A DNA stretch of 63,990 nt, counting the filler, from Porpidia crustulata (taxonomy: Eukaryota), in NCBI GenBank assembly GCA_964255105.1. It is 4 parts of 4 records of this genome, joined end to end, with 100 filler letters (N's around TTAATTAATTAA, not from the genome) between each part and the next. Parts side by side here need not be neighbours in the genome. Positions count along the whole stretch, not along the records: positions 16,207 to 32,297 come from CAXUWE010000274.1; 3 more parts are not named here. One strand, written 5' to 3'. The first letter of the stretch is position 1, and each line of letters starts with the position of its first letter. The notes beneath the pieces are model-generated. The model had not been told where the DNA came from, did not search any database, and saw only the letters and a program-made list of their open reading frames with translations. This document shows, piece by piece, positions 1 to 63,990 of the stretch. Made by a program: the position numbers and the translations under genes.

Positions 1-825
1 GGGGAAAAGGGGGTATATGAGTGGGTAGAGGAGGCAAAGGGGATGTACGGTTGGTGATTCCCTTCCTAAAATCAGCGTTTACTATCAAATATCAATGCCG
101 AAGATCCTCTTACTCGAGATATCCAGCTAGCAAATTATCACTTCTGGTGACTATAAATTATTCCGATTAAAGAAACGTTTAGACTCTTCTATCGTATAAG
201 TTTTGTGCTAGATAACAGCTAATAGGTAATACAGATATTGCAAAGTAATAGTCTGTCAGGAGAAGACTTCAGTATCTGGTCACTAACTTTGCCATCGCAT
301 GAATCCATCTAGACTTCGACGTAGGCATCCTTATCATTGTTGAAAATACGACTCAACGCCCCATCTATCTACCCATTTCTGTCCATCTCACCACATAGAA
401 AATATCTATTAACCACCCAATACAACAAAACACATCCTGTCAGCTCCGATATGGAAAGCTGTAGACATGAAAACAAACCTTCGTGAACACGACCCTACCC
501 AACACAAAACCTTTTCAACCAACTCCAACCCAGCACAATCCTCCATATCAGCTCATCCAAGATCAACTCCAGTCATGCCAACCAATTCAAACACCTCTAG
601 ATACCGCCCAACAAGCGGATTCGCCAAACCTGCACCGCGCATACGCAGTTCCCCTTTTTATGCAGATCCCTCTATCCCTTGAAGGAAACATTCATCTCAT
701 CCTTCCCACTCGATCTCCAAGAAATTCAGACCGGTCAAAATGGCACGCTGAATATAAACCGACCTCTCGCTCCAATCTGAGCTCCAAATTGTGGATATCG
801 TAATGCGAGGTGCTCATTCCAGCGG

Positions 826-3800
826 CTATTCCTGAGCATCATGCCAATCTTCCGATTCCACTTCCTCATCCTCAATCCGTTGGCCACCGCTCTTGGTCGA
901 TTGTCCATCGCTTGATATTGATTCTTCGTCAGGGGCCATGGATTCGTCGTCAAATTCCAGGGATTCGATTCTGCTTCGGGCGGGCGAAGACTCGTCCGAG
1001 GTCGGGTCGACGATGCTGTCCATGAGTCCCACAAATGCGGCGTACCATCTCTCCGGCCCTTCATCAGGGGTAAAAATGAAGAATTGTGACCAGTCCACGT
1101 TATAGTCTCTTCGCCACTGAGCGTTCTCTAAAGCCGTCGATCCCCACAAATCTCGCTTTTCGACATTGATACCCTTCAATCGGGCAGAGCAAAGAATGTT
1201 CAAGAATGCAATGTCGCCAGAGTATGCTGCGAAGTGAAGTATGGTCTCTTGCGTGTCATTGTCTATGAATTTGTAGTTAAGCTTTTCGTCACCAAGGAGA
1301 ATCTTCAATCCCGGTCGGTGGGAGTATCGGATTGCATCGTGGATTGGCTTCTCGTTGTACTTATCTTTCTCATTAATGTCACCACCTTGCGCTAGCAAAA
1401 ATTCTAGCGTTTGAGTATTGTTGTGTTCAAGTCCTATTTGGACTGCATTTCTGCTAGAGCCGTTCTTGGCAGCGATGTCCGCCCCGGACTTCACAAGTAG
1501 CTTTGCTATTTCAACATTGCCATGCCCGGCGGCAAAATGTAGTGGGGTCTCCCCATCATAGTCTACATTGTTAACATCTGCCCCTCCACTCAGCAGGATA
1601 TTCAATACCCCAAGGCCTGATTTTCCCAAGAGTGCCCAACATAACGGAGTCTCGCCTTCTCGGTCCCTCTGATTGGGGTCAGCTCCGCGAATCAAAAGCT
1701 GCTCAACAGTGTCGGCATCGTTCCGTTGCGCGGCCCACAAAAGCGTGCTTCTGTGGTAATTATCGCCTTGGTCAATCGTGTCTCTAGGGCATGATTCTAA
1801 CAGCTCTTGAAATGATTTGCTGGATATCCCTAAATACGTCTCATGTAGTTCGGTAAATCCAAAGGTTTCCAGCAAGCACTCGAAGAGGTTACGCCTACCA
1901 ATGTCGAGTTCACTAGGAGAATCTAAACCAAGACTTGGCATCCAAGCCCGGCCTGAGGGACTGTTCCCAAAAATGTCTTGAAGGTTAGGGTCGGCGCCAG
2001 CAGCAATTAAAAACTTTATAACGTCCATTTGGTCATATATCACTGCCAACTGATAAACGTCAATACATTGCAATCAATCCAAGGCCAGATTACGCCTACA
2101 AGAAGGGCTGAACAATTGCTGTCATCGACGTCAAGGACTGGTGCTTTCCCATCGGTAATTAAATGTTGGACGTGGGAGACCTGGCCGGTGCAGGCCGCTA
2201 CAAATATATCTGCAGTATCAGGACGAACCCTTAAAGTCCTTAAGCAAAATTCGGGGCCAGTCCCTTAGGATTGTCAGCCAGTCCGCGCATCTATTTGACG
2301 AGTCTACGGTGCAACTGATTTCTTTGGATTTGAGCGGCTCATCGATGATGGGAATCTGATGTTGATAACAATGATATGTCGACCAGATATTCAGGAGAAA
2401 CAAAACTCTAAATGGTGAAGAGATGTTTCTCGGTAACCAATCTGAGTGTTGGGCAGTCATAGGGTGCTAAAGAACCACGAAAATATCACGCAGCTGCTAG
2501 AGAATTGTAGAAACTCAAGTCACAAGCATTACAGAAGTACAGTATTCCGAATAAGGTTAAGTGAAAAGTGAAAAGCGAAAAGCCTTGAGTCCTAACTATA
2601 TTCGAAGGATGTACTGGATGACTGACCTTGATGGCATGCCAAAATCATAGAGATGCCCCGACATAGAGCCCAATGTGGGAATATGTAGACAATTGTGGCG
2701 GTAGCTGATGAACGGCCCGTACAACGAGTAGAGTCGCATTTGCCGTCAAATAGACTCGGAAAAGCAGAGTAGCCTATGAAGAGCGAGCCAAGGACACTAC
2801 TTAGGACGCTCGAACTCCTCAAATGACGCTGTTTATGGCAAGAACAATGACAAGTGACGTTGCAACGGCTACTGAATCGGAGCTGGAACTGTGTGTTGCT
2901 GAAGGGTTTTGCCAGAACTTCTGAGCCTCGAGCTGATACATCAGGACTATTTGTGGCTATAGATGCGTGTCCGAAATCTACTTCTCTCGAGGCGTCCGTG
3001 GTGTTTAGCTGGGAGCTAATGTCGAAGCCAGTAGCAGGACCAATATGTTGCAGTGCGTCTCTCTCTTGATGTTCTTGTTGAAGCGTTTCTATTACGAAGG
3101 TCTCTAGAGGCTGGTTTTGATGGACAGCCCGGATCGTAGTTTCTACATGTTCTTCGAAAGATTGACGCCTTTGCAAATCTGTGATGACTTGTAGGCTCAT
3201 TGACCTTTTCGAGTCAGCTATTGTTGACAATAAAGATTCTCAAAGGCCTAAAGTGATTCAACATTCTAGAATGCCCTCGTGTGTAGGGGGTCAATCGAAA
3301 GATGCAGTAAGGTTAAGGAGTAAGAATGGAAGCAAACGACCTAGTCTAATGGCGGCATATAAATAGCCTTAAAAAAAGCTGCTTTCAAGGTTCCTAAAAG
3401 TAGAAGACATGATGGACGAGGATACCATAGACCCAACATAGTTCCCTTCCAACTCAACAGACACGAACACAAAACCAAAGCACTGATTGTGTAGACGGGA
3501 AGGAACAATGTCTTGGCACTCACGAAGTCAACACGGTGGAAGCCACACCTGAGTTCTCCCTGTCATTCCAGAGCTTTCGTCGCAACTCCTCTAGTTGACG
3601 TCGCGACTGCATCCACGCCCCTTTCCGGAGCTTGACTTCATTAGTACGACTGTCAACGTTAGTGAGCTTGTAAGCCATGATTTGCTCGAGTTGCAGCAGC
3701 GTCCCTTTCAAATTCTCTAGTGCCCTACAGACACTTTGAGTGATCGGTCTCCCTACTATGTCTTGATAACCTCGCGTCAAACCATGAACGTCCTGCACCA

Positions 3801-3948
3801 CGAACTCTACATCCGCAATTTCATTGTTCAGGGCAAGAAAAGCGGCAGGCGCTTCTTTGAGACACCTGAGCTTTTCGAGACCTATGTAGATTTTGCCACT
3901 GGCTCCCAATATGGTCAGAATCCCGACGCTGATTGACAGTGGATCCAT
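826..3948 (-). CDS. Ankyrin-repeat protein with N-terminal HeLo-like/fungal N-terminal helical domain (4 exons, ~796 aa)
   Basis: Exons 3948-3524, 3204-2627, 2263-2100 and 2049-826 splice in phase through GT-AG introns (branch points GCTGAC, GCTGAC, ATTGAC). N-terminus MDPLSISVGILTILGA; Cys cluster CNVTCHCSCH; multiple ankyrin repeats (GETPLHFAAGHGNVEIAKLLVKSGADI); acidic tail. Confidence 0.85.
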
Positions 3949-4610
3949 CGGGGACGGCAACACCAAGCTTGGCTTCCAAGCCCAGCTTCTTGAAGCCGAA
4001 GTTCACAAGGCTGAGCGAATCGGATGGAAGGCGTATAGCAACGAATAAGTGTTGTTGTGTCGAATCGCTGAGCTTTTTGATGGCTCGAATGATGGCAGCG
4101 ACCAGTAGATTGTATGAGAAGAAAGGATTGTTGGCCAGATGATTCTTGTTGTAATAAGGTGAGACGATGAAACAGATAAGTAGGACAAGTCGGCTGTGTT
4201 CTCGGGTTACACCGCTCTAGAGAAATAGGTTTTATTCCACCAGGGCCAATAATCTTTCGCGGCCAAATGTCGCAAGTTTCTACTATCCTATATTCCTCTA
4301 ATAGGCAGTCGCGGCCTGTCTCGGACTTCCCATATCCATATAGAAACCTCTCTTCACTAAAGAGATGTGGGAATCTATTGTCTCTCGGGTTTACACATAC
4401 TGTATCTTTTGTGACGCAAATCTCAATATTGTACATCCGTAAAGCCAGTGATAATGAGATCTCTCCACTCAAGTCGTGAACCGTACTCTGGAATCTCATA
4501 TATTCAGGGCGCTGAAGTGCAAGATGAAGAAGCAGTCCACCCTTAGAAGAAACGTAATGATCAAGAATGTACACGGAAGCGAAAGTACCGCTCAAAACAC
4601 GAAACACATC

Positions 4611-7600
4611 TCACGCCGTGGTAATTTCAGCGCCGGTGTCTTGCGCTTCTCCCTCGCCCATGACCTGCGCGGCTGGAGCACGGCTCGCATAGATTTTATC
4701 CTTCTGCGCCTGCGCAGTCTGAAGGCAATCGATATATGTCCTGAACTTGACAATCTCGTGAAGGAGATACGACGACTTGCGTTCCCAATTCGCCATCGCT
4801 TTGTTGGAGTTCGGGTGGCGTGAAGAGAACTGTATCGTCGTCAGTGTGGAACAATGAGCAGGTAATGGAAAGCTTACGGCAAGCAGCATTGCACTTCTCG
4901 ACTCGTTGTGCTTTTGCAACTCGTCTTCAATATTCTTCACATAAGCTAGAAGCGCTTTCAATTGATCGACTTCCATGAGAACACTAGCGACCATGCTTTG
5001 CTGCGGAGGTGTCCAGTCGCTGATGAGAATCTTATCACCAGGAAGCTTGGGTCTGAAGCTGCCCTGATCAATGGAGCTCCTAATCGAGCTTTGCAGACTT
5101 GGTCGAGGACCTGTGAGACCAGCCGATGATGGAACACTCTCAAGGGGAAGGGCAGAATTGATGACAGCGTCACTCCAGCCGTACTCGATGTTACTGATAC
5201 CTCCCACCAGAGGCTCTTTCGATAACCTAGCACTCCAATAATTTGCAGTAGTCACAAACTCCTTGACAATCTCTGGAGTGCCGACTTGGAAAAGGTGCAC
5301 GGCTCCAGTAGGCAAACTCAAGGCCCAGACGTGTGGCCTGTTTTTGGAATATCCAGGTGGAGGAAGCGCACTCGCTATTGTGTGGCGAAGTAAGAATGTC
5401 CCAAGAGCTTCGGCACTATCGGCCCAATTCCCTCCGCCAACGACACCGCCGGGTGCCTTTTGGCTCTTTGCCTTTTGACGCATCGACTTGGCGTTCATGC
5501 TAAATGAGAAGAGACGCATCCAGCCTTTCTCAATGACCGCGAAATTCTCTACCCAGTTCCTATCCTTGGATTTCTTATCGATCGAGTCTAGATGGTGCTT
5601 GTGCTTAAGAATGCCTTCCTTCGCCCACGGCGCGCCAGCCAGTTCAAGGGTCTCATCCTCGAGTAGTGGAGCAATTCTCATACTTTCCTCGGCTGGTTCC
5701 AGGCCGGCAGCGTCTTCACGGATGATGGCCTGGCTAAGTGCATTGGCAAATCCTATAGATTGCTTGTAATCTCCTTGCGGGTAGTTGGACGCAAGGGAGT
5801 CAATAGACATTGAAGTTTGGGTCTTGCCAAGGGAATACTTGCTCCACGTACTTGATACAGACGGGCTCCACACAGACGACTGATCTTCGAGGCTTGTTCG
5901 ACTGGATCCGATTGTAGAAGCCGGATAGAGACGAGGTCGAGACCGAGCCTTGGATGTCCAGCGGCCAGTACCTAGACGATTTTCTGCTGTCCGACCCCTG
6001 TGGCTCTGGTTCTCAGAGCCGGCCTTACTAAGTACACTTGGTGTGCGCCGGAGCATGTTGTTCGTTATGGTTGAGAAGCTGCTGACTTGCGGCTTTTGAT
6101 CAATAATCGTCTCGGGTTGATCGCTTCCATGCAGCGGCAATCGTTCTTGGCGAATCGAGTTGAAGAAACTTTTGAGCACGATCTCGACCTGAACTTCCCA
6201 GGTGTTCATTTTGTTGTTGAAAGGAGCCTTGACCAAAGGCCCGCAGTCGTCCACGGAAGTGTCATATTCCAGGGTGGTAGCTGTGATGCCCGAGAGGTAA
6301 GATTGAGCAGCCTGATCAGAAGGTCTTGTGGACAGCCTGTAGCTTGGTCTACGACCTTCGAAGGAACGCCTTCCTTCCTGAGATTCAGTAGCTGAACCGA
6401 CGACCGACTCTCTCCAAGATTTAGATGGTAAAGTTGAGGCTCGTTTGTTCTCAAAACTATCTGGTGCGGAGTCTGCTGCCACGCGACGAATAGTTGGGAG
6501 GGTGTTCTTGATGAATTGCGGACGTGTCATCTTCTGCTCTATCTCGGCCAAATGTAGGTCGGTATTGAGCATCAAGATCGAGTAGCAGATAGTATGCACG
6601 ACGTCTATGTTTATATCAGCTAGTGCGCAAAAATCTTCCATGAAACGTACCTGTAGCTTTGAAGCCGTGGTTCGTATTGCATGCACACCAGCGCGCAGAG
6701 AAGGCATCCAGTATCCGATCCACCTGTTGAGTTTCGCCTTTTAGTAGTAGCTTACTACATAAGTCCCGTAAAGCAGTGAGGATATTTAGATTCTGCCATC
6801 GGAAGAGTTCCATATATGCCTTCCGTACACGCAGACGGTCAGGACCAGCATCCCCAAGCCAACCTGCTGCTTTCGCACGGGTCACTAAACTCTCATCGCC
6901 ATCGTAGACTTTATTTGCCAAGTCCCGCTCGTCCTTGGTTGGTGTTGTAAGATCAATAGCGGGGCTATTGATTTCGGTAGTAAGCTGGGTAGGGCTGACA
7001 GCAATATCGTCCCCAATGCTTGGTCTCTGTACTGGCTGAGTGGATGAGGCCGAATGGTAGTCACTGATAGGACTCGCGGGTGACGTAGGAGCGCCTTCGA
7101 GAGGAAGAGACAACTTCTCCAACTTCTTACCTTCATCGTCGGAGTCAGCTGGTTCCAGCCATACCCGACGTGGAGAGCCGGGAGAACTAGGTGGTGAGGT
7201 CTTCTTCCTAGAAGATGTGACGCTAGCGGGCGTGAGCCAGTTCTTCGAATCAAGCCTTTTGGGGACATTCTTCAAGGGAACAGTATCACCCTTAACCAAG
7301 GGTGCTTTCGGACTTCCAATGGTTGTCAAGGCGCGTTCCTTAGGTTTCCCTTGTACATCTGTGAGTGGCACCATGCGCATATTTTCCTTACTGTAACGTG
7401 GTGCCATGTCTGCTGAGCTATACGCAGCCAGTTTGTTTGGAGTCGTTGATGGGGATGCAAGAGGCTCTGCTTTGCTGGTAGGTCTAACAGGTCTAGTCTC
7501 AGTGCTACTGCTGTCATTCAGAAATGAGTCGCCGTGCGTCACGTTAAGTTTGTCGTCGGAATTAAGTTCCATTCCCCGAGCGCTTTCCCGATCGAGGTGG

Positions 7601-9324
7601 GCGACATCATGATTCTGGCTTTGAGAAGGGAAGCTAGTCTTAGAGTCAAAGGCAGTCTTGGGGGTTTTTGATACTAATCTGATGGTCGAATCGCCTTGGA
7701 TGCCGTCGTGGACTAATTGGGCTGAGCTAAGCTCCGTAGATTGTGAAGGGAACATTCCATCCGAATACTGTTGAGAACTATTGAGGTATGGAGTCATGAT
7801 CTTACGAAGGCTGCTTACTGATGAACTCGTTTCCAAAGTTCGATCGGCTGATCCATCGTTCGAATCGTTGGTATAGTGGGAATATAGGTGTAATGGTAGG
7901 ACTGGAGGTGGGTTGCACTCAGAAACCGACTTCTTCCGTCTTCTGAAGAATGAAGAAGGTTTTTTGATCAGCGTCGGTGGCATATTCTCCTTGGCAGGTT
8001 GTGCAGGAAGACTGTGGTTAAGCCTCTGAGGTATTACATATCCACTATGGGAGTCTATTCCTTCGCTGGACTGAGCGTATGAATCCTGGGACGGGAAATC
8101 GTTGTTCATAGGCGCATTATTCTTTGAAGACCCAAATACTCTTCTGAAGAATCCTGGCCTTTCTTTGGCTTGACCTTTCGGGATGGAAATCAATCCTTGT
8201 GCAGATACTGACGATACGGCATGCGGATTACTGAGAGGGCTGGCGGCTCTTGGGTTTGCAAATGCTGGAGACGGAAGCATCTGCGACTCAAGGCTCATCT
8301 CTGCAGCAATGTTCGCATTTACCACCCGGCTTTCCAAGACCCTAATTTCACCTTTCTCCCGTTTACTTCTCGAAGACTTTCCACTATTCTTGCGTCGGAC
8401 GGCCGGCGCTTGGGGAGGTGCGTACGTGGGATGTGGAGGATGTGCTGGTGAGCGATCTCTGCTGTGGGGCCCAACCGGGACAAATGGCATAGGTGCGGCG
8501 TCAATGTTATCGTAGATGCGAGACTGAGAGAGGCTGTGGATCATCGGCATGCGCATTGAAGCGCTTGAGGAAGATGTATGTGTTCTCCGACTGCTCCGTC
8601 CATGATCGAAACTCGAAGAGCGTCGGCCCATAGCATGCTGCCATCGCGGCCCCATCATCTGCCCAAAATCTACACTCGACGATCCGCTGCTCTTGCTGCT
8701 CTTCCTGCCACTTCGGGAGGGTGGAATCGAGGATTTATCCTCGCCACCTGCCCGTTGAGCCTGGTATACCTTGGATCTTGTAGAATCGATTGTCTTCTTT
8801 TGAATATTGTCTATCTGTGCAAGTGCTGACTGAAAATTTGAGCTGCTATTACTGTGGTGCCCTCGCGGGGTCTGATTGGAGCTGCGATCAGAAGTTCTGT
8901 CCGCGAGAAATACGTGCTCGGGACTGCTTGAAGAAGGCAGTAATTGGCTGCGTTTGTAGTCGTCTGCCTTGGTGGAGTCGGTTGGGTCTTCTGCATATGC
9001 GGTGTAAAGAGCCGGCGGGTCGGGGTTCAAGGACATGAGCATGTTATCAACAACTGAGTGGCGTGCATTGTCTGTCAATGACAGATCATGTGAGATCCTT
9101 TCGCTTCTATCGTTGTGTGTTTGCTCTCCACCGCCCCTTGCATTGACGCCGTTCGGATCGAAATATGTTTCGCGTGGGGTCTGCCGGCTGTTCTGCGGTT
9201 TTGACGCACGTCGTCCGGTCGCACGAACTCTGTGTACTGGTGTATGAGGGGGTGATCCTAGAGAGTCGTGCCTCTTTGGGGGCCGTCCCATCGTGGGTGC
9301 TGGAGTATCTTTGCGGTCTATCAT
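4611..9324 (-). CDS. Sec7-domain Arf guanine-nucleotide exchange factor with C-terminal PH domain (Syt1-like)
   Basis: Sec7 motif LKGETQQVDRILDAFSARW joins VVHTICYSILMLNTDLH across intron 6650-6605. PH-like KEGILKHKHHL...RPHVWALSLPTGAVHLFQ...NYWSARLS. Second in-frame intron 4877-4830. Start codon uncertain. Confidence 0.9.
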
Positions 9325-10769
9325 TGCGGCGAGGGCTCCTGAACGCGTCTCAAATGATATTTAGGGATGACATGACACTGGCGACCAGCGCAAATTGATA
9401 CAATACTGCCGAATACACGAAAGCAGTCTCATTTATGATCTCTGCTGTGTTGCAAGAGAGTCGTGGAACATGTCTTTGGGACTTTGCTCATGTCGACAAA
9501 AGGGGGAAGGGGGGTGGGGGTGGATGATATTGATGTGCTTGGCAAAAGCCGCTTAAGCATTTTAAAACCCGCTAGTTTATTTAGAGTACCGGCACTACCG
9601 GCTTACAGGGATAGGATGCCGCATACTTTCTGGGGTACAACTTGCAGAACATTCCTTCCCCTGGACTACTCAATTGCTCGATGATAAGTAACAAGTATAG
9701 AGTAGATATTTCCTCGATGCTGCTGCGTTCCACGTACAAGAGGACTTCACAAACATCTCCGAGTATGAGCAAGGCACACTATCTTGACGTGAGACTTATG
9801 AAGCGCTTTTTTCAGAACGTGGAGAAATATTTGGTTGATTACGTTTGGAGAAAACATCGTTTCTTATGCTACATCGGATTGAATAACATGTTTGTTCAGT
9901 CAGTCAAGGGAATAGTCGCGAATGTCTTCTTTCTTGGTCGCAACAGCTATTTACAATAAGACATAAGGCCAGATCCAGTGGTTCGGAAGCTAGCTGAAAG
10001 AACTTAACTTGCAATTTGGCAGTGCAAGCTCTCCTCGCTATTGAAAGGAGACATGAATGCTCCGCGCGACTAGGTCGAATGTCGGTCCTTTCAACAAATT
10101 GGAGACCGGTTTTTCAAGGACTAGAGTTGGGAGAGAAGATGTTGGAGTCCTATGCAGAAGTGTATGTGTGTGCCCTTCATGTCCACAATCTTAGATATCG
10201 ATACAGATATTGAAGTCGTATGAAAGAGATTGCCTCAAAATGCTTCGGCGAAGACGATTTTGCTACAAGTTGAACGTGCTGATGGTAGGCACTGTACTTC
10301 AAAGTCAGCGTACTTCATGATCAAATTACGACCATCGTAGCGATAGTAGCTTGGGCTTGAGAAAGCGAGGTGAAGCCTTGAGCTGTTGGGGGCACATGTC
10401 CCACCGTGCTCAGTATTTTAGGACGAAGCTTGTCGTTCCAGAACTCTGATGCCCGCTAATCATGGTTGGACTTCGTGCTGAGATCACTTTCCGTGTATCT
10501 GACCAGGAGACGCGGATATTCCGTGTGCAGGTGATAACGCGTACGGCATAGAGTATGGACTGCCGTAGATATCACCAACTCAGATTTGAGAATTTGAAGA
10601 AGTAGGGGGAAATCTGCTTTTACCTCCCTTTTTGATGAGATACTTCGTCGGCAAAATGTCTCTTCGCAAAGAATCTATACAACTGAGTCGTCTTCTCAAT
10701 TTTAAATTACTTGTTAATGCCACTCGAGTTCAGTCTCGTAGACATATCTCTCCTGTTTTCATGTCACCT

Positions 10770-11460
10770 TGGAAATCAATAGGAGAAGCTCCTCGGCGTT
10801 TAAAAGGACATCTTTTCTGGACCGGGCTAGAGCAGTGCTAGATCCCGAAGAGTACGTGCATTCTATGGAGGATTTCATCGATTGGTACGATAGCGTCCTG
10901 AACTTGGTGGAGGAGCTTTCAAAGAACTTTCCAGATGAGAGACAAAAGTACACTTTGATGAAAAGGGTAAATGTTACTAAAGCGATCTTGTTCATTCTGT
11001 TGACAGATACTAACAGCAGCTATTGTCCGCGCGAAGCCCCGTCCGTTAGGCTGTATCCTAGAGCCTATAGTCTTATCGCCCAAATGCAAATGTTGTTTCT
11101 CAATCTGACTATCAATCTATTTTCTGCGAGCTCAGAGACTTTTTCAGACGACAACATCGGAACTCCGTTGCAGCAATAAGACAGCTCGGCGTTCTGGAGG
11201 TACGGTTTCAACGAGCGTACCTGGACGGGTAAGAACTGGATTGGACCCAGCGCCGCTAGACAGATGTCGACTTCTTCGAGCTTCTTACGACGCCTGCTGC
11301 GTCAGAATCAGCCAATTTGTTTACCGAGTATAATGAAATGGGCTTTACTTAGCTGCCCGCAGAATTTTATCAACAAAGGCCGTTGTCTTCAGCAAAATAG
11401 ATAGACGATATAATCGCAGATATGAAGTGATCCAAGAGAGCATCGTTTCTGCGCCCCAGG
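10770..11460 (+). pseudogene. Decayed gene of unknown family with RIP-like stops
   Basis: Canonical intron GTAAAT(10967)...ACTAAC...CAG(11019). The spliced frame reads as protein-like (LLSARSPVR*AVS*SL*SYRP...FQRAYLDG*ELDWTQRR*TDVDFFELL) with TAG/TAA stops, consistent with CAG/CAA to TAG/TAA changes. Limits are approximate. Confidence 0.45.
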
Positions 11461-13273
11461 TGAGTCCTCTCGTTGTACGCCTTTGCCGTGACATATTCCA
11501 TACCACCATTTCCTGAATCGACCAGCAAACGTCTACGTAGGAAATTGCGCACTAGCAAGAACATCTATTCCTCGATGCCAACTCTTCGAGCTCCACGAGA
11601 AACCTGCTTTGATAAATCAACCTTTGCCAAGCCCCCTCGCGCTCACCAACAACTGATCGAAACTACGCCTACAATCAAAATAAGCGTGTAAAAAACACAA
11701 CAGGGCCTCTCGTTCCCACCTCCTCATATCAAGAACGAGCTTTGCTACAGGTTACACAGCTTTCTTGGCATACAAGAGTTCTAAGGGAGTTCAATAATGA
11801 ACGCAGAAGGTTAAGAAACAGAAGCATTTATTGGGCTGGACACTGTCCTCGGCGGCGTTCTTAGATTCGAACTGAGTAATCGCTATGTTCTTCACCCATA
11901 CACGAATGCGCAATATTTGAATCGAGAAAGAAACGAATTCGTGCATGAAAGAGGGTGTGGAAATGGACACTTAATTTGTTGTAGATACAGACTAGATATA
12001 TCGGAGTTCACTTTTGGAATGTTTTATCAGACCCTGCGGAGCGCGATACATTTCCTTCAATAACTTCTACCTTTTAAACAGTAAGTGCAGCAACATAGAC
12101 CGAATGACGTCTCATTTTCTTCTCTTGAAAGTACCATACTATCTGAACAAGGTAGAGGGGCCAGACGCTTAATTTGCAAGTGGTGCTGAAGTGACCCAGC
12201 CCCTGATAAATTTCGGTCTACCAGCCTCGTTCATGAACAGAAAGAACGCGATATAAGTCGGGCTTGTGCAGAGCTTGAAGACCGATGCGATGAAAATCCT
12301 ATCCGAAGCCAGGTCCCAATTTTTCCCAAGTCCTGTGATCCTTTCCCGAGAAAAGACAAGGTCAAGATATCCTAGAAAGGGCAAACACCGTCACACCTAA
12401 AGCCAGTTAACACTCCCTTCACTCCAGCAAATAGATTATAGCAGATCCGTACCAGCTTTTTCGCGGCCGCTCAGGCTGTATATGTTCATGTCTTGGAAAG
12501 ATTAAGCTGCTGATGATATGTTCAACCGCGATGCTTGGGAAGCCTGTCCCTGTTACAGGCTGTCGCAAAGGTATTTTTTGATATCTGGCCAGCGAATTTT
12601 TTGGAGCGGCCGTGTTGTCGGGCATGTTTCTCGGGGTGGTTTTGGGTAAGTGTGGGTATATCGATGTGGGAAGGGAGTGAATACTCGTGAAAGCAGACAG
12701 TTGTTCTCTAAGCGAGCTGGATATTTTCGGTGATATTGTCAGTGAAGATAGAATCGGTATATTTACAATCGAATTGCTTTTTATTAATCACTCTACAGTT
12801 CCGTGGATCTGCAATGCTTGACGCTGTCACGTCGACAGTGTGGCAAGTCGATAGATTGAAGCATTGATAATTTGAAAATTCAATGTCTTCACAAGATCGT
12901 TGTTTCGTATTCTCGAATGCTGACATGACAATAGCGACGTTCTTGTATCCCCAAGTTGATCGATTCAGATCTCTTCGATTAATAATTTGCAGCACATCTC
13001 TAAAGCGGGCCACAGGAGATGATGCGTCGCGACAGACGTTTTCTCCGTTTGGCCTGAACATTGCATCTCTTTTGCGCTCCAAGCATGAAGTTCGCATCAT
13101 TTTAGCGGTTGTACTCGAAAACCCAAGAAGCGCAACGACCCCGTCGATCCCATTCGCGAAGTCCGCGTTATTTAAGCTGGCTGACATTGTCCATGGCTAT
13201 AAAGGACAGGTAATGTGCGTCAAAATTTCAGCTTGAAAGGAAGTTCGACAAACAGGCGCGAGAAGCAGGAAGT

Positions 13274-15081
13274 ATGTCTTCTTATCAGAACCTCCTCGTG
13301 TGCACCTTCTTTTCTGTATTCTTGAAAGTTTGCTCTCTCGATCCATGGCTCCCCGAACCCTCGGAAAACTTTGATCCTGCTCAAGCAGACATACGCAAGA
13401 ACATCACATGTCTTGGAGATCGTTCATCCATACATTTCCCGTCTCCTTTTCCTTGGCCTTATTCCCCGGGCGTTAATATCAACTTTGATCCCAACGAGCG
13501 GACGATGCAAAGTCTCTGCGGTACGTAAGGCGTTATATCGCTGGATTTCCCGTATATTCACTACATTCCATTCTCTCGCCGGATCATTAGTGTGTTGACA
13601 GCTGATTCATCCACTCGGCATCATTGATATAGCTGAATGAAGATATCACAAAGGTTTACAATTAACATTCCAAGGCTGATATTTCATCACAACAGCCAAA
13701 CCGCAATTTGGAGGAGGCGGAGAGTACGAGCATATAGGCGGATGGTGTAGTTGGATCGGGCTCGGACAGCAAAAATTCCTAGAATTTGATCTTTTGAATC
13801 CAGCAGCCAAGTATAACACATATCTCGCTCACCCGTTCCTTCTGATAGAATGCAAACACCGCTGTTTCTGCAACTGGCAAGTGGAGGACCGAACTATCCA
13901 GCCGGCTGGGGCGGGGATGGAACAGCCATTCTATCCTAACGAAATTGAGAAAAAAGTGATTAGCCTCGATGTACCTCCGGATTTCGCCGGCCCCGATGAT
14001 TACCCTGAGGGCCACTGGGAGGACCTTGCGGTTTATATGTTTACCAATAATCAGGCGGCTCTTCCTGGTCAATTTTTCCATGGTCAACGCCCCGTAACCT
14101 CTTTCAGCCTCGATGCTGCGAACAAGATTGAGTGTAGAGGAGATCGGCTGCCAAATTTCCCTCTGCCCGGTCCGTATACTCTCGGAGATTTCCGGACCAA
14201 CCAAGAGTTGTGCGCTGTTGCGAACTCTGGCGGTTTCTTGTAAGTTCGAAGCTTGAACGAGCGAAAGCATTGCCACCTTTGTAAAGAATAAGCTAACGCA
14301 TAAAACTTCTAGGTACGCCAATGCCGGCGGTTACTGCCATAGGAGCCAGTTCGACCCTAGCCAGCCTAATCAGGTTCGCTCAGTCTGGTTCTCCGACCTC
14401 ATGACCCCGCGTTACGACTGGCAGTGGGATACTAACTTTCTCGCTGCCGCCGCTATTCGTTTTCACTGCTGGCGCAACTGCGCTTGTGCCGAGCCGGATA
14501 AGGAGCCCGGCCGCGAAGACTTATCCAAGAAGATTTGGCAGTTCGTTCAGAATGGCAAACTTTTCGCTACGAGAGAGAACGGTGTTAAAATGGGGCCCGT
14601 CGCGGGCGGAAAGCGCTTACGTTCGGGACGAGAAATTCTTCCACCACAGAAGCGCTTTCCGGGAGGAGGTTCATCCGCGGGAACGTGCGGGCGTGATGGG
14701 AGACAGTTCTGCGTCGAACGCTGGCCGTCTAGCCTCCTGGGTCCCATCCCTACCGCGCCGCCCGACCCGAAGAACTTAGATGGAGTTGTAGTTGAGGACC
14801 CGGATGCAGATGTAGGGCAGTGTGTAAACCATTGCACAGGCCAATACGATTGCAACGCCGGAGATGGGATCGATGCCTGCGACTGCACTGTGCTGGATCC
14901 CGCGGCGGCGAAGCTATATGGCGTCGATCCCGTGACTCCGCCCAACCTGTGCCTGTTGGTATTGCAGGCAAGCGCGACGAAAGGGCTTCATGGGAGAGGT
15001 TTGGTGGAGGATCGGGTCTGCAGATGCAATGTTACATATATTTCGCCGGGGTGCTGTGGGTCGAGGGATGGAATGGTCTAG
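13274..15081 (+). CDS. Secreted cysteine-rich protein of unknown function (3 exons, ~519 aa)
   Basis: Signal-peptide-like start MSSYQNLLVCTFFSVFLKVCS. Exons 13274-13520, 13696-14239 and 14313-15081 splice in phase (GTACGT..CAG; GTAAGT..GCTAAC..TAG). More than 20 Cys. Confidence 0.8.
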
Positions 15082-16106
15082 AACATTGATCTTGCCAGAC
15101 GAAGCCTCTTCACCTTGGCCTGCGGGCAAGTGCTCTCTATCCCACCCCGGGACTTGGGCCTGCAGACTGCGGTCGCGCCTTTCCGCGAAAACCTCGCAAT
15201 CACCATAACCATCCGACCGGCGCCCGTGAACCGTCCAATCGCCACAAGAAACGGCGCGCTGGTAACGGACACTATAGTCAAAACTTTCAGCGAGCAAAAT
15301 CAATATTGAAGGGATTTTCCTCATGCGTCGTGGGGCATCTAGAACTTCACTTGCTCACAGCTCTCAAACGTCGACACTTATCGTTTGTTTGCAAAGATGA
15401 CGCCTCATTCCTCAGAAATTGCACTGACATTCAAGAAAGATTGTGCATTTTTCAAGATTTTAAAACTTATACGCGAAACAAAAATCCTTGACGAAGAGTC
15501 AGAATATTTCTCAAAGATTGAAGAGACGGCGCATAGATAGCTGATGACTCTATCGACGCTGTACATAGAAGACACAATAGGAAGAACACCAGCAACCGAA
15601 GGTATTACAATAGACATCGAGAAGGGATGTCTAAGCAGGCAACATGATCATGTGCATCTTTATTGTGTGACTTATAACACCATAGCACATGAAAGCATTA
15701 GCCCACTGTCAATGCATGTGGACACGGGATCGGATCATCCGAGCCCGCTCTGTTCAGCTATCTCTCAACCTGATCCATCATTCAACGTGGCGTAACTTAC
15801 CCAAAGCCTCGCTCCGGATAAGCTTTGCGTTTTTTTGCTGAAGCAGAAGATGCGTTCAGTTGAGCTTGACACACAATCGAAATTCGATGTTTTGCGTTTT
15901 TTCTTTCAAGGCTGCTAGCAAGGTAAGAAGTTTTCCTATTTTGCACCTGGGACTAGGGGTTGACAATGATATCGGGTTTCTTGATCACATTGCATCGTCA
16001 TTCAAAGGTCTTCAGCAGTCTGTCGAGAAGATGTAATAATCCCATCGCGATACTCACCACCCCATGAGTTGTATCCCACCACTTTCTTTTTGATCTCTCC
16101 TCCCCC

Positions 16107-16206
16107 NNNNNNNNNNNNNNNNNNNNNNNNNNNNNNNNNNNNNNNNNNNNTTAATTAATTAANNNNNNNNNNNNNNNNNNNNNNNNNNNNNNNNNNNNNN
16201 NNNNNN
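16107..16206. other. Artificial contig-joining spacer (N44-TTAATTAATTAA-N44)
   Basis: Exactly 100 bp; the central 12-mer puts stops in all six frames; identical at three places. Confidence 0.98.
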
Positions 16207-16673
16207 CGGATACCGTATTAACAGCTGATACCCCGAGTACCGTAGTACTAATCAATTAGTTACCCTCAGCCCCTACCCCCCCCCCGAAGGTGGGGGGTGG
16301 CTGTTTGTCAGGGTCCTCGCCAAATTCCTAAAAAAAGGCCATTGCGCGCTCCTTCACCCCCTGAAATTAAACTCAGAACTTACTGACGCACGTGACTTAG
16401 TGTTATGCTACGATCACTCTCTGAGACACATGAAGTTCTCGAATACTCGTAACACTGTGGCAACGCTGGTCGTAAAGTATCTGTGAGAATCATCAACACC
16501 AGGCAATCAAACTCTAACCTGCCCATGTTCGAATACAAAACATAGAACATGGCGTGAGTGAACTACATGTGAAGTACCTGTATACCGCTGCAAAAGACCT
16601 GAACCATAGACTAGGACGTACGCCTTTCCTTCACGCCTGCGGCCCACACCAATTAAAATACCGGCCTGGATAC

Positions 16674-16706
16674 TTTTGCGGAACCTTTTGCGGAACCTTT
16701 TCGGAA
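16674..16706. repeat. Short tandem repeat, 12-bp unit (CTTTTGCGGAAC), ~3 copies
   Basis: cttttgcggaac cttttgcggaac cttttcggaa read directly. Confidence 0.7.
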
Positions 16707-16749
16707 AGATCAAAAGGCAGAAAGATCTTTAATAAAATAAAGACCGTGA

Positions 16750-17678
16750 CCTGAAGCTATTCTGCTGTCAGCAGTTTTCGATCGAACGGTGAACCGCCTC
16801 GATCATATCGTCGCAAGCGATATTCATAACGACTCTTCAAGACATCTCAGAAGAATCAAAACTATGAACATAAACGATAGAAGTCTCGCGACTATCGAAG
16901 CTGTTCTCAATTCTCTTTAATCACGAGAGAAGATAGTTCTCAAATCCAGAGCGAACATCTGTATAATTTCGAGATAAGTTGTCGTACGAGAATCGTACAT
17001 CTCGTCATAAATCATTTCAGGTTGCACAGACAGTGAAATACTGTCAGCTCATACATTGAAGTAAATCACGAACGTGAGCAGATCTTCACTGAAGATGAAA
17101 ACGAGATGTTTCGAGCAGAGAAGATGACTATACGTGAGGGAAATGTTATCAGCAAAGAAACTTTGAGGCGTCAGTGATTGCTGCGTTCTTGATCGAGAAT
17201 CTACAGGAGCACTGCCAACAGATTGACTACGAGAAGTGATAGAGCAACATCGATAATAAGCCATGAACGTAGGTTACTGAGGCAAAGATACTGAAGAGAC
17301 CTCAGCTTTGCTTAAGTACAACGGCATGCCGCCCTGACCTCATGTATAATTGGTAGCATCAACAACACTCCTATCGTCACGATGGAAACTGGCCTTGATA
17401 ATTCTAATATGTTTGCAGTCAGTTTAACGATTGAGAAAGGAATCGATCATCATATTCTGCTAGTACAGTGAACGATAGATATTCAAGATGAGAAGCAGAA
17501 GCGTTTTCGCGACATGAAGAAAGTCAATATCTGCTTGAGATAGAAGAATAGACTTCTGAAGGATAAATTTCGAGAAACGAAGTCTCGTCACAAAGAAAAA
17601 CCAAGTTCCAAGACTGACGCCAGAACAGAGTAAAGCAACTGTAGAAGTTACAAGTTGAAGAGCTGAAATCATGTCCAC
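16750..17678 (-). pseudogene. RIP-degraded gene of unknown family with hydrophobic N-terminal segment
   Basis: ORF-track fragments 17460-17678 and 17049-17264 share one frame, which continues across isolated TAG/TAA/TGA stops. The translation looks Pro/Gly/Trp-poor, as expected after C>T/G>A hypermutation. Confidence 0.5.
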
Positions 17679-18967
17679 GATTGATTCACAACATTGAGAC
17701 TGCTTTCAACGATGCAAGGAAAATGGTGGACATCCTTCTCATTTATCACTTCATTATAGTTAAATAAATTTCTAGAAGCCCGTCAGACTACTACGATCGC
17801 GGACTGCTTATTCATATTTCGCGACGGGTCATGCGCTGCACATCAAGCGATGCTTATGAAGGAAGCACTCAGCTTTGACTTGAGATTCCAAAGAATAATC
17901 CCTATAGCTGACTATTTACTGCATACAGGGATGTCTTGAAATCTGGAGTGCGTACCCTTGTACCGAATTTTACGGCAGGTTCAAGACTTACGGATGTACC
18001 AGAACAGCCATACGTCCTATACTCCCATGTGTCCTATACTCGTGGAGACAATGCCGACCCTCAGATGGATACTTCATGTAGGTTCGAAATTTGCAGGGCT
18101 CAAGTCGACTCTGTGTTCGTTGAGCATATAATCATTTGAATAGTTCTCCCGGAGACAGCGTAGCCGCATATGTCATTCAGCCAGGTATGAAGCTGATTCT
18201 GGACGGAGGCGGTGCTCGCTCTGCCCATACTGAATGGAGAAAGTGCTGCCTCTGGGCTGCGGGAAGTGACATTCGAAAACTTACACATCGATAATATTCG
18301 AATTGTGGCTAGCAAGCTTCACTTGTCCTTCTTGTTTGGATGTAAGCTCCTTTTGAAAGGCGTCTTCGAAAAAGTCACTCATTCAGCGCTTGTGCGTCGT
18401 TCGTATCCCCTGGTGGCCCCCTTCGGCCCCCGCTCTTCCGAAGGTGGACATGATAACTCCAGTGAACGTCGGGATGGATTTGGCTGTGCGGTCAATTGAT
18501 CAAGTGATGACTTACTAGACGGATTTGGAGCTTCTAATAATGAGCTCAACGATCGGACAAGACTACTAGTTTCTCGTAGCTAGGACACGACTCGAATTCT
18601 TGTAGCGAGCGAACGGAAGGACGAGATTCTAATGCAAATGAGCGCAGATCCAGGTTTTAACTTACAGAATGTGGTGGTGGTACGCAGTGGTGTTGTTATC
18701 GTTGTTGGGAGACTCGAGGTTTACTTGAGCATCAGAGTTTAGAATCAGGACAGCCCACGCCTCTTTGACGGCAAGCTCGCGATTACAGCACCTATGCTGC
18801 TGCTCTTACTGTTGCTTTACACGTTCCACTTGCAAAGGGTTTTTCTCGATGCAAGCCGGCAACGATTTTGGGGGGGTTGCCCCGCATCAAATCCTTGTGA
18901 TGAATGAGGCTGCGGCTTGGGTCAAGTGAGTGAGCGGCGTATCAGTCCTCCGCCGAGATCGAGTCGG

Positions 18968-20810
18968 CTAGGCGTCTCTCCCTGATGAGAGCTTCAAGAG
19001 CGTCAGTAGTAAGCTGAACCTGATGAGGAAAACGCTGCAGCCCGTACCAGCAAGCCCCAGCGCAACCAAGAAGGATGCCAGGCAATATAAGCAGCCCACC
19101 CGCATACCTTCCTCATAGCTCGCGTTCACCGCCGCCGCATCCTCCTGTCTAAGCTTCTTTACGGACTCCAAGCCCTGCTCGATCGCGTGCAGCAAGTCGC
19201 GCACCGTACGCGGGTCAAAACGCTCGTGCAGCCGCTCACGCAGTGTCTGCTGGACCAGCGCTGTGGTAATCTCCAGCCCGCGAGCAGTAGTAAGACGTAA
19301 TAGCGGCCCGTATGGCGCATGACCAAGCCGCCGGTGAGTGAACCAACGATCGAGCCGGCGGTCGTAGGTAGTAGAAGTAGACCAACCTGTTGGGTGTTCA
19401 GCTGCGACATAGTGTGGAAAAGTAGAGGCACGTGAAAAATTAGCGCCATGTGCGCACCAAACTCGAAGAAGTTGCAGAAGTAGCAAGCCAAAATTGAAGG
19501 CGTACTGATAATGTGCCAGGGCGCGATTAGCTCCACGGCAATTGCGGCTTCGATCCAGAGAAAGACAGCAATGAGGATCGGGGTGGCGGCGAGGAGGACG
19601 ACCGTACCGGCGTCGTTCCAAGCATGGTGAACGCTGCGATCGAGGCCGAGTAACAGCGCACAAATGGACAGCATGATGGCAAGAGCGCCGGCAAAATTTA
19701 TGCGTCGAATCTGCTGTTGCCATTCGTGCGCACAAGACTGGTATGACAGAGTCAAGCTGACTCCGATAAAATCCAGCAGGATGATGAGAAGCCGTACGAA
19801 GAATATCCTGGCTAGATCAGCTTAAGCAATGTGATGATGATAAGCGGATAACAAACCAGCACCAGTCGATTGTGTTTGAAGGTATACCACCTGCAAAAGT
19901 ATCAGCTTTTCCCTTTCCGGTAGATGTAAAAGGCTCCGGCCACTAACTGATGGGGATTCCTATAGCGGCGCCTGCCGCATATGCCACACTCAATATTCCA
20001 TGGCAGAGTCCACGGTTGCGCGGCGAGACGTGATCTGCAAGCACCATCATAGTCAATGACAAAAGACCGCCACATCCAATGCCTGCTACGGACTATAGCA
20101 TGTCGTCAGCGTAGTTTAAACAAAGCCATTGACTCGGAAAGCTCCACATCATGAAACGCTGAGAGGGCGATGAGAAATTGGGCTGGACGAGGTAAATCGT
20201 ACCCGTGCCAGGATGATCTGAGTTATGTTCCGTGCGAGCCCGCAGAAGAGGCTGCCCACGCCGAACGCGAAGTAACTAAGCTGCACCAATAGCTTGCGGC
20301 CGAAAATATCGCTCAGCTTCCCATACAGTGGCTGGCAGCAGGTGAGCGGAACAAAGAAGCTGGAGCGCTGCCCGCGCGTGAGCAGCTGGGAGAAATGCAA
20401 AGGCTCTTTGCCGGAAAAGAGGGACGCACGCTGTGGCAATCCATGATGTCTGGTTGAGCGCGTGGAGATCGCTCCCGATCGCCCCGTAGGCCGTCAGGAC
20501 GATTGTTGTATCGAGGGCGGCGAGGAAGACCTAATGGTAGCTCGTGAGTTTCCGAGGCGCAATCAGCGGCGGCTTGCGGGGCTGTTCACGCCGATAGCCA
20601 TTGCCGCTGCCATGGCAGCGACGCGGGGCCTTCCCTCCGCATTCTCCCCCCCCCCAGCAGTCGGGTCGCCTCGCTGGCGGAATTGGAGTTCCCGTCCGCC
20701 TCTGATGGATTGTCAGGCCACGCAGCGTTCAAGCCATTGCGTTCAGCAAGTGCCGATGCCAGCAGCGGCGAAGGGGGGAACATTTCGCAGTCCTTAGTCT
20801 TCTGCTCCAT
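18968..20810 (-). pseudogene. MFS transporter, 14-TM DHA2/Vba-like, disabled
   Basis: Spliced exons give VFLAALDTTIVLTAYGAIGSDLHALNQTSWIATA, QPLYGKLSDIFGRK, VAGIGCGGLLSLTMMVLADHVSPRNRG and RRINFAGA. Frameshift at or near the C10 run (20646-20655). Frameshift plus apparent loss of several C-terminal helices near 19275. Confidence 0.8.
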
Positions 20811-21483
20811 CGACTGAGCAAGCACGGAAGGATGACTTTGGCTGGGTACACAAGGCTTTTCCGTGAGAGTGAGAGAAGAATTCCTAAGATCAAGCGAGGA
20901 AACGAAGCACTTACATAGTAGATGTAAAGCTGCCGAGCTGGACCCTACCGGCTTGCCACGCTCGTTGGGATTGAAAGGCTGTTCACTCGTGTGGCGATAC
21001 CGTATCGAACCCCACCATAGCTCGAGATCTCGCTGCAGAGAATTACCTACCGATGGAGACTTGGCTAAGACTGGCCGATACGATCTGCGAGCTATATGAA
21101 GACCACCCACCACCGTGCCGGGAGACGTACGCGATATTTCAAGGAGGGCAAGGAAGAATCAGCCTTGATCGCACCAGCCAGCTTTGGCGGCGGGGGCTGG
21201 CGCGCCCTTGATCAAGGGAGTACTGTCTGTAGGCACACCTCGAACTACTGGGTGTGCTTGCAGATAGTCCTCTTACGAATGACAAAGTTGTTGGGGATTA
21301 TCTTGGCACTCTAGATGCAGTACTACGCATACTAGCTCCCTAGAAGGAAGGGGCAGAATCAACCTGCCGTAGCACCACTGACTGCGGAGATAAAGAGTGC
21401 TGAACATCAGCTCTTCCTCCTATCATGACTAGCCCACTCATCAAGCTGCCGACGCACAGTTACCGTCGTCAGGTTTGAGCAGA

Positions 21484-22363
21484 ATGTTCTCTGTCATCAT
21501 AATTTTCTTACCTCTGGTCACACTTTGTTGATGTCAGCTTCACAATATGCTCTCTTGAGACAAGGCAATCAGCCATCCCACCGCGCTGATCATGACTTGT
21601 GTGGCAATGCTCAAGTATGGGACCTGAAGAAATTCAGCGCCCTGATGGCTTTCGGAGACAGCTACACGGATGACTGCCGTCTCGACTACTTCTACAATAG
21701 CCGGGGCGAGCCACCTCCTGTAGTTTGGGTTAATCCCTCAAACAACGACTCCGTATGTGGTGATTATCCTTGACCGGATTGAGTTCATTGATATAGCGAA
21801 GCCCGTATCTACAACTACGTCGTTTCTAGCGCCATTTATTCGAGTCGAATCACACTCAGGTTTTCCCCCATCACCAACGCGAATCTTCCGGACATAGAGC
21901 AGTACGAGGTTCCGGCGTGGCTTGCCGACAAGCAGTATGTCGAGCCAAGTGGAACAAAGCTCTTTGATACGCCGCCGGATGAGACGGTGCACTCCATGTG
22001 GATCGGCACAAACGATCTCAACATGGGGACTATGCTGGAAGACTCGCAGCGTCCGGGCACAAATATCTCGACTGCGTTTTCGATCAATTGCAACGTATCT
22101 ACTAAAGCGGTGCAAGATATTTCGTTCTACAGAATCTTGTGCCGTTCCATTTGTCGCCGTTGACCGCCACGCCCGAGAACGGAGGCTTAGGCCCAAATTA
22201 TTTCTGGCCCGCAAAGCTACCCAATTCGACCGCCATCAGCTACAAGATGATGGAGACGGCGGTAACAGCAAATATGGTGTATCAGTACCGTACACCGTTC
22301 GAAGTCATGTTGGCTAGAAGGTTTCCAGGCGCCCGATTTGCGCTCACGGATATGTATCGACTG
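21484..22363 (+). pseudogene. CE16 / GDSL (SGNH) acetylesterase, 5' part, disabled
   Basis: WDLKKFSALMAFGDSYTD (block I), YNY.VS, SMWIGTND (block III), VPFHLSPL, YQYRTPFE, DMYRL, then donor GTAAGT at 22364. In-frame TGA stops at ~21771-21792 and frameshifts. Confidence 0.85.
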
Positions 22364-22485
22364 GTAAGTCTAGCTTTTCCTCACAACCTGAGGGTACGGA
22401 GATTGTATGCTTCGTCAACTTACAACGAGCTTTGTTTGCCACTATTGGCCGTTATATGAACCCTGATCATTCCGTCTAAGCTTCG

Positions 22486-23442
22486 CTAGATATCATATCG
22501 CGCCCGTCGCGCACCCTCGTCCTCCCGTAGTTCGACCTGAACACGGCCCGTCGTAGCATCCCGGCCATGGAGAACAACACTTCGCAGATCAGACACGATC
22601 CAATCGGCGCCGCTCTTCGCTAAATGATCGGCGGCGTGCGTCGTTAGCAGCGCGACCACCTCGCACCCGGCCGCCCTCCCTGCTCGGACGCCGACAGGAG
22701 AGTCCTCCAACACTAGCGTTTTCGCTTCGGGTGATAGACCAAGCTGAGATTGCGCAAGCCTGTAACCGGCGGGGTCCGGCTAACCACGCTCGGCCTCCTC
22801 GGCCACGACTGTGGTCTGCGGGCGGGCCAGGTCGAGCACCTCCAACCACCCCTGCAGGATCGCCCCGGTGCCCGACGTGACTATTGCTCACGGTACGCTC
22901 AAGTCGTCGCAGGCTCGTAGGATATCATGCGCGCCCGCAATGACCTTGGCGTTTTGTCCGAAGTCGGTGGGAATCCGCCCCTCGATCTGAGCTACATTTA
23001 GCATGACAAGTCGCGGCGGTCAGCCAATCACACATTTGCAAGCCCGCGATCCTAAGATCGCTATGTAACCTATCCTCATCTCGCTTGAACACTTCACGGG
23101 CCAGACTTACAGTCCCAGTTGGCTTTGCTTAGATCGTAGAGAGCAAGTGTATCGATGGTCCGTCTGCCATGTGAAGTGGCCAGGATCACATTGGGGTCCA
23201 CGCCCAGCTCCTTGCCAATTCTATTTGTCCCAAGGCCAGCTTCAGTACTGCGCACTCATCTGTAGGGTGACATCGTCAGTCGGAAAGTAGGAGGCTCACT
23301 TGTGCCAACTTTTCGCGCAGGCCGCGGTCGAGTCGACCAGCGTTCCATCCATGTCAAAGAGGAGCGCGTCAAACGAGTGAATTGAGCCCGTTACGCCATT
23401 CTTGCTCTCAGCAGTGTTGATAGCGACAGTGCTCACCATCAT
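22486..23442 (-). pseudogene. HAD-family glycerol-3-phosphate/2-deoxyglucose-6-phosphate phosphatase (GPP1/DOG1-like), disabled
   Basis: LLFDMDGTLVDST, SHGRRTID, AIVTSGT, G*PDP and LEDSPVGVRAGRAAG across three exons. In-frame TGA at 22890-22888 (expected Trp), TAG at 22782-22780 (expected Lys of GKPDP), and the second acceptor reads AA instead of AG (~22998). Confidence 0.9.
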
Positions 23443-24076
23443 CTAGACAGCAATACTCAATGAAGTCAAAGTGGCAAATTACGTGGTGCCAAATAACTCT
23501 TGAGAATAGTCGATGATGGAATAATTGTGATGTTGTTCGATGAGGATGATTCAGTAGCCGACGGTCATGATACGCTAAGCGGGTGGCTTGGTGAAGCGAA
23601 TAGCCGATCTACGGGAATTTATACATTCGCATCCCTCTCACCTTTGAAATCTCGGTCCCTACTCGTCGTGGGTGGTGGTTCTGTAGCCCCCACGCCCCTT
23701 CTTGTCTCCATGGCCGATTTTGGTTTCCCATCATTCTCCTGCAACTCTGAACTCTGTTCCAACCGGCATATGCAACGCCTGCATCCCGACAGGCGCCGTG
23801 ACGTGAGATCAGCGTCCCTTTCCCATGGCTGAGCGAGCTAAGCGATCTCACCATAGCTATCTACTTGCGGGAATTATGCACGACATGTCATACTGCAACC
23901 TGCGTCGATGATGGTCTCTACTAGCATGCACCTGGTGTTTGATACTATGCACGGTGGGATGGTCAGTCCATGCAATGTCTAATTTGTTAGTTTCTTCGGT
24001 GCTAATGAAATGTAGATGATTGGATCGCTCTTGGAAAAGCAATTTATCCTACGCTTCTCGAAGGATGCTTTACCAC

Positions 24077-24316
24077 CTAGCCTGCCCAACATGTGGCCCA
24101 AGGACTTGCTCCCTTGACCACATCGATGAATGCCGACGCAACGATGCGATCAGCCTGCTCGCTGAGGTGCTCTGGATCGAACCAAAGGCAACTATCCGGA
24201 CTGGGTTGGCGCGTGCAGCCAGTGATATCGATTTTGCAGTGCTTGATGAACCCTGTCACATTAAGTGATGCCGTACCGCTCAAGTATTCACTTGGGTTGT
24301 TCCATACGTCTAGCAT
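24077..24316 (-). pseudogene. Terminal exon of the CE16 esterase, on the opposite strand to its 5' part
   Basis: Branch GCTGAT, then CAG|ATG. Translates MLDVWNNPSEYLSGTASLNVTGFIKHC...SPDSCLWFDPEHLSEQADRIVASAFIDVVKGASPWATCW, including the SGNH block V DxxH motif. Confidence 0.85.
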
Positions 24317-24909
24317 CTGGTTGCGCCAACCCATCAGCGCTCAGGCCCAGCGTGTGCAAACTGTTGCTACTCGCTCTACTATTTTCCCTTCTGCCTTTTC
24401 GATCTTGGAGCTGGAACAGGCCGCAGCGATGTCCGTCACTCTTACCCCACGCAAGTGACCTTTCATCCCGATATAGTCAACCCTGTTAATAGTGATATCG
24501 GATGTAGTGATACTCTGAGGATATCACTATGAGGTGTAGTGGCATGCAGGAATCGATCTGGACTAGCCTAAGGAATCAGTTCAAAAGGGGTAGGTCATAC
24601 GGGAGTAGTCAAGCTCTATGATCTTCTTGTGCTCCACATAGCTGCTTGAACTTCGCATCACAACCAAGAAACGTACTAACGAGTGAGAGATAAGGGAGGA
24701 TAGCCCGGCATAGCCGCTAGATAAGGTAGTATATATAGACTAGGATCTTCCGAGCTCTCAACGATCAAAGCATTTTGACTTGTATCTGAGAAACCCGCGA
24801 GGCGCCGTGGCTGGATCCGTCACAGAAAAACGACAATCTGGAAGCAGAAACACCTTAATTCCGACATTCTTGATTTACCTGAATACGATTGCAAAAGAGC
24901 ACAGATCAG

Positions 24910-27516
24910 ATGCCACAGTTACTTGGAACACCAAATTGGCCCCCGCAGAAAGGGCAAGCGAAGGCCATCGACATCGCCGCCAAATTCCGCGACTACTGGG
25001 TTGTGCCTGGCATAGACGAGGTAGGATTTGCTAATGGGATCATTGGCAGCGTCCCCTCGACCATACTCATCCAGCGGAGGTATTTGGCTGAGCGCAAGAT
25101 CTCGATAGACGAAGTCCACAGACGTGTCTCGTCGAGACGCGAATGGAGCCAAGGCGACATGGTCACCAACGAACTCGTCGTGCATGCAAAGGTTGGCGGG
25201 ACAGTGTTAGTCCTTTCACCACATGGCGAAGAAGACTCCTGAGGGACCAACATACCCTTTCGCCTTGATGAGAGTGGATCTTCGGCTAGCGTGGCCTTGG
25301 TATTTGGGCGTAACGGTGAGGCAGAGGTCCATAAGACATGCTCGCACGACGGCATCGATAATAACGGACGCCCATGGTCGGAGACGCAGCTGCGGTTCCT
25401 GCAGTCGAGCCTTGCTGTGAGGGAAACAGGCATCTTCGTGAAGCCCTTGAGGCACAGAGTAGCCGAAGGCACCGTCTCCGTCGCTTTCCCGTATGTCCCT
25501 AGCCACTCGTTGGCAGCGATGGCGTTTGCAGGCATGAACGCCGACTCGTTACTCGTCGTTGTCAATGATCTACTTGGCGAGATGGCCGCTTGTGTCTGGC
25601 CCAAGAGTGCTGTTCCAGGCCCCGATGACTTTATCGAGCACGCGCACTTCAGTAGGATGAGGAGGCGTGTCGCGACCGCGCGCGCCGCGATGCCTGAGCT
25701 CGACGACGTCGCTGGCTATGACTGGATCACGCTGAATGGCAGGCGGCTGCTTGGGTTCGACCGTGTTCTAGTGGCATTGAGTCGCCATCCCAAGATCAAA
25801 AATGTCGCTCCGCGGAAACTGGGCGAACTCCATGGCGATCTTAACCTTCAAAATATACTTTGTCAATTGGGATCCGACGCGGATAGGCCGATCGTACTTG
25901 TTGATCCTCGAGGCGTTCCCCTGCTTAGCGAATTTGCCAGGCTTGATACTTTCGAGCCAGGCGACTATGCCTACGACATCTCGAAGCTGAAATTCTCGTT
26001 GTCAGGTTTCTCAGAGATCAGAAAGGGGTTATACAACCTGCAAGGCGAAGGCAGATTGTTTGAGCTCCTCATGATAGACCATCCAGGTTCAGATACGATG
26101 CGTGGCGCGGACAGTGGGCTTATGTCGACTTTATCGTCCAATCAGAGGCTGGTTGAATGGATCGATGTTGTCGAACGTTCAGGGCTTGGTTCATTGGAGC
26201 TGAGGGTGCTGCTGGGGGAGGCGGCAAACTTTGTCGCGGACTGCGCCTGTGCCTTGGGAAGGGACAAGAAGGAGGAGGTTCTACCTTTGTTTCTGATAGG
26301 CCTTGCCAAGCTGAACGACATCCTCGAGGAGATAGAAGGGAAAGGCGGCACTTCCATGGACAGGCAGAAGCGGTCGGTTGAGCTGGAGGTTGCTGTAGAG
26401 AGCCCGCGCTATGGAGCGAAGATGATCCAATCCGCTCTCTTGGGATCATCGGACGCCGGTTGGACTTGGGACGTGCTGGAGGTGCTGGTCAAGTCCGAGT
26501 CAGCGCATGCGGCCCATCGACTCCTTGGAGAGCTGGTGGGGGAGTGCTTGCCAGAAGGAACGGCCGTCCATTTATCGACCCATGCCGTTGATCATATTAG
26601 ATTTCCTTGCGTGCTGATACACCCCTTTGTGGGCGTAAGGGGGCAAACCGACGCGGTGCTCTCCGGCATGCGGAAAACGCATTCCTTCTTAAGGGACGGC
26701 GGGGTGCCCAAGAGGACAACCGACGGGCTGAAGATCGTCACCATCACTTCCACAGGAGCATCGACGCATTCGCAGTACATCGCAAGGGAGAACGACAAGC
26801 TCCTCTCTCCTGGGCCTTGGGGAGTATCCCCCCTCAGGTTGATCGTGCTGGAGGCAAATCAACTCATTTTTCCTCGCGCCGGTCGATGGATCGTCGAGAA
26901 TGACTCCTTTTTTGTCCTTAGCCAGGGCCTGCGTGCAGGAGGAGACTGCCTGTGCCTTCTTACGTCCAAGAAATGGACGACGGGCTCAGCCTCGCCATGG
27001 GGGATGTGTATAGACTCGACGCACGAGAGCGATGGGCGAACCTTCGCGACCGGATTTCGAGACATTAGCCCGCACGAGACGAGAGAGACGTTACTCAAGC
27101 CGACGGGTGCGATGTTTGTGCCAGGCGATCTCGGAAAGTCGCTCGCTGAGATAGGAGAGGACTACGCTACCAGGTCCAGTTCCTTGCTGATCGACTTCGT
27201 ACTCCCGCGCTTTATGCGAAGGGAAACGTGGATCGAATTGTGCCACTCGCACGGTTTTGGTGTCAACTCTGACGTTGCGTGGAGCAACGCCGAACGGATT
27301 ACTGGTCTGTTCCCACAGGTCGAGCTAGCGTATAGCGGTGACACAATGATGTTTCAGCACTTCCGTTCCGATTCTGAGTACACCAGGCTGGTCGATGGGG
27401 TAGGCAAGGATCCTTTGCTCGACAGCTTGACTTATCTCCCCTCAATGGCGGAATGGCTCCGTCATTATACCCGCGGAGGAGTCGCCTCCAAGCCGCCGAT
27501 AGACGCTTCGAAGTAG
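24910..27516 (+). pseudogene. Intronless ~868-codon fusion: APH/choline-kinase-like kinase plus fucose-1-phosphate guanylyltransferase-like domain; one internal TGA
   Basis: ORFs 24889-25242 and 25291-27516 are in frame, separated only by TGA 25240-25242. Kinase motifs HGDLNLQNIL (25831), LVDPRG and GDYAYDISKL. The C-terminal half has FPGT-like motif order (by-eye, less certain). Confidence 0.7.
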
Positions 27517-27749
27517 TTGCCTACTGTATTTTGGAAGGTTGGTGTTGACCGAACCTTTGTCCCAGGCTGGACGTACATGTATTCGAGTCGAAACCGCGGG
27601 GAAAAGGCGAGACGATACTTGTTCCGTTTGAGCATGTCCATGAGGCGCCTTCTCTTTACACATTCTGCACATCTGCCCCGCCGTTTTCACGAAGTCTTGA
27701 TATATTGACGTCCACATTGGAAGGGTCTAAACGCTTTTATAGATAATTA

Positions 27750-27901
27750 AACCGGCTAATTTGATTGTACTCGTATCTCGCTATCGCCATGACCATGTAT
27801 TTTTCGCTTCATATTTTCTTTGTCGCCATGACTGTGCGCTCCCTGTCTGTCAGACTGCATATATACTCATTTCCGAAACCAGGATTCCTGGTTGATAGAT
27901 A
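27750..27901 (+). repeat. ~150-bp direct repeat, copy 1
   Basis: Aligns with 31943-32091; differences are almost all C/T or G/A. Confidence 0.9.
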
Positions 27902-29308
27902 TTCTAAATTACGAATACATCGTCAGCGATGATACGCGGATTAGATTCTCCGTTACAGCAATCTCCAAGAGAGATATCGACAGCTTCACTCATGACTCCG
28001 ACGATGACAATGATGCTGTTGTTGAGGGAAGCTCACGTGCTGAAACCGAAGCTAACATTCCACAATCCAAATCAGGTCGGCTTGCTATTCATGGCCAGAG
28101 AGAAGAATTATTGTGTGAAGTCGGGATCACTCTCACCGCTCCACATAATCCACAATCCACCAATCGAACACACGGTGATTACGTAGGATGCGATAAGCCA
28201 GCCTTGTGCTATCCATGTCCTCCAATTGGTGGCTTCACTAATTGGTCAGCCGGGATATTTCTACCCTCACCAAGCTCCACATAGACCTTCCACCGTACAT
28301 CGCTTCGTCATGGCTCAGCAGCGTTCCCCAGATGAGAGGCTGGTCTATCTCCACTGCTCATCAATCTTCAGCGGGACAAACGCGCACGTTCGAAAGGTCA
28401 AGAAAATCTTCCAGCTTCTGAAGAAGCATAAGTCATCCATCAAAATCCTCACAAAGGAATTTATCTTAATAGCCATTGCTGCAGTTGCGAAAGAGTTGCT
28501 GAAAGAGCAGATTTTCGAATCCTTTTCCTGGGCAAAGCTCCGTTACTCAGAGTTATTTCAGCCATCAGAGACGCGAGAGGCCGAAAGAGAGATCTCGAAG
28601 GCAGAAGTCATTAAATCGAGGCTGAGACAGCACAAGACATAGTTCTGACTTCCGATGACGAGGAAGAAGATGAGTACCTAGACTTTGAGCAAGGCGAACA
28701 GCGGGATGAGCCTGAGGGAACATTAGAAGACAAAGCCGAGGCTATGTGGCAAGTATAAACGCTCGAGACAGGACAGTTACGAAGCTAATTTTCTTGAAAG
28801 CCAACAATCGACCTTTCAAGCACGTCACGCGCTCTCTATTTTCAGACTTCATCCTGTCTATTTGCCATTCAGAACGCAACATAGAATTCTAGTCTCAGTT
28901 CAAATTTTGCTTGAGGAATGCTGTCTGAAGTTCGACAACACTTGAGTTTCAGAGTTGATGAAGGCGCGTAAATGACACAAAGCAGAGTTCATTGAACTTA
29001 CTGAATGAATTAAGAGATTTTCGAAGCACGCTAGGTCTTTATCGTCATCAGTCATCAAACCGATTCTCGATAAAAGCATCGCTGAGATTCTCTTTGAAAC
29101 AAGTATCCTTCGTCACTCAGCTGTTCATCGCCTTTTAACTAGCGCAGCTGAGATTTTGAACATGTTTAGTTCTGCAATCACCTTTGCAGAAGCTCTTAAT
29201 GACCTCAAACGTGCGGGAAGAATAGCGAAAATTAAAACGTAGCTAAAAGCTACCATAGAGGAAATTGTGCAGCATCAAAATCTGCTCGAATGCAAGCTCA
29301 CAGATCAA

Positions 29309-29698
29309 TGTAACGGTTGTTCTAATAACAACACAAGATATAAATAGAGATAGACTAGAGTAACGAACTCCTTGCTACTATAGACTGAGGTCTGCAAATA
29401 GCTTAGACAATAGAACTGATTGTATTGACTATTACATGAGTTGAGCACAAAGCTCCTATCTAGGGAAATGACCTTCATTATATAGACATAGGAGAATCGT
29501 GCCAAGAGCTTTGTGCTCAGCATGCTCAGTGGGGTGAGCCCACTGAGCATCTGGTCTTGCTCAGTGCGCTCACCTTGGTGAGCAAGGTGAGCCACTCTGC
29601 TTAGCATGCTCAGTGCCATGAGCAAGGTGAGCAGACTTAGGCCTACACCTGCCGGGCGTAGCCTACATACTGGGCGGGGTTCCCGCCTGGGGCTAACA
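29309..29698 (-). mobile_element. Solo LTR (390 bp) with 5-bp target-site duplication ATCAA
   Basis: Termini TG...CA (TGTAAC...CTAACA); ATCAA at 29304-29308 and 29699-29703. On the minus strand a GC-rich repeated U3-like part precedes TATATAA, which is the basis for the orientation. Confidence 0.9.
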
Positions 29699-30660
29699 AT
29701 CAATTTGAAGATATTGCGCGTCGAAGAGCTGAACTTGACGAGTTGAAAAGATCTTTCATCGAAGAGATGCTGAAAACGGACGAGAAGCAACGCACTAAAG
29801 TTGGCTCTGCCTTTGAAAGCTTTCTTATTGATTCTCAGCAGATTTTCAATTCTTACGCTTGCAATCATACATCGAGCTTTAACGGAGCGAAGACGAACTT
29901 TAAGACAAAAGAGAACATCGAGAGTAGTTGAATAAATATGGTTCTATATACTCTTTTCTTTCATTTCAAGTCCTGTCTGTTCCTATATCTACTTCTAACA
30001 CTTTCTCTAGATCATAACCTGAAATCCTCAGCCGGAATAAATGAAGCACAAGTCTACGATCAAAGTTCACTCGACGAAGAGAAACTTCATCAAGACGAAA
30101 AGTTGAAGAAAGATGATCAACCTCCTTGTTACGAAAACAATGATGACAGTGTTGAAGAGGAACCGGAAGTCTCAGAATTGATCCTTTCAACTTTAAGATG
30201 TACAGAACAAATGAAAAAAGGGAAGAAGGCTGTAGCATCTGGCTGAGATATTCCTGTAGCTGAAGGTGCATCTATTCTCGGAGATGAAGCTTCTGCTTCA
30301 GAAGATGCGTCGCCTGCCCCATTTTATGTTACTCGTAACATAGGTTTCAAATGATCTCGATACGAAGCTTGAAATCTTGACGCAACTAGTGATATTACTG
30401 CAGAGTCACATAACGCATCTGAGAAAGCTATTCCCGTCGAAGAATTCTGCTTCGCCGAGCTGACGAAAGTTTACCTCACAGATGAGCCTTGCATTAATGC
30501 GTCAGAGGAAGAGGCATTGCCAGAGGATAGCATGCCTGCAGCAGAAGTATTCTTCAAAGAGGACCCAAAAGAAAAGAAAAAAGTTGCTCTTCAGACGACG
30601 CTGAAAGCTTCACAAGCCGAGTCAATCGTCGAAGGCTTCGACGACGTAGAGGAACATATT

Positions 30661-30723
30661 TTCAATCAACATGACAATATTCTCAATCAACATGACAATA
30701 TTGCCGACCAACATGACATTATT
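30661..30723 (+). repeat. 21-bp tandem repeat x3 (encodes NQHDNIL-like units)
   Basis: ttcaatcaacatgacaatatt ctcaatcaacatgacaatatt gccgaccaacatgacattatt. Confidence 0.8.
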
Positions 30724-31355
30724 CCGAACGACTTAGACGATCCATATGAATCAACGCCAGAAGATGACGTCGTTCCAATGCACAGTCCCTGAGCTGAGGA
30801 CGCTGAGTTCATTGTACCGCCTTCAAGGCCTGCTCTTGTTACAGTGCGCGATGAATCCGATCTTCGTCTACCTCATCCGTCGGCGCCATCATTCATAATG
30901 ACTTTCATTCTTGAGACTGCAGTCTCAGAGACGTCAACAAAGGATAGCCACATCATCACGCTCAAAATTCTGAACGGCAGCAAGGTTCTCAGATTCATTG
31001 TCTTTATCAGAGCTTGTACATGGACGACAATCTTAGACGAAGCACAAGCATCTTGCGTGAAACGTGCGCAAGGTGATTGAAGTTTTCGAAGACTGCTGTC
31101 AAAGGAGTGAGGTTTGGCCTTGTTGTCACTAAAAATGTACGGGTACGACATGGACTTGTCGATCTACAAGATTGAGAATTTGTTCTCTATGATTCAGACT
31201 GTTGAGAAAACGGGTATTTCGAGATTTACACTTCGAATCTCTGAGATTTAAAGAGCGTTGAGGTGGAGGTATTGTCCTAATCCTTGGATTTGGAAAACAA
31301 GCTCTACATTTGGGATAAAAGTTAAGTTTTCGATTTTATAATATGGGAAATACTA

Positions 31356-31924
31356 ACCGTACACTCCCTTTGCATGCTCGTACACCCCCTTTTGCATACT
31401 CGTACATTCCCCTCCCCATATGAGGCTTAGGATCACCTACATGAGGCGTAGTGATAGATTTATAAACCTACCTTACCTCTTATCAAATCGCCATCTGCTT
31501 GAAAAATATCGAGCAATTGCACTCTGTTCCAATTCGATCAAAAAACATCTCTTTTAACATTGAAGTGCCATTCAAAAGCCTTTCATCTACCGCCTAAAAA
31601 GACGCCTAGAAGATATAATTACCTCCTCTTGATCCTGACGCCCGCTGTCCGTCTTTCACTCCCGGTTCCTTCATCTTCTTCATCTCTCGTACTTCTGCTC
31701 CTCATACTTTTTTCATTCTTTCGTTCGTTCTCTACATCCTCTTCTTTCCTGTTTCGATGTTTGTTTATGCTTCATCTCTTGTGCTTTCATTCGCGCTGAA
31801 ACACGTTTGAATTGAGAAGCGATTTGATAAGGGCAAGGGTTATGATTCTGGTACTAAGTCTCATTAGAGTGACATTAAACTTCACGTGAGGGGGGTGTAC
31901 GAGTAGGCAAAGGGGGTGTATGGT
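31356..31924. mobile_element. Non-autonomous DNA transposon remnant with long imperfect TIRs
   Basis: The left end ACCGTACACTCCCTTTGCATGCTCGTACACCCCC...CTTATCAAATCGC matches the reverse complement of the right end GCGATTTGATAAG...GGGGGGTGTACGAGTAGGCAAAGGGGGTGTATGGT. TA on the left flank; K/E/R-rich remnant inside. Confidence 0.75.
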
Positions 31925-31942
31925 TTGTGGATCCCTTATTTG

Positions 31943-32091
31943 AATCGGCTAATTCGATTGCACTCGTATCTCGCTATCCTCATGATCATGCATTTTTCGC
32001 TTCATATTTTGTTATCGTCATAATTGTGCGCTCTCTGTCTGTCAGATTGCATATACTCATTCTCGAAATCAGGATTCCCGATTGATAAATA
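31943..32091 (+). repeat. ~150-bp direct repeat, copy 2
   Basis: Aligns with 27750-27901. Confidence 0.9.
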
Positions 32092-32297
32092 ATCAGTGTA
32101 CATGTGAAGAAGAACACTTTAGCGGGTTTGTGTAGGCGGGCTGGAGAGGCGCGAGACAACCCCCTCATCCGTCCTCGTTGTCTGTCCTTGTTTGCCGTTC
32201 GATTCAATCTTGAATCCCTCGTCACAGGGATGTGTGCACTCGCACATGTTCTTAACGGGGTCGATTGGCAGGGAAACGGTGATCTCGGGGGGAGGAG

Positions 32298-32397
32298 NNN
32301 NNNNNNNNNNNNNNNNNNNNNNNNNNNNNNNNNNNNNNNNNTTAATTAATTAANNNNNNNNNNNNNNNNNNNNNNNNNNNNNNNNNNNNNNNNNNNN
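32298..32397. other. Artificial contig-joining spacer
   Basis: N44-TTAATTAATTAA-N44. Confidence 0.98.
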
Positions 32398-33537
32398 GGC
32401 CCGTTTCCGCGTCGGGGCGGCTTTTTATACCTCGCCGAATTCCACGGCTCTAGTATTCATTATTCTAGACGTCCTTGCCTTTTCAGCATCCTGATACTCT
32501 AAACCACCGACATCTCTTCAATGACTGAACTTTTAGACATCTGTACGACTAGTGTTTACCCCCGCCTTTGCTTTCTCGGCCCTGAAGCTCAAAGTGTTGC
32601 TTGTGAAAGTCAGCAGCTTTGCTCTATAGCGTCTTACGCCTTCTCATCGTAGATATAAATACGTGATAGGGGGGGGTCATACTACAATCCGGTATGACAT
32701 TCACAATCCGAGCCGTGGAATCTCAAGCATTTCTTGGAAAAGTGATTTGATTGAAAAAAGCAAAATACACTGGTGCACATAATGCCTAGAGAAAACATCC
32801 ATTCGACCACATTGATCGTGCTGCGATTGCTCGCAGCGGCGCTGCCACGAAACCAAAAGGTGGCCTGCTACAACGAAGCCAACCTGCCGCACGGTGCACT
32901 GCTCTGCCACGAAGTATGTCGCAAGTCAATTGACTTTTTCCACCACTGCGCCAATCCTGCATCTTCGAGATTCCGCACCCCCTACATCAAAAGAAAAGTT
33001 CGCAATGACAAGAGGTCACAGCATATCGACGGCCGTTTCGTTGGTATCTCTGGCGTTATGTTCGTTTGCTCGTCCGTATGCCCCGTCCAACCGTTCCGTT
33101 GCTCCGTCCTGTATCCCCAGAACGCCCCTACAAAACCAACTCCTGGCCGTTGTCTTCTCCTTCGAAAAACCCATCCCGATCAAAGATTGGCATGGCAATC
33201 TTATTCCGTTGCTTATAGAACCTTCAAGCCCGATCCGGGGAAAACATGACATAGTGATAATCCGCAACACGGACATGACATCGTGAAAGCGATAAAGGTA
33301 AAATGTTTCGACTTAGTAATCCTGTGAAGTAAATAAATGCGGTGGCTGAAAGATGTCGAATGAACTGACGGCAAGTGTCTGAAGTTTCCGAGAATTGTTG
33401 ACTCCTATGAGTCCTATTCTAGTGACCCGTCGGCCGGTGTTCACGACTACAGCTCTTCGAGAAGCGGTGGCATCGCTAAATTTTCGAGTCTTTTTCGAGG
33501 TAGGCCAAATAAAGTGAGCCGAGGGTACGGTTATTAA

Positions 33538-35739
33538 TCAAAGGCGGTTTGTATGGCTTCTTTCCCCGAGCGCTGGTCGTAGGGATTTCTTCACCGGCTT
33601 AAGGCTTTTGTGACCCCCAATCTTCTGGAAGCCTTGGAGGAGGTCCAGACCACCAAAGTCATCAGGCTCATCATCCACAAGAAGGTCTAGTCCGAAGAGG
33701 TCTTCTTTAGCATCGTCGTCCAATCTAATGTTTAAGACTGGAGACTTGTGTGGAGATTTTTGAGCTTTCTGACGGATTGGTGACTCAAGGTACGGAGTGT
33801 TCGACAAGGATTTACTGTTCAAGCTTGCACCAGTGACGTCGGCAAGGATATTGGAGGTCTTGCTTGTACGGTCAAGTCGCGGACGCCGGATCGAGCGCTT
33901 CTCAGGTGACACTGAGAAGCGGCGAGAATATGCGACTGCAGGGCTGCCTGCGAAGATGCTAAAGCTTGTGTACCCATCATTATCAAAGGCATAGTGCTCA
34001 TCATCGACAATGTTGAAGGCCGGGCTAAATGGGATCTCATCATTCATAAAGCTCGTATTCTTGATAGGAGAGCCAACAAGTTCCCGAATCTTGTTGCGAT
34101 GATTGCGCAGGTTGGTGTTTGGCGAAATGGACGCCGGTGCTTTCGGGGGTAGCTTGAACTTCACGGCTGGTGTCAGTGGCGGCAGCATCAAAGAGCTATC
34201 GAAATGACGCAATGGGGATGACGAGACCAGAGTCGGTGTGGGCTGTTTCAAAGATCGCCCTTTGCTTGGGCTAATGTCATGCGACGACGAACGAATACGA
34301 GCAATCTCTTCTTCAGCTCGTCCTCGCTTGATCCTTGGTCGATCAAGATCAACCTCAGAGCTTGCATGGTACCCATTTGCATGGGATCTCGCAGCTGATG
34401 ATTCAAGAGACGAAAAGTAGCCACTGTCATCCATCGCAACTGCTCTACGTTTCCTTGTCCGAGCTCGGCTGGAAGGCAATGCAAATTCCGTGATGTGAGG
34501 TGGAGTGTCCTCCCGTAGCCGAGAATGATGTGCGACCGGTGGCGACGAATGAATGAGTTGAAGCGGTGATGATAGAGGGCTCCTAGAATGCGGTGGTGGC
34601 ATATTGATGGCGTCCTCGAATTCATCTCCATTAGACGGTGCGTCTGATGCTGGGATGGTGGCATCCGAGGAAGGATCGATAGCATTGGAGACTTGAGGAG
34701 CCAAGACTTGATGGTCTGGCTGTACTGTTGATTGGATCGGAATGGGCCATGCACTCAAATTCGTCTCGCTCGAGGCTTGGACGGAAGGGAACCATCCACT
34801 TTGATTCACTCCACTCGAAGGTTGAGAGACTGTCCGTGCCCTGGGGCCAGCGGAGGTCGATATCGGCCCAGCAGATGAGCTTGGTCGACGATTAGGCTTA
34901 TCTTTCATAAACTGTGCCTCCATTCCTGGCTCGATGGCCCAATAATTCCCTTTGCCCGGATCATCCTTTGGCCTCTCTTGCTTGATGAAGGCTTTGTTGA
35001 GACTCAAGTTATGACGGATGCTGTTCTGCCAGCCAGCATCAGAGGCACGATAGTAAGAAAAAGAATCCGAGATCCACTTGTAGATTTGTGCAAGCGTCAG
35101 TCGACGCCCAGGAGCGCGAAGAATCGACATTCCAATCAGTGATGCATAGCTAAAAGGTGGCTTGGTCCCTTTATCATCGATCAGCGGCTCTAGCTCTTCG
35201 AGTAGAGGCTTGTCGTGGACTATTTGAGCAGCTCCGGTAGGGCCAGGGAGCAGCTTCTTCAATGGTGCTTTGTAACCATAAGTAGGATCTGGAAACTCTG
35301 CGAAATTGTCGCTGTGGCACCCTGGGCTGAAGTTTTCCTTGTCGGCAGACATTGCGCTTGGAAAAGTGGTGTAAATGGATCTCTGGGCCTTCTGCGGTAC
35401 TAGAGGTTGAGATGTCGAGATAACTAGCTTCTTGGCGGGAGAATCAGTACTGAAGGCTTCAGTGTTAGAAGGCGGAAGGAAGGTGATCATTTGATCGCTC
35501 CGGAATGATTTCGTCGGGTTTCTTGTTGACTGCTGCGCAGGTTTGAGGGGTGATCGATTGGCAGGCGCGGATGCTGGAGGATTCAACACAATATTGTTTC
35601 CTCCCAGCATATTAAGAGTCGAGTGCTTATCCGAGAACATATATTGGCCCAAGTTTGTAGAATTTTGTGGTGGCATGTCAGCGTTGTCGAAGGAGGTGAC
35701 TGGGTCCTGAAAAATCTCGAGACGTCGCGTCGAAGACAT
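33538..35739 (-). CDS. Forkhead transcription factor, Hcm1/Sep1 type (intronless)
   Basis: KPPFSYASLIGMSILRAPGRRLTLAQIYKWISDSFSYY...GWQNSIRHNLSLNKAFIKQERPKDDPGKGNYW; no FHA domain; many SP/TP sites. First ATG at 35739. Confidence 0.93.
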   Translation of the reverse strand: MSSTRRLEIFQDPVTSFDNADMPPQNSTNLGQYMFSDKHSTLNMLGGNNIVLNPPASAPANRSPLKPAQQSTRNPTKSFRSDQMITFLPPSNTEAFSTDSPAKKLVISTSQPLVPQKAQRSIYTTFPSAMSADKENFSPGCHSDNFAEFPDPTYGYKAPLKKLLPGPTGAAQIVHDKPLLEELEPLIDDKGTKPPFSYASLIGMSILRAPGRRLTLAQIYKWISDSFSYYRASDAGWQNSIRHNLSLNKAFIKQERPKDDPGKGNYWAIEPGMEAQFMKDKPNRRPSSSAGPISTSAGPRARTVSQPSSGVNQSGWFPSVQASSETNLSAWPIPIQSTVQPDHQVLAPQVSNAIDPSSDATIPASDAPSNGDEFEDAINMPPPHSRSPLSSPLQLIHSSPPVAHHSRLREDTPPHITEFALPSSRARTRKRRAVAMDDSGYFSSLESSAARSHANGYHASSEVDLDRPRIKRGRAEEEIARIRSSSHDISPSKGRSLKQPTPTLVSSSPLRHFDSSLMLPPLTPAVKFKLPPKAPASISPNTNLRNHRNKIRELVGSPIKNTSFMNDEIPFSPAFNIVDDEHYAFDNDGYTSFSIFAGSPAVAYSRRFSVSPEKRSIRRPRLDRTSKTSNILADVTGASLNSKSLSNTPYLESPIRQKAQKSPHKSPVLNIRLDDDAKEDLFGLDLLVDDEPDDFGGLDLLQGFQKIGGHKSLKPVKKSLRPALGERSHTNRL

Positions 35740-37635
35740 TGCTGGCAAGCCAACTTTCAGTCAACGAGACCAAGTCCCGCTTCAATAAGGTCTGTGACGC
35801 GTCGAGGTATAATTTGAAGATCTTCCGACCAAAAACGCGGTTGTGAGTCCACCGATGGTGGGTTGTGGTCGAGGCAATCTTAGGCCCGTTTGAGCTGAGA
35901 TTGCGCAAATGTGCCTTTGGCTTTGTTGAAAGTAATTTGATCCGATGTTAGATCCAGCTCTGCAAAGTCTCTTGATACTTCTTAGCCAGTACAACAAAGA
36001 TCTGTACAATGATCTCTAGGCTTTTTGCCGGCCAATCTTGGCCTGAGAGGGATGGGCGGTAAGCAAAACGAGCTGAGGTTTGAGCCGGGGAGCAAAGTTC
36101 CGATGTTCAATCTTGTTAGAATTGAGCAATGTAGAAAGCAAGATGTGTGAGGTATCAGAGCAAAGGCTGGTTGTAGAGCAAAGTGATCCTGTTGTGTCGA
36201 AGTTGGTGATGGAGAACCTGGTGTTAAGAGGCTTGAGAAGTTGGAAGGAGGGGATTAATCGCGCACGGTGGGGGGGGGCAAGGAATATTTCGGATAGGAC
36301 GTCGCCCACCAAGCTTCAGCCTTTCAGGCACACATTACTCGATCAAACATTGCACGGAATCACTTCATACTGATTTGAAGATCTCAAGAATGAGGTAGTG
36401 TAACGGTTGAATTGGAGTACAATGCCACATTTGTTGGCCACGATACATTTCCTTCGCATTGCCAGCGTTCGAGGCTGGCGCTTCCCTAAGCCATAGATCC
36501 TGAAAGTCGTCGCGCCGAGTGTGACGCGAAGCCAACCTCTGACGTGGACGAAAGACAACGCCCAATGGCAAGGATGCCACGCCGAAAAGCTCAAACTCAA
36601 GCTGGATCTTCCACAACCAATCCATAGGTTTTCTAACGCTGTGGGCCTTTGTCCCATTCATCCTTGCATACGTTTGAGAATTGCGAGCAAGAATTGTCGA
36701 TGATGACAAACCGAGTTTACCCTCCTTGTCATCTACTTTTGGTCACGATATGATGGTTCTCATATGTGCCCTCGAAGTTTCGTATACCGCTGTCGCGATG
36801 CCGGCAATCCTTCGCACGGGAGCCGCATCAATGCCAAAGCCGCAACGATAATTACATTGTCTAAAGTGCACATTGGTGGTGCCGCATCTCATAGATTTTC
36901 TTGATCAACTACCACTCCTTTCTGCATCTCTACTGGAAGTGATTTCATCCAATACGTCCATGGTTATGTCGACCTTTGCAAGTACCTGGACGCCAAAGGG
37001 TATTGTGCTGGAGGATCTGTAATCAGGTTAGGATTCCCATAACCACGGCAGGACCGTGGGAATCTGTAAAGGCTTTCGCTCAACGTCATTTCTTGCTCGC
37101 AAGACCGATGTGTGCAATCGGGAGATCTTAGGACGCTCTTCCAGGGAAGCGTAGTCTACGAACCCTCGGGAAACGAGGACAAAATATCGTGGCAGGGGTC
37201 GTTGCACGGCACAATATAAGATGGTGCTCTACGACACCTCTCATGGGGCCACAGGATCCCACCGAGATGTCGAGTCTCAAAACAAAGGGTGTTGGCGGCG
37301 AGGTCGTCCTGCCATTTGAGGCCCGTATCGCTGCTTAGGGGTATCTTGACGATCGCGAATCAACCAAAAAAAGCATGCATCAGAGGTTCTAGCAATCAAA
37401 TTTGAATACCGAAAAGGCGTGCGACGCTCGCCCCTACAAGCCGACGTATGATTTGGTCCGCTGTGACATCCAATAGTGCATTCAGATTCATTTATGTTCC
37501 TTGCCCTTGCCCCTCGATGATATTAATTCTCGCACTGACTACGCAAATGATATAACATGAATCTCGCTCACCACGTCTTGTAGCCCCCGACCCATTACCA
37601 CACAACCCCAGGAGCTGAGAAAAACCAACAAGAAC

Positions 37636-38004
37636 TCATCCACAACAACATCCACCCCCAAACCGCAACTCCTCGCCCAGCCAGCACCCACACAACCCCT
37701 TAATCTGCTTACATCCTCTCTCCAGCACCACCTTCACCGCCTCCGTATCACTCTCATTCACCGCTCCGGGCTTGGGATTCTCAAAGTCCAATACCGCGCC
37801 TGCCTGACATTGACCATAGTGCCGTTGGACGTATCCATTGCGCAGGAAGCGCCGGCCGTCGACGGGCAGCGGCGTGAGAAACGCTGTACTGTTGGGCGTA
37901 CCAACAGGGAGTGTTTTGCGTTCAGCAGCGCTAGGACCTCTACGGCGGAGCATAGATGTGTACACATGCGCTCGGTGATGCCATGCTCGATTTGGGGATG
38001 TCAT
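37636..38004 (-). CDS. Possible small Cys-containing protein or gene fragment
   Basis: 122-aa ORF in an otherwise empty intergenic space with a protein-like C-terminal half; no clear signal peptide or family. Confidence 0.25.
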   Translation of the reverse strand: MTSPNRAWHHRAHVYTSMLRRRGPSAAERKTLPVGTPNSTAFLTPLPVDGRRFLRNGYVQRHYGQCQAGAVLDFENPKPGAVNESDTEAVKVVLERGCKQIKGLCGCWLGEELRFGGGCCCG

Positions 38005-38313
38005 GGGTTTTCAACTTTGTGAGAATGCGATTGTATTGGGGGGTTGCTCGTGAGGTTGTTGGAGTAGTTTGCAGGTTTCTCTTTGCAAGAAGGCTTTTAT
38101 TCAAAAGCTAAGATGTTCACGGGTGAGTTTTCCAATCACGAATTCTATCCCTCTCCAAATGCAAGGCACAACAAGCCGCCCTGAAGGACCATATCGTCCA
38201 TCCACCACCCCAAGCCCACGTATTTAAACGCCAGTGGGAACTCCATTTGCAAATGCAAGGTATCTAAAACTTTCCCCCAAAATTCGCCCACAAAGACCGC
38301 CGGGTGGAGAGCG

Positions 38314-40138
38314 TCACTCCAGGAACGTAAAGAGGTTAGTGTGGATGACATTGATGGCACGCGTGGCATCTCGTTCTTCGATGACGCAGGAGATGTTGAT
38401 TTCGCTTGCTCCTGTCATTGGTCATACATGTTAGCTTTCGTCGTTTTTGAGGTGCCTCGCCGTAGCGTAGGATACTGCGTACCTTGTCTGTGGATTCGAA
38501 TTAGCGTTTGAGTCTCTTGGTAATTCATATACAACGACTTACGAAATCATTTCAATGTTTATCTCGTGCTCCCCTAGAGTACTGAACATCCGACCCGCGC
38601 AACCCGTCATATCCTTCATCTGTTTACCGACCAGACTCAAGATTGCCATGCGGTCCATGATATCGACGGTCCCATACCGCTTGAGCTCCTCGACCGCGCC
38701 GCGTAAATCGTGGTCTACGATTTTCTTCTCGTCCTCGCCGCCGCCGCTCACCAGCGCCGAGTCAGAGTGCAGCGCCAAGGAGACGTGGACTTCAGAGGTC
38801 GAGATGAGGTCCACGGACAGCCGCCACTTGTCGAGTGTCGAGAAAATCTTGGCGAAGAAGCCATGCGACAGGGAACGTTTATTGGAGTGCACGTTGATGA
38901 CGATGATCTTGTGCTTGATAGTGACTGCGGTTGGCCGTTTGGGTCGCTGGTCCTCGGAGAGCACGCTGGCGCTCCGTGTGCGAAAGAGCTTCGAATCGTG
39001 GCCTGGGACGGACGAATTGTGCCTCTCTAGCTTGTCAGGTTTGATTGCAGTGCCTGAACCTCGAGGGTTGGTGACGTTCTTGATGCGGATGGGTATCCTC
39101 GCTTTAATGACTTGTTCCATTGTGAAAGGGTGTATGACTTCAGAGCCGTAGAAAGTGAGCTCTGCGGCTTCCGCAGGTGAGAGTTCACTAAGCAAGCGTG
39201 CAGTGGGCACTTTCCGTGGGTCTGCCGTGAAGATGCCATCAACTTCCTTCCACACTTGTAGCTCTTCCGCCCCCAGACCAACAGCTACTAACGCCGCACA
39301 CAGATCCGTATATCCCCTACCAACCTGTTCCAATAAGCCTCCAGGAACGGGACCAAAGTAGCCGGTGATGACTGGGACTTTCTCCTGACAGGCCGCTATT
39401 CTTCTCTGCACGGCCTGCTCCAAATTCCCATAGAACGGTTGGTCGAGACCGTCCGACGTCGGAAAGTCGATAATCTCGGAAAGATCCACGTACTCTACGT
39501 CGATACCTCGATCTAGTAGAAGAGCCGCCATAAATCGAGAACTGAGGATCTCGCCCTTACTTATGATTTTATCCGTTGATTTTAAGCTCATTTCGCCAAC
39601 TCTCTGCGCAGCTGCAAGAAATGTGGTCAAATCATGGCACTCGTCCTCTACGTGCTTAATGAGATCATCAAATATTTTAATAGATTTGATAAAGGATTTT
39701 GCGGCTCGAAAGTGGTCATCTCGTATGGAGTTGATAATATGTTCATAACTCTGGGATTTCGCAATTCCAGCTTCTCTCGCAGCTCGCAGCAACCTAGACT
39801 AGGCATTAATATCCTTTCCTGTACTGAATTGATCTGGGCTCCTGGGCCTTACCTATTGGTCGTGCCCTCTACCTTTGTATTATTGCTACGGGCAGAGCAT
39901 ACTATGGCGAGACGATGGCTTCCGAGATTGGGTCTGGAACATAACGATAATTAGCCCGATGAATCTGCTTTTGAGGTAGCCATAGAGTATGAGAATACCT
40001 CACTGTATCTTCTGCAATCCTGTCCGCGAATTTACCAATACTTGTACCGCCAAATTTTTGCACCATCCACTTCTTCGAAACATCATTGTTGCGAACAAGA
40101 GCACTGTGGTAGCCATTAACCAGCGTAGTCGACCCCAT
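38314..40138 (-). CDS. HOM3: Aspartokinase (5 exons including a 5-nt micro-exon)
   Basis: WMVQKFGGTSIGKF, VCSARS...GTTNRLL, GRGYTDL, KEVDGIFTADPRKVP, ELTFYGSEVIHP, ACT domains, ending ISQGASEINISCVI...NLFTFLE*. Confidence 0.97.
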
Positions 40139-41349
40139 GGTCCATGGGCCGCAACGCTGGAGTAGGTATTGAGCGAGCAATGCTTTCTAGAAGGAAATCT
40201 AGCAGATTGAAAGTCTGCTGCGAAAAATGTACGTTACTCATCTTTACGCCGGTGTTGGAGCCCAAGATCGGAGTATGAAATAAGTTTCTCCGTGGCTCGC
40301 ATGACGTGCAAATTAGGGTTATGTTTACCGCAAAGAGTTTTAGACCACCAATCAAGTAGCTCAGTTGGCAAACAGTCTTGAGCACTGTAGATGGCTGACT
40401 TCGCTAAACAACAAATCAGATGACTCCATTACAATCTTAAATCTTCAAGCCTCATCAAATGCCTTCAAATTCATGTAATCAGCTCAATCCGCTCATTATA
40501 AGCGTCATTATCATAACTGTGCAACTATTACACTTTGCGTGTATATATACACACATTATCTGCTCAATACATAGCTTGATTCGGAGGATGAACACTAAAT
40601 ACAAGGGAGAAAATAGGGTTCATGACTCAGCATCAATTAAGGTAGGTGGCGCGTGGGTAGGTAGTGAGTACCGGGACCGGGAGGGCTTAGCTGCCACAAA
40701 CGGTCCTACGAGAAGCCCTAGCCCTAACCCTCCTTGGTCTCAAGGGGTCGAGGAGGTGTAGGTTGTTTACCGGCCAAAGCGAGCAGTGTGGGAAGGAGTA
40801 GGATTGATTGAATGGGCAAGTTGCCTTTATATAGATCTGTTGGGAGGGGGATAGGGAGCAGGTAAGCAAGTACAGTTTGCACCGGCCGACTACGAATTCG
40901 GTATACGGTATTCTATCCGTCTACCTTGTATCTCGTATATAATCATTTAGCGCTATTGATATTGCCCTATCTACCTACGCTCCGGCGTAAGACGCAATAT
41001 AGGGCCTGTGCCTTACCGGTTTATACTTATTCACTTTGAACTACTAGACCTATGAAGTGAGAGTCAGGAACTGTGGGATATGTTGTATCTATCTTTGTGG
41101 CCATTAAACATACCAACCGAGGTTGAAAAGGTTCGGGGCCAACAGATTCGTCATTGAACAAAAACTCCCTATGCCACAATAAATGTCCTTGTGTGCGATG
41201 AGGTGCGCTTGGCAACGACGTGACGCCTGCTAAGTATAAATCCCCTTAATTTAGTTTTACAGACCATTTTCGTACATGATGGGGTTGTCCTTGCCGTTCA
41301 ATTCTCCTTAGAACTCCAAGACGCCCGAGCGCCTGGAAATGAATTGTCA

Positions 41350-43089
41350 TCATCGTCGATACATTTCCCTGTTGCGATCCCTGTCTCTGTGAGGATCAGG
41401 GCTCCTACTCCTTCGCCTGCCCATGTCCCATGCATCGCGTTCTCTTCGATCTTCATGCCGTCCTCGATCACCTCTGTCATCTCTCCTTGGCCCATCTTCT
41501 CGGCCTCTCGGACCTTCATCTCTAGTCGCATAACTCGGGATGTACGTGTCTACATGAACTCTCTGACCTCCCTGCGTTGGGGGACCCCTCGGTGGTGGTG
41601 GCCTTCCTCTAGCAGAGTCTGGATGTTCACCCGTCCAGCCCTGTCCATTCCATCCACCATCAGTAGGAGGAGGTCGTGGTGGAAGGCCATTGGCATCTCT
41701 GGCCCATGCAGGACGATGATGTGGAGGTGGGCCAGGATGTGGTGGACCTCTGTGATCTTGTGGTGGATGCGGTATTCGATTCTCATAACCAGCCCGTCGT
41801 GGTGGGTACTGTGACGGGCCATTCTGGTATGCCCCTACACTGTTGCGGGGCTTCTGGTGACTACTCTGGTTGCCTGGACCTGATTGGTTGGCCCATTCTC
41901 CCGTTGGACCCATTCCCACCGTTCCGCCGGCAGGAGCAGGGGGTAAGGCCGCTTTTTGACCGCGGAATTTCCTTCGATCTAGCTCATGGGAATCTTCAAA
42001 GTGAGGAATGTCGCCAGGCTTGGCAGGTAAGGGAGGGTTTTTAAAATAAGGATGTTCAAGCGCGTCAATAGCGTTGATGCGTTTTCGCCAATCAAGCTTT
42101 AGAAGCTCGCTGAGAAGGGATATAGCCGAGGAGCCCTGCTCTCGGAACTGCTGCGAAAGTGTACTGGGTCGAGCACTGAAGGATTGAACGCCTTCGCATC
42201 CAGGAAGGGAGCTCCAGCCTGGCATGTTCGTTTCAGTAGGACCACCAACGAGATCAAAAATCAGATGCACCTGGCTGATATCACTGCCACCAGCCAGGAT
42301 AGGTCTTCCCTTAAACATTTCACCAAAGACGCAGCCAACGCCCCACATGTCAATGGCAGTCGTATACCTTCGAAGTTGTAACAGCAATTCCGGAGGTCTA
42401 TACCAGCGAGTAACGACTAGAGTAGTATAATCTCTCGTGGCCTCGCCACCACCTTTCCCTGGCTGAGGCGGAGGGTCGTCATAAGGTCGAGCGAGACCAA
42501 AATCGGCGATCTGGAGTATCCCTTTGTTATTTATAAGGAGATTGGCAGCTTTCATATCTCGATGTAGGATTTTGTTTGCGTGCAGATATCGAAGTCCCTC
42601 AAGCAATTGCAACATGTAACATTTGATCTGAGGCTCCGTGAAAGTGACCGAGGGATTCTCAAGGAGACCTGATAGGTCGTGATCCATGTATGGCGTGACC
42701 ATGTACATAATGGCTTTCTTCTTACCGTCTCCCTTAGGACGTTCAACTGCCATTTCTTCCAGCTTCAGGACATTGGGATGAGATAGCATCTTGAGGAGTT
42801 TAATTTCTCGTAAAGCGGTTATAGGGAAACCATCCTTCTCGTTGTGCATCAATATCTTCTTCAAGGCCACGATGCGCCCAGTCCTCAGTGACTTGGCTTT
42901 GTGTACCTCCCCGAATGTACCCTCTCCGAGCTTGCCGAGAACTTCATATGTTTTGATGCTTGAGCAGCCATGAAATCTTGCGCGCCCTTCTGAGGTTCTC
43001 TCCAATGATGTCTTCGCGATCGCCGCTTTCTTACTGGGTGCGCCATCGCCCAACAGAACGTCACTTCTGATTTGCTGCGTACTAGCCAT
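41350..43089 (-). CDS. BUR1: Cyclin-dependent kinase Bur1/Sgv1 (CDK9 family)
   Basis: [58 protein letters not shown]; Pro/Arg-rich tail. Confidence 0.95.
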
Positions 43090-44099
43090 TGCGACTGGAT
43101 GCTATTGATCGTCGGCTGTCCCGCGCAGATTCAGGAGGCCCGGTCAATACAATTTAAGGTGGAGTGTCGGAGTCGAAGTTACGACACCGTCCAAACATGC
43201 TGTGATGGAGACAAGAGGTCGCAGTCGACCACAGTTCCTGTTTTTTAGGGATGTAGATTTGGCTCCATCGAGCATGTCAATAACATGTTACCAAAGCTTT
43301 GGATTGTTCGTGAACAATGAGTGAGGATAGAGTGAACGACTTGTAATTTAAAGCTAGTTCAATAATAAGAAACTGGGTATCGTGTATCTATCTAGTCACT
43401 AGTGTACCCGTTCGAGCCATTATTGCCTTACTCTAGCTGCTTGAATGAACCACACAGGTCGGTAGCTAGCTTCGTGCAACTTAAAGCACAAACACCAAAG
43501 TGGTGACCCGATAAGTGAGTCATAGGTTTCCGAAGATGATTATATACTAGGACTTACCAAAGCGCCAGCAGACCTCTTTATACTAGAGACAGTTATGGCG
43601 GGCAACCACCCAATTCATGTCCATCCGGTTAGTTGCCCGTGTCCGCCTTTGGATCGAGGCATCAAATCTGACTAGAGCTCGACACCTGCAGGCGCGACCT
43701 CTCTACCGATATTCTGCAACGCTGTTGGGCGCATCGATGTGGTTCTTCGTACGGGTTCTTCCTGTGCACATGGTAGCTTTTGATGGCTAACGACGATGCA
43801 GTTGATGTACCGGGCAAAGCAAGATGGGGCTGCGTTACTGGGTTGGAAGCACAAGTGGGAACACTGAACCTTGGTCTTCAATGTTGTGATATGTGCAATC
43901 GCACCGAAATCTCTCTGGAAGACAATTCACGAGATCGACGGGCGGGAGTAGGCACATTCAAGGCGCTTGGGATCATGTATATGCTGAATTCAGTTTCAGA
44001 AGGCCTTTCTTGATCAGTCTAAGAGAAACGTCGAACTGTACTTTGATGTTTCTATGGATTTTCGACCTCAATGGTTAGAATATCACAGACCACAGCACT

Positions 44100-45318
44100 T
44101 CAATGTTGGCTTTCTGTTGCCGACAACGGCTTCTGGAAGAGGTAATGGGATACGCCCCACGTATCCCCGCCCTCATATGCAAAGAGCTCTGCACATGCCA
44201 TGTAGAAAATTTGCCATCTGTAGAACCACATTGCCGTGTTTTTCTTTCCGTATGTTTCTTCAAGATGGGGCCATATCTCTTTCTTATTCGAGTTCATCTT
44301 TACCAGCCAATCCTACTATCAGTCAGAGATGGACTATCGAGAACATTTGGAGGATATCGCAATTAGCTTACCTCGCAAGTCATTGCATAATGTTTTCCAC
44401 TCACCCACCACTGTTCTTCTAAATTGAGGTCTGTTTGGAAATACTGCAGTAGATCCGCGCTGGGCATTGTTCCCCCAGTAAAGAAATGCGTGCTCATCCA
44501 GCCATCTTCGAAGTCGTAAGGGGTAGATTTATGAGCAAATATGTGCACAAATAGTTTACCTCCTGGTTTCAGCGCTCTCGCTATCTTTGCCATCAGAAGT
44601 TCGTAATTTTTCACATGCTCAAATAGCTCAATTGATATCACTCGGTCGAAGCAGGCTTGCTCAAACTCGTAATCCACCACATCCCCAGTAATGACGGTAA
44701 GATTCGTCAGTCCTTTCCCCTTAGCTTGACTGTCAATATATTTCTTTTGCGTTCGAGAATTCGAGAAGGCAGTTATTTTGGCGCTTGGAAAAATTTCTGC
44801 GAAGAAGAGCGCGCCTGAGCCCCAACCACAACTTCAAAGGGTTTAGATCAGTCCTGTGCAAAGTACAATCCACAAAAATTTCTTCGCGCACCCAAGGTCT
44901 AGAATTCTCATTCCATCCGCCAGTTCTGCCTTCTCCACATAAGCCTCAAGCATCTCCACTTCTGCCTGCCCCAACGTTTCGGTTCCCTTTGGATAGAGAC
45001 AACAGCTGTATTTCATCCTGGGCCCTAAACAAGCTTGAAGCACACCCGTGCCAACTTCATAATGTTGCATATTTGCTGCAGCGGTCTCGACTGCTATTGG
45101 CCTTACTCGTAAAGCTTTGACATACTTCATTTTCGATTCATATGCTTTTTCAAGACTAGTAGTCTGGATAATATTGAGACGGTCCCGGAGCTGCCGCCGG
45201 ATACCATAACGAATAACAGCTTGCGGCAAGTAGCCTCCATCCAAGATCCAATCTGTTGTAATCAGCACTGCCAATGTCACCTCAAAACACATGCGCAGGA
45301 AAGATTACCATAATTCAT
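44100..45318 (-). CDS. SAM-dependent methyltransferase, cyclopropane-fatty-acid synthase/coclaurine N-methyltransferase-like (4 exons)
   Basis: [31 protein letters not shown] (spliced 44892/44831), [33 protein letters not shown]. Confidence 0.92.
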
Positions 45319-45793
45319 CCTTCAGATGATTGAGAGAATGATCGTTATCCAGAGACCATCCGCCCTGAAGATGACAGGCGAAAGTTCAATCTACTCTAAG
45401 TAGCAGCAGGAATTGCAAGGTATTGATAAAATGCACAATCCATGATTAATGAATTCGCGCAGAAGAATGTAAATCATATCAATGAAGTCTACATATGCAC
45501 TATGAATCGTCAAATACTTTAGCTCTGTATTAATCGTTTAAGCTTCAGTGAATGACGCTATTCAAGCTGCAGCTAACAGCCTTATGGCTTTGGCAGCAGT
45601 TCTTCCATCCGTGAATGTCCATCAACATTCTCCAAATTTCTAGGGTAGGCGGCCAGTATCTAGTAGCTCGACGCTCACTATTCTCTACCAGTATAAATCT
45701 ACCAACGGTCGTGTCTGACCATGCAACGCCGTCTCTACCGCTGGAAGCTCAGGTAAACCCAAATTACCTCATCCGTTAGAAAGCTACTGAACG

Positions 45794-47305
45794 ATGAAGA
45801 CCATCAAGGTTGAAGACACCTTAGCGGTGCACACCGAAACACTAAGGAAAAGTGCAGGTGTTTCGGAGACTTTGCCTAGCTTCAAAATGGATGGTCTAGA
45901 TGTTAATCTGAGAGGACTGAGGATTGAGGAGGAAAAGCCCGTCCAAGACCACACACAACGACGCACGAATAGGAGGAGGAAGAAGAAGAAGCCAGCTCCT
46001 GATACTGCGCAGCTTCACGATTATAAAGCTGTAGCACACGATGCTTCCTCACCTTCGTTGCCCGCCACCTTCCCCGATCAAAAGCGACATAGAAGAACAT
46101 CAAAGCAAGATATCGAAAGCTCTAGCGGTAGTTTTCTGGGCGCACTGGGACTTAATAAATGTGATCTATCGGATATTCAGGCTCTTCACGAGTCGATGGA
46201 AAGCAATAAGACCACAAAGACGCAAGCTGAAACGCTCCGGGTACATTCATCAGTAGAGGCTAAGAATATCAACACATCTCAACTTGGCGCATCGTTCATG
46301 CCCTTTAAACCGATTAAGTCAGTGCCACAATCTCGTCAAGTCTCGCCATGGCGTATTGACAAATCTCACAGATTCTCGTCACATCGGACTTGGCAAAATC
46401 CACGCGCGGCGAATGGAACGTTACCCCTGATTGGGCGGTGGACTGGCTCACCCCCGCTTACAGCTAGCCATAATATTCATGCATTCACATCAAAGGCTCC
46501 TAACTCATCAGTTTCAGCTAAGAAGACTGAAGCTAAGCCAAGCCCATGGCGACTTGTGAAGCCCCTTCCAGTACCAAAACCCGAGACCACCTACCTTACT
46601 CTAGCTTCCCGCTCAGCCTCCCGCCTCAAACATCCTCAGCGTTTGCTCCTTGTTCTTGACCTAAATGGTACACTGCTTTACCGCAAGGTTGGCTCATCAA
46701 ATTACACGCCACGCCCGTTCCTTCCCCAATTCCTCAGTTACTGCCTTTCAAATCATAGCGTTCTGATTTGGTCCTCGGCTACTCCAAGAAATGTCTCCGA
46801 AATCTGCGCTCGTCTCTTCACACCGGAACAGCGCAATGTCCTGGTTGGTGAGTGGGCCCGCGATACATTTGATTTGACCGCAGCTCAGTATGCCGAAAAG
46901 ATCCAGGTCTACAAAGGTCTAGATCGCATCTGGGCGAGCGAGGAGCTTCAACGTACACATCATTGGTCTGATGTTGGAGGAAAATGGGACCAGCACAACA
47001 CGCTGTTGTTGGATGATAGTGTGCTCAAAGCCATTGCGCAGCCACACAATCTCGTACAGATGCCTGAATTTACTAGATCTGGGGACAGAATAGCAGGTGA
47101 TGATGTGCTTGGGCAGGTGACGTCGTACCTAGAAGAGGCGCGGATGTGGGACAATGTGAGCTCGTTTGTCATGACATCGAGATTCCAAGCAGACAGGGAC
47201 TGGAGTTGGGATTGGAGCACGATGAGGAGTCTCAGACAAGCGCGGACTACAGACTCGGATGAAGAGTCTGGTGGAGCCAATTTGGAAAAGGGGGTGGTCC
47301 TCTAA
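45794..47305 (+). CDS. NIF/FCP1-like HAD-domain protein with long disordered N-terminus
   Basis: LLLVLDLNGTLLYR, RPFLPQFL, IWSSA, YKGLDRIW, WDQHNTLLLDDS..KA.AQPHN. Confidence 0.85.
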   Translation: MKTIKVEDTLAVHTETLRKSAGVSETLPSFKMDGLDVNLRGLRIEEEKPVQDHTQRRTNRRRKKKKPAPDTAQLHDYKAVAHDASSPSLPATFPDQKRHRRTSKQDIESSSGSFLGALGLNKCDLSDIQALHESMESNKTTKTQAETLRVHSSVEAKNINTSQLGASFMPFKPIKSVPQSRQVSPWRIDKSHRFSSHRTWQNPRAANGTLPLIGRWTGSPPLTASHNIHAFTSKAPNSSVSAKKTEAKPSPWRLVKPLPVPKPETTYLTLASRSASRLKHPQRLLLVLDLNGTLLYRKVGSSNYTPRPFLPQFLSYCLSNHSVLIWSSATPRNVSEICARLFTPEQRNVLVGEWARDTFDLTAAQYAEKIQVYKGLDRIWASEELQRTHHWSDVGGKWDQHNTLLLDDSVLKAIAQPHNLVQMPEFTRSGDRIAGDDVLGQVTSYLEEARMWDNVSSFVMTSRFQADRDWSWDWSTMRSLRQARTTDSDEESGGANLEKGVVL

Positions 47306-47670
47306 AGCGCGAGATCAAAATTCGTTTGAGAGGATTGAAAGTGTATAACTTAATCCATTGCGAAGAACAATTACATTACTTTGTATTTACGGATACACCA
47401 GTACTCGATGCAATTTACTACGGACCTTCAATGTACTTGATCACTAGTCAGATTGTTAAGCTTTACAAAGCATATGCAAAAGTCTTATATCTATGTTGCG
47501 TGCGTGCGTGATTACCGACCACCATTTGAGGCTCATATGTCGCTAGTCGCCAGAATAGTCCTAGTATAAAGTAGTGTATAGCAAACCCTAATCTTCACCC
47601 TTGATCCATGTATCTTGCCTACGAGCCTGAATTCATTGTGGCTCACTCATGATAAAACAGACTTCAGATT

Positions 47671-48421
47671 ATGGCCTTCGCCGAGGTCCTACGAAAGAGA
47701 ATAAGGCCAAGGAAGGATGAGAGTGACGACGAAGCTCTCTACAAGTCGGACTCCTCTAGGATTGCGTCGGAATCCGACGCAACCGGATCAGCAGAAAGCG
47801 TCAATGAGAAGGTAGAGAGTGAGAGTGAAGAGGTAAGAGAGCGGCGATACTCGAATTGTTTGTCCTGACTAGATCAATTCTAGTCAGATACCGGCGACGA
47901 AAGTGCCAATGACACTGAAGACATCACCACCATCTCCTTTGGTGCCCTAGCAAAAGCGCAAGAAACCCTCGGACCCAAGCGCAACCTCCCAAGCAACCCG
48001 GGAAAAGCCTCACAACCCCCACCAAACCGCCTGCGCGACCACGCCGGCTCCGAAGCCGTCGAACGCCGCGCCGGCAAAAAAGACTCCCGCGACTTCTCCC
48101 GCTCCTCCAAACACGCCCCCGCCGAACTCTCCTCCAAAAAAGCCGTCTCGCGCCGCCGCGACGTCGTCCTCGTCCCCAAAGTCGAAGCCCGCGACCCGCG
48201 CTTCGAGCCCCTCAGCGGACCCGTCAACGAGCTCCAAACTAAGCGCAACTACGCCTTCCTTGAAACCTACCGCGCCGCCGAAATCGCCGACCTCCGGTCC
48301 GCCGTGCGCAAAACCCGCGACGCCGCGGACAAGGAGAAGCTGCAGCGCGCGCTGCTGAGTATGGAGTCGCGGCGGAAGGCGCAGGTGGCCAAGGAGCAGG
48401 AGCAGGAGGTGCAGCGGAAGC
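47671..48421 (+). CDS. RRP36: rRNA biogenesis protein Rrp36 (3' end cut by contig end)
   Basis: Intron 47833-47883; ISFGALAKAQ, RSSKHAPAELSSKKAVSRRR, RDPRF, NYAFL. Confidence 0.92.
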
Positions 48422-48521
48422 NNNNNNNNNNNNNNNNNNNNNNNNNNNNNNNNNNNNNNNNNNNNTTAATTAATTAANNNNNNNNNNNNNNNNNNNNNNN
48501 NNNNNNNNNNNNNNNNNNNNN
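48422..48521. other. Artificial contig-joining spacer
   Basis: N44-TTAATTAATTAA-N44. Confidence 0.98.
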
Positions 48522-48830
48522 CGCCTTCCCCCATCCCCACACGCTACCGCCTTCGGAACTTCACCACCACCAATCCTCGCTGCCCAGAACCCTCAGATCC
48601 CAAAACTACAAAACATAAAAGTACAAGGACACCTTATATGGCACGCGTCCAGAAGGTACGGCGAAGGTTTTCGCAGAGTAAAATCGAATCTGATTGCATT
48701 TCGAATCCGGCGTGGAATGGCTGAAGTCTAGCGGTCAATCATTTATTCTAAGAGCCAGGTTCATGGCTGAAGCCAACCTCATCCCGTCCCAACAAAGGCT
48801 ACTTATACAACATCTTCGTCCATCGTCGCC

Positions 48831-50671
48831 TCACACAACTCCCCCATCCTCCTTCTGCGGCAAAACGTACGTATGCTCTTGCAGTGCAGGATCGTCTACC
48901 GCCCTCCTGGCCTCCTCGACATCAGCTTCCGAGGCCGCCCGACTCGGACGCTTCTCATCCACTTTGGTTTGATTCAACATGGCCTCCGTGATCGCCTTTG
49001 CTTTGACGGCATATTTGCTCTTCGCGCGGATGATGCCGCCGTATTTGTAGAAGACGAATGGCATGGGCACGCAGGCGAAGGAGAGGAAGGCCGGGATGGA
49101 GGAGCCCCATTGGGTGCCGAGATTTTTGTACATTTGCGTTGTGAAGAATGGGCTGAAACAGATTAGTATTGCAGGGGGGGAAGGGAAAAGAAACGAGGGG
49201 AGTATTTAGAGGAGAGGAATTGGGAAGAGATGTACTCACAAAGCCACGCCGAACAAGCCGCGGAGAATGGCGTTGGCTGCGAGCGCGGAGGCGGCATACA
49301 CAGTGTACGCATCCACCACATAATTGATCAAGCTGATGAACAACAAGACCTGCCCAAAGCCAAACACCGCACCCCCGAGCACACTCACTATCCAATGTAC
49401 CATCAGATACGTGCTCCAAGCAGACCAGAACAGTCCGATGGGCAGTAGGACACTGCCAATGAGCGCCGGGTCAAGAGGGGCCTCGGGCTTCGCTTTGGCC
49501 GGGTTGCGCGCGATTTTCTTCTGGTATTTGAGCTCCATGAAGATGTAGAAGAACATACTCAGGAGTTGGCCGACCATGACACCGATATCTGGGAGGCCGG
49601 AGACGCCCTGGGACCAGTGGCGGGAGCCGGCAAAGACGACCGGGAATGCGGTGAATATGAGATAGAGTGTTCCGTAGACTGCGCATCCGCCATTAGTTAG
49701 TGACGAGGGGAAGCAGGGGAGACAGACGGGGAGAGATACTGACCAATGGCGGCATAGATGGAAAGTAGCAGCACGATCGGCTCAAAGAACAGGATGATCC
49801 ATGGTCTCGCGATTGCCGTTCCCAGCACCTTCCTCGACGTCTTATCCTCCTTCCCAACCTCCAGCTTACTGACATACCTTTTCCCTGTCATTGTTGATAA
49901 TTTATCCGCCCTTCGGATCAGTAGGTATGGCGTGTAGGGCTCCGGTACGACCAATGCCCCTACTAACCACAGTACGCCCGTAAACATCACCGTCATCCCA
50001 TCCACCCATCTCCACCCACCATACTGCCCCACAAATCCCCCCACAATAGGCCCAAGCGTGGGGCCGAGGAAAGGGGCAGACGTGTATACCATCATGGCTA
50101 GACCACGTTCCTTAGCAACAAACATATCAGCGATGACCCCAGCGGAATTGACGATACTGCTGCTGCCGAAGACGCCCGCGAAGAAGCGCAGCACGAACAG
50201 GGTTTGAATATTCTGGGCGCCGATGGACGCGGCACCAAAGATGGTCACAAGCGCGAACGTGATCACGTAGACGACCTGACGGCCGTAGAGCTCGGACATG
50301 GGCGCCCACGTTATGGGGGCGATGGCGAAGCCGAGCACGAAGAGAGATACAGTAAGGATGGAGAGTTCTTCGCTGCATTTCAGGTCACGCTGGATCTGAG
50401 GTAGGGTACCGGAGAAGGCGGTGGAGGAGAAGGCGACCGAGAGAGTGCCGAGTGCCATGATAAGCGTGATTATCCACTTCATGCTGCGGGATATGGTCAT
50501 CGGGTTGCGGGCGTCGCTGGGGATCCAGTCAACGACGTACGGGTCATCATCTGTTCCACTACCTGGGTGCTTGTGGCGAAGCACGGCATCCGTGATGAGG
50601 GTTTGAGAAATGATGAGTTGGATATGGGAGACTTTGGCCACGGCGGTCTCTTTTTCGGTTATGGAGCTCAT
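48831..50671 (-). CDS. MFS drug:H+ antiporter, DHA1 family (Tpo1/Flu1-like; 3 exons)
   Basis: [73 protein letters not shown]. Introns at ~49744-49679 and ~49239-49153. Confidence 0.93.
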
Positions 50672-51474
50672 GGTGGGAGATTTGGTGATTGGAGAAGATC
50701 GATTGAGTCGGACATGCCTAGAAGATCAATACGCTTCAGGTCATACAATCCCTTCACATGCTTTGCTTGTCCCTTCAACATGATATCTGTGGTCTTCCAG
50801 GCGGGCTAAAATTTGAGAACGCCTGTGCTGCTGTTCCAGACCGTCAAAGCAAGGCTCGGAAACCGCCCGAAGTCGAGGCGCTTGAGATGCCCGTAGATCT
50901 GAGTGCGGCGTGTCGAATTGTGAGTGCTGAGAGTTGAGTTGCCTCAAGAGAGTTCAGGCTTCGAGAAAGGTAAGAGAGGATGAAGAAGGTCAGCGCAGCC
51001 AATCGATAGCTAAAGCAATTGTTCACAAACTTTCTTGGTCGTGTTCGTGCTGTGGTCCTTATGGAAGCATCTTGAATCGCATTGATAGATCTTTGGACTT
51101 TTTATAGAGCTCAGGGAAGGGCAGCACCACTAGCACCACCATCACCGTTTTACACATTCCCTTCCCTACTCTTACTTATCCCTCCCTACCCATCCCTTCC
51201 CTTCCCTTACCGCTTCCGCTCATTGATCGATGGGGTTAAGCGGTCTCCATGGACATAAGGGAGATAAGCACCTGGAGATACGGCGGACTTGGTCTGCTGG
51301 AACAAGACTCGGGACAAATATGTCCGCGACTGAGATGAATAGTATCATCCATTACCGATCTTAGCCCCTATACTGTTCGTTCCTGCATTCGTTTCGCAAA
51401 TAAGGAAACGAGATGTAGGATGCCTCAGTGTGGTGACGGCGCCAAGAATGGCCCGTCCCTGCCGTTTACTACTA

Positions 51475-51602
51475 CTCGTTCCCACCCCCAAACGGTCCGC
51501 CCCACCTAGGGTTAGGGCTGTATAATAGGGTTAGGGTTATATTGCCTGATTTGCTTAGCGCCGACCGTTTGGGGGTGCGGACCGTTTGGGGGTGGGAACG
51601 AG
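51475..51602. mobile_element. 128-bp MITE with perfect 26-bp TIRs, TA target duplication and internal TTAGGG repeats
   Basis: TA|CTCGTTCCCACCCCCAAACGGTCCGC ... GCGGACCGTTTGGGGGTGGGAACGAG|TA; interior has TAGGGTTAGGG twice. Confidence 0.92.
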
Positions 51603-53232
51603 TACACGCACTCACCCCTCAACGGCCCACCTTGCCTAGGGTTAGGGCTCGATCAGTGATATAACTGATCTTTTTATACTCTTGATAGCATCCTCCTAGC
51701 AACAATAACTTCAACGCTGCCAATTCCATACCTGATGACTGCCAAAATGAAAAGGTAAATGTGGAGGACATCTTAGATCTACCTATGACGGAGTTTTCCA
51801 CGCCAAACCTGGATCTTTCGGATTCTTGAGGACTTAAGAGGACTTTAGTCATGTGATGTTTCTGCTCTTCTAGCACTGTAGTAAAGGTGATCTGAGCAGA
51901 ATAAGAGCCTCGACCAGAACTCTTTCAGAATCAAAATACCATGAGAGAGAGAGGGCAAGAAAGCTTGCCGTGCCAGTCGCACAAGAATCATGTGGTGGGG
52001 AATGGACTTCTTTCAGGATCTGAATATCTAGAAATGAGTGATGCGAACGATAATGGCCTTACGAGTCTCCACCGATCAAAGTCCTCATTCAATTGCTTTC
52101 AAGCCAATGTCGTCCGCTCCATGATAGGCCCAAAGCAGTGATCGATGAAGTGGGGATGGATCCAAGTTATGCGATTTGCCCATATATCATCATCGGCGGA
52201 CGCAGTCATATCTTTTTTTTGGAGCATGCAAATTTTGAAATCAACGATAGTTCGCCTCCGACGCCTCTCAGCCCTTTGAGAGTCCTGGTGGTGATAGATA
52301 TCCAAAAAGCGGCCTGACGAAGATTGTCGGATGTATTTCGACGGCATGGGCAACGCAACAAAAGCGCAGAAATCAATCAGATGCTGTCGTGGATCGTCTC
52401 CAATTGCTATATGACGGAACATAGTAATAAGTTTGGAAACACAATAATGTGAATTAAATAGGCAGTGTGCGACGCAGAGAATCTCGTAGGCAGTACGGAA
52501 ATAAAATGTCTATTTGAATTTTGCCGAGCGCCGAACTTGAAGAACTCAAACGACTCAAAAGCAAACTGGCAAACATAATATATAATTGAGACCTTGCAGG
52601 CGTGGTGCTCTCGCCTACATCAAGCTCTGCTTATTGTTTTTCTCGCTCAAAAATGGTATTATTCTTTTTTCGCATCGAAACGCGCAATTTGTAGTCCCAA
52701 GTCCGGGGCGTGTATGATCTCTCTCTCTCTTATTCTCTTGAACGATCAATCAGCCCGAAACCCTCTAAAGCATCGTCATCAGGATCAGAACAACGAATAT
52801 CCCAGAATAAGTCACCGACTGATGATCACCTAAACCCTCTAATTATCTCTGTCGGTCGATAATTCACACTCTCCTACGCTGTAAAGCTTTTCTTCACTTG
52901 GCACGCTTGCCTCACTCACAACGACAGCACGGAATTCTCCTAGTCTGGGCTTGAAAACAAGCGCGACTTTTCATTTTCAATGCTAAAGGGGGTTGTAAAG
53001 TGTTTTAAATACTGATAGGTAGGTGGTTTGGAATGCGTACTGAGGTATAATCCCTGCTATGGTATAGATTATAAGTCATAGTCGGTCAAGTGTATATTTT
53101 GTGTGAAGCTCTATGGATCTACTTCGTGGAGTTCCGTGAAACCCCCGCCACAATGTCCAAAAGTGCCACATTTATATTGCTTTTTGGGGGGGGGGACCCA
53201 TTCCGAACAATTCATCGAGGCCCATTTGCTAT

Positions 53233-55656
53233 TTATACCAAAACCATTCCGGCAGTTGGAGCATTGAGTAGGTCAATGATCTTGTTGTGCCCCTTTTCCA
53301 CCGCCAGATCCATCGCCGTGTCTCCATATTTGTTCGTAAACTCGGGGTCGGCACCTCGTTCCAGCAATACACGACAGACCTTCTCATGCCCCTTGGCCGC
53401 GGCTAAACAGAGTGGTGTCTCACCCTGTGCGTTTCGCACGTCCGACTTCTTCGCCCCGTCTCGACGGGTGAGCTCACCGACGATGGGATCCAAGCCCCGC
53501 TGCGCCGCGAGGAACAGCGAGAGGGTACCATTGTCATCCGCGACGTCTTGGTCGGCGCCTTGGCGAATGAGAAGGCGGGTAGACGAGACCTGCTCTTTGT
53601 CGACGGCGGAGAGGAGGGGGGTTTTCCCTTGGTAGCCACGGCAATTGATGTCGACGCCGGCTTCGAGGAGCGTTAGGATGACATCTCTGTGGCCTCCGAT
53701 GGAGGCGAGAATCAATGCTTTCTCAAGCTGTCGCGACCGAATGACGGGATCTTTGACTTTAGACTGCAAGAGTAGTTTGACCGTGCTCTCGTACCCAAAG
53801 CGTGCGGCTTCCTCGACCGGAGAGTAGGCTTGGCCTTTGGAAGGAAACGGGTCAGCGCCATGGGCGAGCAACATGGAGACTGAGCTCTCAAATCGAACGG
53901 CCTCACACAAGGGTGAACTTGCGTTACTGGTTTCGTCGTATCGATCTGGGTCCGCGCCATGCTCCAGCAGACATTTCGCCAATTTTTCCCTCGCCTCAGA
54001 ACTACCGCTCGATTTGGCGGCGAATCCGAGCGCTGACCGGCCGTAGATGAACCCAGTGTTCACGTTGGCTTTTGCTTCTGTGCACAAAATTTTCACCGTC
54101 TCCACGTGATTTTCTTTCGCGGCCAACATGAGAGGGGATGACTCGCGGCAGTTGTCCTCAGGGTCTGCCCCGTACTCCAGCAATAATCTTACTACCGCCG
54201 CATGGCCCTTTCCGGCCGCCAGCCCTAGAGCAGTCTCCTTGAGCTCATTCTTACCGTTTACATCTACGCTGCCATGCTCCAGCATCAGGCGCACCGTTTC
54301 TACCTGACCTACCTCCGCAGCCCGTCTGAGCACAGCATTATTACCAGGTGGATGAGGCGTGAGACCAGTGGCGTCTTCATGATCGAGCAATAATTGTGTT
54401 ATGGACGTGTTGCCACTTGATGCTGCCCAGTATAAAGCTGTGACATAGCCATCAGCTCCAGATTGGGGAGGGCTTTGGATCCTGGAACTTGCACCCTTGG
54501 CTAGCAAGAGTTTGACAAGGGCTTCACTCTGTTCATCTACCGCGCGATGGAGACATGGCCATTCGGATCCATCACGAGCGTCTGGATTGGCGCCTTCAAT
54601 AAGTAAGGATTTGGCTTTCTCAATGTTGGTATTACGAACAGCAGCTGTGAGCAAAATTCGTAACCGTTCAACCTCAGTCGCATCTCGATATAATGGAACT
54701 TGTATTGAGTAGGCTCCATCGTGGTTCAAGCCGTGGCGAGATGTAAATAGTAATGCGCCTGATCCCGAAGAAGGTAAGTAATCCATAAAATTCTCATGTT
54801 TGGCAGAGTCAAATCCGTCAAGGACCAATAACCATGGATGCCATCGGCTGCTAAGGAAAGACTTTACGAATTCTATTTTTTCATCCCCACTTTTCAAACC
54901 TTCTTTTGTACGGCGAACGATGTCTGAGATACTTTCGAGGCTGCGACGAAGATTGTCAGGCGTAGCAGCATTCATCCAAAATATCGTTTGGAATTGTCCA
55001 ATGTCCTTGGCCTGGTGACAATATTCCACCGCAAGCTGAGTTTTGCCAGCTGTCTCCTGCCCAACAAGCGCAACCATAATTGGGCTTTGGACCTGGGAAG
55101 TTGCGGCTGGAAACAGTCGTGCTTCAAGGTCCTGCATAAGCTCATTACGTTCCACGAAAGGCAATACTCTTTTGACTGGCACTTCGAAATAGTAAGATTC
55201 TTCGTGCACGGCCAAGGAGGCGTCTGGACCATGAATTACCCGGTGTAAGATCAAGACTGAAATGTAAGTCTGCAAGTTCTTCTCGATTGCCAATATCTTC
55301 TCATCATTCTTCAGACCCACAAATACTTTCTGAACTTTGGTCACCAAAGAGTCGCCTTGGACGTGTAGGACCTTTTCAATAATTCGATCGACTTTTTCCA
55401 CCTGTTGCAAGCATCCAGCAACAACTCCTTTCAGAATACATCTCGTGTCTAAATCAACCTTTTCCACTTCGATCCCGGTCTTCACTCTTTCGAGGGACCT
55501 CAGTAGCAGCGGAAGCTGAGCAGCAATATGTTGCAGCGCTTTAGGGACATCATTTGTGGCTGCATTGTATTCTTTCAAGCGTGCCGCGACTTGTATCCCG
55601 AGGTTCACAAACTGAGCGATTGAAGCTGCAACGCCAATCGCTGAAAGAGGGTCCAT
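53233..55656 (-). CDS. NLR-like protein: SesA/HeLo-like N-terminus, NB-ARC-like P-loop domain, ankyrin repeats (intronless)
   Basis: MDPLSAIGVAASIAQFV; FVER, Walker A GQETAGKTQLA, IFWMNA, Walker B WLLVLDGFD, LFTSR; then about a dozen ankyrin repeats. Confidence 0.88.
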   Translation of the reverse strand: MDPLSAIGVAASIAQFVNLGIQVAARLKEYNAATNDVPKALQHIAAQLPLLLRSLERVKTGIEVEKVDLDTRCILKGVVAGCLQQVEKVDRIIEKVLHVQGDSLVTKVQKVFVGLKNDEKILAIEKNLQTYISVLILHRVIHGPDASLAVHEESYYFEVPVKRVLPFVERNELMQDLEARLFPAATSQVQSPIMVALVGQETAGKTQLAVEYCHQAKDIGQFQTIFWMNAATPDNLRRSLESISDIVRRTKEGLKSGDEKIEFVKSFLSSRWHPWLLVLDGFDSAKHENFMDYLPSSGSGALLFTSRHGLNHDGAYSIQVPLYRDATEVERLRILLTAAVRNTNIEKAKSLLIEGANPDARDGSEWPCLHRAVDEQSEALVKLLLAKGASSRIQSPPQSGADGYVTALYWAASSGNTSITQLLLDHEDATGLTPHPPGNNAVLRRAAEVGQVETVRLMLEHGSVDVNGKNELKETALGLAAGKGHAAVVRLLLEYGADPEDNCRESSPLMLAAKENHVETVKILCTEAKANVNTGFIYGRSALGFAAKSSGSSEAREKLAKCLLEHGADPDRYDETSNASSPLCEAVRFESSVSMLLAHGADPFPSKGQAYSPVEEAARFGYESTVKLLLQSKVKDPVIRSRQLEKALILASIGGHRDVILTLLEAGVDINCRGYQGKTPLLSAVDKEQVSSTRLLIRQGADQDVADDNGTLSLFLAAQRGLDPIVGELTRRDGAKKSDVRNAQGETPLCLAAAKGHEKVCRVLLERGADPEFTNKYGDTAMDLAVEKGHNKIIDLLNAPTAGMVLV

Positions 55657-56268
55657 TACAGACACTAAGATCCCACTATCTATATTGACCACTTATGTGT
55701 AATGTACCAAAAAATCCGATAAGTATAGGTCAGGAAATTGTAGGGTTACGTGTTCTGGAGGATAAGCAGTGGAAGAGAAAGACGGGAAACGCAAAGGGAC
55801 AAGTCTACCTAGTCAAAACGGTAAAAAGAAGATTTAAGAAGTCATCAATTGCGCGCAGAGTGCAGCACTTCTTGCTTTTTGTTTGCAGACCATGGAGGCG
55901 AGTCACAGACCACATGAAATTGGGGTCCAAGGCTGAAGCCACCTCCTTTCCTCTCGCGTGGGGGCCGTAGCCTGATCTGACATCGTCGTTGTCCATCCAT
56001 GGTGTAAACTGTCAAAAATTGATGTATCTAAATAGACAGCAATCTGTTGAATATTTCCAATCTTGATCATATTAGCTTTACGACGACCTGAATGCAAGCG
56101 TAGAGAGGGCCTGAATGTATCTACCTAGTACCAGGAGAAGCCACCAGGCTAGCTCTATTTCGGGTATCTGTCTAAGTCCACACCACGTGACTATCTAGCT
56201 CGCAACTCAGTAGGAGTGCTCAGTTCGACGTGACGTGAGCATTTCACATTCAACAGCCTCCACCAAAC

Positions 56269-57064
56269 ATGCAAAGCTCTAGCACAATCGGTTTCAGATT
56301 TCCTGAAATCCTGCACCTTCAAGCATGCGTAGCACGGAGAGCGATTGGCTCACCCCACTACAATTCAACAGTAGCAGCTAATTATCGCCCCCGAGTTGCT
56401 CGCAATGTTCACTGTTGTTCACGGACTCTCTCTTCGGCAACAATACTTCGAGCTGCCCGAAATCTCAAGTCATCAGACCGTGGCCCTTCATCTACGGAAG
56501 ACACCCAGACTGACTTCGGTTCCATGAATGTCCTGGGAAACACCCCTGCACCAACGACAGCAATTGATGCGTGCCTAAGTGATGGATTCCACTTCGATAG
56601 CGGATTGAAGATTGGCGGGGGTAGTGGGTGTCTGCTGGTCGGAGGAGAGGCGTTCAGTTGGAGACCTTGGGAGGCAGGAAGCAGACCACAAGGCTCAGGT
56701 AAAGGCCGGATGATTAACAAGAAAGGGCAGTGGGATGTCGAGAATGAAGCTTGGGGTATACTTGATCTAGTATGGCCGAAACCTGGTACAACACTTGATC
56801 TCCCCAAACCACTCGTTCGTGAAGAGGCCTCATGGTCAAAGCGTTGCTGACATCTACGTTCCAGATCTTCTGATCTTAGGTTTAGGACCCCACATGTATC
56901 CACTTTCTCCAGAGACGAGAAATCATATAAATTCACTAGGTATCCGCGTGGACATACAAGATACCAGAAACGCAGCGGCTCAATTCAATCTCCTTGCAAC
57001 GGAACGCGGTGTTGGCGAAGTCGCTGCTGCATTGATCCCGATTGGATCGAGAGAGCCAGCATGA
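56269..57064 (+). CDS. NDUFAF3: Mitochondrial complex I assembly factor 3 (Mth938-like)
   Basis: Arg/Ser-rich presequence; TDFGSMNVLGNTPAPTTAIDAC; WPKP|DLLILGLG across intron 56786-56864; DTRNAAAQFNLLATERG. Confidence 0.9.
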
Positions 57065-57900
57065 GTTGCAAAGCATAACAAAGTGGTGAATCCGCCGTTG
57101 AGGTCAGAATGATAACACCTGGACTCCGTCGCAATATAGTTTAAACGTAGCTTCTGGATCCCAAGAACAAAGATGGCTTTAGCAACCAGCCATCTGCTAG
57201 GCTGGCTTAATTAGCTTAGCAGGCTTTGATGGCAGATGTGTCGAGAAGCTATACTGATTTGCTTCCATGTATGCAGAAATACACGAAGCATGTGTCGGTG
57301 TGGAGACCTAAAGAAAGAAAACATCCTTCTCATGTAGAGAACACCTTTGATGGATTGATACTAGTTACAGTAATAATAGAGCATCTGTAGCCTACACTTC
57401 CAGAAACCTGAAATCATAACTCCGATTTAATGGGACCATTTGCCAATTTTCAGATCATGAATGTCTGAATGTCGAAAGTCGGAACTCCCAGATTAGAATC
57501 CCGGAGCTAGCCGAAACTCGGATGTGTCATTAGTGAAGTCTAAGAAAAGCTTAGTCGATTGCTAGGGGGAGGCGGGCCTTGTTGGAGGCCATGAAGAAGC
57601 AATTGCAGCATCGTGATTAATACTTCTTCCATTCTCCAAGGCTGTGGCCAACTCGCCCATCAACGCTCGCTCAGTATTATAATAATCATTGTTTCTCCGT
57701 TCGTTGATGTTCTCGTTCGTTTGAGTTCCACGACTGTAGCTCTCTATCGTTTATTCAGTCCAGGGACAAAGGAACGAGATCGCTTGTCTTGCCCGGCGCA
57801 TCTCCCTTGGACTTAGTATTATCCGGTCAATTTCGTGAGGAGCTGCGATACAAGCAGCGGTCGAATAGTCATATAATTAATATCAAGTCTCCGCTCAATC

Positions 57901-59435
57901 ATGGTCCATATTGTGGCCTCGACTGTGTTGGCTATCTTTGGGGCTTCTGCAGTCCTTGGTCAAAGTAGCAGTGGTTCCACGAATAGCGGAGGCATCCAGT
58001 GCGGCCCAGGGAACAATTGCCCTACAGATTCTCCTTGTTGCTCTCGTAAGTACGTTTGATATCGACGAAACCGTTCGAGACTAACGTAAGTTTGAATGCA
58101 GAATACGGGCAATGTGGGTTAGGAGCCTACTGTCTAGGAGGCTGCGATCCTATACACTCGCACTCACTTGATTCGTGTATGCCAGCACCAGTATGTAAGA
58201 GCCAAGATTACCAAATGACTACATTAGACGGGATGCAAGCAAATACGGATTATCTGGGCGACGCGTCGAAAGCGAATTGGGTGACCAGTGGAACTCCGAA
58301 GATCTTCCAAGATCAAGTCCTCCTCACACTGTCAGAAACTGGACAGAGCGGGTCTGGAACCTTACTAGCTAGCACCTCGTATGTCTGGTACGGGAAGGTG
58401 TCGGCGCAATTGAAGACCAGTCGGGGTCAGGGTGTTGTTACAGCGTTTATTCTGCTGTCAGACGTCAAGGATGAAATCGACTTCGAGTTTGTTGGCACGA
58501 ATCTTAACACGGCGCAATCTAACTACTACTTTCAGGGTATCACAGATTGTGAGTGTCCGATGAACAGTTTCGAACATCTCATACTAATTATCGTAGACCA
58601 CAACGAAATTGATGTCAAGGTTGGCAACAGCACCTTTGAAAATTATCACACATATGAACTGGATTGGACCCCGGATCAGATCACATGGTCGGTGGATGGC
58701 ACCTCTTACCGAACACTGAAAAAGAGTGATACGTGGAATTCGACAACTAACCAGTTTCATTACCCTCAGACACCAGCTCGCGTGCAGCTCTCTCTTTGGC
58801 CTGCAGGGTCAAGCAAAAATGGACAAGGCACGATAGCCTGGTCTGGTGGCTTGGTGGATTGGAAGAGTGACGATGTCAAGGCGAATGGCTATTACTATGC
58901 CATGTTCAAGGATGTTAACGTCCAGTGTTACTCCGCGCCATCGGGGGCTAATATCTCCGGAAAGAATTCTTACATCTACACTTCACCGTCAGGCGATAAC
59001 TCGTCTGTTGCCACAACTGATAAAAACACGATCTTGAAGTCCCTTCTCGGATCTGGTACAGATCCGAATAAGGATTTCCCAGCAAAGCCCTCTGCCTCTG
59101 GCACAAGTACTGCCTCTGCATCCCCGTCGGCGTCGAGCAACGTCGCACTTGTTCCCGGTTTGACCGGTGCCGGACCAGCAATTAACAACCATGGCGGCGG
59201 TAGTGATACAAGTGGAAGCAGTGGTAGCTCCGGGTCAGGGTCAGGATCGGGATCAGGCTCTTCTGGGAGTGGTACCTCAACTGTTGCTGGCTCAACGTCA
59301 ACAGCTGGCATTGGAGGCTTTGTGCAAGGTGATCAAACTAAGAAGAGTGACAGCGCTCCTCCAAAAACCGAAAGGGTCTTCCAAGGGTCGATGTTCGCCG
59401 CATTGGTAGCATTAATGGGTATGATGATCTTGTAA
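57901..59435 (+). CDS. UTR2: GH16 chitin-glucan transglycosylase Utr2/Crh2 with Cys-rich chitin-binding N-terminus and GPI-type C-terminus
   Basis: Signal peptide; CPTDSPCCSQYGQCGLGAYCLGGCDP (intron 58046-58101); catalytic DEIDFEF; in-frame intron 58549-58596; Ser/Gly-rich tail; hydrophobic end. Confidence 0.93.
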
Positions 59436-60601
59436 TCACTGGATTCTTGGTTCTTTGTTTTTGAGACTATTAATTCATTGGGTAGGTTAGGAAAGTTGGG
59501 GGAGTCGCACTCTTTTAGGCTGTCCTTCGTTTATATATTTCATCAGCATTTAGCGTCCATCTCATCTACGCTGTCATTGTACATGTTAAGTGGTTGGGTG
59601 GTAATCAGTCTAGCATTCAAATCAAATGCTTCTTGCTCAGCCTCTGGGCACGTCAGGCTCTTGGGAGCACGTTCTACGTAGTACAAGTGCAGTTTTAGAT
59701 AAGCCTCGAATCAGCAACGCACGAGCTGCTAAGGAGCGGATTCGTGCATTGGGCGAGCTTCATTCCTGCAGGTATCCCAACATAGGATGCGGGACGGGAA
59801 GCATGTGAAGTTCATGGATATCTCTAATTTTGGTCTGCGGGATGCTCAACGATCTTCAACGTCCGTGTTTTCGCTTCAGTTACCGCCTACTCAAACATGG
59901 AATCCGTGCAGCTCCAATTCGTCCTGAAGAGGCTCGGCACTGCCACCTAGATTCATCACTAAAGAGATTTCCGGAAACCGGCGTTGAGCCAACTAAAACG
60001 GATATACCAGGTTTGCACAAGGCCTATGAAGATTGATTGCCGGCCCACCATCGTCAGAACACTTAGCTTCAGCGAATGTCCATGATGGCTGTTGTCTGTT
60101 CTTATTGTTTGTGCTGCTGATTGACTAGAAAGAGGCAATAAAGTCGTGACTTCAACACACCTGATTTGCATCGTGGCAATCTGAGTGTTGGTGTTAATTT
60201 AGACACCGTTATGGAGGCCATCTCCACCGAAAGATCGGCTTTGGCCTGAATATCTGAGCTATCTTGATGCACTGGCAGTCGCCACGATTCTCATCTTGTT
60301 GCACCCCAGTTTGTGTATCGCCAATGTACTATTGACTTCTTAACAGTATGGTGAATCAGATTGCTTCAGGTGTTGGATTGTTGGCAAAGCATTTACTATA
60401 TTATGACTCTTTGTACCTTGTACTTTCCACTTGGAAGACTTCCTCACCGTCAGCTGATGTCCTATTCGCTACACTAGCCACCTGTCTGTTTATCTGTTCA
60501 TATAGGGAATTCTGTTGTTTGGAACCTTTCACGATCTCAGCCTGCTAGCTTTTATAGTTCTTCCTACCACCCACCACCCCCATCGTCTAACCACCTCCTC
60601 C

Positions 60602-60859
60602 ATGTGTACCTTCCATGTGATTTTCTTCACGTGTGGGCACAATAGCGGACCGCTCTGCCGGCACTTCTGCACCGCTTCCTGGCAGCAGCTGATGCGAATC
60701 TACGACCCGAGGGAAAGAGGACTCTGTTTCGACGTGTCAGAACAATGCAGGCCTCGGATGAACAGGAACATCAACGCGCTTCATAGCGACGGACTTTGTA
60801 GGGGATGCCAGGTTCCAGGCTGGCAGTTTACGGGAATAAGACGTACACACTGGACATAG
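60602..60859 (+). CDS. Small Cys-rich protein, MC..CGH type (85 aa)
   Basis: MCTFHVIFFTCGH...FC...QC...LCRGC; ATG follows a pyrimidine-rich leader. Confidence 0.55.
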   Translation: MCTFHVIFFTCGHNSGPLCRHFCTASWQQLMRIYDPRERGLCFDVSEQCRPRMNRNINALHSDGLCRGCQVPGWQFTGIRRTHWT

Positions 60860-63504
60860 AGATACATATGAGAATTGGCACCGACCAACGAATCATCAAT
60901 GTAGGTTCATAAGGTACATCTCCGCCATTTCTACATCAGATACTCATGAGATCCAGACACTAATTAAGGACCGGTCATGTAACGCCTTTTACATTATTCT
61001 TATCGCGGCTATCATGAGTGGCGCTTCGGTCTTAGATACGGTCTCGACGTTTACGATTAGTGTCTTCGGCATCTCTGACGGGTCTTCTACAAAACATTGA
61101 CAGCGTTCAGCATTGTATGGTCGTGTTACTGAAATAGCGTGCGCATTGTAGTCACTTTGGTGGTTTTCTCATAGAACAGGTCGGAAAGACTTCTGCTCTT
61201 CAATCGTCGACGCACTACGATACACCTTCGTGGTTTCTGTCGCCCTCCCCGGCATCTCTAGAGGGTAACATTGGGTGAGGTAAGCTTGACAGAATCTAGC
61301 AGCCTCTCAGCGGATTGAGTCATTCCGATGTCAGACGGATACAAGAATAACTCTGTTCTTTAGCTAGAGTCCCAGACAGCGAATGCCTATATATTGGTCT
61401 ATCTCGAAGCTTTTTTCTTTTTAATTTTCTTTGTCGTGCTTTCTCGCCCGCAATCCCTTCTCTGCCTCCTATTACAGCCTACCAGCTTGCAACCTACATC
61501 AAGCCCAATCTCAGGCACGTATTTTGAACTTTCTAGAAAGACAACTCCTTGTATTTGAGAACTTTATACCGTTACAATATTCATAGAAGGACTCTACTGA
61601 CGTCTAGGATGCTACAGCCAGCGATTCCGATTAAAAAAAATCATATCAGTTATTCCGAAAATTCCACTATGAGCTTGATAGGCGGACTGGAGACGAGTCT
61701 GCAAAATTTTTATGACCTTTTATCATTAACCTTCACAAACTCGATCAGCGATCATCGTCTGGACCGCACTCTCTTCACTTGTTTTCTACTCAGGTCGTCT
61801 CTCCCTCTTTGTATTGACTAAAAAAACAAAAACGCAATACAGTACCGAAAGTGGTGCGTGTAGTGATCGTTGTTGAGCCACATTCGCCGACAAAGGCTTC
61901 TCGAAAGCGGACATCCCTCCGTTATCCCCTCGCACAGATTGTACGTTTCGGCAGAAGGCCTCAGTCCATGACAGGACACCTTTTCTTTCTAAAAGAGCTA
62001 CTATCGAAGTACTCACCAATCTCCCGCAAGAATACCAAATGATTAACATCAGAAGAGTATACTTTAATCGGATACGAAGCATCGTCAATCATGGTCAAAT
62101 ATAGCAGCACTAACACGAAATAAGACATATCCAGCTTCACGAAGCTCGGATCCGCTCAGTCCTTCGCACAGAGTCACGCAGTTGCTCTTCACACAACATG
62201 TTTCTCTACCGACGACCCGTCTGTGCCTTAGGCCATTGTTACAGTAAGACCAAACTCGTGGAGCTCTATGAAGTAGCCGATGGGACAGGAATATTGTGTG
62301 GACAATCTGCAGCAAGCGACAACATCAAGGCGAACCTAATGAGCATCTTTGCCAGAAGCAAAAGCTCAAAGCGGACTTGATTGAAAACTGCGACGATTCC
62401 ACAAGGTGATTTTCGTTAAGAGAAATTTAGGCAAAGTAGGTATTACAGGAGCAGTGAAAAGGGGAAGTGTGTTACAGATGCGGTTGTGTCGGATTTCGTT
62501 ATTCTTTTGTATCCATGCGATTACTCTAATGATTTCATTTATTATTAACACAATGCGCGTCTCCTTTATCTCCTAAGAATGACTCTATCCGTTAGTCTAC
62601 ATATCAGATTTCTACGATTGATTTACTAGTTCTTTTTCGTAGGGTTTCTATTAGTGGCGTTAAAGCTCACTACTCCGTGAACAGAATCGCAGTCACTCGT
62701 CCCCGAAAACAGTCATCAAGCTATCATTTTCCTCACCGCCAACGCATACCGCCTTTTGCCATGAGTCCCGACAGAATCATGCCCCTAAGCCAAATGACTT
62801 CTCAAGCGAAATACTAAATGCGGTCCGAGATCTACCCGCAGCAAACACCCGTTTCAATTCACTGCCCACAACCATCCGAACAGATTGTTCCAAGCAATTG
62901 TTCGGATACCAGATCTCAGATCTCAATAGTGGCGCAAATAGGTCGTTTTAGTGGGAAGCCAGCGAGGTTGTACAGACGGGCGTGTGATGGATGAGTCTTT
63001 GGAGAGGGAGATATTCACGACATGGGCAGTGATAGGGGGAAGGGGGTAGAGGGTATAAAAGGGAGGTTGAGAATGGATTCTTTGCTATTATTCACAAAGC
63101 TTCAGAATCAAAGAATAGGAGGAAACCAACGATCTCCACGATACCTCTATATATCGAGAAAACGCAGTATCACAAGACAGCAGACAGAAGCAAGACAACA
63201 AGCACTATCAAGACAGCAGAGACCAGCCAACGAGCCCATACCGTCAGGGCAACAAACGACACGGAGATCGATATACAACAAGTCAAGTCAGCCCACAACG
63301 GCCCCCCAAACATCCCAGATCAAACACCGCAAACACCGGCCTTCTCGATCCCTACAATCATCATCTATCGTCCATCCAAAGTGCTACTTAAAACACTTGA
63401 ATCCAACAGTCCTCACCACCAAGGTACCTTCTTACCCACCATCCCCTCCCTTATTCGCTTCATCCCCAGCTCTATATACTTACCCTTTTTTTCCCCTTCA
63501 AAAG

Positions 63505-63990
63505 ATGTGCATCCACCACTTCCATCGCCACTCCCCCTGCGGCCATCTCACCGTCTGCCCCGACCTAACCGCCATCTCGCACTGCAAGCGGGTAAAACTC
63601 TGGTTCGATGCGTACAACAAACAACACCGCTGCGATCCGTCGTCCCCGAGCTTCTCCATCCCAACGGTTGAGATGCCGAAGGTTTGCCGGGTTGACTGGG
63701 GGAATGTGTACGCAATGGATATGGAAGTCCCGGTTAATGGAAAGGGGAAATGCGGAGAAAGCGCAAGAGGGCAGGTGCCTGATGTAGGCATATGGAGGCA
63801 GCCCCATCCAGCGTGCCCACTCCTTGAGGATGAGAAAGCCATCGCCACACCGAAGCCAAACTTAGGCCACTCGGGGAACGTCATCATCCACGCGCTTCAG
63901 TATAGCTGTGGAGCCGAATGTGCCCAGAACCAACGATACCAAGACCCCTCCACCTTCCACAACCACAACAAAATCCAAAACCCCCAACTC
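63505..63990 (+). CDS. Second MC..CGH-type protein, open to the window end
   Basis: MCIHHFHRHSPCGH...HC...VC...KCGES; 162 codons with no stop (absent from the ORF track). TATAAAA at ~63054 upstream. Confidence 0.6.
   Translation, partial: MCIHHFHRHSPCGHLTVCPDLTAISHCKRVKLWFDAYNKQHRCDPSSPSFSIPTVEMPKVCRVDWGNVYAMDMEVPVNGKGKCGESARGQVPDVGIWRQPHPACPLLEDEKAIATPKPNLGHSGNVIIHALQYSCGAECAQNQRYQDPSTFHNHNKIQNPQL

Follow-up and report, generated by a model that had tools for sequence, protein, structure and literature searches.

All four genes of an island in the Porpidia crustulata genome were found to be broken, and the island copy in this genome is almost certainly a dead relic. The gene at its right-hand end is the stump of a four-domain enzyme of approximately 1,500 aa that is intact, at 90–95 % identity, in Teloschistaceae lichens. 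On balance, and with some reserve, we favour the reading that this is what pseudogenisation has left of a horizontally mobile cluster, the intact form of which, judged by analogy with known pathways, would make a nucleotide-activated amino-sugar or aminocyclitol.

The window (the whole stretch of DNA analysed, 63,990 nt) consists of four contigs of approximately 16 kb with N linkers between them, and the island is located on contig C274 (16207–32297). The following features were recognised.

18891..27897, no strand: island common to other lichen samples, from comparison with runs X4 and X6
18968..20810, minus strand: MFS transporter pseudogene (Pfam MFS_1 in two frames)
21484..22390, plus strand: CE16 acetylesterase pseudogene, 5' part (PDB CE16 match, E 3.7e-8, and translations)
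22390..24350, no strand: segment inverted relative to relatives (opposite-strand joints 22387/22390 to 24347–24353)
22486..23442, minus strand: HAD phosphatase pseudogene (HAD_2, E 3e-16)
24077..24316, minus strand: displaced last CE16 exon with DxxH motif (PDB CE16 match, E 9.7e-5, and translation)
24898..24939, plus strand: what is left of the start of the four-domain gene, ~13 codons (agrees with P0295 at the N-terminus and again from residue 643, where the match resumes)
24940..26355, plus strand: linker and PKL-fold small-molecule (sugar) kinase domain (fold and motif matches)
26395..27516, plus strand: FKP-type NDP-sugar pyrophosphorylase-like domain (loop STGASTHSQ...K, AlphaFold model and fold match)

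The preliminary description had placed four adjacent genes at 18968–27516 (MFS, CE16, HAD and a kinase–nucleotidyltransferase fusion), and all four were recovered by Pfam, PDB and fold matches. The higher GC content claimed for them was borne out, at 0.542 compared with 0.450 and 0.439 in the flanks; the three other contigs were at 0.48–0.49. The supposed lack of housekeeping genes holds for C274 only, the flanks of which gave no credible Pfam match in 12 of 12 frames. Several transposable-element remnants had been reported there; the right flank has multi-copy repeats but no recognisable transposase, and the left flank is almost wholly single-copy. No RIP signature was detected in the island or its flanks. 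The four genes were covered at 93–96 % identity in runs from two other studies, and at 18891 runs X4 and X6 both pass into unlike sequence. Cover of the flanks is absent from X4 and X6, and X8 covers pieces of the HAD and fusion genes without MFS or CE16; missing cover alone was not taken as evidence.

There are lesions in every gene, a point absent from the preliminary description. The MFS pseudogene, presumably of drug:H+ antiporter-like type from its motif, changes frame in exon 1 and, compared with its relatives, has lost 220 nt at 19279 (220 extra letters in runs X4 and X6). The two CE16 pieces match the solved CE16 structures 7ztn/8p1g (E 4e-8 and 1e-4) and carry the GDS and DxxH motifs of the family. 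The 5' part has a hydrophobic signal-like start (position predicted from sequence) and a GDSY motif, followed by a frameshift near 22070 and a TAA at 22103, and is severed within the last intron at 22390. This severing was caused by the inversion, the joints of which were found in both X4 and X6 (two contigs each) and which contains the HAD gene and the last CE16 exon. In the HAD pseudogene the DxDGT motif is intact; a TGA is present at 22890, where relatives have W, and a TAG at 22782, where relatives have K. This pseudogene is 91 % identical to P0219 and 85 % to Gyalolechia Q9178_001151, and differs from the intact paralogue elsewhere in the genome (48–49 % identical), a distinction that had been left to be checked. 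In the four-domain gene, an in-frame deletion with its junction at 24937/24938 removed 1,887 nt (629 codons), and with them the P-loop kinase and DegT aminotransferase domains; the deleted interval has 1887 letters in X6 and 1889−2 in X4. The PKL kinase domain of this copy retains its K, HGDLNxxN and DPRG motifs, and there is an in-frame TGA at 25240 in the kinase part, where P0290 has Q. An intron spanning this TGA was ruled out, the alignment being gap-free there. Sequencing error is an unlikely cause of the lesions; X1, with which the window agrees exactly, is probably where the window comes from.

The kinase–nucleotidyltransferase fusion named in the preliminary description was correct as to its two domains, both confirmed by their folds, but the true core is the four-domain enzyme, two N-terminal domains of which have been lost here. 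In the intact enzyme the order is P-loop kinase, DegT-type PLP aminotransferase, PKL sugar kinase and FKP-type NDP-sugar pyrophosphorylase. Intact relatives (P0290 and P0295–P0298) have AAA_33, PF01041 (E 1e-43 to 1e-47) and both C-terminal domains, and the PLP motifs DSAQS and SxGxPK and the kinase motifs are kept in all eight four-domain proteins checked. PF01041 was present in 34 of 64 near-length homologues and in all five longer ones, and the family profile picks up PDB aminotransferases for sugars and aminocyclitols, the NtdA and RifK structures among them. Neither the lost DegT domain nor the P-loop kinase domain was found elsewhere in this genome, each being searched with one query. 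Two PF01041 matches in the genome read as cysteine desulfurase-like and aminolevulinate synthase-like and hence are not the lost domain. For the kinase and pyrophosphorylase part, comparison of the sequence with Pfam and the PDB returned no match, and both domains were identified by fold alone; as three-quarters of the window's protein is without a Pfam match, the family is annotated as hypothetical. A literature search found no account of the four-domain enzyme.

The kinase domain has the catalytic Lys, HGDxxxxN and DxG-like motifs of PKL-fold small-molecule kinases and aligns with LicA (Z 18.6, rmsd 2.9, 255 aligned); residues K31, H197–N204 and D221 were invariant or nearly so among 42 sequences. 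Foldseek points to sugar 1-kinases, its top ten consisting of maltokinase, glucosamine kinase and N-acetylhexosamine 1-kinase; VIA gives sugar kinases the same rank as choline and methylthioribose kinases. Because of this tie, and because the structure matches share 11–17 % identity, the kinase substrate may be a sugar or another small molecule. Among distant relatives of the kinase there are fusions with NTP transferases, NDP-sugar epimerases, aminotransferases and glycosyltransferases; in P0140 the kinase and pyrophosphorylase domains occur in reversed order.

The last domain was modelled by AlphaFold with a pLDDT of 91.8 and has the GFPP-domain fold, matching 9iis at Z 17.6 (rmsd 3.5, 268 aligned) with the next family at Z 11; Foldseek ranks FKP structures first and second (E 1e-7). 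ESM Atlas gave low-count viral 'hypothetical' matches alone for this domain, which were not used. The kinase of FKP is GHMP-type and C-terminal. The lichen kinase is instead PKL-fold and N-terminal to the pyrophosphorylase. Identity to FKP is 13–14 %, and the lichen chain has two extra domains. FKP, the L-fucokinase/GDP-fucose pyrophosphorylase (9iis, 9iit), remains the best structure match for the last domain and, as described, likewise has a sugar kinase and a pyrophosphorylase in one chain (PMC11982464). Its R80A mutant is reported there as nearly inactive (PMC11982464). With G76, S78, R80 and K89 as loop references and Asp136 as catalytic residue, the position aligned by spacing only with Arg80 was R in 38, H in 9 and another residue in 3 of the 50 sequences that fitted the pattern (23 of 73 did not). 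The lichen clade has His at this position, also by spacing match only, from which its pyrophosphorylase may be weak or altered.

A DegT-type aminotransferase, a sugar 1-kinase and a pyrophosphorylase provide the steps from which bacteria build their amino-sugar and aminocyclitol pathways; we are not aware of any fungal pathway of such build that has been characterised. Iminosugar clusters of fungi and bacteria offer a comparison. In the nectrisine cluster, which is core-less, an aminotransferase gene is accompanied by HAD or kinase genes. The DAB-1 iminosugar clusters are described as similar in these respects, but their aminotransferases are GabT-like, unlike the DegT domain of the lichen enzyme (PMC9092360); iminosugar clusters of both kinds, as described, use an oxidase or oxidoreductase and no pyrophosphorylase. 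In the acarbose GDP-valienol route, as outlined in PMC9200736, the AcbU kinase, AcbJ phosphatase and AcbR nucleotidyltransferase act on a bisphosphate intermediate that is trimmed by the phosphatase and then nucleotidylated, and the same enzyme classes are grouped here. Compared by enzyme classes, that route is bacterial, with separate proteins, a cyclase and glycosyltransferases, whereas the lichen enzyme is fused in one chain with an FKP-type pyrophosphorylase and no cyclase or glycosyltransferase is seen. The kanosamine routes (RifK/L/M/N and NtdA/B/C) share a DegT-family aminotransferase with a phosphatase and kinase, but, as presented in PMC8788734, need a dehydrogenase (RifL, NtdC), of which none is seen here, and have no fused 1-kinase/pyrophosphorylase.

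From analogy with the acarbose route (two kinases, HAD phosphatase, nucleotidyltransferase) and the kanosamine routes, the aminotransferase domain would convert a keto-sugar or keto-cyclitol (phosphate) to the amine, the P-loop domain would add a distal, possibly self-protective phosphate, the PKL domain would phosphorylate the anomeric position, HAD would strip the distal phosphate and the last domain would make the NDP (probably GDP) derivative. This derivative would be used by a glycosyltransferase encoded elsewhere or hydrolysed, MFS would export the product, and CE16, probably secreted, would take off an O-acetyl group outside. Both the product and the sequence of the reactions are guesswork. 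The apparent secretion of CE16 is a poor fit to a cytosolic pathway and counts against the cluster reading. The sugar/polyol activation previously proposed for the module gains from the aminotransferase domain of the relatives, which strengthens the NDP-sugar/aminocyclitol logic, but applies to a pseudogene in this genome. No dehydrogenase, cyclase or glycosyltransferase was found on C274, in agreement with the preliminary description for the latter two.

Elsewhere, directly upstream of the enzyme in the fungal-type locus L006, there is a gene for a nucleotide-diphospho-sugar transferase (PF03407, E 2e-8). This gene, the signal-like start on CE16 and the fact that NDP-sugar pathways are the main users of DegT enzymes would suit a role in which the enzyme supplies an unusual NDP-amino-sugar as donor for decorating the cell wall, glycolipids or glycoproteins, with CE16 editing glycan acetylation. 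We consider this improbable, as a glycosyltransferase was seen at only one of six loci, the MFS exporter and HAD suggest a small molecule, and repeated loss of the enzyme gene (this window, L004 and L007) fits an accessory trait.

In two of the four named Teloschistaceae genomes holding the fusion, the locus tags of HAD and the fusion are consecutive. MFS and CE16 lie together on one contig in X4, and X6 has HAD and the fusion on one contig and MFS and CE16 on another; the two pairs never share a contig in either run. The proposal that homologues of the fusion co-occur with these genes thus survives in other lichen genomes, but only within a narrow lichen clade for the four-gene set, since HAD, CE16 or MFS similarity was found at none of six short metagenome loci from other lineages. 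Non-lichen carriers of the enzyme have other neighbours, which makes the enzyme, not the four-gene set, the stable unit. It is conceivable, if less probable, that the functional unit is HAD with the four-domain enzyme, or the enzyme alone, MFS and CE16 being passengers on a recent lichen-clade island: four-gene linkage is seen only among 93–96 % identical sequences, where synteny alone explains it, and neighbours differ in other lineages, but the island is tightly packed, the three genes measured have similar GC3 (0.65–0.68) and all four genes have decayed jointly here. This question concerns cluster membership and is compatible with amino-sugar activation.

Outside lichens the enzyme is patchy in ascomycetes and basidiomycetes, with Acephala, Armillaria, Colletotrichum, Beauveria and Xylaria among its carriers, and also occurs in bacteria-like records; in quick trees, basidiomycete monophyly was rejected (p-AU 7e-91, 20 named rows). 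Two prokaryote genome scans gave 41 and 26 pattern matches, none of which was confirmed as a relative, and so a bacterial origin of P0082, P0083, P0087, P0103 and L005 is judged from composition and neighbours. Horizontal spread of the enzyme cluster is the best reading. Of ten housekeeping ORFs, six were present in the protein collection, and no named protein joined any of them in a cluster at 90 % (most ORFs being partial or disordered); set against the pseudogene, 92–95 % identical to Teloschistaceae proteins, this is weakly suggestive of transfer of the island. As previously noted, no Starship captain is visible: DUF3435 has 14 matches on other contigs and none on C274, a contig of only 16 kb. 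The lichen Starship Tangerine (PMC13486527) is comparable in that there, too, accessory genes of Teloschistales show signs of having been transferred horizontally, and this genome has DUF3435 captains, but C274 is without one. The main text of that paper makes no mention of an aminotransferase or esterase (PMC13486527).

Such patchy spread over unrelated fungi would also suit a resistance gene, the module phosphorylating, nucleotidylating and deaminating an amino-sugar or aminoglycoside-like compound of thallus or soil bacteria and MFS exporting it. Aminoglycoside and macrolide phosphotransferases have the same kinase fold, FKP is described as a salvage enzyme and no keto-forming dehydrogenase is seen on C274. 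Detoxification or salvage is nonetheless unlikely, given the NDP-sugar pyrophosphorylase fold of the last domain and the fusion of bacterial-type relatives to sugar-nucleotide biosynthesis domains. Aminoglycoside nucleotidyltransferases are not known to have this fold.

The window copy being dead, its local importance is limited. More speculatively, building on the amino-sugar activation reading, a bacterial-type enzyme of three or four domains that starts an aminoglycoside- or aminocyclitol-like pathway may have passed repeatedly among fungi of both major phyla; the Teloschistaceae cluster, complete with phosphatase, esterase and exporter, would make a polar amino-sugar metabolite (e.g. an antibacterial, or an inhibitor of glycosidases, directed at partners in the thallus), and the island would have come here by recent lichen-to-lichen transfer and then decayed. 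If true, core-less clusters with this enzyme would be invisible to PKS/NRPS-centred cluster finders, and the enzyme offers a single marker gene for mining them in lichens, mushrooms, plant-associated and insect-pathogenic fungi. The fused kinase–pyrophosphorylase could serve for making activated amino-sugars, and cultivable carriers make the question of the product directly testable.

The window consists of four contigs of about 16 kb each, separated by N linkers. The island is located on contig C274 (window 16207-32297) of the fragmented, fungal 22.9-Mb assembly, and the four adjacent genes proposed in the preliminary description were all present:

18968-20810, minus strand: MFS transporter (Pfam MFS_1)
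from about 21484, plus strand: CE16 esterase, by match to solved CE16 structures
22486-23442, minus strand: HAD phosphatase
25243-27516: open frame of the kinase-nucleotidyltransferase fusion, with homology continuing upstream through a TGA at 25240

The genes on the other three contigs are ordinary by Pfam (Sec7, forkhead, aspartokinase, protein kinase and GH16) and have no relation to the island. Ankyrin-repeat genes were also observed at 826-3239 (minus strand) and at 53233-55692, the latter NLR-like, with an NB-ARC-like P-loop region by our reading.

As first described, the island is more GC-rich than its flanks (0.542 vs 0.450 and 0.439). GC3 was 0.65–0.68 in the three island genes measured and 0.46–0.59 in nine of ten other ORFs, the tenth having 0.69. 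The right flank is packed with multi-copy repeats (63 matches) and the left is almost single-copy. A search of 12 frames found no transposase or captain domain on C274; matches to the DUF3435 Starship captain domain in this assembly were confined to other contigs, seven in number and many with stops (C1274, C505, C393, C1505, C400, C119 and C909).

Several elements were observed to the right of the island. One of about 390 bp (29309-29700), with an internal palindromic repeat (29514-29633), more than 20 matches in the assembly and very high depth in sequencing runs X1 and X8, sits inside an older element and is missing from the copy on contig C994. Decayed ORFs at 27899-31342, without a Pfam match in the window copy, have a less broken, 85–87% identical copy on C994. 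A multi-copy, MITE-like element of 600 bp (31340-31940) has 50-bp inverted ends (82% complementary), and the two copies of a direct repeat of about 160 bp (27744-27904 and 31937-32094; 84–87%) are spaced about 4.19 kb; the first of them contains the point at which the island's match to run X6 ends (27897).

By sequence, the 757-aa fusion frame had no match in Pfam or PDB. In its AlphaFold model (pLDDT 86.7), residues 1–370 matched PKL small-molecule kinases (LicA, Z 18.6; methylthioribose kinase, 18.5; glucosamine kinase, 17.2), and the Foldseek top ten for this part comprised maltokinase, glucosamine kinase and N-acetylhexosamine 1-kinase. The C-terminal domain modelled alone (pLDDT 91.8) matched the GDP-fucose pyrophosphorylase part of FKP (Z 17.6, rmsd 3.5, 268 residues; next family Z 11). 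The original kinase-nucleotidyltransferase assignment was correct, the models predicting a PKL kinase fold and an FKP-type pyrophosphorylase fold.

The intact core is larger than the 757-aa frame. Among 64 homologues close to it in length, 34 had an N-terminal DegT aminotransferase, and a search for longer proteins gave five, all with this domain and four also with an AAA_33 P-loop kinase. The best longer relative, P0290 (1,452 aa), shares 95% identity over 858 residues and carries Gln where the window has its TGA; its 90% cluster includes proteins from four lichens of the Teloschistaceae (Gyalolechia marmorata, Pyrenodesmia sp., Xanthocarpia ochracea and X. lactea). The four lichen fusion proteins are 90–94% identical among themselves, and PLP and kinase motifs were unbroken in all eight proteins checked. 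The architectures were as follows:

Four domains: lichens, Acephala
Three domains: most fungi; bacterial-looking P0083, P0087/L005 and P0103
P-loop and last two domains: P0001
Last two domains only, with diverged pyrophosphorylase loop: Cordycipitaceae
Three-domain type with separate P-loop gene directly downstream: locus L003

The Cordycipitaceae form (P0035-P0045, e.g. BBA_07996) is conserved at about 870 aa, lacks the aminotransferase, is carried by cultivable insect pathogens and is possibly kinase-only. Distant kinase relatives occur fused with NTP transferases, epimerases and glycosyltransferases. Two giant polyproteins were also seen: P0130 (3,580 aa), with the same kinase plus epimerase, glycosyltransferase, HAD and alpha-amylase domains, and P0140 (5,356 aa), with pyrophosphorylase-like and kinase domains in reversed order.

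Four sequencing runs were aligned to C274: X1, X4 and X6 (the latter two from two studies) and X8 (from a third). X1 was identical to the window and is probably its own source. The island span (18891 to 27592 or 27897) was matched in X4 and X6 at 93–96% identity, and X8 matched pieces of the HAD and fusion genes. At 24937/8 the window copy is shorter than X4 and X6 by 1,887 nt (629 codons), exactly the distance between residues 13 and 643 of the intact relative P0295; this deletion took out the P-loop and aminotransferase domains, of which no copy was found elsewhere in the assembly with the queries used. The segment 22390-24350 is inverted relative to both runs, with a break in the last CE16 intron that leaves the final exon at 24077-24316 on the minus strand. 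The MFS gene is short of 220 nt at 19279 against the same runs, CE16 is frameshifted and carries a TAA at 22103, and HAD has two stops, at positions of W and K in relatives. In the window, all four of the island's genes are dead. Fusion copies at loci L002, L004 and L007 are likewise interrupted by stops or frameshifts, so this gene appears to decay often.

In two of the four named genomes, G. marmorata (Q9178_001151/2) and Pyrenodesmia (Q9184_005269/70), the HAD and fusion genes are numbered consecutively in both locus tag and accession; the HADs of both Xanthocarpia were not seen. The island HAD is distinct from its paralogue, with 85–91% identity to the lichen copies vs 48% to the intact paralogue on C1003. 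In X6, HAD and fusion share an 8,239-nt contig and MFS and CE16 another; both reach window position 24065 at similar depth, unjoined. The length of 8,239 nt is also the one given for the contig of P0219 (a HAD relative) and P0290. No HAD, CE16 or MFS similarity was found at six short metagenome loci (1.9–7.8 kb) outside the lichen clade. That MFS and CE16 are mere passengers is a possibility we consider real, if the less probable one. At one of the six loci (L006:603-1712), a nucleotide-diphospho-sugar transferase gene (PF03407/GT34-like) lies immediately upstream of the fungal-type homologue.

In the kinase-pyrophosphorylase tree, asco- and basidiomycete sequences were interleaved: Marasmius grouped with Fusarium, Phylliscum lay among Vararia, Tulasnella and Lactarius, and Lactarius fell in two clades. 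Monophyly of eight basidiomycetes vs twelve ascomycetes was rejected (p-AU 7e-91) on a quick LG+G4 tree of named rows only, from which several near-duplicates and long branches had been removed; the second tree was a quick 59-row tree. The simplest explanation is repeated transfer, and the interleaving could owe something to ancient paralogy followed by extensive loss, or to mislabelled MAGs. Of the six housekeeping ORFs found in the collection, none shared a cluster with any named protein, which hints weakly at recent transfer into the host.

In acarbose synthesis, AcbJ dephosphorylates valienol 1,7-diphosphate and AcbR then guanylylates the product (PMC9200736); kanosamine routes couple a DegT-type aminotransferase with a phosphatase and a kinase (PMC8788734). 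The intact set follows a similar logic, with two kinases, a HAD, a pyrophosphorylase and an aminotransferase, and would synthesise an NDP-amino-sugar or aminocyclitol. Because of this fit and the kinase relatives in sugar-nucleotide fusions, such synthesis is modestly favoured over detoxification, which appears unlikely, and over glycan supply, which appears less likely still. Counting against synthesis are the lack of a dehydrogenase or glycosyltransferase on C274, the CE16, which looks secreted, and the lichen clade's His at the residue that corresponds by spacing to FKP Arg80 (PMC11982464).

No description of the fusion enzyme or cluster was found in the literature searched, locus tags included, which was mostly the main text of open-access papers, nor in the available portions of PMC13486527, PMC9092360 and PMC4059230. 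The window copy is real but dead, and it leads to a multi-domain fungal enzyme family that is apparently undescribed.
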